Shown here piece after piece: positions 1-64,000 of a stretch of 64,000 nt of DNA. The first letter of the stretch is position 1; every line of letters starts with the position of its first letter. Where the stretch lies: assembly GCA_035084275.1 (NCBI GenBank), contig CM068746.1, forward strand, positions 37,324,001 through 37,388,000, written 5' to 3'. Source of the stretch: Hydrolagus colliei. Taxonomy: Eukaryota. Position numbers and translations under genes: made by a program. The notes under the pieces were generated by a model, which worked only from the letters and a program-made list of their open reading frames with translations, searched no databases and was not told where the DNA came from.

Positions 1-3000
1 AGCTGCTCTGTATTTTCAGCATTGTAATTGCCACATCTGCATTGCTATTGGTAATGATTCTCCATCTAGCTTGGGACATTGATTACAAAAGAACCTATCT
101 CAAGCAGCTTACACATTATCTGACTGGAATAGAAAAACATAAACATGTGCTGATATCTGTCACAGTAAACTCTTATTACATCTGACAAAGGGGAAAAAAG
201 CCTACAAGATGTCAATCAGACTATTTTAGAGCAAATGTTGAGCTGGCTGTATCTAAAATTCTACAAATTTTGCAGTCTTGACAACTGCAAATAAGTCTTT
301 TCTAGCACATCATTACTACCACATGAGGACATAATATACAAATAATATTATGTAGATAGGTTTTAGATATTATAAATTATATAGCAAACATAAAAACGAC
401 CATTCAGGCCACCTAGTCCACATCAGTATTTCTACTTCACAGAAATCTCCACTCTTCCTAACCTCTGTTATTCCCTTCTCTTTCATCCATTGCATCAAGT
501 TCTCTTTAAATGTATGGTTTCAACCACAGTTGAGTTCCACATTGTCACCACCCTCTATGTAAAGAAGTTCCTTCAAAATTTTCTTTTAGATCTGCTGGTA
601 ACTCTTCTCCTCTGGGTATACCACAAATTACTATTTTAATTCTTGATGGCTTTGTCTACCTTTGTTGCTACTTTTAGCCTTGTATATCTGTTCCCCAGAT
701 CTCTTTGCTCCTCTACCTACTTTGTTATTACCATTCAGGGCACAGACAGCTTCTTTATTCCTCCTGCCAATGTGTATCACTTCATATTTCTCAGTAATTG
801 AACATCAATTGCCACCTGTTTGCCCATTCTGTATACCCATTTATGTCTTTTTGTACCTATTTAGCATCCTGTTCATTATCAATGCCCCCCACCCACACTC
901 TTTTCCCTAAGTCCAAATCATTTATCTACACGGTGAACGTTACCAACCCATGTGGAACACCACTTTATACATCTTATACATTAACAAACAGCATTCAAGA
1001 AGACTTGAGCCAATTAGGTGACACTGACCTAATTTTAATATAGCTATATGCAAAGGAATGCATACTTGAAAAATAACTCTTTAAGCAAGTACACAAAATG
1101 AAGACATGTTCAGAGGTGGAGAATGAAAAGGATTTCAGTGCTTATTGATCACTCACTGAATGTGAAGCTGCTGTCAACAGAGCTAACCCAATACAGTACT
1201 TGATTACAAATACAAGCTTGCATCTCGAGGGCAATTGACTACAAGTCGAAAAACTTTATCTAACCTTGCTTAAATGATTTGCGAGAGCAAACTTGGAATA
1301 CTGCGTGCAGTTTTACACAACTTAACCTTCAAAGCATATTAGAGAAACCTGTTCCAGAGAAGAGATACATTTCAGAGAAAAAAGGACAAACCCAGGATTT
1401 GGGGTTTCAAGAGGCGGCTTTCAGATCAGAACATATCATTATGATAAGGGAGCGGGACAGGTAGGCAGTACTCTGTCTTACTAGGGTCCATATGGCCAAA
1501 TCCCTTTACAATTTGTCACTGTGGTAATTGTGGACTGTTTGCCAATTCAATCGTGATTTGGCAACTGGTCCTCAGTATATCTCAAAATAGGAACAGCTTC
1601 CAAAAGTTAAGAACTTTCCACAATTCTGTACACTGTTGAATTTTAAGACGATATTCCAAGGCACTGGACAGTTAAAAATTTGCATCGAAACTGGAGGTAT
1701 TTTTTTTTACTACAGGAGCAAGAGTCAAATCCCACTCTGCTGCTCACTTGCCACACTCTTTGATATTAATCTTTACTAAGCATCTATCTAATTCTCCTGT
1801 AAAACAATACCTGGCCACTTGAGTGAGCCTTTGGAGAGCATTTGGCACCGTGGAGATGTACTGCAGTACAGGTAAATAGGAATCAAATAATAACTTGCTT
1901 GTTATTGTTATTTGATTCCTATTGGCGTTTCAGAGCTCTTAACAGTGGTGAAGCCTGACTCCAAGCTGGGGAATAGCTTCAGCTAGGGAGGCAGAGCAGA
2001 GAGAAAAGTGAAAAAACATTGTGTAGGCGAGGGGGCAGGGTAGAAACAGAACTGAAGGCTCACCTAATTTTCCAAAATAATGAACAGGGAAATCTGACAG
2101 TCATTAATTAATATAGCAGTCAAGGTAATAGAATTGGCTGGTAATATTTTTTTTAGAAACTCAATCTAAACAAGCATTTGTTTCACAGTGAAACATGTCA
2201 AACTACGGCAGAATTAACTATCTCAATACGTGGCAAAAAAAAAAGAAAGTGCAACTGGAACATGAAAGTTTGAATAAGGATAAATTTAATCAAACCTCAA
2301 ATTGAAACTCATGATCCATGTCTAACACAGGCTAACTTTCTAACAGCGCAGTTGGCTGGGTCTAATGTAAAAATGGCTGAGTTAAAGGTGATTGACTGGT
2401 CATCATTAACACTACTTACTGCACTTTGTGCAAATGTACAGTATGCAGGAAGCACCGTTAATGGTACTTGATGCGCATAGCACACAAGAGTAATGCAGGA
2501 TATGAGGTTAGTGGACCAGATGACCTGGAAATTGTCTTTTTTTTAATACTAGAAGCCAGGATTTGCATGGACCCGTAGACAAGTGTGACATCACTATGAT
2601 TGGGTTACCCCAGTCGCTTTTATATCATTCAGCATCTTACAATTCAATCATCATTTTAATTTCAGCTGAGTCTCTCGCAGTTTAAACACAAGCCCAATAA
2701 TCACCCTAGTCTCTCCGCTGTACACCAAGGAGATTTATTCTTGCTCTGCATTCAACCATGCTTTAGCTAACTGAGAAGTACCTAATGTGGACCATTGATT
2801 CTTAAAATAAGAAAATCCTTGGTCTCTCATTAGTAACATATTTCACTTACTGAATACAAAAATCATAATCATAACAAGAACTTTGTTTTGCCAAAATTCT
2901 GCAGTACCAGTTGGATTATGCTTCCCTCCCTCCCTCCCACTGTAAATTAAGGAAGAATCACTAACTGCTGGAATAACCCAGTCGGTTTCCAATAGCAACG

Positions 3001-5354
3001 AGTCTTTATAGTGCAACGCATCGCAACATAAAGCAGACCTGTGGTTACAGGACACAAGTGCACTGTTAATGGCTTTTATTGGAAGAGGGGGAAATATGTT
3101 TGGAACGCTCTCAGTCATTTCTAATTCATTCAATTAAATTTTAGTCAGAGCCCTTAGCGGACTTAAACATTCACTATTACTATGTCTCTGCCAAAGTTTT
3201 TTCCTCCCACCCGTTTGTTCACCTCCGACAAACCCAAAGGCTCCATCCTTGGCCCCCTTCTTTCCCTTATTTACACTCAGGTCCCAGAAAGAGTCATGGA
3301 GTCAATGGCTAGTGCACAATTTTGTTTGGGAGATAGATGGCTCGGAAACCAGGAGAAGTTTCCCTCTTTGCTTTGAGGTGTTTTGACAATATAGACGCTT
3401 ACATTGAGTGCAAGGATTAATATTAAGAAAATTCCATAACTATGATTCCTTCACATTGAAACTCTGATGAATACTAGGATTTGAATTTTTACACTAGAAA
3501 AGTGACAGATTATACTTCACATGGCTATTTTATTCCAATTGACAGTGACTAGCGTAGTTATTCAGAGCTGGTTATTAGGTTGTCAGTCACGGAATCATTC
3601 AAAGATACTGCAGATCTTCCGACACATTGGAAAAGAGAGTACATTTTAAAGAATGCTCAAATGCAAACAGTCTTAAGTAGAAAACTCAAGGAACCTAAAA
3701 TTACCAATGAAGACAACTGTAATTTTTCCGTCAGTGTTTTTGTAGACCAACAAACAGGAACCCTCACAAGGGCAGTAATTTCTGTTCATTGAATTGTGGA
3801 CAATTCAGAATTTTGTGAATTGCTGACATTAATGTATTACCAACCGTAAAGACATTTCACTTTAAAAAAAATTGAAGCCATATTCTGTGACACTTTAGTA
3901 TTGTCAGCAATGGTCATAAAGAGAGCTTGATATGGCAAGTATGTGGCTGATGTCTGACAAGTGAAGATAAACACAGATGAAGGGAACTAAAAATAGAAGG
4001 CACATATAAGCTATGGATGGGATAGAAGATGAAAGAGATCAAGGGGAAGCTGAAAGAGATCAAGGAGTACGAGTTAACTCATCGCACAGTTCAAAAAGGT
4101 GAAGCAGTAATAAACAAAGCAACCAGTATGTTAGACTATATTGCTGAATCAGATTTCTAGAGGCCATATACAATCTGTAGAGTAATCCTCTGCTCGGTCC
4201 GCATCTGAAATATTGGACACATTTCTGGAGACCAAACATAAGGGGGCTGCCTAAGTCCAAGAAGCAGAGCAGAAGTTAACAAAGTGGAATGAACAGTGTT
4301 TAGAGGAATTAATTATGAGCAGAGAATACAACAGCAACAACTTACACTTGTATAGCACCCTCCACTCAGGGTAGGGTCTCAGAGTGCTTGATTAGACAGG
4401 CTAGGGCTCTTCAGACTTGAAAGGCGATGTTGCAGAGGTGACTCATCTCAAAGATGTCTTATTCAGGTGCACAAGATTTTGAACGGATTCAACAAGTAAA
4501 TAATAGTCATAATAATCCTTGCATTTAATAGTGACTTTCACGTTGAGTGGAGATCTCAAAACAGGATTTACTGTAAAGTGTAGTGACTGTGTTTTGTGTA
4601 ATAATAGTGCTTGCATTTGATATAACGCTTTTCATATCTTATCGACGTCTCAAAGTGCTTCACAGAATATACTGTAAAATGAATTGATTGTATATTTGTG
4701 GGCAAAACGCGGCTGGCAATTGCGCATAGCAGTATCCCAGAAAGTGGATTGAAATAAACAATTTTTTTTAATTGTGTTTTTTTGGGACAAATTATTATTA
4801 GGCGTGTGTAAGTAAGGATTCGTTTAAAATACAATACCTTGAAGCTATAATGTGTGGACCTCATTTCTGAACCTCACTGAAATCTAGTAATGCACATGCA
4901 GTCAAGAGACAGAGCCTGAAGTTGTATAGTGTTGGTGCAAAGACATCCTGCAAAAATCTACCAATACTTAATTGGGAAGAGTAACCACAGACCAAAGAAG
5001 TCTGAACAAAATAAGCTCTCAAAAGGTGATCTGCTACCAGCAGCCATCATCTTAAAATATTATCCAGGAATGCTAATGTAACAGCATTTCCTTTGACTTA
5101 ATAGTTATCTGGATCCACCAGTTTCACTGAAACTCTGCAGAAAGAACGCTGGAAGGCAGTGAGCAGAAAAATATGATTTCCACACGATATTAAAGAATAA
5201 TGCATAAGTGTAATTTGCCATTCTGTTGCTAGAGGCAAGCTGTGCGTATGAACAGCAAGACAAATGCTGTCAAGTGAAAGCACAAACAGTGGAACAACAC
5301 TCTTACTTGTGATGCTCTGTTGTTCCACACACGTGGAACCAACATTGATTCTTT

Positions 5355-5700
5355 ACAACAACTTGCATTTATATGGCGCCCTCCACACAGCGCTTCAGTG
5401 GTAGAATCTGACAACCAGCCTGGGGGAGAGGGAGGTGACCGTCAGCACGATCAAAAAGGAAGGTCTTTAGGTGGTATTTGAAGGTGGAGACGGAAAAGGC
5501 AAGGTAGAGGGATTGAGGGAGACTTCCAGTGAGGGGTGTCGTGGCTGAAGGAACAGCTACTGAAGGTGGAATGGTGGGCAAGAGGCACAAATAGGGAGGC
5601 ACTGGAGTGGGGAAAGTAAGCATGTTGGATCGGTAGGGAAGTGCAAGGGAATTAAGTGATTTGAAAACGAGTGAGAGGATCTTGAAATCGATCCTTTAAA
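5355..5700 (-). mobile_element. L2 LINE 3' end
   Basis: FKYHLKTFLFD-like C-terminus and tail tataaatgcaagttgttg. Confidence 0.7.
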
Positions 5701-6849
5701 TGCAGCATGTAGGATACTGCATTTTCACTTTGTTCTTCGTACTTCTGAAAAAACCTTCAATAACACTCGTCATTTAAGGGGCATATTCTTGCAATTTTAG
5801 ATAAACATATGCAGACAGGAATGATGGAAGGTTGCATTTCCTAAGAAGCCTATGGCTCCCACAGATTATAGATTTAGTTGGACTTCAATTAACCCTTATG
5901 ACTGATATTGAAAATGTCTTTCCTACATCTGCCTTCCCACACAAGGAGAGAGTTCAAAATTATCATCCAACTTTTAAAATTTACAATGAACCTGAGCTTG
6001 GTTATGATCATCATATTACTGAGCTCTCAAAATAGCTTTATGCCATGCAATCACCTGGAATTCAGCAGTACTAAACAATAATGTAACTGATAGCTTAATA
6101 ACCGTGAAAGATCACCAGTCTGAGAGGAGAAAAGAGATCATCATCTCCACTGAAACATATCTCCGAGACAACACATCATTCCGAGAATCATTCTGTAAAT
6201 CTTTTTTTTGTTTTTTAAGAGACAACCCTGAATGGAATTTGGTGTCTAGCAGCCATTAACAGCAACAGATCTATCACACTGACATTTCCATACACAATAT
6301 CAATACCATATCACCTTCTTTTAAACCCTCTGAACGCCGCTAAACCTGTGTGCAAGTGCTTTCTCACAACATCTACTGGATATAGTTTTCTGCAAATCAT
6401 AAGCATTTAAATGTAATGAAAATTTATGTAAATATTGTAAGTTTGCACGTTACAATTCCTGTGTTAATGTACTCTCTGAATGACCCAGATTACATGTTAT
6501 AGCTGAAAGACTATATTGCAATAGGGTTAAGATAAGAATCCCACTGCATTAAACTGCTATAATCAACCATTTTAAGTGAAATGTTAGGGTCATCTTCAGT
6601 TTATTGCTACAATTCCTGCAAGGCAGAGAATAATATTTTCGTCAGCCTTCGAAACCTTCTGTGTTGAGATCTGGGATGTACAGATGTTGCAATCAATTGT
6701 CTTGATGTGGTCTGCCAAACCAACTGTTTTGAGTTCCACTGCATAGGCTTACTTGAAATTTACTGTTGAGATGCAAGTCTAAAAATGAAAATTATGCAGC
6801 TTAATATATTTTTTAAAAACATGCTATTGGGAAAATGTCTGAGCCAGAA

Positions 6850-7670
6850 ACAACAACTTACACTTACATAGTACACTTACACTGGGTAGCATTTCAGATT
6901 ACTTAATAGTGGCGGAAGCCTGACTCCGAGCCAGGTAAGAAGGGGAGGTGGCTGCAAGCACAAAAACGTCGAAAAAGAAGGTTTTCAGGTGGGACTTGAA
7001 AAGATGGAGAGAGGGAGTAAGGCGGAGGAATTAAAGGAGAGTGTTCCAGAGTTTTGAGGAGAAGTGGCTAAATGTGCGACCTCCAATGGTGGAGTAGAGG
7101 GAGCGAGGGATAAGCAGGAGACCAGTGGCAGTCGAGCAGAGGTGCCAGGCAGCGAATTGGACAGTGAGTAGGTCAAAGAGGTAGGGAGATGCCAGTGAGT
7201 GAAGGGATTTGAAAACAAGTAGTGGGGTAAAGAGGTGGAGCTGGGAGGTAAGCAGGGGGGGGGGGGGGGGAATAGGGTCCAGGGACAAGGTAGTGGGCTT
7301 CATAATGGATATGGTGGTGATAACAGAGGAGTGGGAGACAGGTTCGAAGGTGGGATGGGTGGAAGTCAGAGTGTGGGAGGGAGGTGGGGAAGGGGTGGAA
7401 GTTGGAAGGGAAGTGACAGCTGAGCGGATTCCCTCTACTTTGGACTTAAGGAAAACCAGCATCTCCTCCCATTAGGAATTAGAGGAAAGAATCTGCAAGG
7501 ATGGCAGAAAAGCTGGATTGTGGTGGAGAACAGCAGTCTAGTGTTGTCCTTCGCCTCCAGGATTATCCTAGAATAGAACGATTTGGCGGAGGCCAGAGCA
7601 GAGTGGTAAGTTTTAGTTCGGTCCAGCCAGATCAAGCTTTCTTCGTATCTAGGCTCAACCATTTGAACGT
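6850..7670 (-). mobile_element. L2-clade LINE fragments (ORF2 3' part and 3' tail), degenerate
   Basis: Translations FKSLHSLASPYL, GGRTFSHFSSKLWNTL and NTRLLFST are typical of L2 ORF2; tail gtaagttgttg. Confidence 0.75.
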
Positions 7671-7980
7671 CCTGCTCACCTGACTCTACTCTCTATATAA
7701 GCTGCAGATCATATAGAACTCTGAAGCCCACATCCTCTCTCCCACCAGGCTCAAGGAGCCCTTCACCATTCAGCTCCACAGGCTTCCCAACAGATCAAAT
7801 TCCAGATCCTAACCACGACTTCAACCCTACCCGTCACTTTCTGTGTCTCTACTGCCCACAAATTAGTCCCTCCACTCAGCAAACACCAACTTGTTTCATT
7901 TCCCTGACTCAATCCACCCTACTGCTGGTGGGAGAGAGTCACAGATATATATATATATATATAATATATATATATATATA

Positions 7981-8696
7981 TAGAAGCCCATTTATCCGTG
8001 ACTCAATGAACCGGCACTTCCATATAACCGGCACACCGAAAGAAAGTCCCCATTCAATAAATCGGAACTTATCCGGAACAATAGCGGTGGAGCATTTGTA
8101 AATGCATAAATAATAACATAATAACACAATATTGTATTGATACTTATTGTTAAAACTACTCTCTTGCGCTTCTCACCTTTACTGGTAGATGCTTCACTTG
8201 AAGCCATGATGCTGTTGAGGTTTATAGTCCAGCGATTCTTTTTAAAATGGAGCACGCCAAGCGGGTGAAAAAAAGAGCGCGACTTTAAAGCCATACTAGC
8301 AGCTAGCCGATAACCCACATTGTTGCGCAGGTGCAGTATTTTGATTTGCCACTAGTAGAGTCTAGGGCTATCGGCTTGCCGCTAGTAAAGTCGCGAGACT
8401 TTAAAATCGCGCTGCCGTTTTTTTCACCCACTTGGCATCCTCCATTTAAAAAAGAATCGCTGGACTATCAACCTCAATCAGTAAAGGTGAGAAGTGCAAG
8501 AGAGTAGTTTTAACAATAAGTACCAATACAATATTCTGTTATTATCTGTTATTATTTAGTCTGGTGCGTATGGTGTGTGTTAAAATAACTTTTTTTTTGT
8601 GGTGGGTTTTCGACCGCGGGCCGCCCGAATATTCGGCAGGCGCTTTAAACAGCATTGGCCAGGTCCCGTGGATGCCGGATAAACAGGCTTTTACTC
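7981..8696. mobile_element. Tigger/pogo-like non-autonomous DNA transposon (foldback MITE) inserted in (TA)n
   Basis: TIRs tagaagcccatttatccg ... cggataaacaggcttttact, (TA)n on both flanks, internal inverted arms, transposase-like N-terminus MASSEASTSKGEKRKRVVLTI (minus, from 8207). Confidence 0.8.
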
Positions 8697-9029
8697 TATA
8701 TACATATATATATATATATATAAAAATAGAGAGAGAAAGAAAGATACAGACACACACTTCTTTAAACTGAAAGAAAGGAAAAGAGGTGACTGCAGTCTTG
8801 TGGAAAAGGTACTTCCTACCTTCAGGAATACAACAGCTAACTTGCATGCTAGTTTTCAAACAATAAAAATAAGATATCTGTTGAGACACTTTATGGAACA
8901 AAAGTATAAAGTATTCACATGGAAATAAATAGTTCTTACTCCCCAATGATCCCTTCAAAAGAATGAGCATTCTTGTAGAGGAAGATAATTGGGCAGAAAT
9001 ATTAAACCTAAATTGTATGCACCAGAACA

Positions 9030-9366
9030 TAATAATAATCCTTGCATTTGACATAGCGTTTTCCACATCTTATCAACATCCCAAAGCGCTTCACAGAATA
9101 TACTGTAAAGTGAATTGACTGTATATATTTGTGGGTGAATCGCGGCAGCCAATTGCGCACAGCAGTGTCCCACAAACAGTGGTGGATTGAAATGACCCAT
9201 GTTATTATTGTGGGATTTTTTGGAAGGATTATTATTAAGCGTGTGGAGTAAAGAAACTTGCCCAGGGTTTTGCCCTGACCTGCCTGGATTCGAACACAGA
9301 TCTCCCCAGCTTGGTCTCCCTAGCTTGCAAGACAAGTGCTCTAACCAGAGCCACAGGAGCTCCACA
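9030..9366 (-). mobile_element. tRNA-derived Deu-type SINE, full length
   Basis: Head with pol III A box (tggctctgg) and B box (gttcgaatc), Deu-like core gctgtgcgcaattggctgccgcg, tail tgcaaggattattatt. Confidence 0.85.
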
Positions 9367-9594
9367 TGCATCTCCTGGGCAGATTTAAGACAAAACTCCT
9401 TGTGTTTCTTAAGCCTTATTGATTCAGTGCAATCCATCACTCTATTGTCACTGTAAAGCCCAGTAAATCACATTGTCAGAACCTTTCCAGTGTAACATCC
9501 GTAGCATGCATCACGGCATTCCATCTAGTAAACCTACACGGTTTTATCAAAACAAACAATTAAGGGCAAGATTAAGAGAAATAAATCCATTCAC

Positions 9595-9707
9595 CTTCAT
9601 GAAAAACCTTTTATCCGTTCTGGCAGGATTGTAGGAGGAAAGGTAAGCAGCAAACAGCAGAAATTTGGAGTAATATGGAAGTTCAACGTGTGCATGAGCA
9701 GAAAGTC
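9595..9707 (-). CDS. ORC5: ORC5 coding exon 10 ([37 protein letters not shown]); gene continues but later exons were not found in the window
   Basis: 113 nt, caccag/gtgaat boundaries; highly conserved ORC5 C-terminal-domain motif. Confidence 0.97.
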
Positions 9708-10499
9708 CTGGTGGTGCAAATGTAAAGGTAAGAACCAGAAATTCACAATACAGGGTTTGCAGTCTTTTGATTAGCAGAAATATTGCTAATAAGTGTTAAC
9801 AATCCAGGACACTGTTACCAATGAGGAATCATATCTTCTAACCATGCAGTATTACAGCAATAATGCATATCTGGAAATGATTATTAGGCAGTAATCTATT
9901 GAGAGATTCATTAACTACAAGAGTGAATTAGAAATACTTCATAATAACTCAACCTTGGGATGCAATAGCTTTGAAATTCACTTGCATCCAACTAACTTAA
10001 GTAAAACAAAATAGACCACTGAGCTAATTTATTTTTATGCTGCACTCTTGAATTTATGGGGCAATTTATTTGGTTGAACAGTATATTGATGCAACAATTC
10101 ACACAGCTATCCTGAAGGTAACATTCATCGTGGCAAGAAGTGATCATCACAAAACATTTTTTGTAATATTTAAATAAGACATTACTTATGAACCCAACCG
10201 TATTGAAAATGCAAAAAAAAATACACTCATTAAAAAACAAAGTTGGGCCCAAAAGCAAATCTGCAATAGAACATTATTTTAAACATGTTCAAGTTATTAC
10301 TCTTACAAACCAAGAGTCACATAAAAATATAGACTGGATTATCAGATTCATAAAGCGTATTACAAAGTTCCTCATCCAGGTCTATAAAACAATTTGCTGT
10401 TTAATGTACTAATAAATGGTAGATTATCCCCATGATATGAAATTTGGCTTCACAACGGGAATAATAGAGGGTGATATGAGGCAAATGCTATGCCTAGGA

Positions 10500-10990
10500 A
10501 GCAGTAACCAAGTATAGAAAGGCAATGGAGAGATTTGAAAGTCAGGGTTATAATCTTGAATTTGATTCTAAGGATGGGGAGTCAATGGCACTGAGCCAGG
10601 AGAGTGTTGATCAGCTCACTGAATCTAGTGCAGTCAACTGAAGAATACTGGACCTCATTCAGGACTTGATGTCCAACAGGCAATTGGCCAGAACAGCAAT
10701 GGTCCTGAAATCAAGGGTAGAGGTATTGAATCCAGTGTCACCCGCAAACATATGCAAGTGCTGTGATGAAATCACTAAATGGGTACATACGGATGGTGAA
10801 AAGGAATGGACCACGGATAGAGCCTTGAGGATCTCTGCATGACTGCGCAGGGACAGGAGGTGAAGCCATTGGAAGAAACAAAGTGACTCAAAAGGTCAAA
10901 TGAAAGAGCTCTGTACCAGTGGGAGGGAGAGATTTTTAATGTCTGCTGGAAGGGAACGCTGGATGGCCAGGAGCAATGTGGGGATGGAGC
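10500..10990 (-). mobile_element. L2-type LINE RT fragment, highly decayed
   Basis: PQGS-I-GP-F remnant near 10805-10830; HWLPI...IKFKII remnant near 10550-10595. Confidence 0.55.
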
Positions 10991-11449
10991 ATAGGGATTC
11001 CATTTAAAGACAACATTCTTTCTGTTTTTAACAAATGCCATGGATCTACTGAACGAACTACAAGTTTCTGTCAACATCAAGTAAAATATTACCAAACTAA
11101 ATCTACTTTTAAATATCACTGATCTGTTAAACTCAGAAGCAAGAGGAGGTTTAAATCTGAAGTATATACATGTACAGTGCATTTTAAATACAATTAAGCA
11201 ACTGTTACTTAAATGTTTCTCGAGGCAGCTACTCAAAGGAACTTTATTTAATGATTAAGAAGTTATTGGGATGGAAATTCAGTCCATATCTCCCTGTAGT
11301 CCCGGAAATCATTAGGAATTTAAAGAGCATATCATGAATTAATTAACCTTTGGATTGCTAGCCATATTCCACTAGTTAATGGAATGTATTTTCCTTTCAG
11401 CAGAAATTGAAGGGTTAAAGATTCTTTCAGCCAGCTAAACTGAGGGTAC

Positions 11450-11502
11450 CTTTCAGATGTCCCTCTTCTTTATCATCCTGCTGCAGTTTCTCCCACTGAG
11501 AA
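11450..11502 (-). CDS. ORC5: ORC5 coding exon 9 (SQWEKLQQDDKEEGHLK)
   Basis: 53 nt, ttttag acceptor, weak gtaccc donor; matches SQWEKLQKDD. Confidence 0.94.
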
Positions 11503-12076
11503 CTAAAACAGAAATAAAGTAAGTACAGTTAAAGAACACTGAGGTAGCAGAATAAATAGATATTTTTTCTTTTACTGCAAACTATTTTAATACTATAGTA
11601 TAATTCCTTTCTCAATTTGTGCTTGAAAATAGAGATATGCACAAATTATCCTTCTTTTTCAATCTTTGGAGCACAAATCCATATACAGTATTGAGGTATT
11701 AAAACATATTTTTAAATTGTTCACTTCATTCACAATTGTTCATGGGACACTGCTGAGTGTAATTGGCTGCTGCGTTTCGCTCACGAATTACAGTCAATTG
11801 ACTTTACAGTAAATTCTGTGAAGTGCTTTGAGATGTATCAAAAGACAAGATGAGGCACTTTATCAAATGAAAGGATTATTATTATTTGATTCCTAATTGG
11901 TCTTCTTTCTTTACCATTCTGATAATCAGTCTCAATTCTACTATCAAAGTGCACACCCATCTACTTGTAAAAATGCAATAGTCTGTGGCAATAACATTGC
12001 ATTGTTGTTTATCATTACCAAGCATTAGACACATACTGTTAAACCCCAAATCTTACTATAATTGTTAAAAAGTTAC

Positions 12077-12167
12077 CTGGAGGTTTCTCTTAGATAAACA
12101 GTTTGCATTGCTTTTTTCAGATGGGGTTCAATGTTTTTCCAGAGGTGATGAGTATCCTCTTCTTTCA
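12077..12167 (-). CDS. ORC5: ORC5 coding exon 8 ([29 protein letters not shown])
   Basis: 91 nt, ctcaag/gtaact boundaries. Confidence 0.96.
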
Positions 12168-12366
12168 CTTGAGGAAAAAACATTTGCTTTTAAAAACATC
12201 ACTGCTGATTATGATAGATCCCCACATTTGCATTTTCTATAACTACATGACTTTTCATCAGGATAATCCTTCTTAACAGGCATGCCATGTTGGTGGATAC
12301 TCTAATATCCACCGGTGCAAAGATATTTTAAAACAAAGAACAGATTCCTTCCCCCTTCAGACTTAC

Positions 12367-12415
12367 CTTTGCCTTTCAACACAGGCTCACAGAACTTTGG
12401 AAAATTTAGTGCAGC
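12367..12415 (-). CDS. ORC5: ORC5 coding exon 7 (AALNFPKFCEPVLKGK)
   Basis: 49 nt, ttttag/gtaagt boundaries. Confidence 0.95.
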
Positions 12416-13229
12416 CTAAAAACAAAACAAATGTTATCAATGAAAAGGAGGATAACTTATCACTTAACGTTCGGCAAAGACTGCATCGATACCAGTTTGT
12501 TTTACACAACTCTTAACAGGGAATAACATGTTTAAGTATGAACTGTCAATCTCACCGATACTTCAGTGGTCGAAAACCTTCCAACTACAGAAAACCTCCG
12601 ACTTACTGAATTCGAACCTAGCCGAACTTGGCCCCAAACTCCCCCCCAAAATATTTCTGTGGGCCAAATATTTTATTTATTTATTTTTACAGACCCATGC
12701 GTAGACTCCTTTCAGCCCAACTCTCTTGGCTTATACCAACACCACACTGACCAGCCCACATGATGCTCAAACTTCACAGCTCACCATCCTTTTCCTGACA
12801 CTCACCCGTTGTCCATTGGGTGAGTGGCTACTTCTTTGTGTACAGTGGTAGAAATGCATATGCAGTACCAGTAAATGCATCACTGGCATTTTCGAACATT
12901 GAACATGCATTTTTTGCATTATCAGCAATGCATTTATATTTAGTCAGGAATTCCTTCTCGTCAGACCAGATTTTCCTCCACCCCTCACTTAGTCTGATTG
13001 GGTCAATTCAACATCTAGATATTCTATTCAAAATACGGCATTAAACCATTGCAAATGCATCCATCAGAAAGCTCAGTTACTCACTACATGATGATCAATT
13101 TAACCTTTCTTTCCAAAGGAAACTATTATACTGCATTTATGCTTTATTACTGAGACAAGTTAGTTTAATCTACTTATACACGAAGATTAAGTAAACCAGT
13201 TATTCTATGTTCAATACATTCAATTATGT

Positions 13230-14138
13230 AAACAGCGGTTGGAAAATGCAGGGCCCTATGGGAAACACAGGGATACGGGGACTAAGTTTGCTTTTTCGCG
13301 GTTGGGAAATGCAGGACCCTATGCGAAACATGGGGGTAAGTTCGCATTTAGTAAAACTAAACACAAAAAAACACATACAGTTATAACATACATGGGGAAA
13401 GTGGGAGTAAGTTTGAGGGGGGGTGGGGGGAAGAGAAGGTGAAATAGAGAGAAAGTGAGAGAGAGAAGGGGGGTGGGAGGGGGGGTATGGGAGGGGGGGA
13501 TATGAGGGGGGGTGGGGGGAAGAGAAGGTGAGAGAGAGAAGGAGGGGTGAGGGAGGGAGGAGTGAGGGGGAAGAGAAGGTGAGTCAGAGAGAGAAGGTGA
13601 GAGAGAGAAGGGGGGGGAGGCAGGAGAGTGGGGGGTGGAGGGAAGAGGTGAAATAGATAGAAGGTGAGTCAGAGAGAGATACACTTACACAGAGAGAGAG
13701 GATGCAAATTCTGGCAGCCAATGCTCCCAAACTTACTAGCTAGGCTGCGGAGAAGTGATAATAAATTAATGTTACTGTATTTACCTTAATCCTAAGAGAG
13801 AAGCATTGATGCTGGTTGATTGCAACATCGCAAACTGGGTCCTAGTGCTGTATGCTAGCTGTTCGCGCGCACACAATACCTGTAGATGCACGAGTGCAGC
13901 TAGACCACGTGGGGTAGTAAAGATGCTGATAGGCGGGAAACGCAGAACGGATGAATACACACCAATACGCGGATGAATGCGGTCCCTTGTTTGGAGGAGT
14001 GAAACTTGGAAAATTTAAACCCGCGGATTTAAATCGCGAATGCGCAAAACACGGTTTGCGAGGGTTGTCGCATTTAGCAAATCGTGGATGCATGAGTTTG
14101 GTGGTTGGCGAGGCTGCAGTTGGGGCGGGATACCTGTA
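13230..14138. mobile_element. Probable Tc1/mariner-Tigger-type non-autonomous element fragment containing a purine-rich low-complexity tract
   Basis: CpG-richer than its flanks, ends ...gcgggatacctgTA (Tigger-like end), has a ~60-bp internal tandem duplication at 13235-13350. Left TIR not found. Confidence 0.35.
13415..13700 (+). repeat. GA/G-rich degenerate tandem repeat (units like ggggaagagaaggtgagagagaga)
   Basis: Visible polypurine repeat. Confidence 0.85.
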
Positions 14139-15272
14139 CTGCAAGTGTTCCAAAACAAGGGGCTCATATTCTGATAAAACTAAACCGAATGATAGCACAT
14201 TTGCAACTCAAGTACAGTGATAACATTGCCAATGTGTCTATAAATAATAGAGTTCAACTCTCAGGGTTTCTATACTATGAATATAGAATAAAAATAAAAA
14301 TGTCACCTTGAACAAGAAATGAAACTAGCTCCATTGAGATACATAATGCGTCTAATCCAAATGAGGAGTAACCTCTGGCAACGGACCACATTTGCTCTTG
14401 GCCTCAGGATGAACTAAATTGTTGTGGCACAACTTCGATTTCCAATTTAGCAGCCTGCCAGGTATGCAAAGCATAGATGCTGTGCAGCAAATACCATGAG
14501 ACATGTCCATTAATATTAACCTTCTCCTGCCTATTTAATACTAGAATGCCTAATATTTGTTGATGCCTCCTTTCAATTTCTGCTACATATTACTTAATGA
14601 TGATTGTCTTCTAGAGTTCTCTAGACTTCACATATACTGTACATAAGCTTCAAAATTCAGTTAGTCAGTAAAGCTATTATACCATATTGAGTGGATTTGC
14701 ACACATACCATGTTAGTATTCTACCACTGGACGCCAGTGTTCTGTTCGCCAATGTATTTTTAGATGCTCAAATAGAAGCATTCAGATCAAATAAATGCTT
14801 GCTAATTTGCCGCAACAACAGTCTCCATAAAGAGAGTTCAACCTGGAGCTTCAGGAAGGCTAAAAACTTTTTAGCGAGGTCATAGTTTCCTATTTTGTGA
14901 TTGTTAAACCCTTTGATTCTAATTCAAGGCAAACAATGTTAACCTTGTTTGTCTTTAGATAAATTTCCAGTGAAAGTAACCCTGATACAAATGTTTCCTT
15001 AACATTTTAAAAACGATGTATCTGCCAAAAGCAATTTTTGAAGGGAAGGCTTTAATTCCTAACTAACACCTAAATAGTAACTAATACAATTATGTCAATG
15101 TGCATGATCCTGCTTGAAAGTTGCTTTACCCACAAAATATCATCAATTCATTTTGCAGTATATTCCGTGACACACCTTGAGACGTCTAGAAGACATGATA
15201 AGGCCCTATATTAAATGCCACGATTATTAAATACAGCAAGTTGTTGTTGTAGTTTGCTGAAACATTCTACTG

Positions 15273-15620
15273 CAGTGAAACTCTGATACCTCGTCCCGGG
15301 CATAACTCGTCACTGACTCAATATCCTGGCTATTTCCCTAATGAATTTCATTCTGATCTTCTGATAACTAGTCACCCTGGATATCTTGTAAATCGTCAGG
15401 TTTTTGCACTTTTAAGAGGTGTAAAACGCCTCTGGTAAACCATCATTTTATTAGGTATTCAAATCACAAGGCAATGCAGGATTTCTTTTTAAAAGGTTTG
15501 AGTAATGCAAAATGTGCTGATAATTGCATCAGTCAAGAACATAAGCAAAAATACTGCTGAATGCTATAGCACAAATTACTAAAATCCAAGATGTTCCATG
15601 TAAATTTAGCAGATCTGATT
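15273..15620. mobile_element. Tigger-like MITE fragment
   Basis: Starts cagtgaaactctgata; its internal segment 15430-15612 recurs at 35957-36124. Confidence 0.4.
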
Positions 15621-15674
15621 TTTTTTAAACAAACACCATCCTGCTTCCAGTGACACTCTGTTGCCAGGAATAAG

Positions 15675-15985
15675 AATAATAATCCTTGCATTTGATATAG
15701 CACATTTCACATTTTCTGGACGACTCAAAGTGCTTCACAGAATATACTGTAAAGTGAATTGACTATATATTTGGGGTCGAAACGCAGCAGCCAATTGTGC
15801 AGTGTCCACAAACAGTCGTGAATTGAAATGACCAATTTTATTATTGTGCTTTTTTTTGGAGGGATTATTATTAGGTGTGTGGAGTAAGGAAACTTGCCCA
15901 AGGTTTCGCCCGGACCTGCCTGATTCGAACACAGGTTTCAAGCTTGTAAGGCGAGTGCTCTAACCACTGAGATACAGGACTCCAC
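15675..15985 (-). mobile_element. tRNA-derived Deu-type SINE, full length
   Basis: Same family consensus. Confidence 0.85.
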
Positions 15986-16678
15986 AACAGAATTCATACT
16001 GCAACATACTAGTGACATTCTCACACCACAGCAAGGAATAAATCACAAAACTTTGGAACCAAAACAACTAATGGGAAATGAGCTTTGTGCAAATCAGCAC
16101 CATACATTGTTTTTAAAGTTAAGAGATTTTACTGTGAAAAACAAAGAAAGCTTGTAGAGCTTTTGGACCTTATAATATCAAAATTCCCCTACTTAATGTA
16201 GGCTAATCAATACATATCTATGGAATTAACTGAATGCAGTTATCACTAATGTAAATATCTATCTTCAAACCATATTTTTGAACTGCTTCGCTAGACATCT
16301 AATTACTTTGCTACATTACAAACACAAATTAGTACACTTAGCCAGAAGGTTTCACTCTAAACAAGGTTTGGCAGTGTTAATTGCACAAAATAGAAAGCCG
16401 AGCAATCTCAAGGAAATCGTTATTCACTATAAATGAAGCCCTAAATGGATTGTAAGAGTAACTAAGCTTAGTTTTTCGCGCTCAAACAAATGAAGACTTT
16501 GATATTCTAATAACAACATATTTCAATCACAAATTAGTCACTTTGGTGTTGCAGACAGCAAACAGCTGTTAATTCATAACACAAGAAAGCTAGAGAGAAT
16601 ACTGCTTCCTCTCCCCCCACACCCACCCACCTACAAATTAAATAACTTAATTCCCCTCCCCCAATTAAATAAACTTAC

Positions 16679-16809
16679 CAGATGTCGGAGTTCTTTCAGA
16701 TCTCTGCAGACCGTATAAAACACGCCGAGAAGCATGTTAATGTAGGAACTGTAAAAATCAGCACAGAACTCTTTAGGATGGTCATGTGTAAGAATTTTCA
16801 GAAGGTCAG
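16679..16809 (-). CDS. ORC5: ORC5 coding exon 6 ([43 protein letters not shown])
   Basis: 131 nt, cttcag/gtaagt boundaries; frame consistent with the previous exon. Confidence 0.97.
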
Positions 16810-19800
16810 CTGAAGTTGAGAAAACAAGTTGGTTTAAGTAACTAATTTCTCAGTAGATGCTTCTATTATTTAATGAATGTACTTTAACAATAACAGTATA
16901 CAGTATAAGCCTTCAAATCATGCATAATACCAAACCTCAAAATATAGAGCCCAGTTAATTATTTTAAAACCTTGCTGGACAGTACTGTTAAGAGGAACAA
17001 GATGATCATTTAAAGAGAGATAAATCTTATGCATGGAGGAGAGAAGCTTATGTAGGAAGTAACTCCATAATTAACATGCTTATAGAAATTTGGTGTACCT
17101 TTAAAAAGAAATCCTCGATTGTCTTAGATCTCCAGGACCCACCTTCTGCCCTGCTTGCCTTCTCTTACAATGTCATTGATGGGCAGAATCAGGGAATCAG
17201 ATCAGTCTGGGAGTTCAACATGGAGTTTACCCCCAAGTTCATGAAAGCTTTTCCATTTGTGGAGTACGGCATGCATATGTGTACACAATATTCTATAATT
17301 TTGTATAACAAGAGGATACGCTGAAAAGAAAGCACTTCCTCTCCTATATTTACAAAGCTCTTTGAGATACTCTCCCAATGTGAAAGGCACTGTGAAAGAG
17401 CAAACTATTGCTAATAATGTCACACATTGGTCACAGCCCCCTGAGGAACTCTAGAAGTGAATAGTCCTGTGTGATTCAACACACTTAGGAAGCGTCTGCC
17501 AGGCATCCAACATATTCAAAGGCATCCTTAGAATATTCAATTAATTTATGAGGCATGATCCAGCTTCATAAACCCATGTTTGGTGTGAAATTACCTCTAA
17601 TCTTATTAAACACTCTTCAATTATTTCCTCTATAATTGATTCCGATATTTCGGCTTTTAGAAATGTCAAGCTTTCAGGCAAAGTACAGGACTCCCAAGAT
17701 CATATTTCACACCCATATTAATTAATTGGCAATTGCTTGATTTTACCCCTATATTTGAGGAGTTGAGAAAACATTCACCCTTCACTTCAGTCCTCACTTT
17801 TTCTTCAATACTTTCTATCTACTTTCTGTCACTCTCCCAACTCTCTCCCTCCCCACCCTGCCCCTCCCACTTGCTCGGGTCCCGACCCAACTGTTCAGCG
17901 CCTTGGGACGCCCTCCTGATGTGAAAGGCGCTCTATAAATGTAATTTTGTTGTTGTATCTAATCTATTTGTCATTGAATATTCAATACCTCAACTTCTTA
18001 AAGACAATTTCATTAGCAAAGCACATTACCTTCACAAACTTGGATGTACAGTACTTTCTTTGCTCCAATTACATAAAGGAACCACCCACAAAATGATCTC
18101 AAATTTGTACCATAGCTTATTCTAGATTTGTAGCATTCAAAGTTAAAGTACATCTAAAAAGGAAGTCTCTTTCCTGAATTATTTTCCAGATCATTCTTGC
18201 ACCAGTACAGTATTTAAATTTGGTTGACATATTTTCAATCTCCCTCCTTCCTCATTTTCTTAGCACTTTTGAAGCATTTCGGTCATCAGACATAAAATTG
18301 AGAATTCTCACTAATAATTGTTATTAAATCCAATTAAATTTCTCCTAAGGAATTGTTATTAAATCCAGTTGATTAACCTCTTTAACTTCAGAGTTTTGTC
18401 CCTGTTCTGTTTAGTGTAAACAGGCAAAACCACACAACAAACCGGTTATTGGCCATATTACTAATGATTCCTCAGTAGAAATCTGTATGATCTGTCTAAG
18501 AACTGGCACAAAGCAAATAATTTCTCAACACTCCCACCGATGTCCTATGGTAGTTTCTCAGAGGACAATGGTATGCAGTAGGTAATGTCAGGCAAACAGG
18601 GTTCTCCGTAACATTTAAACCAAATTAAAAGGCAGTCAAATTTCAATAATTGTGGGAAATATGATGAGGTGCTTGTACAAAAGTGTTAACAACTTCATTG
18701 TCCTATTCATGTTTTTGAAGAACATCCTCCTCCCTCCCATCTCTTCAGCAGAAACAATCTACGTATTTCAAAGGTACTGATTTCATAGTGATATACAGAA
18801 ATTGATTACATGTGGCATTTATATTTATTGCCCAAATGTTTAATGGAAACAATTACTGGAGAATAAAAGCATATGGATCAAATTTAAAGGAAAAATAATA
18901 CATGTATGTTTTATTCTAATAATATATATATTCTATTACCCTGAGATAACCCCAAATATAAAAGTGGTAATGCAATACTATAATAGCAATAATCCATGCA
19001 TTTGATATAGCATCTTATCACATCTACAAAACCTTTGCCAAAGGCCTTTGCAGAATATACTGTAAAGTGAATTGACTTCATATTTTGTGGGTGAAACAAA
19101 ATAAACTGCAACGAATAAGTGGTAAATTCAGTTGTTTCATTCAAAGGCAAGCAGTCATCTAGGCCTGTGGAAGGCCATCTTACTCATGTATTGTTCATGT
19201 GTTTCCAAATTGTCATACCAAGCTGATTTTGTACAGCAATTTCAGTGAAGTTGCTAAGCAACAAGATCTTTATGCCCTCCTCTCTTATCGCAATGCTCTA
19301 TTTGATTGGCATTCAGAAATTTATCATACAATACTGCACAGCCTAAAACATCTCCAATGTTACAGATCATATCTTAAACAAACTACAGGTAGCATTTTTA
19401 ACCAAAGGTATTAAATTATTTAGGGTTTCACACTTCTTTTAAGTCTTTTCTTTAGGTTCCCCTCACTGCTGTTCCATGGATCATTAGAATATACCTGCTC
19501 CAAGATCTCTGATAGATATAACCAACCACAAGAAGGTACACAAGAGTAATGTTTATTTTCTCCCAATTGGAAAACTGCAACACTCCAATTACTAGCTGAA
19601 TCCATAAACTCACAATAGCATCAAAAACTTTAAATTTCTTCAAAATATTTGAAGAAATAAATTTGAAATAAATGTAATAAATAACTATTAATCATTTAAT
19701 AAATATAAATTCAATATTGAATTTCAAAGCTTTTTTAACAAAAATTGCAGTGATTAAAAAAAAAAGCTTTAAAGTGTACAAATTATATGAGCCAGGCAAA

Positions 19801-19860
19801 AAAAAATTTCACTAATTGGCACCATTTATTGAAGTAGAAAAACTGTAGGAATAGTTTTAC

Positions 19861-19972
19861 CTTTGTTGTAGTCAGGAAAATACAGAATTAAAGGCTCAAA
19901 ACAACCAGTACTTGGGCGAAACTTTTCCCAAACAATTTCACTGAGGAAAATAACAGTGACATTTGCTTCAGC
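19861..19972 (-). CDS. ORC5: ORC5 coding exon 5 ([37 protein letters not shown])
   Basis: 112 nt, tttcag/gtaaaa boundaries, ends in phase 1. Confidence 0.97.
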
Positions 19973-21107
19973 CTGAAAAAGACACAAAAACCGTGTTGAT
20001 GTAATTATTGATACTCACATGCTACATTTGAATGAAATAAAAACAAATTGAAACTCTTTATACAGTTATCACAATCACAGTGAATGGAAGCAGAACCACA
20101 TCTCAAGTGCAAATCGACTTTCATGACAGCTACTGCTGCGTCTTTAAACTACTTTCATCTTAATTTAAATAAATTGTGTCCAAACCTAGTCAGTTAACCT
20201 GTAAGTGATTTAATCTAACCCTATTTTATGATGTCATCCAATCTAGTTCCCTTAGTAACACTTAATTTTACTACCACCACTTTACAATTATGGTACAGAA
20301 CACATTTTCCATCAAGAGGACATCTCAAAATTGACTCTGGAAGCCTAAGAGGAGGATGGCAGTGGGGGAGGATATGTTAGGCTCAAAACAGAAAGCAAAA
20401 TTATACCAGATATTCAAAAGAACCACTAGGTCACCACCGGTTCTGATTTATTCCCACTGCTGGTATAAATAAATCAGCTTTTAACTGAACAAATCCTACT
20501 GTGGAACAACTAGAGCAATCCAATTTTCAAACCACTGTATATGAAATGGAGACTTTTTAATGGTGAAATCACTTTAACAAGCACTTCCGGTATTATATGC
20601 CCCAATGCTCTTCAGTGCTTTTGTGGAATGGGCAGATGTGAGCAGCGTACTTACCTAATACGAATTAGGTAAATAGATTTAGACGATCTTTGTGCAGCTT
20701 AAGCCCCATTGCTGTAAATGGTTAAACCTTATACTGTACTGTATATATTTTTTAAAAACATTTCTGCTGGAAACACATTAAAGATGCATGTACAAAATGC
20801 AATTTTTTGTTTGCAGGGTGAATGACACATGCAGAAACCTAATGCCATGCTTAAGATTATCCAAACCACAGCAGTTTCACATATGTATGTCACCTACAAA
20901 TGGAGATTTCCATGTCTGGAAAGGAATGCAAACTCCATTCCTGGAGGGACACACCCAGTTTACCTAATTCTGGAGAATATTATTCGCAGGTTAGCGAGAG
21001 CCCAAGAGTGTGTGTTGGGGTACTGATGGAGTTTAATCAACTAAAAGTACGTAGCCTGCCACTGACAACAGTGACTGTCAAAATTGCCACCAGGCCCACC
21101 ACCCCAT

Positions 21108-21250
21108 TAGTCCTTACGAAAGGTTGTAGACCCGAAACATTGACTCTTTTTTCTTTCTCCATGAATGCTGTTTGACCTGCTGAGTTTCCCCAGCAACTTT
21201 TTGTTTTTGTTTCAGATTCCCAGCATCTGTTGTATTTTGTGTTTTGATCC
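21108..21250 (+). mobile_element. Penelope-like element terminal remnant with degenerate hammerhead core
   Basis: AGTC-CTTACGA-A-AGGTT gta GACCC-GAAACATT-GACT followed by atgaatgctg...gacctgctgagttt...ccagcaac, paralogous to 21367-21472. Confidence 0.6.
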
Positions 21251-21366
21251 CCATTAGGGCTTTGGCTTGCAGGATTAACAAGATTGAATGGGGAAAAAAG
21301 GCCTGCTTAAAGTGGCTGGTCTGTCCCTGCTTACAAGCCAATTATCAGTGGTCACTTAGATTACTA

Positions 21367-21407
21367 TGAGTCCTGATGAAGGGTCATGGACCCGAAACAT
21401 TGACTCA
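21367..21407 (+). ncRNA. Minimal type-I hammerhead ribozyme motif (Penelope-like element derived)
   Basis: TGAGTC-CTGATGA-A-GGGTC atg GACCC-GAAA-CATT-GACTCA: 6-bp stem I, CUGAUGA and GAAA cores, 5-bp stem II, minimal stem III. Confidence 0.7.
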
Positions 21408-21472
21408 CTTTCCTTTCGCCATGAATGCTGCCTGACCTGCTGAGTTTTCCCAGCAACTTCTGTTTTTGTTTT
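21367..21472 (+). mobile_element. Penelope-like element terminal remnant, copy 2
   Basis: Same tail as 21108-21250; begins exactly at the hammerhead stem I. Confidence 0.6.
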
Positions 21473-23738
21473 GTACTGTACTAGAAGCCTACCGGCTCCA
21501 GAACCAGACTTGACTACTCAGAAAAACTGAAGAATAATGCTTGAAGGGATTATATAGAGGAATTTGAAGGCAAGGATAAGATCTGAAAATTGATCAGCTA
21601 GAATTGTGGGAGCCATTAGAACTTGGCAAAATCATGTGTGCAACCCAATATCTCAGTATCTTTTGAGGGATATCCTTGTGTACAATACAACATCTAGGTA
21701 AATAAAAAATGATTTGACAGACTGGAAAAATAAATAGGTAGTATTTTTATAAATTAATAAACTATCCAAATTTACAGTGTACTACTGTCCAAGACTTCAC
21801 ACACTACACCTAGAAGTTCACCATTCACCAACACAGTTTTGTTGGGTCTCCCACTCTCTCATTTGCCAATTTCCTCTGCAGCCCACAGAAAGATCCAAAC
21901 CTGCAGGGTTGAAAAACTAATTTATCACTTTCTAGGTCAGCTGGGGCCAATCAAACCCCATAATGTCTTCCATGACAAAATTTTATTCCTATAAACTCTA
22001 ATCAGGCTGTCACAGCTATTCGGCAATCTGGGAGATTTCAGAACAAGGTTCAAGTTCATGCATCGATAGTGAAATGAAAGAACCGTTGGACAATTTGACT
22101 TTTGATTTATGTAGCATCCAATTTGAAAAACAGAGATGAAAAATAATTTGAAAATCTTCATATCTTCATTTCCCCCAAGGCTATTTTGGGGAATAAAGAA
22201 TCATAAATTCAAAATTAATGGTGAGGGAAGACAAACAGGAATGCATAAAATCCTGTTTAAAAACAAAAGTCCAAATTAACAATGTACAAAGCATTAACAA
22301 GAAAAATCTAAGAAATGCCTGTACTATAATATATTTTATTATCACAAGCTATTAACTTGTTCCTGCACCAGCCCACACAATTGAAAGAGGAAATCTAGCA
22401 GCTGATGATGAGAAATGATGAGCACAGGAATGTTCCTCACTAGCAGTGCTTACGAATATTACCGTCGAAGTGTTTCATTATATGCAAGCGTAGCAAACTG
22501 TTTAGCTTTCTTGTGCAGTGATTAAAAGAGGAACATGTTGCTAATTTGGTTCAGACTGTTTTGCCTGTTTATTGTACGACTGCATTTTAGGTGTTCAGCA
22601 TTCTACTCGCACAATAAACTCAGGAACATAACTAAGACCCTCGGTTTGAACCCTTCATTCCAAAGGACGTCATCTCAAGCAACACAACCCGTTCCCCGTA
22701 CCGATGTGGAAGTCAACATAGACTATGCAAGTTATTCCGGTAACTGTTCATGTGTCTGGACAACTTTCCCCTCATGAGCTCAGGACATTATGGCCAGTTT
22801 AAGCAACCCAACTGCTTCTTGCTCTGAGCTTAGCTCACTCAACGCAGTCAGAGTATCAAATATCTAACCTACTGATCTGTGTACTTTAGTGTTAGATCTT
22901 GACCCACAAACAAACCCTAAACGTTTCTTCTACTTCTCCAGAGAGAAATGAAAAAAGCCTAGTCAACAAAACACTACCTCTGTAAGCAATTTAAATATTT
23001 AGGCTTTACATCAAAATGTCACTGCCAGGCAATTTTTGAACATCTGCTTAAATGGAGCTCAAGAAAAATACATTCATGGCTAAGTACTTCAAACATTTAC
23101 CACTAACATTTTCACGGGAGCAAGTTAAAGTGATAACTTATTGCCAAACCACAGACAGAATATTAAACAGAAGATCTAATCCATTGGCAGTCAGTACTCC
23201 TCAAAACATCTAAAATAAGAGTGTAAATTGTAAGTCGGATTATCTTTTTAAAAAACACCTTCAAAATCACTACTTATAGCCATGCAATTGGGTAATGCTA
23301 GCTTTAAGGAAATTAGGGAGGAGAGGTAAGCGGAGGCAGAGCCAGGGGTCCACAGAACTGCCGGGCATTACTTATGACAAACCAGCCAGCGTGGCTCAAT
23401 AAAAGGACTTGGAGAGGGAGACCACGGAAGAGGAGCAGGGAGTTTTCCTATAAAACACAGCAAGCCAAAACCCTAATGGGTAGGGTGGTCCTAGTTGGAC
23501 AAATCTAGTATGGATCCACTTAAGACACAGTGACAAGCATGTATCAGACATCCAGCTGAATTTTTATTTTGGAAAAGTAAACATCACAGCTCTTTAATTC
23601 TCTCCGTCAGAATTCCTCCACTTTATGAAATTAATACTTAAACGTGGACAGTCATGGCATTTTTAACCACATTATCTTGTTTACATTAAGAGTATTTTAG
23701 GTAATTATAGAGACTTTATAGAGAAGACAGTCACATAC

Positions 23739-23813
23739 CAGTTCTTGCAACCTCAGGAACCCTGGCAGCAGGTTTGCATCCATTTCCCGTAGCTTTTCAG
23801 TTTTATCCAACAC
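23739..23813 (-). CDS. ORC5: ORC5 coding exon 4 ([25 protein letters not shown])
   Basis: 75 nt, gaag/gtatgt boundaries; close match to ORC5 [25 protein letters not shown]. Confidence 0.97.
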
Positions 23814-24294
23814 CTTCAATAAAATACAAGGTAAGGTATTAAAGGATCCTCATTTTATTTCCACCTAGTGACTTTCTCTTAAAATGTTCCTTGCTCACAT
23901 GACGTATCTTAAATATAGACATGTATGCTCTCGAAAAAGCAACCTCCCTTCTCCTGGCCCCCGGAATAGTTGAATAGCATAGGAGTGAATAGATCTAATC
24001 ATATTTTCTGAGGAATCCTTCAGTATTAGTTTTGCACAATTGTTCCTTTGTTTTTGAAATCTTTGCTAACAAATGTAGTAGAAAGCTACACCACTTTGAA
24101 ATAATTTCCATTTTATTAATATTACTTGCCATGTATATTTTCAGGAATAGGCATTTTGTTTTTTTTAAAAAAAGAGTACCAGCATAGCTCATATTGCACA
24201 CCAGCGATAAATGCAAATGGTGAACAATGATATTAATATTGATATAAATGTTAGAAACCCGCAACCAAGTGTGAATTCATAACAATTTGCTTAC

Positions 24295-24498
24295 GATGTA
24301 AATGGTTTGGTTGTGCAAATTGCGTTCATGAACCAGCTGATTAAACAGTCGAACAAAGTCGTTGAGTGTGTCACATCGCAAAAATGAAGAGTATTCATTC
24401 TCAGGGGTAAGGCAATGTCCTTGTAGTTGGTTAAGGATTTGTTCGAAAAGCATCCTCGATGAAAAGCACTCCACACAATTAACAATCACATGGGGAAG
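24295..24498 (-). CDS. ORC5: ORC5 coding exon 3 (LPHVIVNCVECF...NQTIYI)
   Basis: 204 nt, tttcag/gtaagc boundaries; matches ORC5 LPHVFVNCVECF...DFVRLF. Confidence 0.97.
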
Positions 24499-26949
24499 CT
24501 GAAAAGAAAAAAAATCTTTATGAACCATAAAAGAACATTCTGTACCAATCATTTGTTCTAAATTATCACCTAATTTCTAAAATTGTGCTAGAACTGATTG
24601 TGCAGTCAGGATCCCTCACCCAGTTTTAATGTCAGCCATTGTCTTTCAGAAACACACACAATGCTTCCAGGAATAGCCTCAAAACCATCATCTTAAAGTG
24701 TAACATTAGAAGGCATATGTAAAATTTATTTTCCACAAAGAACTGTGGGATTTCCTTATTCAAAAATTAAAAGTAGTTTTGGAACATCGGTAACAGGAGG
24801 TGGCAGATTTCAATAATATATTTGCAGGGAAAGAATACTGTGGACAATTATTCAGAAGCCTGATTTGTACTTTTCTTTCTATATCAATTTTAAATTGGGG
24901 CTCCCCACAAAAAATACGTTTTGTCTTTCTCTGCATGTTCACATTGGCTTATGTAAAGAATCCCAAATAGGGAGGCTATTTATGTTATTTAAAGAGCTGA
25001 TCAAAAGATCAGTGTGACACACATGCAGTCTTCACACTACGTTGGTGAGAATCCCAATGCAAAATTTCAGAGATCTGCTGCCTCCGTAAAACTCATATAA
25101 ATCTTATCTTTACACATCACCTGGGTCCCATTAAGTTTCCCATCAAACCGACTTAGATTTATTTGGACAAGTCGTATTAATCACCAGAGTCCCCGAGTGT
25201 TTAGCACCTTTGGGTGTCCTCCCGACTTGAAAGGCACTTTACAAATGGAATCTTGTTGTTGTAGTCTTGACCCATCACCGCATGCGCACTTACCGGCTGC
25301 ATTGAATTACATATGTGCAATGCAGATTGATTACATCAGAAGTCATATTAAATGTTATGATCCCAACCGATACGACTTTATGTGAGTTTCACTGTATACT
25401 ACCCATCTGGCGGTACTTATTGAATAATAGTAACAGTAGAATCAGTCAGAGACATAGTCACATTCAAATTGATTTCTTCTCAAGATATATATCAGCCTAT
25501 AAAGCCTCCACTCTGGTACTTCAATCACCTGTACTATATCTCCAGGGTAATGTATGGACCAGACAAGCATAATGAGAACCGTGAGAATGACAGCTTTCTT
25601 TAATTAACTACGAGCCATATTAAATCAGGCAGACTTTCTCACACACATCTTGAATGAATCTTTGCTTCTCTTTCTTTTCTCTGTCTGTAATTCAGCAGAA
25701 AATTTAAACACACAATAGTAAACAAAATGCTATCCAAATATTTCATGCATGATACTAACTTTGCTACGTTTCTCCATCTCCTCACCCAACTGCATTTTCC
25801 ACCCATTTCCAATAAACATACCACATAGTAATAATAATCCTGGCAGTTTGATACAGTGCTTTATCGAGTTGTTCAGACAGCTCAAAGTGCTTCGCAGAAT
25901 ATATTGTAAAGTGGATTGACTGGGTATTTTGTGGCCAAAACGCAGCAGCCAATTGCGCACAGCAGTGTCCCATGGATTGAGTTACCATTTTTTTTACCCC
26001 GGAAACCGATCTGCCAATCAATTAACAACCGGGTTCCTACTTAATGCTAGGTGTGTAATATGAAAGGTGCTACACAAGTGTAATGTTATTGTTGTTGTTA
26101 CAATTGGAAAGAGAGCAAAAGCTCAAAAGGAATTTCAGCCTATTTCTTGTACAAACGTATCTTCAGTCATTGAAACTAGTTTTGTGCATTCTTTCCTGCA
26201 CCTAAAGTCTAATTTCTGATTTCCCTCATTTTTTGGTGCATCATTATCTTCAATTTTTCATGGTGCATTTACACATATATGTCTTATTCTCGGTTATAAT
26301 GATTACAGTGTGGAAGATGGTGGATCTTTAATATGTGATTTTCATTGTTAACAATGAAAAATTGTATGTAGGCATTAACCCTTGGTTGCACAGCAATGAA
26401 AGTGATGACCTTTGCATAACAAAGACAAATGGACAGCCAGGAGAGCTTACAAAGGCAGTAATTCATCTAAAGATTTAAATTGTGGCACACAATACAGTAC
26501 TTAAGCGATTCACAACCATCCCTAAAGCCCCTTGTTGAGATTTCATTTCAAGCACTCAGGGAAGAGAAATTTCACCTGGGTCATTGACACTTTTAAAAAC
26601 TTTAGAAAAACATTACCAAAGTCTGACAGGAAGTCACAGGTTTAGAGTTCTGAAGCACACCTTTAAGACAATTGCCGGGATGTACTAAAAGTAATTATAT
26701 AAAGCATAATCAACAGCTTTAATGCTTATTGGCAAAAAATAAGCACTTAATATTGTTGAAAATAATCAACCGACCTTAATAATGTTCCAATGAAACCATC
26801 ACAGTCACAAGCACAGGGACAGCAATTTGATTCATAAAGTAATGTAACTCTCACTCTCCCGTTGATTCTGCCAGCACAGTATTTCAAAGCTCATGAGCTT
26901 CATGTCAAAGGCAGTCAACGTGACAAATTGATTAAAACCTTTCATTTAC

Positions 26950-27042
26950 CTCACATGTTTTGAGCAATGTTTGCATCACATAGGTTTTCCCTGTGGCCGT
27001 ATGTCCATAAACAAAAACGGAAGGGTAACTGTAATGATGAGG
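26950..27042 (-). CDS. ORC5: ORC5 coding exon 2, Walker A ([31 protein letters not shown])
   Basis: 93 nt, ttccag acceptor and gtaaat donor, intact GxxxxGKT motif. Confidence 0.97.
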
Positions 27043-27117
27043 CTGGAAGAAAAGCAAAACTTTTAAAGTCACCAAAATGATAGTTTTTTCTTTTATTAGC
27101 TACACAAGTAGATACAC

Positions 27118-27440
27118 AAATAAGAACATAAGAACATAAGAATTAGGAGCAGGAGTAGGCCATTCGGCCCTTCGAGCCTGCTCCACCATTCAATAAGATC
27201 ATGGCTGATCTTCTCACCTAACTTTGATTACCTGCCCTATCCCCATATCCGCTGATCCTTCTATTTTTCAAATATCTATCAGTCTCAGCCTTGAAAATGT
27301 TCAAGGACTGAGCATCTACAGCCTTCTGGGGTAGTGAATTCCATACATTCACTACCCTCTGAGTGAAGAAATGTTTCCTCAACTCTGTTCTAAAAGGCTG
27401 ACCCTTAATTTTAAGACTGTGACCCCTGGTTATAGGCTTC
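27118..27440 (-). mobile_element. CR1-clade LINE 3' end
   Basis: FFTQRVVNVWNSLP C-terminus and tail cctactcctgctcctaattcttatgttcttatgtt. Confidence 0.8.
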
Positions 27441-27886
27441 CAAAAAACTGCAACTTCTGATCAAACTGTCATTTAAAGAAAACCGCGGACAATTGTGCTG
27501 GCAATTTTAAACTGTAAGAAAAACGAGGGCAAGGAATGTTCACACAGAAAATAAATGCTTTATATGCCCTTGATTCACAAATGAGCATTGTATTTTACTG
27601 CCGGGATGAAATTCCCACCAATTTAAGTCCCAGCATTCAGCATTTTTAAACCCGAATCAACATTAAACATTGTATTTTGCAGGATAACAGTGGGTTCAAA
27701 AACAGATTAACAGGGGTTATAAACATTTATGTGCCTAAACAAATTAAACTGTAAAATTACTGTGGATTAAACAAATAACAGTGGCAATAAATAAAACCGA
27801 AATAAAGAAAAATATGAAAGCAAGAAACATAAAAATGAACAATTCCTAGAGCACCACAAACGAGTTATCTTCGTAGTAAAAATGAC

Positions 27887-28003
27887 CTCTCCCAATATTG
27901 ATAGCAGAGTGGAAATTTGAGAGTCCCGACAAATCAACTTCTCTCGCAGCGAAAGGACTCTGTCATCTGGACAATCATCAGAAATAAGATGAAGGGCAGA
28001 CAT
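27887..28003 (-). CDS. ORC5: ORC5 first coding exon (MSALHLISDDCPDDRVLSLREKLICRDSQISTLLSILGE)
   Basis: The LICRDSQISTLLSILGE stretch matches the vertebrate ORC5 N-terminus (VLCRESQVSILQSLFGE). Acceptor ttctgtag precedes exon start 28032; donor GAG|gtcatt, phase 0. Confidence 0.9.
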
Positions 28004-29729
28004 CTTTAAATACTGTTTGCAGAGAAATTCTCCTACAGAAACAAGGTGAAACAAAGAACCAATTCAACCTACAAATGTTCAAGTTGTGAATCAACACACT
28101 CCGAAAACATTTAGATTGATGAGATTTAAACAATCCCTTCCATGTGCCAAAACAATTTATTCCAAATAATTTCGAACGCTGAAAGTTTTACCAGTTAGTG
28201 GCCCAGGGCCTGGCAATTTTGAACCACTAAGAATCAATCAAAGGCATTCAATTCTGTCAATCAGAAGATTGATTAAAATGCTGATGTTGTAAAAAGAACC
28301 TCTCATCAGAAGATTGACAGAACATAGGAAATGTTGCATAATGTGGTACTACGGTCCCTCCTTTAAATATTTATGCTGGTTGACTCCTAAACATCTAAAC
28401 TGGAGTTTAAGTGCAATTAACAAGCCTTCATTTTAAAGAAGAAAATAGCATACAATTGCTCTCCTTATGCTTCCTCTGAGGGGTCATATGTGGCAGTCTA
28501 AGGGCAGCACACTTGGTAACAGAGACAAGAGTCCCAGGTGCAAAGGAACAGGACATACATTACAGTAAAACCTTGATAATCCGACATACTGAATGCCTGC
28601 AACTCTCTAAAACGGGCAAGATTACAAAATACAAACAGCATTAATTTTTTCCCGATGTCTGGAAAATCCCCCTTTTTTAAATTAAAAAGCATATTTTTTT
28701 TACCCACACACAATAACAGCGGGCATTCATAGAGCGCCTTTCACGTCAGGAGGACATCCCAAGGCGCTGGACACTGAAAGGTTTGCAACTGAGCTGGGGG
28801 TTGGCATGAATTGTTTTTGGTCAGGCAGGAGACGCACCCTGCTTACCTAATTCCTGAAAGTTTTAGGCGCAGGTTGCCAAGAGCCAAGGCTTAGGGAACC
28901 CAAGAGCGTGCGCTGGGGGGCAACTGCTGGAGTCCAACCAGCTAAAGCTGCATAGCTTGCCATTGATATCGTTGTCTGGCAAGGTTTCCCGCTGCTTGTC
29001 CAGTTAGAACCACCTCACCAGTTAGGGATTTGGCTTCCATGGTTAACAGGAGCTGAGTGGGAGGATAACAACAATAACTTGCACATATATAGCGCCCTCC
29101 ACGCCTGGTACCGTCTCAAGAGCACTTAACAGTGGAGGAGCCTGACTCCAAGCTGGGTGGGCGGTGGGGGGGGAGGTGACCATAAGCACAGTCAAAGAGG
29201 AACAAAATGCAAGGATAATAATAATCCTTGTATTTGATATAGCACCTTATCACGTCTTTGAGACGTCTCAAAAGCCCTTCACAGGATATCCTGTAAAGTG
29301 GAGTGACTGTGTGTTTTGTGGGCGAAACGCAGTGACCAATTCCACGCGGCAGAATCGCACAGACAGCCGTGGACTGAATTGACCGAGTTATTATTATTGT
29401 TGTTGTTGTTGTTAGCATTATTATTATTATTATTATTATTATTTTGGAGGGATTATTACCTCCAGGAACAGCGATTCCCTGCCCCCCCCCCCCCACCGAG
29501 TGAATGGTCTGACCTTCCAGGTCCGGTCGATGAGCCAGGCAGTGCAGGACAGAGCTGGGACTGGGCAGAGGCTGGGGTAGGGGTAGGGGCTGGGGCAGGG
29601 TCTTGAAGCGCTCTGAGACGCGGTCCGGCGTGGAGGGCACTATATAAATGAGAGTTGTCGTTGTTGTCTGGGCTACGGGCTGGGCAGAGTCTGGGCTGGG
29701 GTAGGGACTGCAGTAGGGGCTAGGGCAGC

Positions 29730-29905
29730 TCTCACTCACTCACTCACTCGCTTCCTACCTCGCCGGTTGTCACGGCAACGCGGAGGCCCTTCGCGCCAAA
29801 CTGCCTCCCTCGTGAACTCTCACCCCCGCCTCCCCCCCCCACACCCCGAGGAACAGATTGGGGGGAGTGCGCACGCGTCAGGCGAGGAGCGCGGTGCGCA
29901 CTGGT
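29730..29905 (-). promoter_or_regulatory. ORC5: ORC5 CpG-island promoter and probable non-coding exon 1
   Basis: CpG-rich patch upstream of the acceptor-bearing ATG exon. Candidate donors GAG|gtagga (exon end 29759) and CGA|gtgagt (29748). E2F-type site TTTGGCGCGAA (29790-29800, minus), RFX X-box-like GTTGTCACGGCAAC (29766-29779), NRF1-like GTGCGCACGCG near 29867. Confidence 0.75.
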
Positions 29906-31084
29906 CCTTGTAGTTCTTCTTGCTGTTGTAGTTTCCATTTACAGCCCAGTTGCTGCAAAGGGCAAAATGCTGGAAATCATAATATTGATACTGTAATGAG
30001 ACTAACAACAACAGCAATAATAATCATCATAATAATGCTTCCATTTGATACAGCTACGTATCCCATCATATTGTTATCATCATGCATTTCACCCACAAAT
30101 TATACAGTCAATTCATTTTACAGCATATTCTCTGAAGCACTTTGAGACGTCTCGAAGACGTGATAAGGCGCCATATCAAATGCAACACTTATTGTTTTGA
30201 TGATAGAGACATCTCAAAGGTCTTCACACGGTGCGACAACAACAATGTTATGTATGTATCGCGCCAATGAAATATTTCAGCCAATGCAATAAATGTTCTT
30301 GATATATGGACATACAATAAATATCACCATGAAGTAGCTATTGGAAGCAAAACATTGATCTCAAGCACTCTGGAACGCTAGCCGGCATGAGGAGGGCTAT
30401 ACAAATGCAAGTTATTGTTGGTTGATTTGAAACAGTTAAGAACACTTTGACAAATACAATAGTTTGGCAGTTAACTTTGTGACAGTCCTGTAGGCTACTT
30501 CCAAATAAAATACTTTCTTAAAAATTCACTTTATTTTGGCCACTTCCAAATAAAATACTTCCAAATAAAATACAAATACATAATAATAATAATCCTTGCA
30601 TTTGATATAGCACTTTTCACATCTTATCGATGTCCCAAAGCGCTTCACAGAATATACTGTAAAGTGGATTGACTGTATATTTGTGGGCGAATCGCGGCAG
30701 CCAATTGCGCACAGCAGTGTCCCACAAACAGTCGTGGATTGAAATGACCCATTTTATTATTGTGTTTTTTTTGGACAGATTATTATTACTTCCAGTTGGC
30801 CACCACTGCAGTAGACTATGGCCTCAAGTCCCAATATGGGGTTTGAACCCACGACCATGCAAACAAATGGAAGTGAACCATTTTGATTCCATTTTCCCCA
30901 TTCCATACACACACACACACACAGCAAAAACAGAAAATGGCATCAGATGCAGACTCGCAGTAGTGGCCAATGTTTTAATTTCACTGAAGTTTTCATGAAA
31001 CAGTTTGTTGAATGCCAAGTTATATTTTTGGGCATAAGATTCTAACATCTGCTGAGTGTAATAAACAGAACATGTTTACAGGCG

Positions 31085-31470
31085 CAGTGACACAACAAGA
31101 AAATTAAATTTGTTGAGAGCCTTTCATATTGAGAGGGTGTCCCAAGACACTGAACAATGAGAGATCAGGAACCGAGCATGGGGGTAGTGGGGTGCAGGGT
31201 TGGGATGAGGGAGGGCAGAGAGGAAGGAGGACGGCTGAAGGCACAGTCGAAAGGGAAGGTCTTGAGACCAGCCTTGAAGGAGGCAAAGGAGGGAGCAAGG
31301 CAAAGGGATTGTGGGATGGAGTTCCAAAGAATGGTGGAAGAGAGGCTGAAAGCCTGGCCCCCAATGATGGGGCAGGTCGGGCAAGAGACATGGAGCAGGC
31401 TGGAGCCTACTGAACAGAGGGTGCACATGGGTCGAAAGGGGTCAGCAGGTCAGAGAGATAGGATGGGGCA
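31085..31470 (-). mobile_element. L2 LINE 3' end
   Basis: GGQAFS...LWNSIPQSL...FKAGLKTFPFD. Confidence 0.8.
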
Positions 31471-31696
31471 GCACATTTTACATCAGATCAATTAGTATCT
31501 AAAAGTCAAAATGCAGTAGTTCAATAATAGGCCAATACTGTAATTAAATTAATACATAGTTTAATTCAAATAGTTTACTTTAAGAACACATTTCAGGTCT
31601 GCCCCATTAACAAAACTGATAATGCATCAGATTGAAACATTATCCTAAGTTTCTCATTCCAACATTGGTATACTGATTGATAATGCTTTGCATTTT

Positions 31697-32015
31697 GTGG
31701 AGCACCTGTAGCTCAGTGGTTAAAGCACTCGCCTTACAACCTGTGTTCGAATCCAGGCAGGTCAGGGCGAAACCATGGGCAAGTTTCCTTTCTCCACATG
31801 CCGAATAATAATCCCTCCCCAAACAAACACAATAATAAATATTGGTCATTTCAATCCACAACTGTTTGTGGGACACTGCTGTGCGCAATTCATTGCCGCG
31901 TTTCTCCCACAAATATACAGTCAATTCACTTGCCAGTATTTTCTGTGAAGCGCTTTGGGACGTTGATAAGATGTGAAAAGCGCTATATCAAATGCAAGGA
32001 TTATCATTATTATTA
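31697..32015 (+). mobile_element. tRNA-derived Deu-type SINE, full length
   Basis: gtagctcagtggtt...gttcgaatcc...gctgtgcgcaatt...tgcaaggattatc. Confidence 0.85.
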
Positions 32016-34569
32016 TGTTGTGCTTGTGTTACATTTCCAAAGTTTCAGAGATTTCACCACCAACAACTGAAACTCTGAAGAAAGTTGTTGTGTGACCTTG
32101 ACGTCTTCCCAATGTGAAACGTGATAATCAAACGTAATTTTGTTGTTGTATTTTGTAGCATTGCAAAATATTTTGTGGAGCGCAGTTCTTACAGCAGATT
32201 AGCTCGCTGGTGAATGTGATGCAAACCCTGCCATTCCTCCTCCTTAGTGTGCTGTGATATCACTATTGAGACCTTGACAGACACCCAGGCAACATCTGAA
32301 GGGAAATGTTGGTGTTCTTTCACAGGTATCTGCCTCACAGAGCTTTCTGAGGATCTAGCCGACACAAGTAGTCTAACATGCTCTCACAATTCAGAAGATA
32401 GTAATCCTTAAATTTGATACAGTGCTTTATCAAGTCAAAATGTCACAGCACAGTTGTTTGTAAAATGCAGTGTAGTGATTGTATATTTATAGGTGAACGC
32501 AGCAGCCAGTTTGAGAAGAGCAATGTTTGACAAACAACCATAGAGTGCGTTTTTGTACGGATGCAAAATTTGCAACATTTGCCAACCTGCGTGGATTGTA
32601 ATAACCTTTAAGGAACAGTAAAGCAATGCAAAATTCCTGCTTTACTCCGCAGCTCTACAAAGAATCCGAACATCAAAAATTTCCCCCAAAACTAATATCT
32701 TGTGATGTATTTTTAATACAATCTCACCCCTGGCAACAATAGCAAAACTGCTGAATTCTGTTGTTGAATTGCGCTGCAAAAAAAGCATAGTGCTGCGTTT
32801 TGAGTCACTCTCGGGATCTTGTAAAACTGAGTGTGACAAGGTGTGAAATACTGTACTAATATAATATTTGATTTTTTCCAAACACAATGACATGTCTCAC
32901 ACTCCCCGGTCTCATGCAATCATCATTGTGTCGCTAGCTTTTCCAGTTGGTTATATTTCTGAGAGTAAAATTTCATCATGTGCTAATACCGTTATTTCAA
33001 AAACTCCCCACAATATGCTGTGCGTAAATGATTGCAAATATATGCAAACCACTTGTAATCATGCATCAACAAAGGCTGGAAAGAGAACGGCAGAACAATC
33101 AAGAATGCATTCTCAGTGGGAAGTCGGGGGAAATGCAAATCTACAGAATTTAACAGAATCCGAGCAACAATGGAAGATGGAATCAGAAATAGCTCGTCAC
33201 ACAGCTAGGGAGTCAAGCAAAGGATCCAGTGCAGAAAAATTAAATGAAGGCTCACGACAGTTATATGTGAAATTAGTCACTGTTTCCAGTATGAATACAC
33301 TTTATTCTTATGGTGCGTGTGGTGTGGGCCCTGTATCTGGAGGAAATAGAAGAATTTAATTATTAAATCCATTTGTACTTCACGGGACAAAAATGGGAGA
33401 ATAATTTGCGATGTCTTGATGAAAGACGAAAAGTACAATCCCTGGATGAATTTCGTGTTGCACATCGGATGTCCGTTCTCAGACAGAATTCAGGAGCGAT
33501 GAGATACAAGCTGGGAAGGGGTTGTAGGAAATGAGGAACGCCCTGCCACTGAAAGCAAGATTTTTGGGATAAGAGAAAAGGCAAGAGAAAATGAGTAAAA
33601 GGATGCAATATGGTTTTAAAAAAATGGAATAAGCCCAATGAACGATAAACCACTTCTTTTCGCCCACAAAATACACAGCTGATCCCCTTTACTATATATA
33701 ATGTGAAGTGCTCTGAGACATCTCAATGACATGATAAGGTGATATGCACCTAACGAAAGGATTGTTATTATTTATAGTATTACTTTTGAATCATAGAATC
33801 CCACACTGAAACAGACCATTCGTTGGGTTACTGGTCTACATAGAGTATGTTTCTTCATATGATCCACCTGTCCCACTCTCTTGTTTGCTCCCTCTATCCT
33901 CTAGTATATTGGCAACACAACAACAACAACAACAAAATTACAGTTGTACAGCGCCTTTCACGTCAGGAGGACGTCCCAAGGTGCTGGACAGTCATTGTTT
34001 CAGACCCGAGCTGGGGACAGGGAGGATGGAGGGAAAGGGGAAATGGCAATCCCCATTACAGCAGGATCATCTGGATCAAATATTTCAGACATATTAAAAA
34101 GGAGCATTAAAAACTGCCCGACTTCAAGTTGGCAAGACTGGCAAAGAGGGAGGGCAGTTGGGAAAGAGGTCAAAACTGTGGCAGAACAAAAAATAATAAG
34201 AGAAAGATACCAAAGGCCAGTGTAGTTCTGAATAAGCAAATGCTGAGATAGAGAATCAATTACTCAGACTATGAGTATATTAAATAATAATAATAATCCT
34301 TGCATTTGATATAGCGCTTTTCACAGCTTCTAGACATCTTAAAGCGCTTCACAGAATATACTGTAAAGTGAATTGACTGTACATTTGTGGGCGAAACGCG
34401 GCAGCCAATTGCGCACAGCAGAGTCCCACAAACAGTCGTGGATTGAAAATATTAAACACGATACAGATTAGATTTGATGCAGACTTGGTTAGGCACCTCA
34501 TTTTCCTTTCCACTATAAATCATAAGTAAATCATTTTCTGCATGTATGTATTTCCGTGTGCATGCATCC

Positions 34570-34892
34570 GTGGTGTTCTGTAGTTCAGTGGTTAGAGAAA
34601 TCGCATCGCAAACAAGAGACCTGGGTTCGATTCCCAGTAGGGTGAAACCTTGGGCAAGTTTTCTTACTCCACATGCCTGACAACAATCCCTCAAGAAAAA
34701 CAAATAATAAATTAGTCACTTCAATCCACAACAGTTTGTGGGACACCGCTGTGCGCAATGTGGCTGTCACTTTTCACCCGCAATTATACAGTCAATTAAC
34801 TGTACAATATATTCCGTGAAGCAATTTGAGATGTCTAGAAGACGTGAAAAGTGCTATATCAAACGCAAGGATTATATTTATCATCATTATTA
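34570..34892 (+). mobile_element. tRNA-derived Deu-type SINE, full length
   Basis: A/B boxes, core and (TTA)n tail. Confidence 0.85.
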
Positions 34893-34927
34893 CGCCACAA
34901 AATACAGTCTATCCACTTTACAATATA

Positions 34928-35145
34928 CAGTAAAAGCCCATTTATCTGGCACCCTCTGGACCTGGTCAATGCCAGTTAAACGCGTGCCGGATATTTGGCC
35001 GAAAACACACAAAAAAAAAGAATTAAAAAAATAATAATACATTGTGCCGGATAAATTCCAATTAATCGAATGGGGACCTTTTTTGGAGGTGCTGGTTATA
35101 CCAGAGTTACGGTTGATCTGGTCACGGATAAACGGGCTTTTACTG
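34928..35145. mobile_element. Short Tigger-like MITE (same family as 7981-8696) nested in a SINE
   Basis: TIRs cagtaaaagcccatttatc / gataaacgggcttttactg with TA target-site duplication; SINE tail resumes on both sides. Confidence 0.85.
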
Positions 35146-35804
35146 TACTGTACTGTGAAGCGATTTGAGATGTCTCAACAACATAAAAATCTGTCGTGGC
35201 ATTTCTGTTGTAAATTTAAAGCACCCTTGTTCACAAACATTTTCCATTGTTTGTCATGGTTTTGTCAAGTCAAGAAATGCTGCGGATAATTAAACCTTTG
35301 CGGCAGCATATCACAACAACGAGGAATTATGGTTCTGATGTTTTGATCATCCGTTAATTATTGTAGCATTTCGTGACCTGACACTGCTTGATGGAAAACA
35401 AATAGAATTGGAGCAAGAAAATAAAAGGGTGCAAAGAAAGGACAGGTAATTGGGACTACAATATAGAGCTCCAGTGATTCGACGAGTTCACCTACAAACT
35501 CATAGTCGTTATGCTTTACGTTTACGGTAAAATCCTGTGACATGCTTTGAGACTTGGGACGTCCTCCCGACTTGAAATGCGCTCTATAAATATAATTTGT
35601 TATTGTTGAGACATTCTAATGATATATTGACACTATATCAAAGGCAAGAAATATTATTATTAGTTAGCAATGCTGATGGCATCCAGTAGGTCATGGACAA
35701 CACGAAAACCCTAAATACACATTGCAAATAACAAGAGTATGACCACTATCATGAGGTGATGGTAAAATACCAGTTTAAATTTCGGAGCTGAAATTAATGA
35801 CAAG

Positions 35805-36310
35805 ATAATAATAATCCATGCATATTTATATAGCGCCTTTTCACATCTTCTAGACGTCTCAAAGCGCTTCACAGAATGTACTGTAAAGTGATTTGACTGT
35901 ATATTTGTGGGCGAAACGGGGCAGCCAATTGCGCACAGCAGTGTCCCACAAACAGTGTCCTCTGGTGAACCATTATTTTATTAGGTCTTCAAATCGCAAG
36001 GTAGTACAGGAATTTTTAAAGAGGTATGAGTAATGAAAAATGTGCTGATAATTGCATCAGTCAGGCATCAGACATAAGCAAAAATACTGCTGAATGCTAC
36101 AGTACAAATTATTAAATTTAGCAGCCAATTGCGCACAGCAGTGTCCCACAAACAGTCATGGATTGAAAGGACCAATTTTATTATTGTATTTTTTCTCGGA
36201 TGGATTATTAGTAGGTGTGTGGAGTAAGTTCAAAGTTTCGCCCTGACCTGCCTGGATTCGAACACAGGTCTCACGCTTGTAATAGCGAGTGCTCTAACCA
36301 CTGAGCTACA
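35805..36310 (-). mobile_element. tRNA-derived SINE with internal insertion and 36-bp duplication
   Basis: Consensus interrupted at 35957-36120. Confidence 0.8.
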
Positions 36311-38269
36311 AAGATAACAGGCTGTGTTGAAATTGAAATGGTGCAGTCGGCTCCCTCCCTGTAGCCCTTTATTGTTTGACACAATAAGAAGAAGCGGCGT
36401 CGGTGTGAAGTTGTTGGGTCTGACCTCGATCCTATCTCGCAAGCAGGCACCACGTTTGACATATTATGGGCCAGCTTCAGTTGAAATAAATGAACCTGGA
36501 AAAGAGCAAGTCCTCAGAGAGCTCCAGTGCCCAGGGTGTTACTGGCTCAGTGAAGTGTTTAGTTGTGACAAAAGAAAAATATTCCAGCTGCTGGGCGGTA
36601 CATGTTATTTATTTCATGTTCCTTAGCTGTTTCTGACCCATCAGGATTTGCTCGACTGGATGCGTTTTAACGAATGAGTGTGCTACCCGCAGATGTTTAT
36701 GTCTTGTTGATCAGTCTATGATTTGACACAATCACAATGTACATCTTATCTCCCTGTTGAGTATTGACACTGTTTGTTGCAAAGGCAGGTGACAGCATAC
36801 TACTGGAAAAAACAAATACCGGTATGCTATGAACCGTATATTCACACACTAACCATGGACGTTCACTCTCACTCTCAACACCAATTGTCCAAGCACCTGA
36901 TATGGGGTATTAGAATCAATCAATGTTTGTGTCATACACATCTTACTTCTTTTTTTGCTGTGGCAACATTATCCTCTGGAGATCTGGTGAACTTCTGCTG
37001 ATAATTTCTCTCGTCCTCTTTCAAGCTGTTAAGAATGATCACTGAGTCGGTTTAGTCAAAATACCTATTGTTATTCAATAGGAGGCAAAGGTGCTGGAAT
37101 CAATCTGCTTAAGAAGGGTAGCTATTTAAATTGGATTCTTTCATGCTTGTGTTCAATGCAACACATTTAATTTGGCTGCTGCCTTGGCTTCCAGATGTAT
37201 TTTACAGCTCTGACAATATTCTATGTATATTGTATCCCTTATTTGCAAATCAATCAGAGATGAACCAACAAAATGATACCAATCTTGGAAGAATCACGAT
37301 TATGTGATGCATGAAAACAGTGTGTCCTTGCCACAGTTCCTTGTACTGTGGTTTAAATGATTAACAATTGTGTTAACAATAATTATCCTTGCACTATACA
37401 AATGTAATTTTGTTGTTGTAGTACCTTATTACACGATGAGACGTCTCAAAGCACTTCATGGGATATTCATTCATTTCACCCCCAAAATATTGACTATATT
37501 TTGGGGGTGAAATGCTAACAGTTTAATAACAACAACAACTTGCGCTTAGATAGCACCCCTCAAGCCGGGCAGTGACCCAAAGTGCCAATAGTCATTGCCT
37601 TGAACCTGCCTGATTATTCACGTGCTGACACATCATTACTAACATATCTAAATACAATACAGATTGCACCACTGCATCACATTAAAATGTAGGATTTTCT
37701 TCACAAGCATATCATAGCAAAAAAAAGATTGTGCTCTGTGTGTTGGGTTTGAGTCTGAAATAATCACTTCTACAGTTGCATAAAGTCTTTGTAGCTAACA
37801 GGAACTGGATTCTCTGTAACATTAATTACAGTACTTCATTCTTAGTCACAGCATATTGAATCTTGTAGTGGCATCCTGTAACGGAAATGATTATCTTAAA
37901 TGGGAAATATGTTGACCTTGTTTTATATGGAAAATGGCAGAATCTCACTTACAATCTAATCACTATGAATATGCATTATTAAATATATGACACCCTCGTC
38001 CTGTTGGTTAAATTAAAGCTCTGTAAGACAAATGCGTAAACTATTGCTTTAAGGATTACCGAACGTATAATTTGTCAAAAATGTCAGTTGCTTTCCCTGG
38101 AGTACATTCACAGACCACATGGTTCTAATTCATCACCTTACCAAAAGAATAATTTTAAAATACAGGTAGGATTTCTACACAAGCATAATGATATGCTTGT
38201 CTAAAAATGCTATGTTTTAATGCGATGCACTGATGGATTGGATTTAGACATGTTAATAATATGAATACT

Positions 38270-38685
38270 ACTACTACTAATAATAATAATGCTTGCATTC
38301 GATACAGCGACTTATCATGTCTTGGAGATTCCTCAAAGCGCTTCACCGAATATACTGTAAAGTGAATTGACTACATATTTTGTGGGCGAATCGCAGCAGG
38401 TAATTGCGTACGGCAGTGTCCCACAAATAGGGATGGATTGACTTACCAAAATTCTAAATTCTAATTTGAAATAATTATTATGTTTTAAAAATCAATGGGA
38501 TGGTGACCCACAGAAAAGCAATCCGCCCACCGACCAGCAACTGAGTTCCTACTTACTGCTGGGTAAACCTAAACGTGTGGAGGAAGGAAACTTGCCTAAT
38601 ATTTTGCAATGCCGGGAATCAAACCTGTGTCCGCTCACTTGTGAGGCCAGTGCTGTAACCAATTCGCTGCAGGACTCCACACAAC
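38270..38685 (-). mobile_element. Longer subfamily of the tRNA/Deu SINE
   Basis: Extra internal segment (aactgagttcctacttactgctgggtaaac); related segments near 26020-26050, 51450-51495, 56910-56945 and 57445-57520. Confidence 0.75.
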
Positions 38686-40249
38686 AAAAGTCGGGCAGGC
38701 TCCAGGTCAATGACTATTCCAACTTAAGGCAAGTCAAACTTTTAAAATAGTAAATATTCTGCCTGGACCTGGCGGGGCTTAGACACACAGTGACTTCCGG
38801 GTGACATTGGTATTTGTATTTCTAGTACAGATAGAAATATTGCTGGTGTCACACTATGACCTGTGTTTAAACTTCTTGGAATCAATGCTGCAGAGAAATA
38901 ACCAGAGGGAATAATATATAAGATAAGCATCAAACAGATTGAATATGCAATTTATTTTAATGATATTCTTTTCCTAGCATCTGACTTTCAAAATGTGTTC
39001 TTTTTCCTTCCCAAATCCTGTCACAATAGATTTATGTCTTAGATAAGTTTTGCAATATGCAGGCAAAATGGACAGAGACACATTACGGATATGAGCTTGA
39101 ATCAACCAGCAATGTTAGTCGAAGTAAAACATCACTGACAAACACTGAAAGGAAAGAGGTTCATTGTTTTAACAACAACAACAAATTACATTTATATGGG
39201 GGCCTTCACATTGAAAAGACATCCCAGCACTTTATTGTATCAAAATACCTCCACGTTTTATAGTATCCGCTCCTTCCCCTTCCCACTCAGCTCCCAACCC
39301 CAGCTTGGGTGCCCATCGAGCTATCCCAATATGAAAGGTGTTATACAAATGTAAATTATACAGTAATTACTGACGTGTAATCACAGTTCTTATAGACAAA
39401 TGTGGTAGATGCACAGCAAAGTCTCACAAACGGCCATGAGATAAATCATCAATCTCTCTGGAGGATAGTTGGCCAGGACTATCTTTCAGAATAGTGTTAT
39501 GGACTATTTGAAGTCCATCTGACGAGGCAGATGGGACCTTGGTTTAACACCTCATGTTAAAGGCTACCTCATACAATGCAGATCTACAACAGAGTTGCAC
39601 TGGAGTGACAACCAACAGCTCTTGTTTTGCTGACATGTTTCTTCCCAATATTTGCTGTGTTTCCATGTCTGGTCTGGGTTGACTCAAGGTTAGTGCTTTG
39701 CTCTCTCTCTCAACATAAATAATTCTGAAATCTCCTCATGGCCTGTGATCATTTGCTCTGTTTTGACTCATTGCGTCGTTTTAGGTGATCCAACCAGTGA
39801 ACCAGGCACAATATCTATGTTGGATGAACCACTTAACCACCAGTTAAGTGGTAAAAGCACCATCATTCAATTAAACACTTTGATATTGAGACCCAGAAGA
39901 CACAAGTTCCTATTGCTATTCCTGTGCTATGCAGTTTTAACTGGTTCGACTCCAGTAGTTACCCCAATGCACACTCTGGGATCTCAACTCCAACCTGTGC
40001 CTCATGCTCTTTGGTATGAGCTAAGTAGGATGTGACTCTCCAGGGAGAGTGTGCACATTCCAAGCCAACAATCTCTCTCTGGATGCATGGAAATCTCGGT
40101 TTGGTTTAGATACTCTTAAGCATTTCTTTTGTCAACCAACGTGTCTGCTACGTGCAGAAACCCATCACACTATCTAGTAGGGCTTTAGGCTTGAGGTATA
40201 ACAGGAGCTGAGTGGGATGACTCCCCACCCCAATGACAGACCTGCCGAG

Positions 40250-40533
40250 GTGTGAGACCTGTGTTTGAATCCAGGCAGATTAGGGCGAAACCTTGGGCAA
40301 GTTTCCTTACTCCACACACACTAATAATAATCCGTCCCCCCAAAAAAACCCACAATAATAAAAAATGGTCATTTTCAATCCATGATTGTTGTGGGAGACT
40401 GCCGTGCGCAATTGGCTGCCACGTTTCACCCACAAATAAACAGTCAATTCACTCTACAGTATATTCTGTGAAGCGCTTTGGGACGTTTAGAAGACGTGAA
40501 AAGCGCTATATCAAATGCAAGGATTATTATTAT
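40250..40533 (+). mobile_element. tRNA/Deu SINE (5'-truncated)
   Basis: Family consensus. Confidence 0.85.
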
Positions 40534-40852
40534 CTAGGACCTGATGTCTGACGGACAGTCTGTCAAGGACAGCAGTGGTCCTGGAGTTGAGGGTGGAGGC
40601 AGAGAGATAGAGTTGGCTGTCATCCGCATGCATGTGGAAATTGACCCCATGTCTGCAGATGTTGTCACTGAGAGGTTGCACGCAGATGTTGAAGAGGAGG
40701 ACAGAGCCCTGAGGAACGTCACATGGGACGGTGCGGGGGCTGGAGGAGAAGCTGTTCGTGGTGTTGTAGTGGAAACTGTGTGAGAGTTAGGATCCAAACC
40801 ATTTAAGGACAGAACCGTGAAGGTCGAGTTGGAGAGGAGAGAGGAGGCAATG
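40534..40852 (-). mobile_element. L2 LINE reverse-transcriptase fragment
   Basis: Minus-strand GVNFHMHADDSQLYLS (decayed YADD motif). Confidence 0.75.
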
Positions 40853-40867
40853 TTAATAAGAACAATA

Positions 40868-41045
40868 TTAATAATCCTTGCATTTGATACAGTGCTTTTC
40901 ACGTCTTCCAGACGTCCCAAAGCGCTTCACAGAATATACTGTAAAGTGAATTGACTGTACAGAGGTGGGCGAAACGCGGCAGCCAATTGCGCACAGCAGC
41001 TTCCCACAGACGGTCGTGGATTGAAATGACCAATTTTATTATTGT
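40868..41045 (-). mobile_element. tRNA/Deu SINE 3' half
   Basis: Family consensus, inverted relative to 40250-40533. Confidence 0.85.
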
Positions 41046-41179
41046 CTGTTTCGGCAGCGGGGATGGGGGGGAAGTGACAGGTTCCCCAAGTGTCAGACAC
41101 ATCCCTCCTTCTCTCCCTGGCTCACCCACCCATCCACTCAAAAAAACGAAAAAAAAACGAGTTTGATTTACAGTATTTC

Positions 41180-42526
41180 ACCTTTTACTGTGGCAGTGAT
41201 GGGGGGTTGGGGGGGGGGGGGAGGAAACAGTGTAAGTTTATTGCACCCAGAATAACTACAAATCCCGAGGAACAACGCTTCTGTCTGCCAATCGGTGTTT
41301 GCAGCCAGTGGTTTGTGAGTGTGACTGTGTGGAGTGATGGACATACTCTATATACACACACACACACACAGAGAGATCTCAGCTCAGACTGTCCTGGACG
41401 CGAAGAGGTTAGACGTCCTTGGTGACTCTCTGCACTCACATCCAGCTAATGCTGGAGGCTTAGTTAGCCAGAGGAACATCCATCCCTCCATCCCTCCCTC
41501 CCTCCCTTTCAGCTGAAGCTGCTGAGCTATTCACAGCTACTGAGCTATGCGTCTCTCCTTCGCATAGAGATCCCTTCTTCTTAGGATAAGAAGGTTAAAA
41601 AAAAAGCCTGAAGAAGAAGCAACGTCGCAATCCGACATGTAATGACTCCCAGCTCAAAGAGGCTTTGATTCAACTGCGATGCAACAAGGGGCAGGAGGAG
41701 GAGGGAGAGAGAGAGAGAGAGAGAAAAGGGGGGGAGAGGTTGGGGGGATGGGGGGTGGGGGGGGGTGGGGAACCAAAGGATCATTAAAATCATTCAGCAA
41801 ATAAAGCAGGAATTAATATGATGTGCGATTCAGAACAACGTCAAGCGATCTGTGCCTTCCTAGAGGTTAGTGAATTGGCTGTTGGGTTTAATATTTAACG
41901 ATAGATCTGAGCTGGAGGTGGTGGTGGTGGGGAGGGTGGAGGGGGGAGAGAGACAGACTTACAATTATTATTATTAATATTAATATTATTGGAGGATGGG
42001 GGGGAGAAAGGCTGCAGAAATAAATTTTCTTTTGCTGTAGATTTTTTTTGGGGGGGAGGGGGAAAAAATATATATTTTTGCAGATTTTCTCTGGTTGCAA
42101 AATTCTTATTTTTAAGGCAGATTTTTTTGGCACAAATTATTATCATTTTATTTGAGCAGATTTTTTTTGGAGGGCTGTCTCTGCGCGCGTGTGTGTAATA
42201 AGTTAATTAATAAGAATCTTGCAAAATTATTATTATGGGGGGTGGGTTTGCTGGGTGAGAGGGATTTTTTTTATTAAAAAAAAGCCTTGGCAGAAATGAT
42301 TACAGTATATTTTCTGCAGTTTTTCTTTAGGTTGCAACATACTTAACAATTTTCGTGGTGTTTTTTGTTTCTGCAGGTTTTTTTGGAGGATTTGTTGGTC
42401 GTGCAGATTTATTTTCACAACCGTACCAACAACAACAACAACAAGAGCAACAGCAACTAATTGGGAGCGGATCGGCTGAAAACAAACACACACGCAACAT
42501 AGGGTCAGGTCAGCATCTCACCAGCT
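41180..42526 (+). promoter_or_regulatory. LHFPL3: LHFPL3 promoter / 5' UTR region (low complexity: G-runs, GA and CA repeats, T-rich tracts)
   Basis: Transposon-free stretch directly upstream of the ATG, with poly-G, (GA)n, (CA)n and (CAA)n. TSS cannot be determined from sequence. Confidence 0.5.
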
Positions 42527-42929
42527 ATGTTGCCAGCTCAAGAAGCTGCCAAAATCTACCACACCAACTATGTCAGGAACTCCAGAGCCATCGGCGTACT
42601 GTGGGCCATCTTCACCATTTGCTTTGCTATCGTCAACGTGGTGTGCTTCATCCAGCCGTACTGGATTGGCGATGGCGTGGACACTCCGCAGGCTGGCTAC
42701 TTTGGTCTCTTCCACTACTGTATCGGTAACGGGATATCCAGAGAGCTCAGCTGCCGAGGCAGCTTCACCGATTTCTCCACCATCCCCTCGGGCGCTTTCA
42801 AAGCCGCCTCCTTCTTCATCGCCCTCTCCATGACGCTCACCATGGGCTGCATCGCCTGCTTCGTCCTCTTCTTCTTCTGCAACACGGCCACCGTCTACAA
42901 GATCTGCGGCTGGATGCAACTCACATCAG
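42527..42929 (+). CDS. LHFPL3: LHFPL tetraspan subfamily member 3, first coding exon ([29 protein letters not shown]...CGWMQLTS)
   Basis: Near-identical to vertebrate LHFPL3 ([35 protein letters not shown]). Homology stops at CAG|GCAAGT (phase 1). Adjacency to ORC5 supports LHFPL3 over LHFPL4/5. Exon 2 not seen in the window. Confidence 0.95.
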
Positions 42930-43565
42930 GCAAGTTAACAGCAGCAACATCAGTGCAAAACACACACACTGACACACACACTGACACACGCATACTCACA
43001 CTGTTTGCTGTTTCTCCCTTTTAACCTCACCACCCTCCCTCCCATGTTTACATATATATATATCATATATGTATATACTGTATATATATTATATATGTAT
43101 AAAGTCATCACTTGCAAAGAGCTATCATCCCCTTTTTTTAAGATCAACTTTTAGTCTCTGCAGAGATTGGGATGAATGCAGAGGTGAAACGGCACGTTTG
43201 GTAGAGCATTTGTTTTGCCTTAAGTTGCTTGGGTGCAACTTACATCAGGCGAGCTAATAGCAGCATCAGCATCATCAGTGTAAAACACAGACACACAGAG
43301 AGATGCACATACACACACTCATACTGTTTGCTGTTTCTTCCTTTCAACCTCTCAATCCTCGAGCACCCTTCCTCCCATCCATCCCTCTCTCCTACACTTT
43401 AGTTTGGAGTCTTTCTTTTATACATACCTGTACATATATAATAAATATATATTTATAACAGGTCATCACTTGTAAAGAATGATCTCCTTTTTTTAATATA
43501 TACATTTCCGCAGAGAATGAATGACTGGATCCACTTTCTTGCCAAGGTGAAACTGCCTTTGGTTA
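42910..43565 (+). repeat. Tandem duplication (~320-bp unit) of the LHFPL3 exon1/intron1 junction
   Basis: ggatgcaactcacatcaggcaagttaacagcagc (from 42912) vs gggtgcaacttacatcaggcgagctaatagcagc (from 43231), then shared ctgtttgctgtttct, gtcatcacttg and aggtgaaac blocks. Confidence 0.85.
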
Positions 43566-46335
43566 AAAACAAAGCTGTTGTTTGACTTTCTGATCAAACT
43601 TTAATAAGGTGGACTGTGTTTGGTGTGAGGTAGTGCTTGGGGAGGTGGGAGTGGGGGTAGGGGGAAGGTGGGAGCGGAGGAGATAATGGAAAGGTGAGAG
43701 AGAGGCAAGTGGCTTCTATCAAGGATGTGTGATTTAAATGGAAGATCTTCAAATTGCTTCTGTTAATGGGGAAGGGAGGGATGTCAGAAATAATTCCGGT
43801 TTGATTTTGTTTCTCGGTTACATTGGTAAAGTAGTAAAGTTGTGTTGAATGCTCCATTCATTCCTCTTCAACGATTATGGAGCGTCATCAACAATCCTTC
43901 CAAAGGAAACTTCAATACAATAGTTTGTAACATTTCCTATTGGACACTCATTTGGATAATAGGTGCTGATTTACTTATGAGACATGTTTACTTTGTTCAA
44001 ATGGGTCCACCGTGATCAAAGTAAAGATACGGATAACTTAACTGAGTGGGGGAGAAACCTCATGGGTGATATGCTCTGAATGAGCTACTTAAGGCTTTTA
44101 CTTTTGTACAATCTGTAGTTCTGGCAGGGTTGTTAGCGTTTGTTTTGTGTATTTGTGCTCTGTACAATATAGAACTAAGTTGGCTATGAATTTTCTGCGT
44201 ACTGTACCAAGTTATTTTAGTAGCAGACTTCTAAACAAATTAACTTAATGTTGATAATGTAAGAATGAATTGGTTTAGAGTCTCAACCACTGCATTCAGC
44301 CATTTTAACTTTGCTCTGCCTTTTGTGCAGTACGATAGTGTCCTTGTGATGGATAAATATATTTGAAATAGCATAATTATCCTTGCCAACCCGTGATAGA
44401 ATTTCACATTGCTATAACCTTCTATTGAGCTACTTGGGCTTTTTTGAACATTAAAAAAGATTGACGACCTAATTTCCCCTTCCTAATATTTTATAGAAAT
44501 ATCTTGTATAATTTTCATTCTTTTCATTTCGTATATTGGGAACAAATAAATCTGAATCCTAGAGTTATGGTGGAGCGGTAAAGTATTAGTACACAAAGAC
44601 CTGCTGTATTATTAACACTATCTGCGGTGATAATCCTTATGAGTTGATTTGTGAATGAGAAGGGAATTGGTGTTTAGCTTTATGATTTATACAAGTGTCA
44701 CAGAATGTGATGGCTCAGAACATGAGCAGCTAAGCTGAATCATGCACATTATTACTATAGGGGAATAAGCTTCTAGTCTCATGTATTTCGCACACACCCA
44801 ATTCACGACGTGACAAGCCGCTGTATCAAATGCAAGGATTATTATTATTATTATTAATGTTGAGTATTAGCAAGTAAAGAAGCAGATCTGTTAACCTTTG
44901 CTTGGTTATTTGATTAATTCCACTCTGGAATTAATAATGGTAAAAAAAAAGCTTTTGTAAATAACGTTCAGAAGTTACTCCGATGAAATGTTGACTACTG
45001 CAGGCAATGCATGCACTGTAAATAATTCATTAAGAAATGACGAAAGCCCTCAGGTTGTGTGCTGATATACTTATTAATCTTACAAATGGATATGCTGTTC
45101 AGTGTGAATATAAAAGATATTGCCCTTTAGTTCATGCCATACTGCAAACTCAGCTGCTTTAATCTGGATCTTATTATCAACAGCTTCAGTCCTGGGCTGA
45201 AAAGCCACATTACAGAAGGAACATTTTGTTTTTGTGTCTCACACACACAAAATATACTACAGTCAATTCACATTTCAATACAGTATGTACAATTATCCCC
45301 ATTTGTCTGTGCTGTTATGATATATATATATGTAAAATAATCTGACTTTAATGAAATGATGTGGTTCTGTTCAACTTTCAGATTCTCCAGTTACTGTTTG
45401 GATAACTTTTATATTTTGGAAAAACTTAGCCCGCACGAAGGGGTCCGAAAAGGATTCTGTTTCACAAGATCAATGAGCATTAACTACCATTCTTTTCTAT
45501 GTCACTGTTGAATTAAGGACACTGCATAGTTGCTCGAAGCTAAACCAACATTGATCTTGTTGCGATATAACTGGGTGACACCATCTTCATGTGCGATATA
45601 ATACAGCACTAGCTTGAGGTGTAAGCAACGAAACATGGAACCAAGGCCTCTACTGTATATGGGCCTCTGCTGTTATACTGTCCAGCTTGATTGGTACACC
45701 TTACAGATTGCCTGCAGTGTGACCATCATGGAATTCTAAGCCGATTGATTTCTGGAGCTCGGTAAGATTGTTGTCAAATGCAGGTGACCTCATACCATTA
45801 GCGGCTTTCAACAAAAAGTTGTAGAGACTTGCCAAATGTGTGCTGGAAATCAGAGTGATGGATCCATCAGTGAAGGGATCTACCTAGTATTCATTTGGAG
45901 CAGGATAATGCAATGCAATATAGCTCTTTCACTAATGTCAGACAGTGCTGGAAGGTTTAACATTTCTGTTTGCAGCAAACCAAAATGATAGTCGAGTCGG
46001 AACAAATATGAATTGACCTGCTGTTAAATTCTAGCATTTTCTGGGTTTATATCCAATTAACCATTTCGTCTTCATCTTTTTTCATACCCATAATATCTTG
46101 CATTTTGAAGTGGTGCGTGATTTGTCTGTTTATGTAAACCTTAAACCTTTGTGCTAAACGTTAAACTAATTGGCACTCTCTCAATATTCCCAGCACAGAC
46201 ACGATGGACTCTAATTGTCTATGGTTAAATTTCTAAATCCTGAGAATAAACTATTTTTCAAACCACCCCCCTGATCCCAGTTTATGTCCAAATCCCTGAC
46301 TGACCAGCTCCTTGGGACGTCCTCCAGACACGAAA

Positions 46336-46475
46336 GCATTATATAATATTAATATTATATAAATATGTAAGATATTGATATTAATTAATATATGTATTAA
46401 TATATAATACATTAATATAAATAAAAAATATAAATAATAATATATAATATATGTATATTATAATATTATATAAAT
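46336..46475. repeat. AT-rich low-complexity expansion inside an L2 tail
   Basis: Almost pure A/T, between ttgggacgtcctcc and aaatgtaatttgttgttg. Confidence 0.8.
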
Positions 46476-47749
46476 GTAATTTGTTGTTGTTCAATGTTTC
46501 TTTATAGTATAGCCAATTCACTTTACAGTATATTCCGGGAAGTGTTTTGAGACATCTCAACGATGTGATAATAACGATGCTCTATATTAAATGCAAGTAT
46601 TATTATTATATTATTATTATCCAAGGATTCTTTTTTGAAAATGGCATGGTAGCAAAATGTTTTATTCTTTGTGTTGGTGATTAATGTGTCCAAGGAACTG
46701 CTAATGTGAATCAATAAGTTATCTCAGACTCTATCTGTGGCAAATTACCGTTAAAATATATCATTCTTTGATTATGATTAACATCGATCTGAGTATATTT
46801 TAACCAGGCTTCGAGGACTGAAGAAATAATTATTCCTGGTAACCTGGTAAGGTTAATAGCACTAAATACTATTTTGATAAATCATCTTTGCTTCTACAAA
46901 AATCCATAGTGAAATACATATTACATACTGTTACTCTTTTAATAACAGCATGCTTTTTGGTTGATGTTTAAAAATTCTGTGTTTAAATTCAGTGTTTAAA
47001 ATTCACAGCGTTAACTTATTTTTAACCGAATGTGATGCCACTTATATCATGTTGGTTCTTATTCCTGTTATAGATTTGTTTTAAATAGACAAATATATAA
47101 ATATCTTGAACGAGACAGAACAAGGAAACTCGCGAGGCCAGCTGGAGGAATGCAGACACTCTTGTGTTGTACAGTGTTACTTGCAAGAACAGGCAAAGCT
47201 GCCATTGCTTTCCCTTCAGATTTTCAGTATCTTTGCACCCCCGCCTCCCCCCCCCCCCACTATTTGGAACTCCATCCCACAGTCCCTTCGCCCTGCTCTC
47301 TCCCTTGCCATAAATGTACAGTATACGCTGTGGTATTTGAGATAGCGAAGAGAAAGTGGATCTCTTTTGTGTCAAGGTTGTGCCCCACTTGGAGTTTTAA
47401 TAGATGAAATATAAGAGCTGCTGTGACCCCATTGCTTGGCCAATTTGTCTACTATTTGCTTCCAAGCATTTGGAAGAGCTCAGGCAGAACAACCTTGGCT
47501 GGCTTGTGCAATGGGTGTAGATTACTCACAATGATGACATCTATTGGAAAAGTGCATCAAATAGAAAGGATATTAAAAATGATATACTTGTGGCCATTGT
47601 TGGTTCCTCTGTTAAGCACTTCCGCATGGAGATAAGGTGACTGTCTTTATCCAAGTCACTGCACCACTGCTGACTATTCTGACAAAATGGAGGCAACATT
47701 TTTATCCTGTGAGGGAGATATGCTTAAATGAGCTAACAGTCTATATAAA

Positions 47750-48076
47750 ATATTCAAATCTCTTCATACCCTGGCACCTCCCTACCTCTCTGATCTGCTT
47801 ACACCGCCAACCCACTATCCCTTGCCTCTGCACAACTAGCTCGACTCGCTTTGGCCTCCTGCTTATCCCTTGTGCCCTCCATTCCACCAACGATGGCTGC
47901 GCTTTCAGCCACCGTGCCCCAAAACTCTGGAGCACTCTTCCTCTATCCCTCAGACTTGCCCCCTCCTTCCCCATCTTCAATTCGTGCCTGAAGACGTTGG
48001 TCACTCCCCGCACCATTGCCAAACGCTGTTGGATGTTACCCTGTGTGAGGGGCACTTTATAAATGCAAGTTGTTGG
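47750..48076 (+). mobile_element. L2 LINE 3' end
   Basis: AFSHRAPKLWSTLPLSLR...LKT, tail ataaatgcaagttgttg. Confidence 0.75.
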
Positions 48077-50012
48077 TATCTATATTAAAACCTACTGGTT
48101 TATCACGGTTCTGTTTCAACAGAGATAACAAAAATGATCATTTATAGAATTTTCCAAATCATTCATTGATTTTTTAAACAAAAATTCCTGTGCACTAGTG
48201 TATTTTTTTTCCTTTAAATGATTTATAAAATCCTTAGAACATTTGTTCAATTGAGAAACGCTTTCTGTCATAGTCTCCTACAGAGATTGCCGAGAGCTTG
48301 CAGTTTTAAATACACATGGGACTTCTTAAGACAGCACTGCAGAAACAGAAGCAATGCTGTCAACCGAGCCTCGGATCTTTTCCTTATTTGTTTCATTAGC
48401 TGCTCTCTTCCCTATCTTGTGGCTGTGAAAAGACTATACAGCTCATTGAAGTTCAGCCCATACATTATTCTTGAAACTAGGTTATAAAAGACTAATTGTT
48501 CTTCTTTCTGGAAGTGTGTTAACCAGAGACTAAGGATGAATTATATACAATAAATCCCCCTCCCTCCATGAACAACATGCAGAAATGCATTCGGTCAATT
48601 CTAAATTCACTTTCACTACTTTCATAATTTTCTCCAACATCCATTCTTAAATTCATTAAATGATTCCACCAATGACCTGATGTGAATGTGTGTGACAGAG
48701 GTGAGTACTAGAACTGGCAGCTTAGTCCAGTTCTTGCATAACTCAACATAAGATCATAAGATTGATTTGGTTGAAGAAAGCATTTCACCCATATTTGATC
48801 TCATTCTTCCAGAATATCCTCGACCACCACCTCCTCCCATCACAGTATCAGTGCTTTTTAAATGAGTCCAACCTCTTGGCCTCAACCACCTAATTTAGTA
48901 ATTAACCTGTTCCAGTCGTTAATTACCCACTAGGTAAGTAAACAAGTCCTGAAGTTTTGCTTTGCAACTCTAAATCCATATCCTTTTGTTTTACTGTCGT
49001 GTAAAGTATTCTTGGGGATTACTTGTTGAATCCCAATTAAAATTTTATATACCTCTCTAATAATAATACTAATAATAATCCTTGCATTTGATATAGCGCT
49101 TTTCACGTCTTCTAGACGTCTCAAAGCGCTTCACAGAACATACTGTAAAGTCAATTGACTGTATATACGTGGGCGAAATGCGACAGCAGATTGTGCACAG
49201 CAGTCACACTGTTAAGCACTCTAGAATTCTACCCTGCATCAAGAGTGCTATACAAACACATGTTGTTGTTGTTGATTATTGCTAAACCAGTTGAGTTCAG
49301 ATCCCCAGACGTTATACTCAACCTATATTGTGCTCTGGTCAGTGAACACCTAGAATACTGCATATACAGGTCTTGACCCTGGCAACAAGGATGATTCCCA
49401 TCCTTGGAATGAGCAACGATTAGACAAGCTACGGCTCCTTAGTCTTGAAAGTAAATGTCTCAAGAGGAATCTTATAGTGGAGTCCTGTAGCTCAGTGGCA
49501 TACAGTCAATACACTTTGCAGTATATTCTGTGAAACACTTTGAGACATCTAGAAAACATGAAAAGTGCTACATCAAATGCAAGGATTATTATTATTATTA
49601 ATCCGCAGTAAAGAAACTCACATCTGTGCCGGGAGAAAAATGCACTTGTTTTTTTTACCACCTTATGTGTCTTTGCGCTTTTAGGATTGGAAACGATCAG
49701 CTACTATCGCAAACCCCTCCGCCATCCCCACACCTCTAGATATTTATTTATTTATTTATTTGGACTGAAACATAATCCCAGAGCCAAACACCAAAGTCGA
49801 AACATTGATTTATTACATGCTATTAATATAGTGGAAATAGATGCAAGGAAAAAGGTTGGAATGTAACATGTAGGTTCATTTATAACAACAATCCTTACAC
49901 CTTTCACATCGGGAGGACATCTCAAAATGCCTTTGGGATTTACTGTAACGTGTAGTGACTGTATTAGTAGGTGAATGTGGCAGTCAATTTGCGCATACAA
50001 ATGTCTTATTAT

Positions 50013-50321
50013 TGTGGAGTCCTGTAGCTCAGTGGTTGTAGCACGCCTTACAAGCATGAGACCTGTGTTCGAATCCAGGCAGATCAGGGCCAAATCTTGA
50101 GCAAGGTTCCTTACTCCACATGCCTAATAATAATCAGTCCAAAAAACCCAAAATAATTGGTCATTTCAATCCACGACTGTTTGAGGGACACTGCTGTGCG
50201 CAATTGGCTGCCGCGATTCACTCACAACACAGTCAATTCACTTCAGTATATTCTGGTAAGCTCTTTGAGTCACCGATAAGATGTGAAAAGCGCTATATCA
50301 AATGCAAGGATTATTATTATT
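50013..50321 (+). mobile_element. tRNA-derived Deu-type SINE, full length
   Basis: gtggagtcctgtagctcagtgg...gttcgaatcc...tgcaaggattattattatt. Confidence 0.85.
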
Positions 50322-52279
50322 GGTGGCCACGCTCTCAGCCACTATACTTTGGTGCACTGCCTCAATCCCTCCGTCTCGCTGTCTCCTTCTCCATTTTCAG
50401 ACAATGCCTGAAGACCTGCATCAAAATATACAGGCAATATATTGCGTGAAGCGCTCTGAGATGCCTTGAAGACGTGAATAGGCGCTGTGTCAAATATAGA
50501 GATTATTATTATTATTATCCTCTTTGATGTTCCCTCTGGTCACCTTCCCAGCTCTGTGTCAGGCTCTGCTAATGTTAAGGTCTCCGAGACGCTGTTTAAA
50601 TGCTGAGGCTGAGTTGTTGCTTTGTAAGCCACTCTGTGTGGACCACATCGATTTTGTTTGACTTTTGGAAAATAGTGCAGTTGTGATCGATGGCTCTGCC
50701 TCCACCACATTCCACTAGGAGGATGCCTTTGTGCTACTAAAGGATTCATTAAGGTGCACCGCAGACACATTCCTAATTTCCTGTTGTCTCCCAGGCTGTA
50801 GGATATTATAAATCCTGTAGAGATTTTTGCTCTAATTTTTGCATCCGCCACACATCCTGTTGCTACATAACCTTTTACAGAATCCGGCCCATAACTTACG
50901 TTAATGAAGTACATGCTAATGGAATAAGGACGCTGTTAGATTGCAGGAACCTATATTTAAGGTGTTTTTTTGACCAGTTTTAGTTGCCATCTTGAGCAAT
51001 TCTGAAACATGAAATCAGGCAGAAGTTGATTCTTGTTGCAATTTTCAGGAGTTTTCATCATTATTTCATTTCCATATCCCTCTGGGAGGATGAAGAAAAT
51101 AAAATCTGCCTTGAAAGCTCCAGAGATAAGTCACTGTTAAATTGTTTCTTTCTTTGTGTTTGTGTTTGATGTTAACTGTGTCACCCCTATCTCAGCTCCC
51201 AGCACCATCCCTACCTTGCCTCAGATTTGAACGTGTGAAATTACCAATAATAGTAATAATTCATGCAGGTGAGATGTCTCAAAGCGCTTCACAGTATCCT
51301 GGAAAGTGAACTGACTATATTTTGTGGGTGAAACGAGGCAGCCAATTGCACACAGCAGCATTCCACAAACATTCGTGGATTGCGTGACCAAATAATTTTT
51401 ATTATTTTTTATTTTGAAGTGACTATTAACACTGGAAAGCATTCTGCTAATTGACTAATCAACAGGGTTCCTGCTTACTCATAGGTAAACAGAGGCATGC
51501 GAAATAAGGAAAATTGCAAAAGATCTAGTCAAGTCTGTGTTTCTCCCTTTTTTAAAAAAAACTGCATTGCACCATGTTCCACCGTCTAATCTTTTAAAAG
51601 ATATAGCAGGTTTGCTACATCACAAAGACCACTTAAATAGGAGTACCTGCTCTGTTGTTCTCTGTTAACAGTGCAGCTCTGACCTCCTGGTAAGCACTCC
51701 TTCTGTTAATGTTTAATGAACCCATTAATAGGATTTCCCTGTTGCTCGAAATAGGAATAATAAATAATAAATCACTGGTTTGGGGATAACTGTGTTGCAC
51801 AATTGGCTGCCACATTTCGCCCACAAAATACATAGTCAATTCACTTTATAGCGTATTCTGTGACACACTTTGAGACATTTCAATGACGTGAGAAGGCGCT
51901 ATATCAAATGCAAGATATAGCGTAATAAGCATTATTATTACCACACAAAATGCAAGCTGTTATTTATTGTTTGTTGTTACATCAGCATTCAGATAGCTGA
52001 GGCAAGGAGATCGTTTTTATGTATATGAGTATACAATGAAGAAGTGACCATTAAGTGGAAAATAAAAAAGGATCGATTACTTAAGGTTTCTGGTCAGTGT
52101 GAAATTCCTATCAATTTGGCACTTAACTATAAATCCAAATGAGGTATTCTGGTCTTGTGCAAATAATTGTGCAGTTTGTTTTTGGTACTCTATCTTCACA
52201 AGGATATTGAGGGGCAGAGTTAAGAGGAAAGCTTCAGTTAAGAAGCGAAGTTTGCGGAGTTGAATTTGAATTTGTGTCT

Positions 52280-52885
52280 GCCGAGCTCAGTTGGTAGCAG
52301 GCTTGCCTCTGAGAAGGTTCAAGTTCCATGTTGGGACATTGAACACTTATAGCCTAGGCCAACTGGGAGAACGCAGGCTACATCTGGCCCTCAGGCCAAT
52401 TTCATCTGTCTCCCTCTCCTGACCCCCCATTCCCTCCCTCCATTTGACTTGACACACCCACTCCTTCCATAACCTGTAAATGTTATGTTATCTTTCTGGC
52501 AGGGAAACGCACAAATATTATTTAAGTGGCCAGCGTAACGTTTCTCAAAGAAGGGCATCTCATCAGCCAAATGGTAGGATCTCCCTGCTCTAGGCTAACA
52601 TTCCAGTTCAGTGCTATAGGACTGTTGAATTGTCAGAGATTCTTGGGATGAGATGCTAAACTGAGACCTGTTCATAAAGAGAAGGGAGTTTCTCCTGGCG
52701 TCCTGGCCACCAATTGCCTAGATAAAGTTGATCATTCCCTTTGCGACTGTTTTGGGGACATTGAGATGCAAATATTGGTTGCCACAGACACTTACAAAAA
52801 TACAGTCAGTGGAATTGACTGAAAGTTCCCTGGAGAGTTTTGAGATGTCCTCTTGATTGAAAGGTGCATTTTCAAGTGCCATTAT
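52280..52885 (+). mobile_element. Old DeuSINE (SacSINE1/AmnSINE1-like) interrupted by a ~250-bp insertion
   Basis: gctcagttggtagc...gcctctgag...ctaggctaacattccagt...gggagtttctcctggcgtcctggcca: recognisable Deu-domain motifs. Related fragments at 39350-39612(-), 54975-55086(+), 58385-58620(+). Confidence 0.6.
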
Positions 52886-54009
52886 TACTATTATACTATA
52901 ATTATTATTATTGTTGCACTGAAATATTCAGGAATTTGAAGTGAGAAGCTTTAGAAGTAGGTTAGCCTTACCTGGACATGTAGGCTTTTACATTGATACC
53001 AAATAAATCAGATGGCTATTAGGGAACAATATCTATGTTAAGTGTGTTAATTTCTATTCACACACAATAAATTGCTTCACTTTCAACTCCAGGATTAAAC
53101 AAGCAATAGAATTTCCATTCATTGAATCCGTTTGAGCCACAAACCAAAAATCTTGACGTTTAAACTGATGCTTGAAGACTCTTATATAATGGTTACCAAG
53201 GATACTATAAATCTTGCACTCCATGTTATACCATTTCCCTCTGGCCCCCAGGAGAAGTGAAATCGAACATTCAAATACAACACAAAATGACAACCACTTA
53301 TTCCTATGTTGGGTAAATACTAAGACACTGTTGTGCGCAATTGGCTGCCACATTTCGCCCATAAAATACACAGTCAATCCACTTTGCAATATATTCTATG
53401 AAGCAATTTGAGACGTCTCAAGCACGTGATAAGGTGCTGAATCAAATGCAATGCTTATTATTATAAATATCATTATTATGATTATTGACCGGCCAATAGC
53501 TCAGTGACCAATATGATAATTATCACTCGTTAGTAGAAATCGCTGCATAATTGACCGCAAATATCTCAAAGAATCGTAATTTGCCAGTGGGGTGAAGGGG
53601 GTTGGTGGTGGTTTAAATGTAGTTAAACTATCTGTGCTTTTAGCGATCTGCTTCAAACAGATCAAAAATGAGATGCGAATTCCACCTCCCAAGCATCGAA
53701 ACATCATCCTACACACTGCTCCTACCTGCACTGCATCCTCGCTGGTCTCAGAATCAAAGTCACCTTGATTTAAATTCATTCTTGAAAGGTGAGCATGAGT
53801 TTGCTGTTTGTTTGGCGAATTTCTTAGTTCTTATCAATATTTAATTGCTGAGTTGCAGTTGATCTGCGGATGTTTCAGCGTCTCACTTTTTTCTTTCATC
53901 CCCTTATCTGTGTCACATGATTTAAGAGAGGCATTTTTCATTATACAGTATGCGCTCAGCCTCACCCCAATTAGTCTGGAGAATTTCCATTCATTGAATC
54001 CATTTGAGA

Positions 54010-54338
54010 CGTGGAGTCCTTTAGCTCAGTGGTTAGAGCACTCAGCTCACAAGCAAGAGACCTGGGTTTGATTCCAGGCAGAGCGAAACCTTGGGCAGGT
54101 TTCCTTACTCTATTCGCCTGATAATAATCCCTCAAAAAGCATGATAATAAATTGGTCATTTCAATCCACGACTGTTTGAGAGACACTGCTGTGTGCACTG
54201 CTCTATGTGACTGCTTCATTTCCCCCATAAATATACAGTCAATTCACTCTACAGTAAATTCTGTGAAGCGTTTTGAGACGTCTAGAAATCGTGAAAAGCG
54301 CTATAACAGTTGCAAAGATTATTATTATTATTATTATA
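54010..54338 (+). mobile_element. tRNA-derived Deu-type SINE, full length
   Basis: Family consensus with (TTA)n tail. Confidence 0.85.
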
Positions 54339-57300
54339 ATTATGTATTAATAATCCTTGCCTTTAACACAGATTGTGTTATACAAACGTAATTTGGGCGT
54401 TGTTGTTAAAAGGTGTTAGTGGACAGAGATGTAATAATAACGCTTCACAGGGTTTAATGTACTGTACAGTATAGTCTGTGAGGCTCTTTGAGATGTGTAG
54501 AAGACATGAAAAGCGGTACCTGTATTTCAAATGCAAGACTAATTATTCCCATCGCCTTGGGACGTCCTCCTGATGGGAAAGGTGCTACACAAATGTAAAA
54601 TTTGTTTGTTTCTTGGTGTTTCCCATCAATGTGTTGTATGTGTGTGTGTATCTGTGTGCGAGTGCGTGCGTGTGTGTTTAGAAGGTGGGGAGCCGACCTG
54701 AGACCTTAGAAAATTGGCTGTGCCTTGAACTCAGTTAAAATTAATCTTGAGTGTCAGCATCTGATCAAAGTTTCAGGATGATCAGAAACGGGAGATCCCA
54801 TGATTCCCTCAAGATGCACTATTCATGTTTTCTGAAGTAATTTGCAAATGTCTTTGCAGCTCCTTTTTTTTTTTCGCATGACACACTTACTTCATTTGCC
54901 AAGTGAACGACTTCCAGGGCTTCTTCCTATTTTCATTTTGTTTCTCGCGTAGGAAATCAGACTTTAAAACTTGGTAGTCAGAGGGTTGCGAGTTCAAGCC
55001 CCACACTGAGACATGGAGTCCACATAGTGTTTGCTGACACTCCAGTGCAGCGCAGGGGGTACACTGCATTGTCGGAAGTGCCATCACTTGAAGACGTGTA
55101 GACGACGTGATAAGGCGTTATATCAAATATCTCAAAGTGTCTCGAGTTGACATTAATTGGTCACATACTTCTTCAAATTTTTTCCTCAGCCTTCGCTCAT
55201 GGGTAACAAAATTACCCCCGGAAGCCCTATCTTTGCTCACTTCTGATTGAAGTGCTACACTCAAGTGCAATGCATTGTCAACGTGTTCCAAAGGCTCTTG
55301 TTAATCGCTCATTACACGGCATTTAAAGTCAACTGTGGTATTATTTTCTACTTCGAAAAGGATAATGCAAGAATTACAGCATGGAGGAAAAAAAAGGAAT
55401 GATTACAAAAATGTAGATGCTGTAGAAAACTGGGTCAGTGGTTCTATTAGAAAATGCTGCAAGGGTATAATTTATATCCATTTCCAGATAACTGTCTATG
55501 AGAAAGAGTTTTCAAGCTGTTCTTATGGTATTTTGATATTAGTTGGGCTTAAATCTTGCGCTGTCACTCAAGGTGAATAACGTGTGAATAACTAAGATAA
55601 CGCAGCATTGCATTCGAATCACTTCAGTATTGTGCTAAACCCTCTTAATAAAAAAATGGATTGCAAATTTAAATAGCATTTGTTTGAAACGGTGGTTAGA
55701 ATTGATGTGTGACAGGTGTCTGCATATATAATTCATGCTCCCAGCTGATCATAAGTTAACCTGTCTTATTATGTGAATCAAAAGACCTGTCTGACCATTG
55801 TGGACATGCATTGCAGCCAAAGTAGAATTAGTTTTGGGGGAGCATAGGAAAAACTATGGCTAACGCTACGTGTTTGTAAGTCGTTAAATCCATTTAGCTT
55901 CAGTGTAGAAATTGATAGTGCAAATTGAGTTTTTTAACTAGCCTTCGATCACAATCAGACAATATCTGCACCATTAACAAAATAGAGATATTTTCCTGCA
56001 CTTAGAATTCAGGGAGTATTTGGGCTTTTTTTTAAAGCGGGTTTACAAGCCTTACTTCAGATAGGCTAATGAACGAACATTTACTCAAATTGCCCAACTT
56101 AATGTAGTAAATGGTACGTAGGAACAGGGGTAGGCCATTCAGCACTTTAAGCCTGTTCCGCCATTTAATTACTGTACATCATGACTGATCTGTACCTCTA
56201 TTAATCCTTTCAATTCAATTTTCCCGCTTTCTCCCCATATTGCCTTAATACCTTGACCTATAGACCTGTAGACTCGCTTTTGAGTAGCTCCGTGGAAAAG
56301 AGCGGGTTTGAACGACTTTTTTTCCCCCTCATTGATTCCAGTTCAGATTCAGTTCAGTTCCACATCCTATCTCAACAATCTTTTCCATCTCTGTCTTCCG
56401 AAACCACATCCAAAACATAACATTTCATCATAACATGCCTGCCACTTGCTATGTTATGTAGAATAACGTAGAAAGGGAGGAGGAAATCTTTCCCCTGACT
56501 GGTATGAGTTTGTTTATATTCTGAATATGCTTATTCAATGCATCTATGTAAATACGTGACTCAGAATCCAGTTCAAAATTAGTTTATTTGCACTTCTATT
56601 GTGTTTTAGGATTTAAACAACAACAAATTACATTTGTATAGCGCCATTCATGTCAGGAGGACGTTCCTATAAATAAATTGTATTAGCAAACATATGCTGG
56701 TGTTTTGCACTCCTGATCTTGTGCTAGTGTAGAATAATAAAGTAATAATAATCCTTGCATTGATATAGCACCTTATTGTATCGTTGTGATATCTCAAGAC
56801 GCTTCACAGAACATATGGTAAAGTGGATTGCCTATGTATTCTGTGGGTGAATCGCAGCAGCCAATCGTGCACTGGAGGAGGGACTACCCCCCGAAAAGCA
56901 ATCCCTCAATCAACTAACAACTGGGTTCCAATTACTGTCACACAGTAAGGAAACTTACCTAAGGAAACTTGCCTCAACTGGGAACCGAACCCAGGTATTC
57001 CCACTTGTGAGGTGAGCTTGCTAATCACTAGGCTATGGTACTTTATATATAGAAAACGGTTACTGCTTCCAGTGGCCAGGTAAATGCCATGGTGATGTTA
57101 TCTGAACCATCTGTGCGCATTTTCTGTCTGGCTTCTGACTGCCAATGCATGAGTATTTTTACAGCGGTACCTCTCTGATATTTAGAAAACCTGGAATGTC
57201 AGAATAAAATGTTCCGTCTGGCAGCCTCTTCCTTGTTAACAATTTCCTTCTTAAAGACTCCAAGCTGTCAAAAATTATCCAATTTTTTCCTCTTATTTCG

Positions 57301-57356
57301 GGTAGGTTTCTGCACCACTTGTCAGTGTTGCTATCACGGCTCCTCGTTTATTATTA

Positions 57357-57665
57357 TGGAGTACTGTAGCTCAGTGGTTAGAGCACTTGCGTCACAAGCG
57401 AGAGGACCCAGGTTTGATTCTAGGGCACAGCGAAACCTTACTTCACACGTCTCTGCTTACCATGCAGTAAGTAGGAACCGAATAGTCAACTGATTGTTGG
57501 ATCGCTATCCTGGGTTAATAACCATCCAAAACAAATGTGGTCACTCAATCCACGACTGTTTGTAGGACACTGCTGTGCGCAATTGGCTGCTGGGTTTCGC
57601 CCACAAAATATACAGTCAATTCACTTTACTGTACATTCTGTGAAGCGCTTTGAGACATCTCAACG
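57357..57665 (+). mobile_element. tRNA-derived SINE, long subfamily
   Basis: Head, extra internal segment and core. Confidence 0.75.
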
Positions 57666-57864
57666 ATGACAGTTCACAGTCTTGTCTTCTCCATCTCCGC
57701 ATTGCAATGTATCTGGTCTTCTGTATTACATACAGAGTGGGTGTCCATCCACTCTGTAATCGGTGGCTAAGCCTTTCATCCTCTGGAACTATCTGCCCAA
57801 ACCACTTGCTACCATTTTCCCTGCCTCTAAACATCTTCTGAAAGTATCTCTTTGTGGTAATCAT

Positions 57865-58185
57865 CTAAATGACTATAACTAGGGGGTCACGGTTTTAAGG
57901 TTAGGGATTAGCCTTTTCGCAGAGTTGAGGAAACACTTCTTCACTCAGAGGGTAACGAATTTATGGAATTCTCTGCTCCAAAAGGGTGTAGATGCTCAGT
58001 CCTTGAACATATTCTAGACTGAGATTGATAGATTTCTTATGGATAGAGGGATTAAGGGATACAGCGATAAGGCGGGCAGGTGGAGTTAGATTAGAAGATC
58101 AGACATGATTTTATTGAATGGCGGGGCAGACTTAAGGGGTTACACCTGGCCTACACCTGCTCCTTATTCTTAGATTCTTATGTTC
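57865..58185 (+). mobile_element. CR1-clade LINE 3' end
   Basis: TRGH...FFTQRVTNLWNSL and tail cctacacctgctccttattcttag...tatgtt. Older CR1 fragments at approx. 390-960(-), 1130-1400(+), 4110-4495(+), 17480-17770(-), 49290-49475(+), 60300-60520(-). Confidence 0.8.
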
Positions 58186-61059
58186 AAAATCTATTTCTCC
58201 ACTGAAATGTTCATCTCCACATTTGTTTTAATATCTACCACTTGTGTCAGCCCAGAATCTAAATGAAACTTTGTGTGTGAAGTCGGAAGGGAAAATGTTG
58301 GTTACTGACTATGTCAAGAGGGGAAACTTCATTGACATATTTTGTTGATGGATAGATAAATAATAAACAAATAATACATAAATATCCAGGCCACTGCTCA
58401 AAATGAGAGGGGAGTTTCTCTTGGTATCTTGGCCAACAATCCCCCAAACAAAATAGTCACTCACAATAATCTTTGTGGGACATTGCTGTATGCAAATTGA
58501 TTGTCAAATTTCACCCAGAAAATACAGTCAATTCACTTCGCAGTATATCCTGTGAAGTGCTTGACACATCTCAATGATATGATAAGGAATTAATCAAATG
58601 CAAGGGTTGTTATTATTGTCATTGCTATTATTATAGGGAAATAGGTAACAATGAATGGGTTCAGAATAATCTGGGTTTTGCTCCGTTTACGTTACAAGCT
58701 TTGCATGTCAGTGAAATGGATTAATGGACATTTGGACGATTGTATTGAGTACATTTGTCACATTTGTTCAGCAAGTCGTCTCCTTTTGGCTGACGGACAG
58801 TGACTGCCACTCTGTAGCCCCGGTAAAGGTATTCTAACGTCTGCAGAGCTCAAGACCCCATTGCTTGATCCAGCCCTGGGTGTGAATGCTGTTGCTATGC
58901 TCGAAGATTGGATTTTAAATCCCACTGCATATAAAAGAAGGGGGAAGCGTGGCTTTGCATACAGAGAGGCGTATAAGATGATTAGTTTACTCTGACATGC
59001 AGTGCGTGGGCAGGCTGTGTCTGATTGTTCAGCTCTCCTATTGTGAAGTGATTTCTGAGCGGAGTGTTTAGGGAACCCTGCGAGGTGTCGCACAGTGTGA
59101 ACACAGTAATGAACCGTTCCGTTTCTTGAGTATCATTATGAATAACCACATCTTTTTTTTAAAAGAGGTAGAGAAGTCCTGTACTTTTAGAATAGTGGCG
59201 ACCTACAAAAACTGCTGTAACATGATGGGGGTTGAAAAATTACTATATTAACAAACTGAGAGTCGCCGTGCTAATTGTGGAGACCTGTAGCTCAGTGGTT
59301 AGAGCAAGCGAGAGACCTGGGTTTGATTCCCGGCAGGTCAGGGCAAAACCTTGAGCGAGCTTCCTTACTCCACACGCCTGATAATAATCCCTCAAAAGAA
59401 AAGCACTGAATGAAATGTTAGGATTATTATTATTATTATTACTACTGTGTTCTGTTAATTTACCAGACATTTGCAACAGAACAGCTACTTCAGGATAATT
59501 GCCATTAAAATTTTGTGGGAAGCAGAACCCCATCCCCCACATGCATTCTCAGTGGTGAGACCGAAGTGTCTGAGGTAATCATAGTTCCTTTGATCACCAA
59601 GATCAAAACATAATCTGTAATTATTTGAAGTACGTCTCTCCCCCCCCCTGTTTTGGTCCTTGGCTTTCTTTTGATCTTAAACTATTACTTGCGGCTGGTT
59701 TTGAGATAGCAGGAGCTAAGGCAGCGACCTCGAGGCTTGGTTTAGCTGTGCCTTACCAAAGCACGTAGTAACAAAGAGGATTATGCTGCTACGTTTTCCG
59801 AAGTGAAGTGAATCCTTCCGTGTGCATTTTCTAATGGGATTTTAGTCCATATATGTACTCGGGAACGGAAGATTTGTGACACATGGCCAGTGAAGGAGAA
59901 CAGATTTTCACCTTTGTTGAAAAAAAAACATTAGTTAAAGAAACTCGATTTGAAAGTAAAGTGCTCATAATAATAATAAAACTTGCGTTTGATGTAGCTC
60001 GTTATCACGTCTTTGAGACGTCTCAAAGTGCTTCACAGAATATACTGTGAAGTGAATTGCACAGCCCACAAAACACTGTTTTGTGCAATCGGTTGCCACA
60101 TTTTGTCCACAAAATATACAGTCAATTCACTTTATAGTATCAGTGTAAGTTCCTTCTGCGTAGTGATTTCTTTGTGGTTGAATAGGAATACAGGCACTTT
60201 CAAGAAGCCTCATTTGGAAAATAAATTATATTAACGTAGGTAATCACCATGTAAAGGAAATTTTGGAAAAAATGTAAAAGTCCATTGCATCTTATTGGTC
60301 CAAAAGTTGAACTCTATCTCTTATATACCCTTCGATTGAATTACTTGTCAAGAGGCTGTCTAATTCCCTCTTGAATTTGCTGAGACAACCCCCTCCTCCC
60401 TTGGGTAGTTTATTCCACATACAGTATTCGCCACTCTCTGTGTGAAATAATTCTATCTGAAATGTATTGTTCACCTTTCCCCCAATCGGAGCTCCAGTCT
60501 GGGTACCCTTGTCAGTAGATTTTCATGTCTTAAGCTTTGAGACGAATCAGTGGCCAGCTTGACCCTGGATTCCGCAGGACTGGTAGTCATTCTTGATACA
60601 GTTATTATTATTAAACATCCCACATCCAAATGCAGTCTGATATACACAGCACAGTGAAAAGCCAAAATGATTGTATACCAGGGAAAGGTATCTGCATTCA
60701 TTCCTCCTACTAACAAAGGTGAATCTGTCCAATAATTTAGCTCCAATTTATGCGCACAGTTCATTTGCATGTTTTTAATATTATCTTGCTAATCCCCTTG
60801 CCTACTGTGGAAATTGGGTTTTTAATCACAGGCAATTGTTTGCGTATGTGCATGATTTTACTCTAATTTGTCTGCCAGAGATGAGCATTTGGTCCAATCT
60901 TTGCCTAATTGGCCCCGTAGCTTGTTTCTATTCCTAGCTTTGTGTCTGGCTGTTTCTTGTGGTGAAAGTTGGGGGGCTTGGAAAGAAAACTATTCTTCCT
61001 TGAGCTGTGTAATGGGCAGCTTTGCTACTATAGCTGCTGAATGCAGGTCCACTGGTGAC

Positions 61060-61447
61060 CTATCACAGAATGGATGGGTTTCAAGATCCTCACACTCGTC
61101 CACAAATCCCTCCTCACCCTGGCATCTCCTTACCATTTTGACCTGTTTTCTTCCCACTCCAGTACCTGCTGACTCCACTCAGCTGGCTCTAGTATCCTAC
61201 TTGTCCATCATCCCCTCCGCTCCACCACCTTTCAGACACCACATTTTCAGACACTATGAACCGAAGCTTTCAAACTCTCTCCCCATATCCATCCAACTTG
61301 GCCCCTCCTTCACCTCTGTCAGATCACAACCTTCCTCTTTGACCATCCTCCTCCCACCCCAGGGCGCAATATCAGGTTCCACCCTTATTAATCGCTCTGA
61401 GACCCTGCCTCGAGTGAAGGGCGCTATATAAACGCATGTTGTTGTTG
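61060..61447 (+). mobile_element. L2 LINE 3' end
   Basis: FKILTLVHKSL remnant; tail gcgctatataaacgcatgttgttgttg. Confidence 0.7.
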
Positions 61448-61754
61448 AATGGGGCAGCAAAAATTGAGTGGCGAGCTTATCCCTGATGCCGGAACAACTC
61501 CAATGTCAAAATCTATTCACATTCTTCAAACTGAGTTTGAAATTTCATCCAGATCTAGGAACATAAGGTGATCTTGGAATAAGAAAAGGGCATTCAGGCC
61601 AACAAGCCTTTCCACAGCCTTTGTGCAATGTGCTCGTGGACTCAACCCAACCCACTTAATCTCACCAGGAAAGTTCAGTGTGAGTTACTCTCAGACTCTT
61701 AAAGGTAATAATAATAATCCTTGCTTTTGATGCAGCATGATATCACATCATTGA

Positions 61755-62172
61755 GACAACAAACAAAACAAACAAATTACATTTGTAGGGCACCTTTCAT
61801 GTCGGGAGGACGTCCCAAGGTGCTGAACAGTCAGGGATTGGGACTTGGGTAAGGGGATGTGGGGCAGGGTTGGGATGAGGGAGGGCAGAGGGGTAGGAGG
61901 GCGATTGAAGCCACGGTTGAAGAGGAGGGTCTTGAGACTGATCTTGAAGGAGGCAATGGGGGGAGCAAGGCGAAGGGACTGTGGGGTGGAGTTCCAAAGC
62001 ATCGGGGCAGAGAGGCTGAAAGCCAGCCGCCGATGGTAGGGCAGGTCGGGTGGGAGACGGTGCAGGCTGGAGCCTGCAGAACGGAGGGAGCGGACAAGTT
62101 GATAGGGGGTCAGCAGGTCAGAGAGCTATGAGGGGGCTAGGCCGTGGAGGGCCCTGAAAGTGAGGACAAGAT
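61755..62172 (-). mobile_element. L2 LINE 3' end (relatively young)
   Basis: LWNSTPQSLRLAP...FKISLKTLLF; tail ttgggacgtcctcccgacatgaaaggtgc. Confidence 0.8.
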
Positions 62173-62344
62173 CAGCTAACTCACTGTGAACGGGTGGCTC
62201 AACCGAGCACCTTCAGGATCAGTTGGGCTGAATCAGGAAGGGAGGGAGTTGAACATACATGTATTGTGAAGTACTTGCATGATTGGAATAGCTTGACCTT
62301 TCCTTGTGCGCTGTCTCACTGCACATTGTCTGACGTGGAGACTC

Positions 62345-62650
62345 GTGGAGTCCTGCAGCTCAGTGGTTGGAGCACTTGCCTTGCAAGTGAGAGACCTGGG
62401 TTTGATTCCTGTCAGGGCGAAACCTCGGGCAAGTTTCCTTACTCCACATAGCTGATAATAATCCCACACACACACAAAAAAATTGGTCACTTGAATCCAC
62501 GACCGCTTGTGGGACACTGCTGTGCGCGATCGGCTGTTCCGTATTGCCTACAAAATATAGCCAATTCAATTTACGGTATACAATATTCTGAGAAGCGCTT
62601 TGAGACATCTAGAAAAGCACTATATCAAATGAGAGGATGATTTTTATTAT
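62345..62650 (+). mobile_element. tRNA-derived Deu-type SINE, full length
   Basis: Family consensus. Further partial copies at approx. 4500-4815(-), 11735-11885(+), 15120-15230(+), 18980-19095(-), 25828-26050(-), 29215-29480(-), 30085-30195(+), 30580-30790(-), 34283-34448(-), 46510-46620(+), 49068-49205(-), 49477-49600(+), 51245-51520(-), 51775-51920(+), 53325-53465(+), 56745-57040(-), 59277-59400(+), 62930-63100(+). Confidence 0.8.
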
Positions 62651-63574
62651 TCCATATATAAGGGATCATCATTTTTTATATTGCGAGACCCAGGTGAAAG
62701 CTTCACAGTTCAGGACAAAGTCAGGCCCGAAAAGAGTAGGAGACGAGATAAATCTAAACAGTGATGGTTAAGTGAGGTGAGGGATTGGTTCTATGAATGA
62801 AGAGACCAGAATAGCGAATCCGCTGTTGGTTGGGAGATTGAAATACAATCCTCAAACACGATAGGTACTTTTGTCAATTCATAAAGGGCAAGATAGAGAA
62901 AAATTAATCAACGGATCGCTTTCTGGATGTAATAATCCCTCAAAGAAAAATTGGCCACTCAACCCACGGTTGTTTCTGGGTCAGCGCTGTACACAATTGG
63001 CTGCTGCGTTTCACCCACAAAACACACAGTCAATCCACTTGAGTGTGCATCCTTTTAAACACTTTGGGACATCTCAATGACATGACAAAGCGCGATATCA
63101 TTGATAAAAATTATGCTGTTTTGTTTTCGTAGTCATGGCCACACCTGAAACAAAGCAACAACAATGACAACAACAACTTGCCTTATATTGGGTCCTTTAC
63201 AGCTGCGGAGTCTGGCCCCGTCCACTGACTAAAGCAGTGGGAACGAGCACGGCACGTTAAGCGTGACTTGATTCCAGATCACAATAAGATCGAGCATCTT
63301 CAATAAATTCTCTCATAAGTGATATTGATTGCAGCATCTTGTAGGGAGGTCATCCACATCATAGCTCGTTTGCATTCATTAGACCTTTGTTGCAATTTGC
63401 TCTTTGTGGCTCGATTTCCCCTCACGCCCCAAAGACAATAAAAAGCTTTCTCCACAATTAACAGTCTTGAACCATTTCTATTGAGTTGAACAGCTGAATG
63501 ATAAATCCTGCCCTTTTGTGCCACCAGAATCAGTAAAGCATCATAAGGCATTGTGGTAGAGTGGACCATAACTT

Positions 63575-63862
63575 TGTATCTAGCTCCGTGAACCCATCAC
63601 CTTCACCCTCGCCCGGCTACACTGGCTCCCCATCTCCCAGAAGATAGGGTTCAAAATCCTTGTCCTCGCTTTCAAACCACCCTTGACCTTGCTCCTCCCT
63701 CCCCCTCCCTTTCCTCCCAACCCCTTCCTCCCTCTGTGCCTGCCAACCTCACACCAGCCTCGTACCCTCACCCACCCTGCCCTCCACCCCTCCTGCTCCC
63801 ATTCCCCAGCTCAGGTGTAAATCCTTGACTGTCGCTGTACAAATGTAATTTGTTGTTGTTTG
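63575..63862 (+). mobile_element. L2 LINE 3' fragment
   Basis: LARLHWLPISQKIGFKILVLAFK. Confidence 0.75.
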
Positions 63863-64000
63863 GTAGTAGTGTACCACAAAATCTGGACATAGAACAGCAG
63901 AATCCGGATGTGTATGCCATTTAGAGATAGCTGGGAGCCAGCATTAAGTGTGAACGTCATCATACACAGTCGTATATTAACTTAACACAAGATGTGTTGA

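What the first reader, a model, noticed from the sequence alone, without database searches (positions are those of the whole stretch)
21108..21472. Pair of minimal hammerhead-ribozyme motifs ~260 bp apart in an ORC5 intron
Seen in sequence: 21367-21407 folds as a type-I hammerhead, with stem I TGAGTC/GACTCA, CUGAUGA core, stem II GGGTC/GACCC, GAAA, and a tiny stem III AACATT that looks like a CpG-decayed AACGTT palindrome. A decayed twin (CTTACGA core) sits at 21109-21145. Both are followed by the same ~70-nt tail and both inserts begin right at stem I. Established knowledge: Penelope-like elements carry such minimal hammerheads, which are thought to act as dimers, and tandem hammerheads define retrozyme-type RNAs. 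Inference: these are remnants of a ribozyme-bounded non-autonomous retroelement family. They lie antisense to ORC5, so they would not cut the ORC5 pre-mRNA, which may be why they are tolerated.
Basis: partly seen in the sequence, partly recalled or inferred. Interest (0 to 1): 0.7.

Follow-up and report, generated by a model that had tools for sequence, protein, structure and literature searches.

The report
Two decayed Penelope transposon stubs
The two ribozyme-like motifs in this intron are real but mostly ordinary: they are two separately inserted, mutated end-pieces of a common Penelope-type jumping gene, not a ribozyme-bounded circular-RNA element, and they are predicted to be unable to cut RNA.

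Summary
The motifs are real and lie antisense in an ORC5 intron, but they do not bound a retrozyme. Each is a stub of the terminal repeat (pLTR) of an RT + GIY-YIG Penelope-like element with roughly 2,000-3,000 copies in this genome. Copy 1 has its own 9-bp target duplication, splits an older repeat that supplies most of the spacer, and belongs to another subfamily than copy 2. Both lost the AACGTT palindrome needed for dimer activity; copy 1 also lost G5. Family stem I is 4 bp; the 6-bp stem is partly flank. More interesting is the family pattern: 48 of 92 copies start within 7 nt at stem I (TATA-like/Inr site), 1 at the cut site; 3' ends fall at two sites (about +70, +105); 48 of 53 head-to-head pairs combine one of each. 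This suggests uncut RNA copied from two start sites to its 5' end, one per DNA strand (inferred). The one-sided tail is published, and this scan met such stubs many times in other genomes, once with the RNA-start reading. Interest low.

The parts
21109..21246 (+). Copy 1: pLTR stub of a Penelope-like element, -33 to about +105 from the predicted cut site; includes the optional ~35-nt tail; minor subfamily B
   Evidence: carries all five linked subfamily markers (G-14A, A5T, C6T, T46C, C58T) as in L119, L163, L169
21109..21145 (+). Decayed minimal hammerhead of copy 1 (core G5 changed to T, G10.1 to A, stem III palindrome lost); predicted cut 21141/21142
   Evidence: stem I pairing probability 0.0, stem II about 0.1 in the two-copy RNA
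21102..21110 (+). Left copy of the 9-bp target-site duplication of copy 1 (last two bases shared with the element's first two)
21249..21257 (+). Right copy of the 9-bp target-site duplication of copy 1
21249..21330 (+). Spacer: part of an unrelated, older dispersed repeat into which copy 1 inserted
   Evidence: 40 matches of 40 scored; best cover query 1-82; 0 of 11 other copies carry a hammerhead; several continue into sequence like the left flank of copy 1
21369..21471 (+). Copy 2: pLTR stub, -33 to about +70, no tail; main subfamily A; no clear target duplication
21367..21407 (+). Minimal type I hammerhead of copy 2: core intact, extra A between A9 and G10.1, stem III palindrome lost by CpG decay; predicted cut 21401/21402
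   Evidence: self-duplex of stem III: family -4.1, window +2.8 kcal/mol
23739..23813 (-). ORC5 exon upstream of the host intron (approximate limits)
   Evidence: tblastn of ORC5 homologues, E 3e-6 to 7e-6
19850..19972 (-). ORC5 exon downstream of the host intron (approximate limits)
   Evidence: human ORC5 residues 147-186, E 2e-17

Best explanation
[quoted passage not shown] Shown: identity with the element's terminal repeat; the RT/GIY-YIG link; the target duplication and subfamily of copy 1; the family-wide fixed 5' start at stem I; the two 3' ends; the long+short rule in inverted pairs. Inferred mechanism: the element's RNA starts at about -34/-33 (TATA-like box 29 nt upstream, initiator-like CCAGTTC), so the hammerhead is the first 37 nt of the transcript. 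The element's protein nicks target DNA and starts reverse transcription inside the RNA at about +70 or +105. It copies through the uncut ribozyme and runs off the RNA's 5' end, leaving a 105- or 140-bp stub. Copy 2 is a +70 product and copy 1 a +105 product. When both DNA strands of the staggered break are primed, one at each site, a head-to-head pair results. After insertion both window copies decayed neutrally, mostly at CpG.
For: Family size: 2,973 first-look candidates, top hits 93-97%; 493 exact matches to a 37-mer, control 0. Link to ORF: 40 scored candidates join GIY-YIG end to hammerhead; Pfam GIY-YIG E 1.6e-4 to 3.6e-4 in 3 of 8 peptides; RVT_1 E 1e-4 in a 517-aa open frame with YIDD; L165 shows pLTR followed by the ORF. 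Independence: 9-bp duplication; spacer is another repeat; subfamily markers in copy 1 only. 5' ends: 48 of 92 at -35..-29, stop rate 0.095 per nt against 0.002-0.021 elsewhere; 1 of 92 at the cut site, and that one looks like an internal deletion. TATA-like at -62 and initiator-like A at -33; C at -34 in 20 of 48 but C at -35 in only 7 of 48; no shared upstream exon. 3' ends bimodal. Loose ends at the matching places (724-729, 822, 859-861 of L165) in public contigs and reads. Inverted pairs long+short in 48 of 53, 32 of 33 in the unbiased set; target duplication of 8+ nt for 30 of 92 against 1.4% in shuffled pairs. Literature: internal RT start at two sites that define the tail, both strands extended, uncut RNA as main substrate (PMC11167929).
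Against: Pfam scores are below the curated cut-offs. Copy 2 has no clear target duplication. The two copies share two uncommon changes (T-30C, G22A; 6 of 145 and 3 of 159 in other copies, the second biased low by the anchor), which could hint at contact between them. Empty-site scores are modest: 5 of 11 above the control 95th percentile by 3 or more points, 2 above the control maximum. No pile-up of RNA starts at -33 was seen, in a library not suited to show it. The cap-G test is weak: G precedes 6 of 10 copies starting at -33 but only 2 of 10 at -34 and 2 of 10 at -32. None of the 5 long copies whose 5' end lies in or at the pLTR starts at -33: 4 stop short of it and L165 passes it. The same site also looks like a splice acceptor.
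Confidence: 0.88

Rival explanations
1. Retrozyme-like unit: the two hammerheads bound a 260-nt non-autonomous element that is cut out as a monomer, circularised and reinserted.
For: Same orientation and 260-nt spacing, within the 150-450 bp range of animal retrozymes (PMC7229834 passages); animal retrozymes are proposed to derive from PLE pLTRs (bioRxiv 10.64898/2026.07.22.740005); two shared uncommon changes.
Against: The spacer is an unrelated repeat, without a hammerhead in 11 of 11 other copies; copy 1 has its own duplication; different subfamilies; 4 of 92 copies have any other same-strand piece within 850 nt and none is a second full unit; copies do not begin at the cut site; stem III cannot form between the two copies.
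Confidence: 0.04
2. Same element, but the fixed 5' boundary comes from splicing: the AG at -33/-32 is a 3' splice site, as in Drosophila virilis Penelope, where the intron end maps to the 5' end of helix I, and the stubs are copies of spliced RNA.
For: It is the only AG between -196 and -22, with a pyrimidine tract and a branch-like CTAAC at -73; PMC4209133 and PMC2377424 describe the intron at the equivalent place.
Against: Spliced templates should add a common first exon: upstream flanks of the 48 copies match neither the element nor each other, apart from inverted arms and one segmental duplicate, and the upstream pLTR has no GTRAG/GTAA/GTGA donor; in 6 of 7 non-inverted copies with a duplication it lies within 4 nt of the start; no spliced joint to -31 in the reads.
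Confidence: 0.15
3. Same element, but the boundary is an RT stall or protein block at the base of stem I, and inverted pairs come from self-priming on an antisense template.
For: The boundary coincides with the helix end; self-priming on antisense RNA was proposed for head-to-head pLTRs (PMC3846280); several junctions are short fold-backs.
Against: RT would be expected to stall on entering a helix, not after passing it (established knowledge, recalled); self-priming does not by itself predict one long and one short arm in 48 of 53 pairs.
Confidence: 0.2
4. One local event: copy 2 or copy 1 arose from the other by duplication or gene conversion.
For: Both carry T-30C and G22A; close same-strand pairs are uncommon.
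Against: Flanks are not homologous; three subfamily markers that lie between the two shared changes differ; T-30C also occurs in other subfamily B-like copies such as L176 and L187.
Confidence: 0.07

Closest known systems
Minimal type I hammerheads of metazoan PLE pLTRs (Cervera & De la Pena 2014, PMC4209133)
   Same: [quoted passage not shown]
   Different: Helix II is 5 bp with a 3-nt loop; the window copies have lost the palindrome; the paper attributes solo motifs to truncated PLEs and, in the parts read, gives no fixed 5' boundary
EN+ Penelope-like elements with the CX2-5CxxC linker (Neptune/Nematis type; PMC8557442)
   Same: RT followed by C-terminal GIY-YIG, C-x4-C-x2-C linker, pLTR with hammerhead, inverted 5' copies, 30-40-bp tail at one end, 8-16-bp target duplications
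   Different: No RT tree was built, so Neptune versus Nematis is not settled; no intact full-length copy with both complete pLTRs was recovered
PAc Poseidon element of Anolis (Frangieh et al. 2024, PMC11167929)
   Same: Two RT start sites downstream of the hammerhead that define the tail; uncut RNA is copied; no ends at the cut site
   Different: In PAc the ORF starts at stem II and the start sites lie inside the ORF; here the likely ATG lies about 140 nt after the cut site, so both sites are in the 5' UTR. The paper saw no strand difference in start site in vitro, while genomic pairs here are long+short in 48 of 53
Animal non-LTR retrozymes (PMC7229834; bioRxiv 10.64898/2026.07.22.740005)
   Same: Type I hammerhead, spacing in the same size range, proposed PLE origin
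   Different: Retrozymes are head-to-tail tandem repeats with a complete hammerhead in each unit; here the spacer is foreign, there is no tandem family and neither ribozyme is complete

Membership tests
PLE minimal type I hammerhead | CUGANGA and GAAA core around helix II, helix I open | tested here: met
   Copy 2 and family majority; copy 1 fails at G5
PLE minimal type I hammerhead | Extra nucleotide between 9 and 10.1; G10.1-C11.1 pair | tested here: met
   A at 21380; pair -21/-9 is GC in 124 and GT in 22 of 159 copies
PLE minimal type I hammerhead | Palindromic positions 15.2-16.2 allowing a dimer helix III | tested here: not met
   Met in the family majority (self-duplex -4.1 kcal/mol) but not in either window copy (+2.8)
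PLE minimal type I hammerhead | Covariation in stems | tested here: inconclusive
   Within this one family changes are one-sided, mostly CpG decay; U-G to C-G at -30/0 in 12 of 159, inflated by a selected search; no cross-species alignment made
PLE minimal type I hammerhead | Self-cleavage (weak, as dimer or protein-assisted) | not testable with these tools
   Needs in vitro assay
EN+ Penelope-like element | Single ORF with RT then GIY-YIG endonuclease | tested here: met
   In other copies of the family: RVT_1 E 1e-4, GIY-YIG E about 2e-4, both under Pfam cut-off; same frame order in L162, L168, L170. The window stubs hold no ORF
EN+ Penelope-like element | pLTR at both ends, hammerhead within it | tested here: met
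   3' pLTR in L032-L061; pLTR before the ORF in L165, partly in L158-L160
EN+ Penelope-like element | Inverted 5' copy and optional 30-40-bp tail at one end; target duplication | tested here: met
   34 of 92 with inverted partner, 30 of 92 with duplication; long+short 48 of 53
Neptune/Nematis clades | CX2-5CxxC zinc-finger-like linker between RT and EN | tested here: met
   C-x4-C-x2-C printed for 5 of the 30 loci by a strict pattern, visible in further copies
Neptune/Nematis clades | Placement in RT phylogeny | not tested
   No reference PLE set fetched
Non-LTR retrozyme | Head-to-tail tandem repeats of one unit | tested here: not met
Non-LTR retrozyme | Complete hammerhead in two consecutive units | tested here: not met
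   Copy 1 core broken; both lack the palindrome
Non-LTR retrozyme | Abundant linear and circular unit-length RNA | not tested
   No reads were laid on the window locus itself

The most novel reading that the evidence does not exclude
The thousands of solo minimal hammerheads in such genomes are not random truncations but strong-stop-like products: the Penelope transcript begins with the hammerhead, the RT starts at two fixed sites 35 nt apart in the 5' UTR and runs off the capped end, and a dimeric RT-endonuclease uses one site for each strand of the target break, which gives the near-strict long+short rule of head-to-head pairs. The genome would then record in vivo how the two start sites found in vitro are divided between the strands.
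Probability: 0.45. Interest if true: 0.5.

Novelty: new member of a known kind. Interest (0 to 1): 0.27.

Why it matters
The locus itself matters little: two dead transposon stubs in an intron. The family statistics are a usable test bed for the still unresolved Penelope insertion mechanism. They predict a transcription start at the first base of the ribozyme, an uncut template, and coupled use of two RT start sites on the two DNA strands. Each can be checked with 5' RNA mapping and the published in vitro PLE assay, and would explain why solo minimal hammerheads far outnumber full elements (2,973 against 143 first-look candidates).

Tried and rejected
Rfam scan of 19-24 kb: no hammerhead family. 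PDB search with an RT fragment: nothing useful. Genome searches with ORC5_lid and AAA_16 did not find the ORC5 5' exons; they were found by motif scan, PDB and tblastn. Search for other hammerhead families with N7 = A/G: 64 matches, control 2; the 30 read are variants of the same family, none in tandem. Sequencing runs: no RNA holder listed for the family. Reads from one sample of another organism label lie on both orientations and mostly run on into unlike sequence; no pile-up of starts or ends; this library cannot show a transcription start or strand bias. Cap-G test inconclusive. Strand bias in introns not tested (no annotation). Circular junction reads at the window locus not examined. Rejected: retrozyme unit, tandem duplication, 6-bp stem I as a family feature, shared first exon. 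Rows to note: the 92 anchors count both arms of three inverted pairs (L090, L109, L128) and one segmental duplicate (L078/L079); upstream extents beyond about -105 are underestimates; among the 53 pairs L076 is probably not a true pair and L097 is doubtful; the anchor favours the main subfamily and chromosome C1 (first 90 of 493 listed places fetched).

Full report
Observation. Copy 2 (21367-21407) has a complete minimal type I core, an extra A before stem II and a decayed stem III. It folds better than 199 of 200 shuffles, but the predicted fold pairs the core with the CATT before the cut site; copy 1 folds no better than chance. The copies form a 107-nt direct repeat 260 nt apart and have no other relative in the window. 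Rfam does not model them. ORC5 lies on the minus strand: exons at about 26908-27060, 24292-24500, 23739-23813, 19850-19972, 16670-16816, 12079-12171 and 9586-9700. The copies are therefore antisense in the 3.8-kb intron between the exons matching human residues about 123-147 and 148-186.

What family it is. A genome search gave 2,973 first-look candidates with top hits at 93-97%. An exact 37-mer occurs 493 times, control 0, and 8 of 30 loci chosen by the endonuclease end hold that 37-mer, so the family has roughly 2,000-3,000 copies (my estimate). Upstream of some copies the sequence continues through a pyrimidine-rich UTR into a GIY-YIG domain (Pfam E about 2e-4, just under cut-off). Before that lie a C-x4-C-x2-C linker and an RT (517-aa open frame, RVT_1 E 1e-4). 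L165 shows the same repeat in front of the ORF. This is the pLTR of an endonuclease-positive Penelope-like element of the Neptune/Nematis type as defined in PMC8557442 (passages). The hammerhead matches the minimal PLE type of PMC4209133 (parts 1-2 of 4 read). Family stem I is AGTT/GACT; the two outer pairs seen in copy 2 come from flanking DNA. Stem changes within the family are one-sided, mostly CpG decay.

Why the pair is not a retrozyme. Copy 1 is flanked by a 9-bp duplication (21102-21110, 21249-21257). The spacer belongs mostly to another dispersed repeat; 0 of 11 other copies of it carry a hammerhead, and several continue into sequence like the left flank of copy 1 (best score 42, control maximum 34). 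Copy 1 carries five linked markers of a minor subfamily and copy 2 none. Of 92 copies sampled through the tail 37-mer, 4 have another same-strand piece within 850 nt and none has a second full unit. Retrozymes are tandem repeats with complete ribozymes (PMC7229834 passages; bioRxiv 10.64898/2026.07.22.740005, parts 1-2 of 5). With 2,000-3,000 copies per Gb, about one same-strand pair within 300 bp is expected by chance (my arithmetic). Against full independence: both copies share T-30C and G22A, each seen in only a few percent of other copies, and copy 2 has no clear duplication. Both have lost the palindrome, so a dimer helix III is not predicted (+2.8 against -4.1 kcal/mol), and copy 1's stems do not form in the two-copy RNA.

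Family pattern. Of 92 copies chosen without regard to their 5' end, 48 start at -35..-29 from the cut site, 24 extend further upstream, 16 start between -28 and -1, 1 at the cut site and 3 beyond. The stop rate is 0.095 per nt at the hot spot and 0.002-0.021 elsewhere. In a second set chosen by the core alone, 19 of 30 lack the upstream pLTR. 3' ends cluster near +70 and +105. Public contigs and reads laid on L165 show loose ends at the same places (the contig set may be the assembly's own sample, and the two RNA runs are one sample of another organism label). 34 of 92 copies have a head-to-head partner, and duplications of 8+ nt were found for 30 of 92 against 1.4% in shuffled pairs. In 48 of 53 pairs one arm is long and the other short (32 of 33 in the unbiased set; p 3.5e-10 against 0.5; exceptions L012, L025, L076, L165, L185). 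Copy 1 is a long and copy 2 a short stub.

Mechanism. PMC11167929 (parts 1-2 of 4 and passages) shows in vitro that a PLE protein nicks and extends both strands, starts RT at two internal sites that define the tail, copies uncut RNA, and assists ribozyme cleavage. The two 3' ends here fit those sites (inference). For the 5' boundary I favour the RNA's start. There is one TATA-like run at -62 and an initiator-like A at -33, C is enriched at -34 (20 of 48) but not at -35 (7 of 48), and no common upstream exon or donor site exists. A TATA/Inr pair in a pLTR is described for Adineta (PMC3846280 passages). The rival is a splice acceptor: it is the only AG in about 170 nt, and the D. virilis intron ends at helix I (PMC2377424 passages). 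An RT stall is a further rival. RNA evidence for a start at -33 was not obtained and the cap-G test is weak. The long+short rule suggests that the two strands of one break are primed one at each site, by a dimer on one RNA with strand displacement or on two RNAs in unequal positions (inference).

Novelty. Minimal hammerheads in PLE ends, solo copies, inverted partners and a tail 'at one end' are published. I did not find the fixed 5' boundary or a count of the long+short rule in the passages read or in six literature searches; supplements and subscription papers were not seen and may cover them. This scan has met such stubs often: 131 notes in at least 25 genomes hold the same key words, one already reads the shared ends as the RNA start, and one concerns another stub in this genome. 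These are unchecked AI notes; my reading was formed before I saw them (notes). Verdict: real, new member of a known kind, low interest for the locus, moderate for the family statistics.

Noticed in passing
window 21050-21330; also 23460-23500 (-) and about 29010-29061 (+): An older dispersed repeat family, unclassified, hosts copy 1; 40 genomic matches of 40 scored.
   Followed up: partly
window 21112 and 21372; 21164 and 21424: Both copies share two uncommon substitutions (T-30C, G22A) although they differ at subfamily markers lying between them; unexplained.
   Followed up: partly
family pLTR, -196 to -32 (e.g. L033 about 1830-2000): AG-free pyrimidine tract with branch-like motif ending in CAG at the hammerhead: a strong 3' splice-site look-alike that longer sense copies could lend to host genes.
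   Followed up: partly
window 21374-21401: The catalytic core can pair with the bases just before the cut site, both in copy 2 and, by inspection, in the family majority, giving a closed monomer hairpin.
   Followed up: partly
window 32075 (+) and 52566 (-): Two further CTGANGA...GAAACGT matches without an obvious stem II; possibly chance or other PLE families.
   Followed up: no
window, e.g. 9029-9304, 15669-15987, 31695-32016, 40253-40533, 50012-50321: A very abundant ~300-bp SINE-like repeat with dozens of copies in the window; several hammerhead stubs elsewhere are inserted into it.
   Followed up: no
window 42503-43024 (+): Open frame resembling the first coding exon of an LHFPL3/4-type tetraspan gene, head-to-head with ORC5 (name recalled).
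   Followed up: no
L078/L079, L057/L058, L200/L201: Copies with identical flanks at distant places: segmental duplications, not new insertions.
   Followed up: no
L173, oriented 2032-3291: A 420-aa frame of another RT-type element appears inserted in the middle of a family ORF (type recalled as LINE-like, untested).
   Followed up: no
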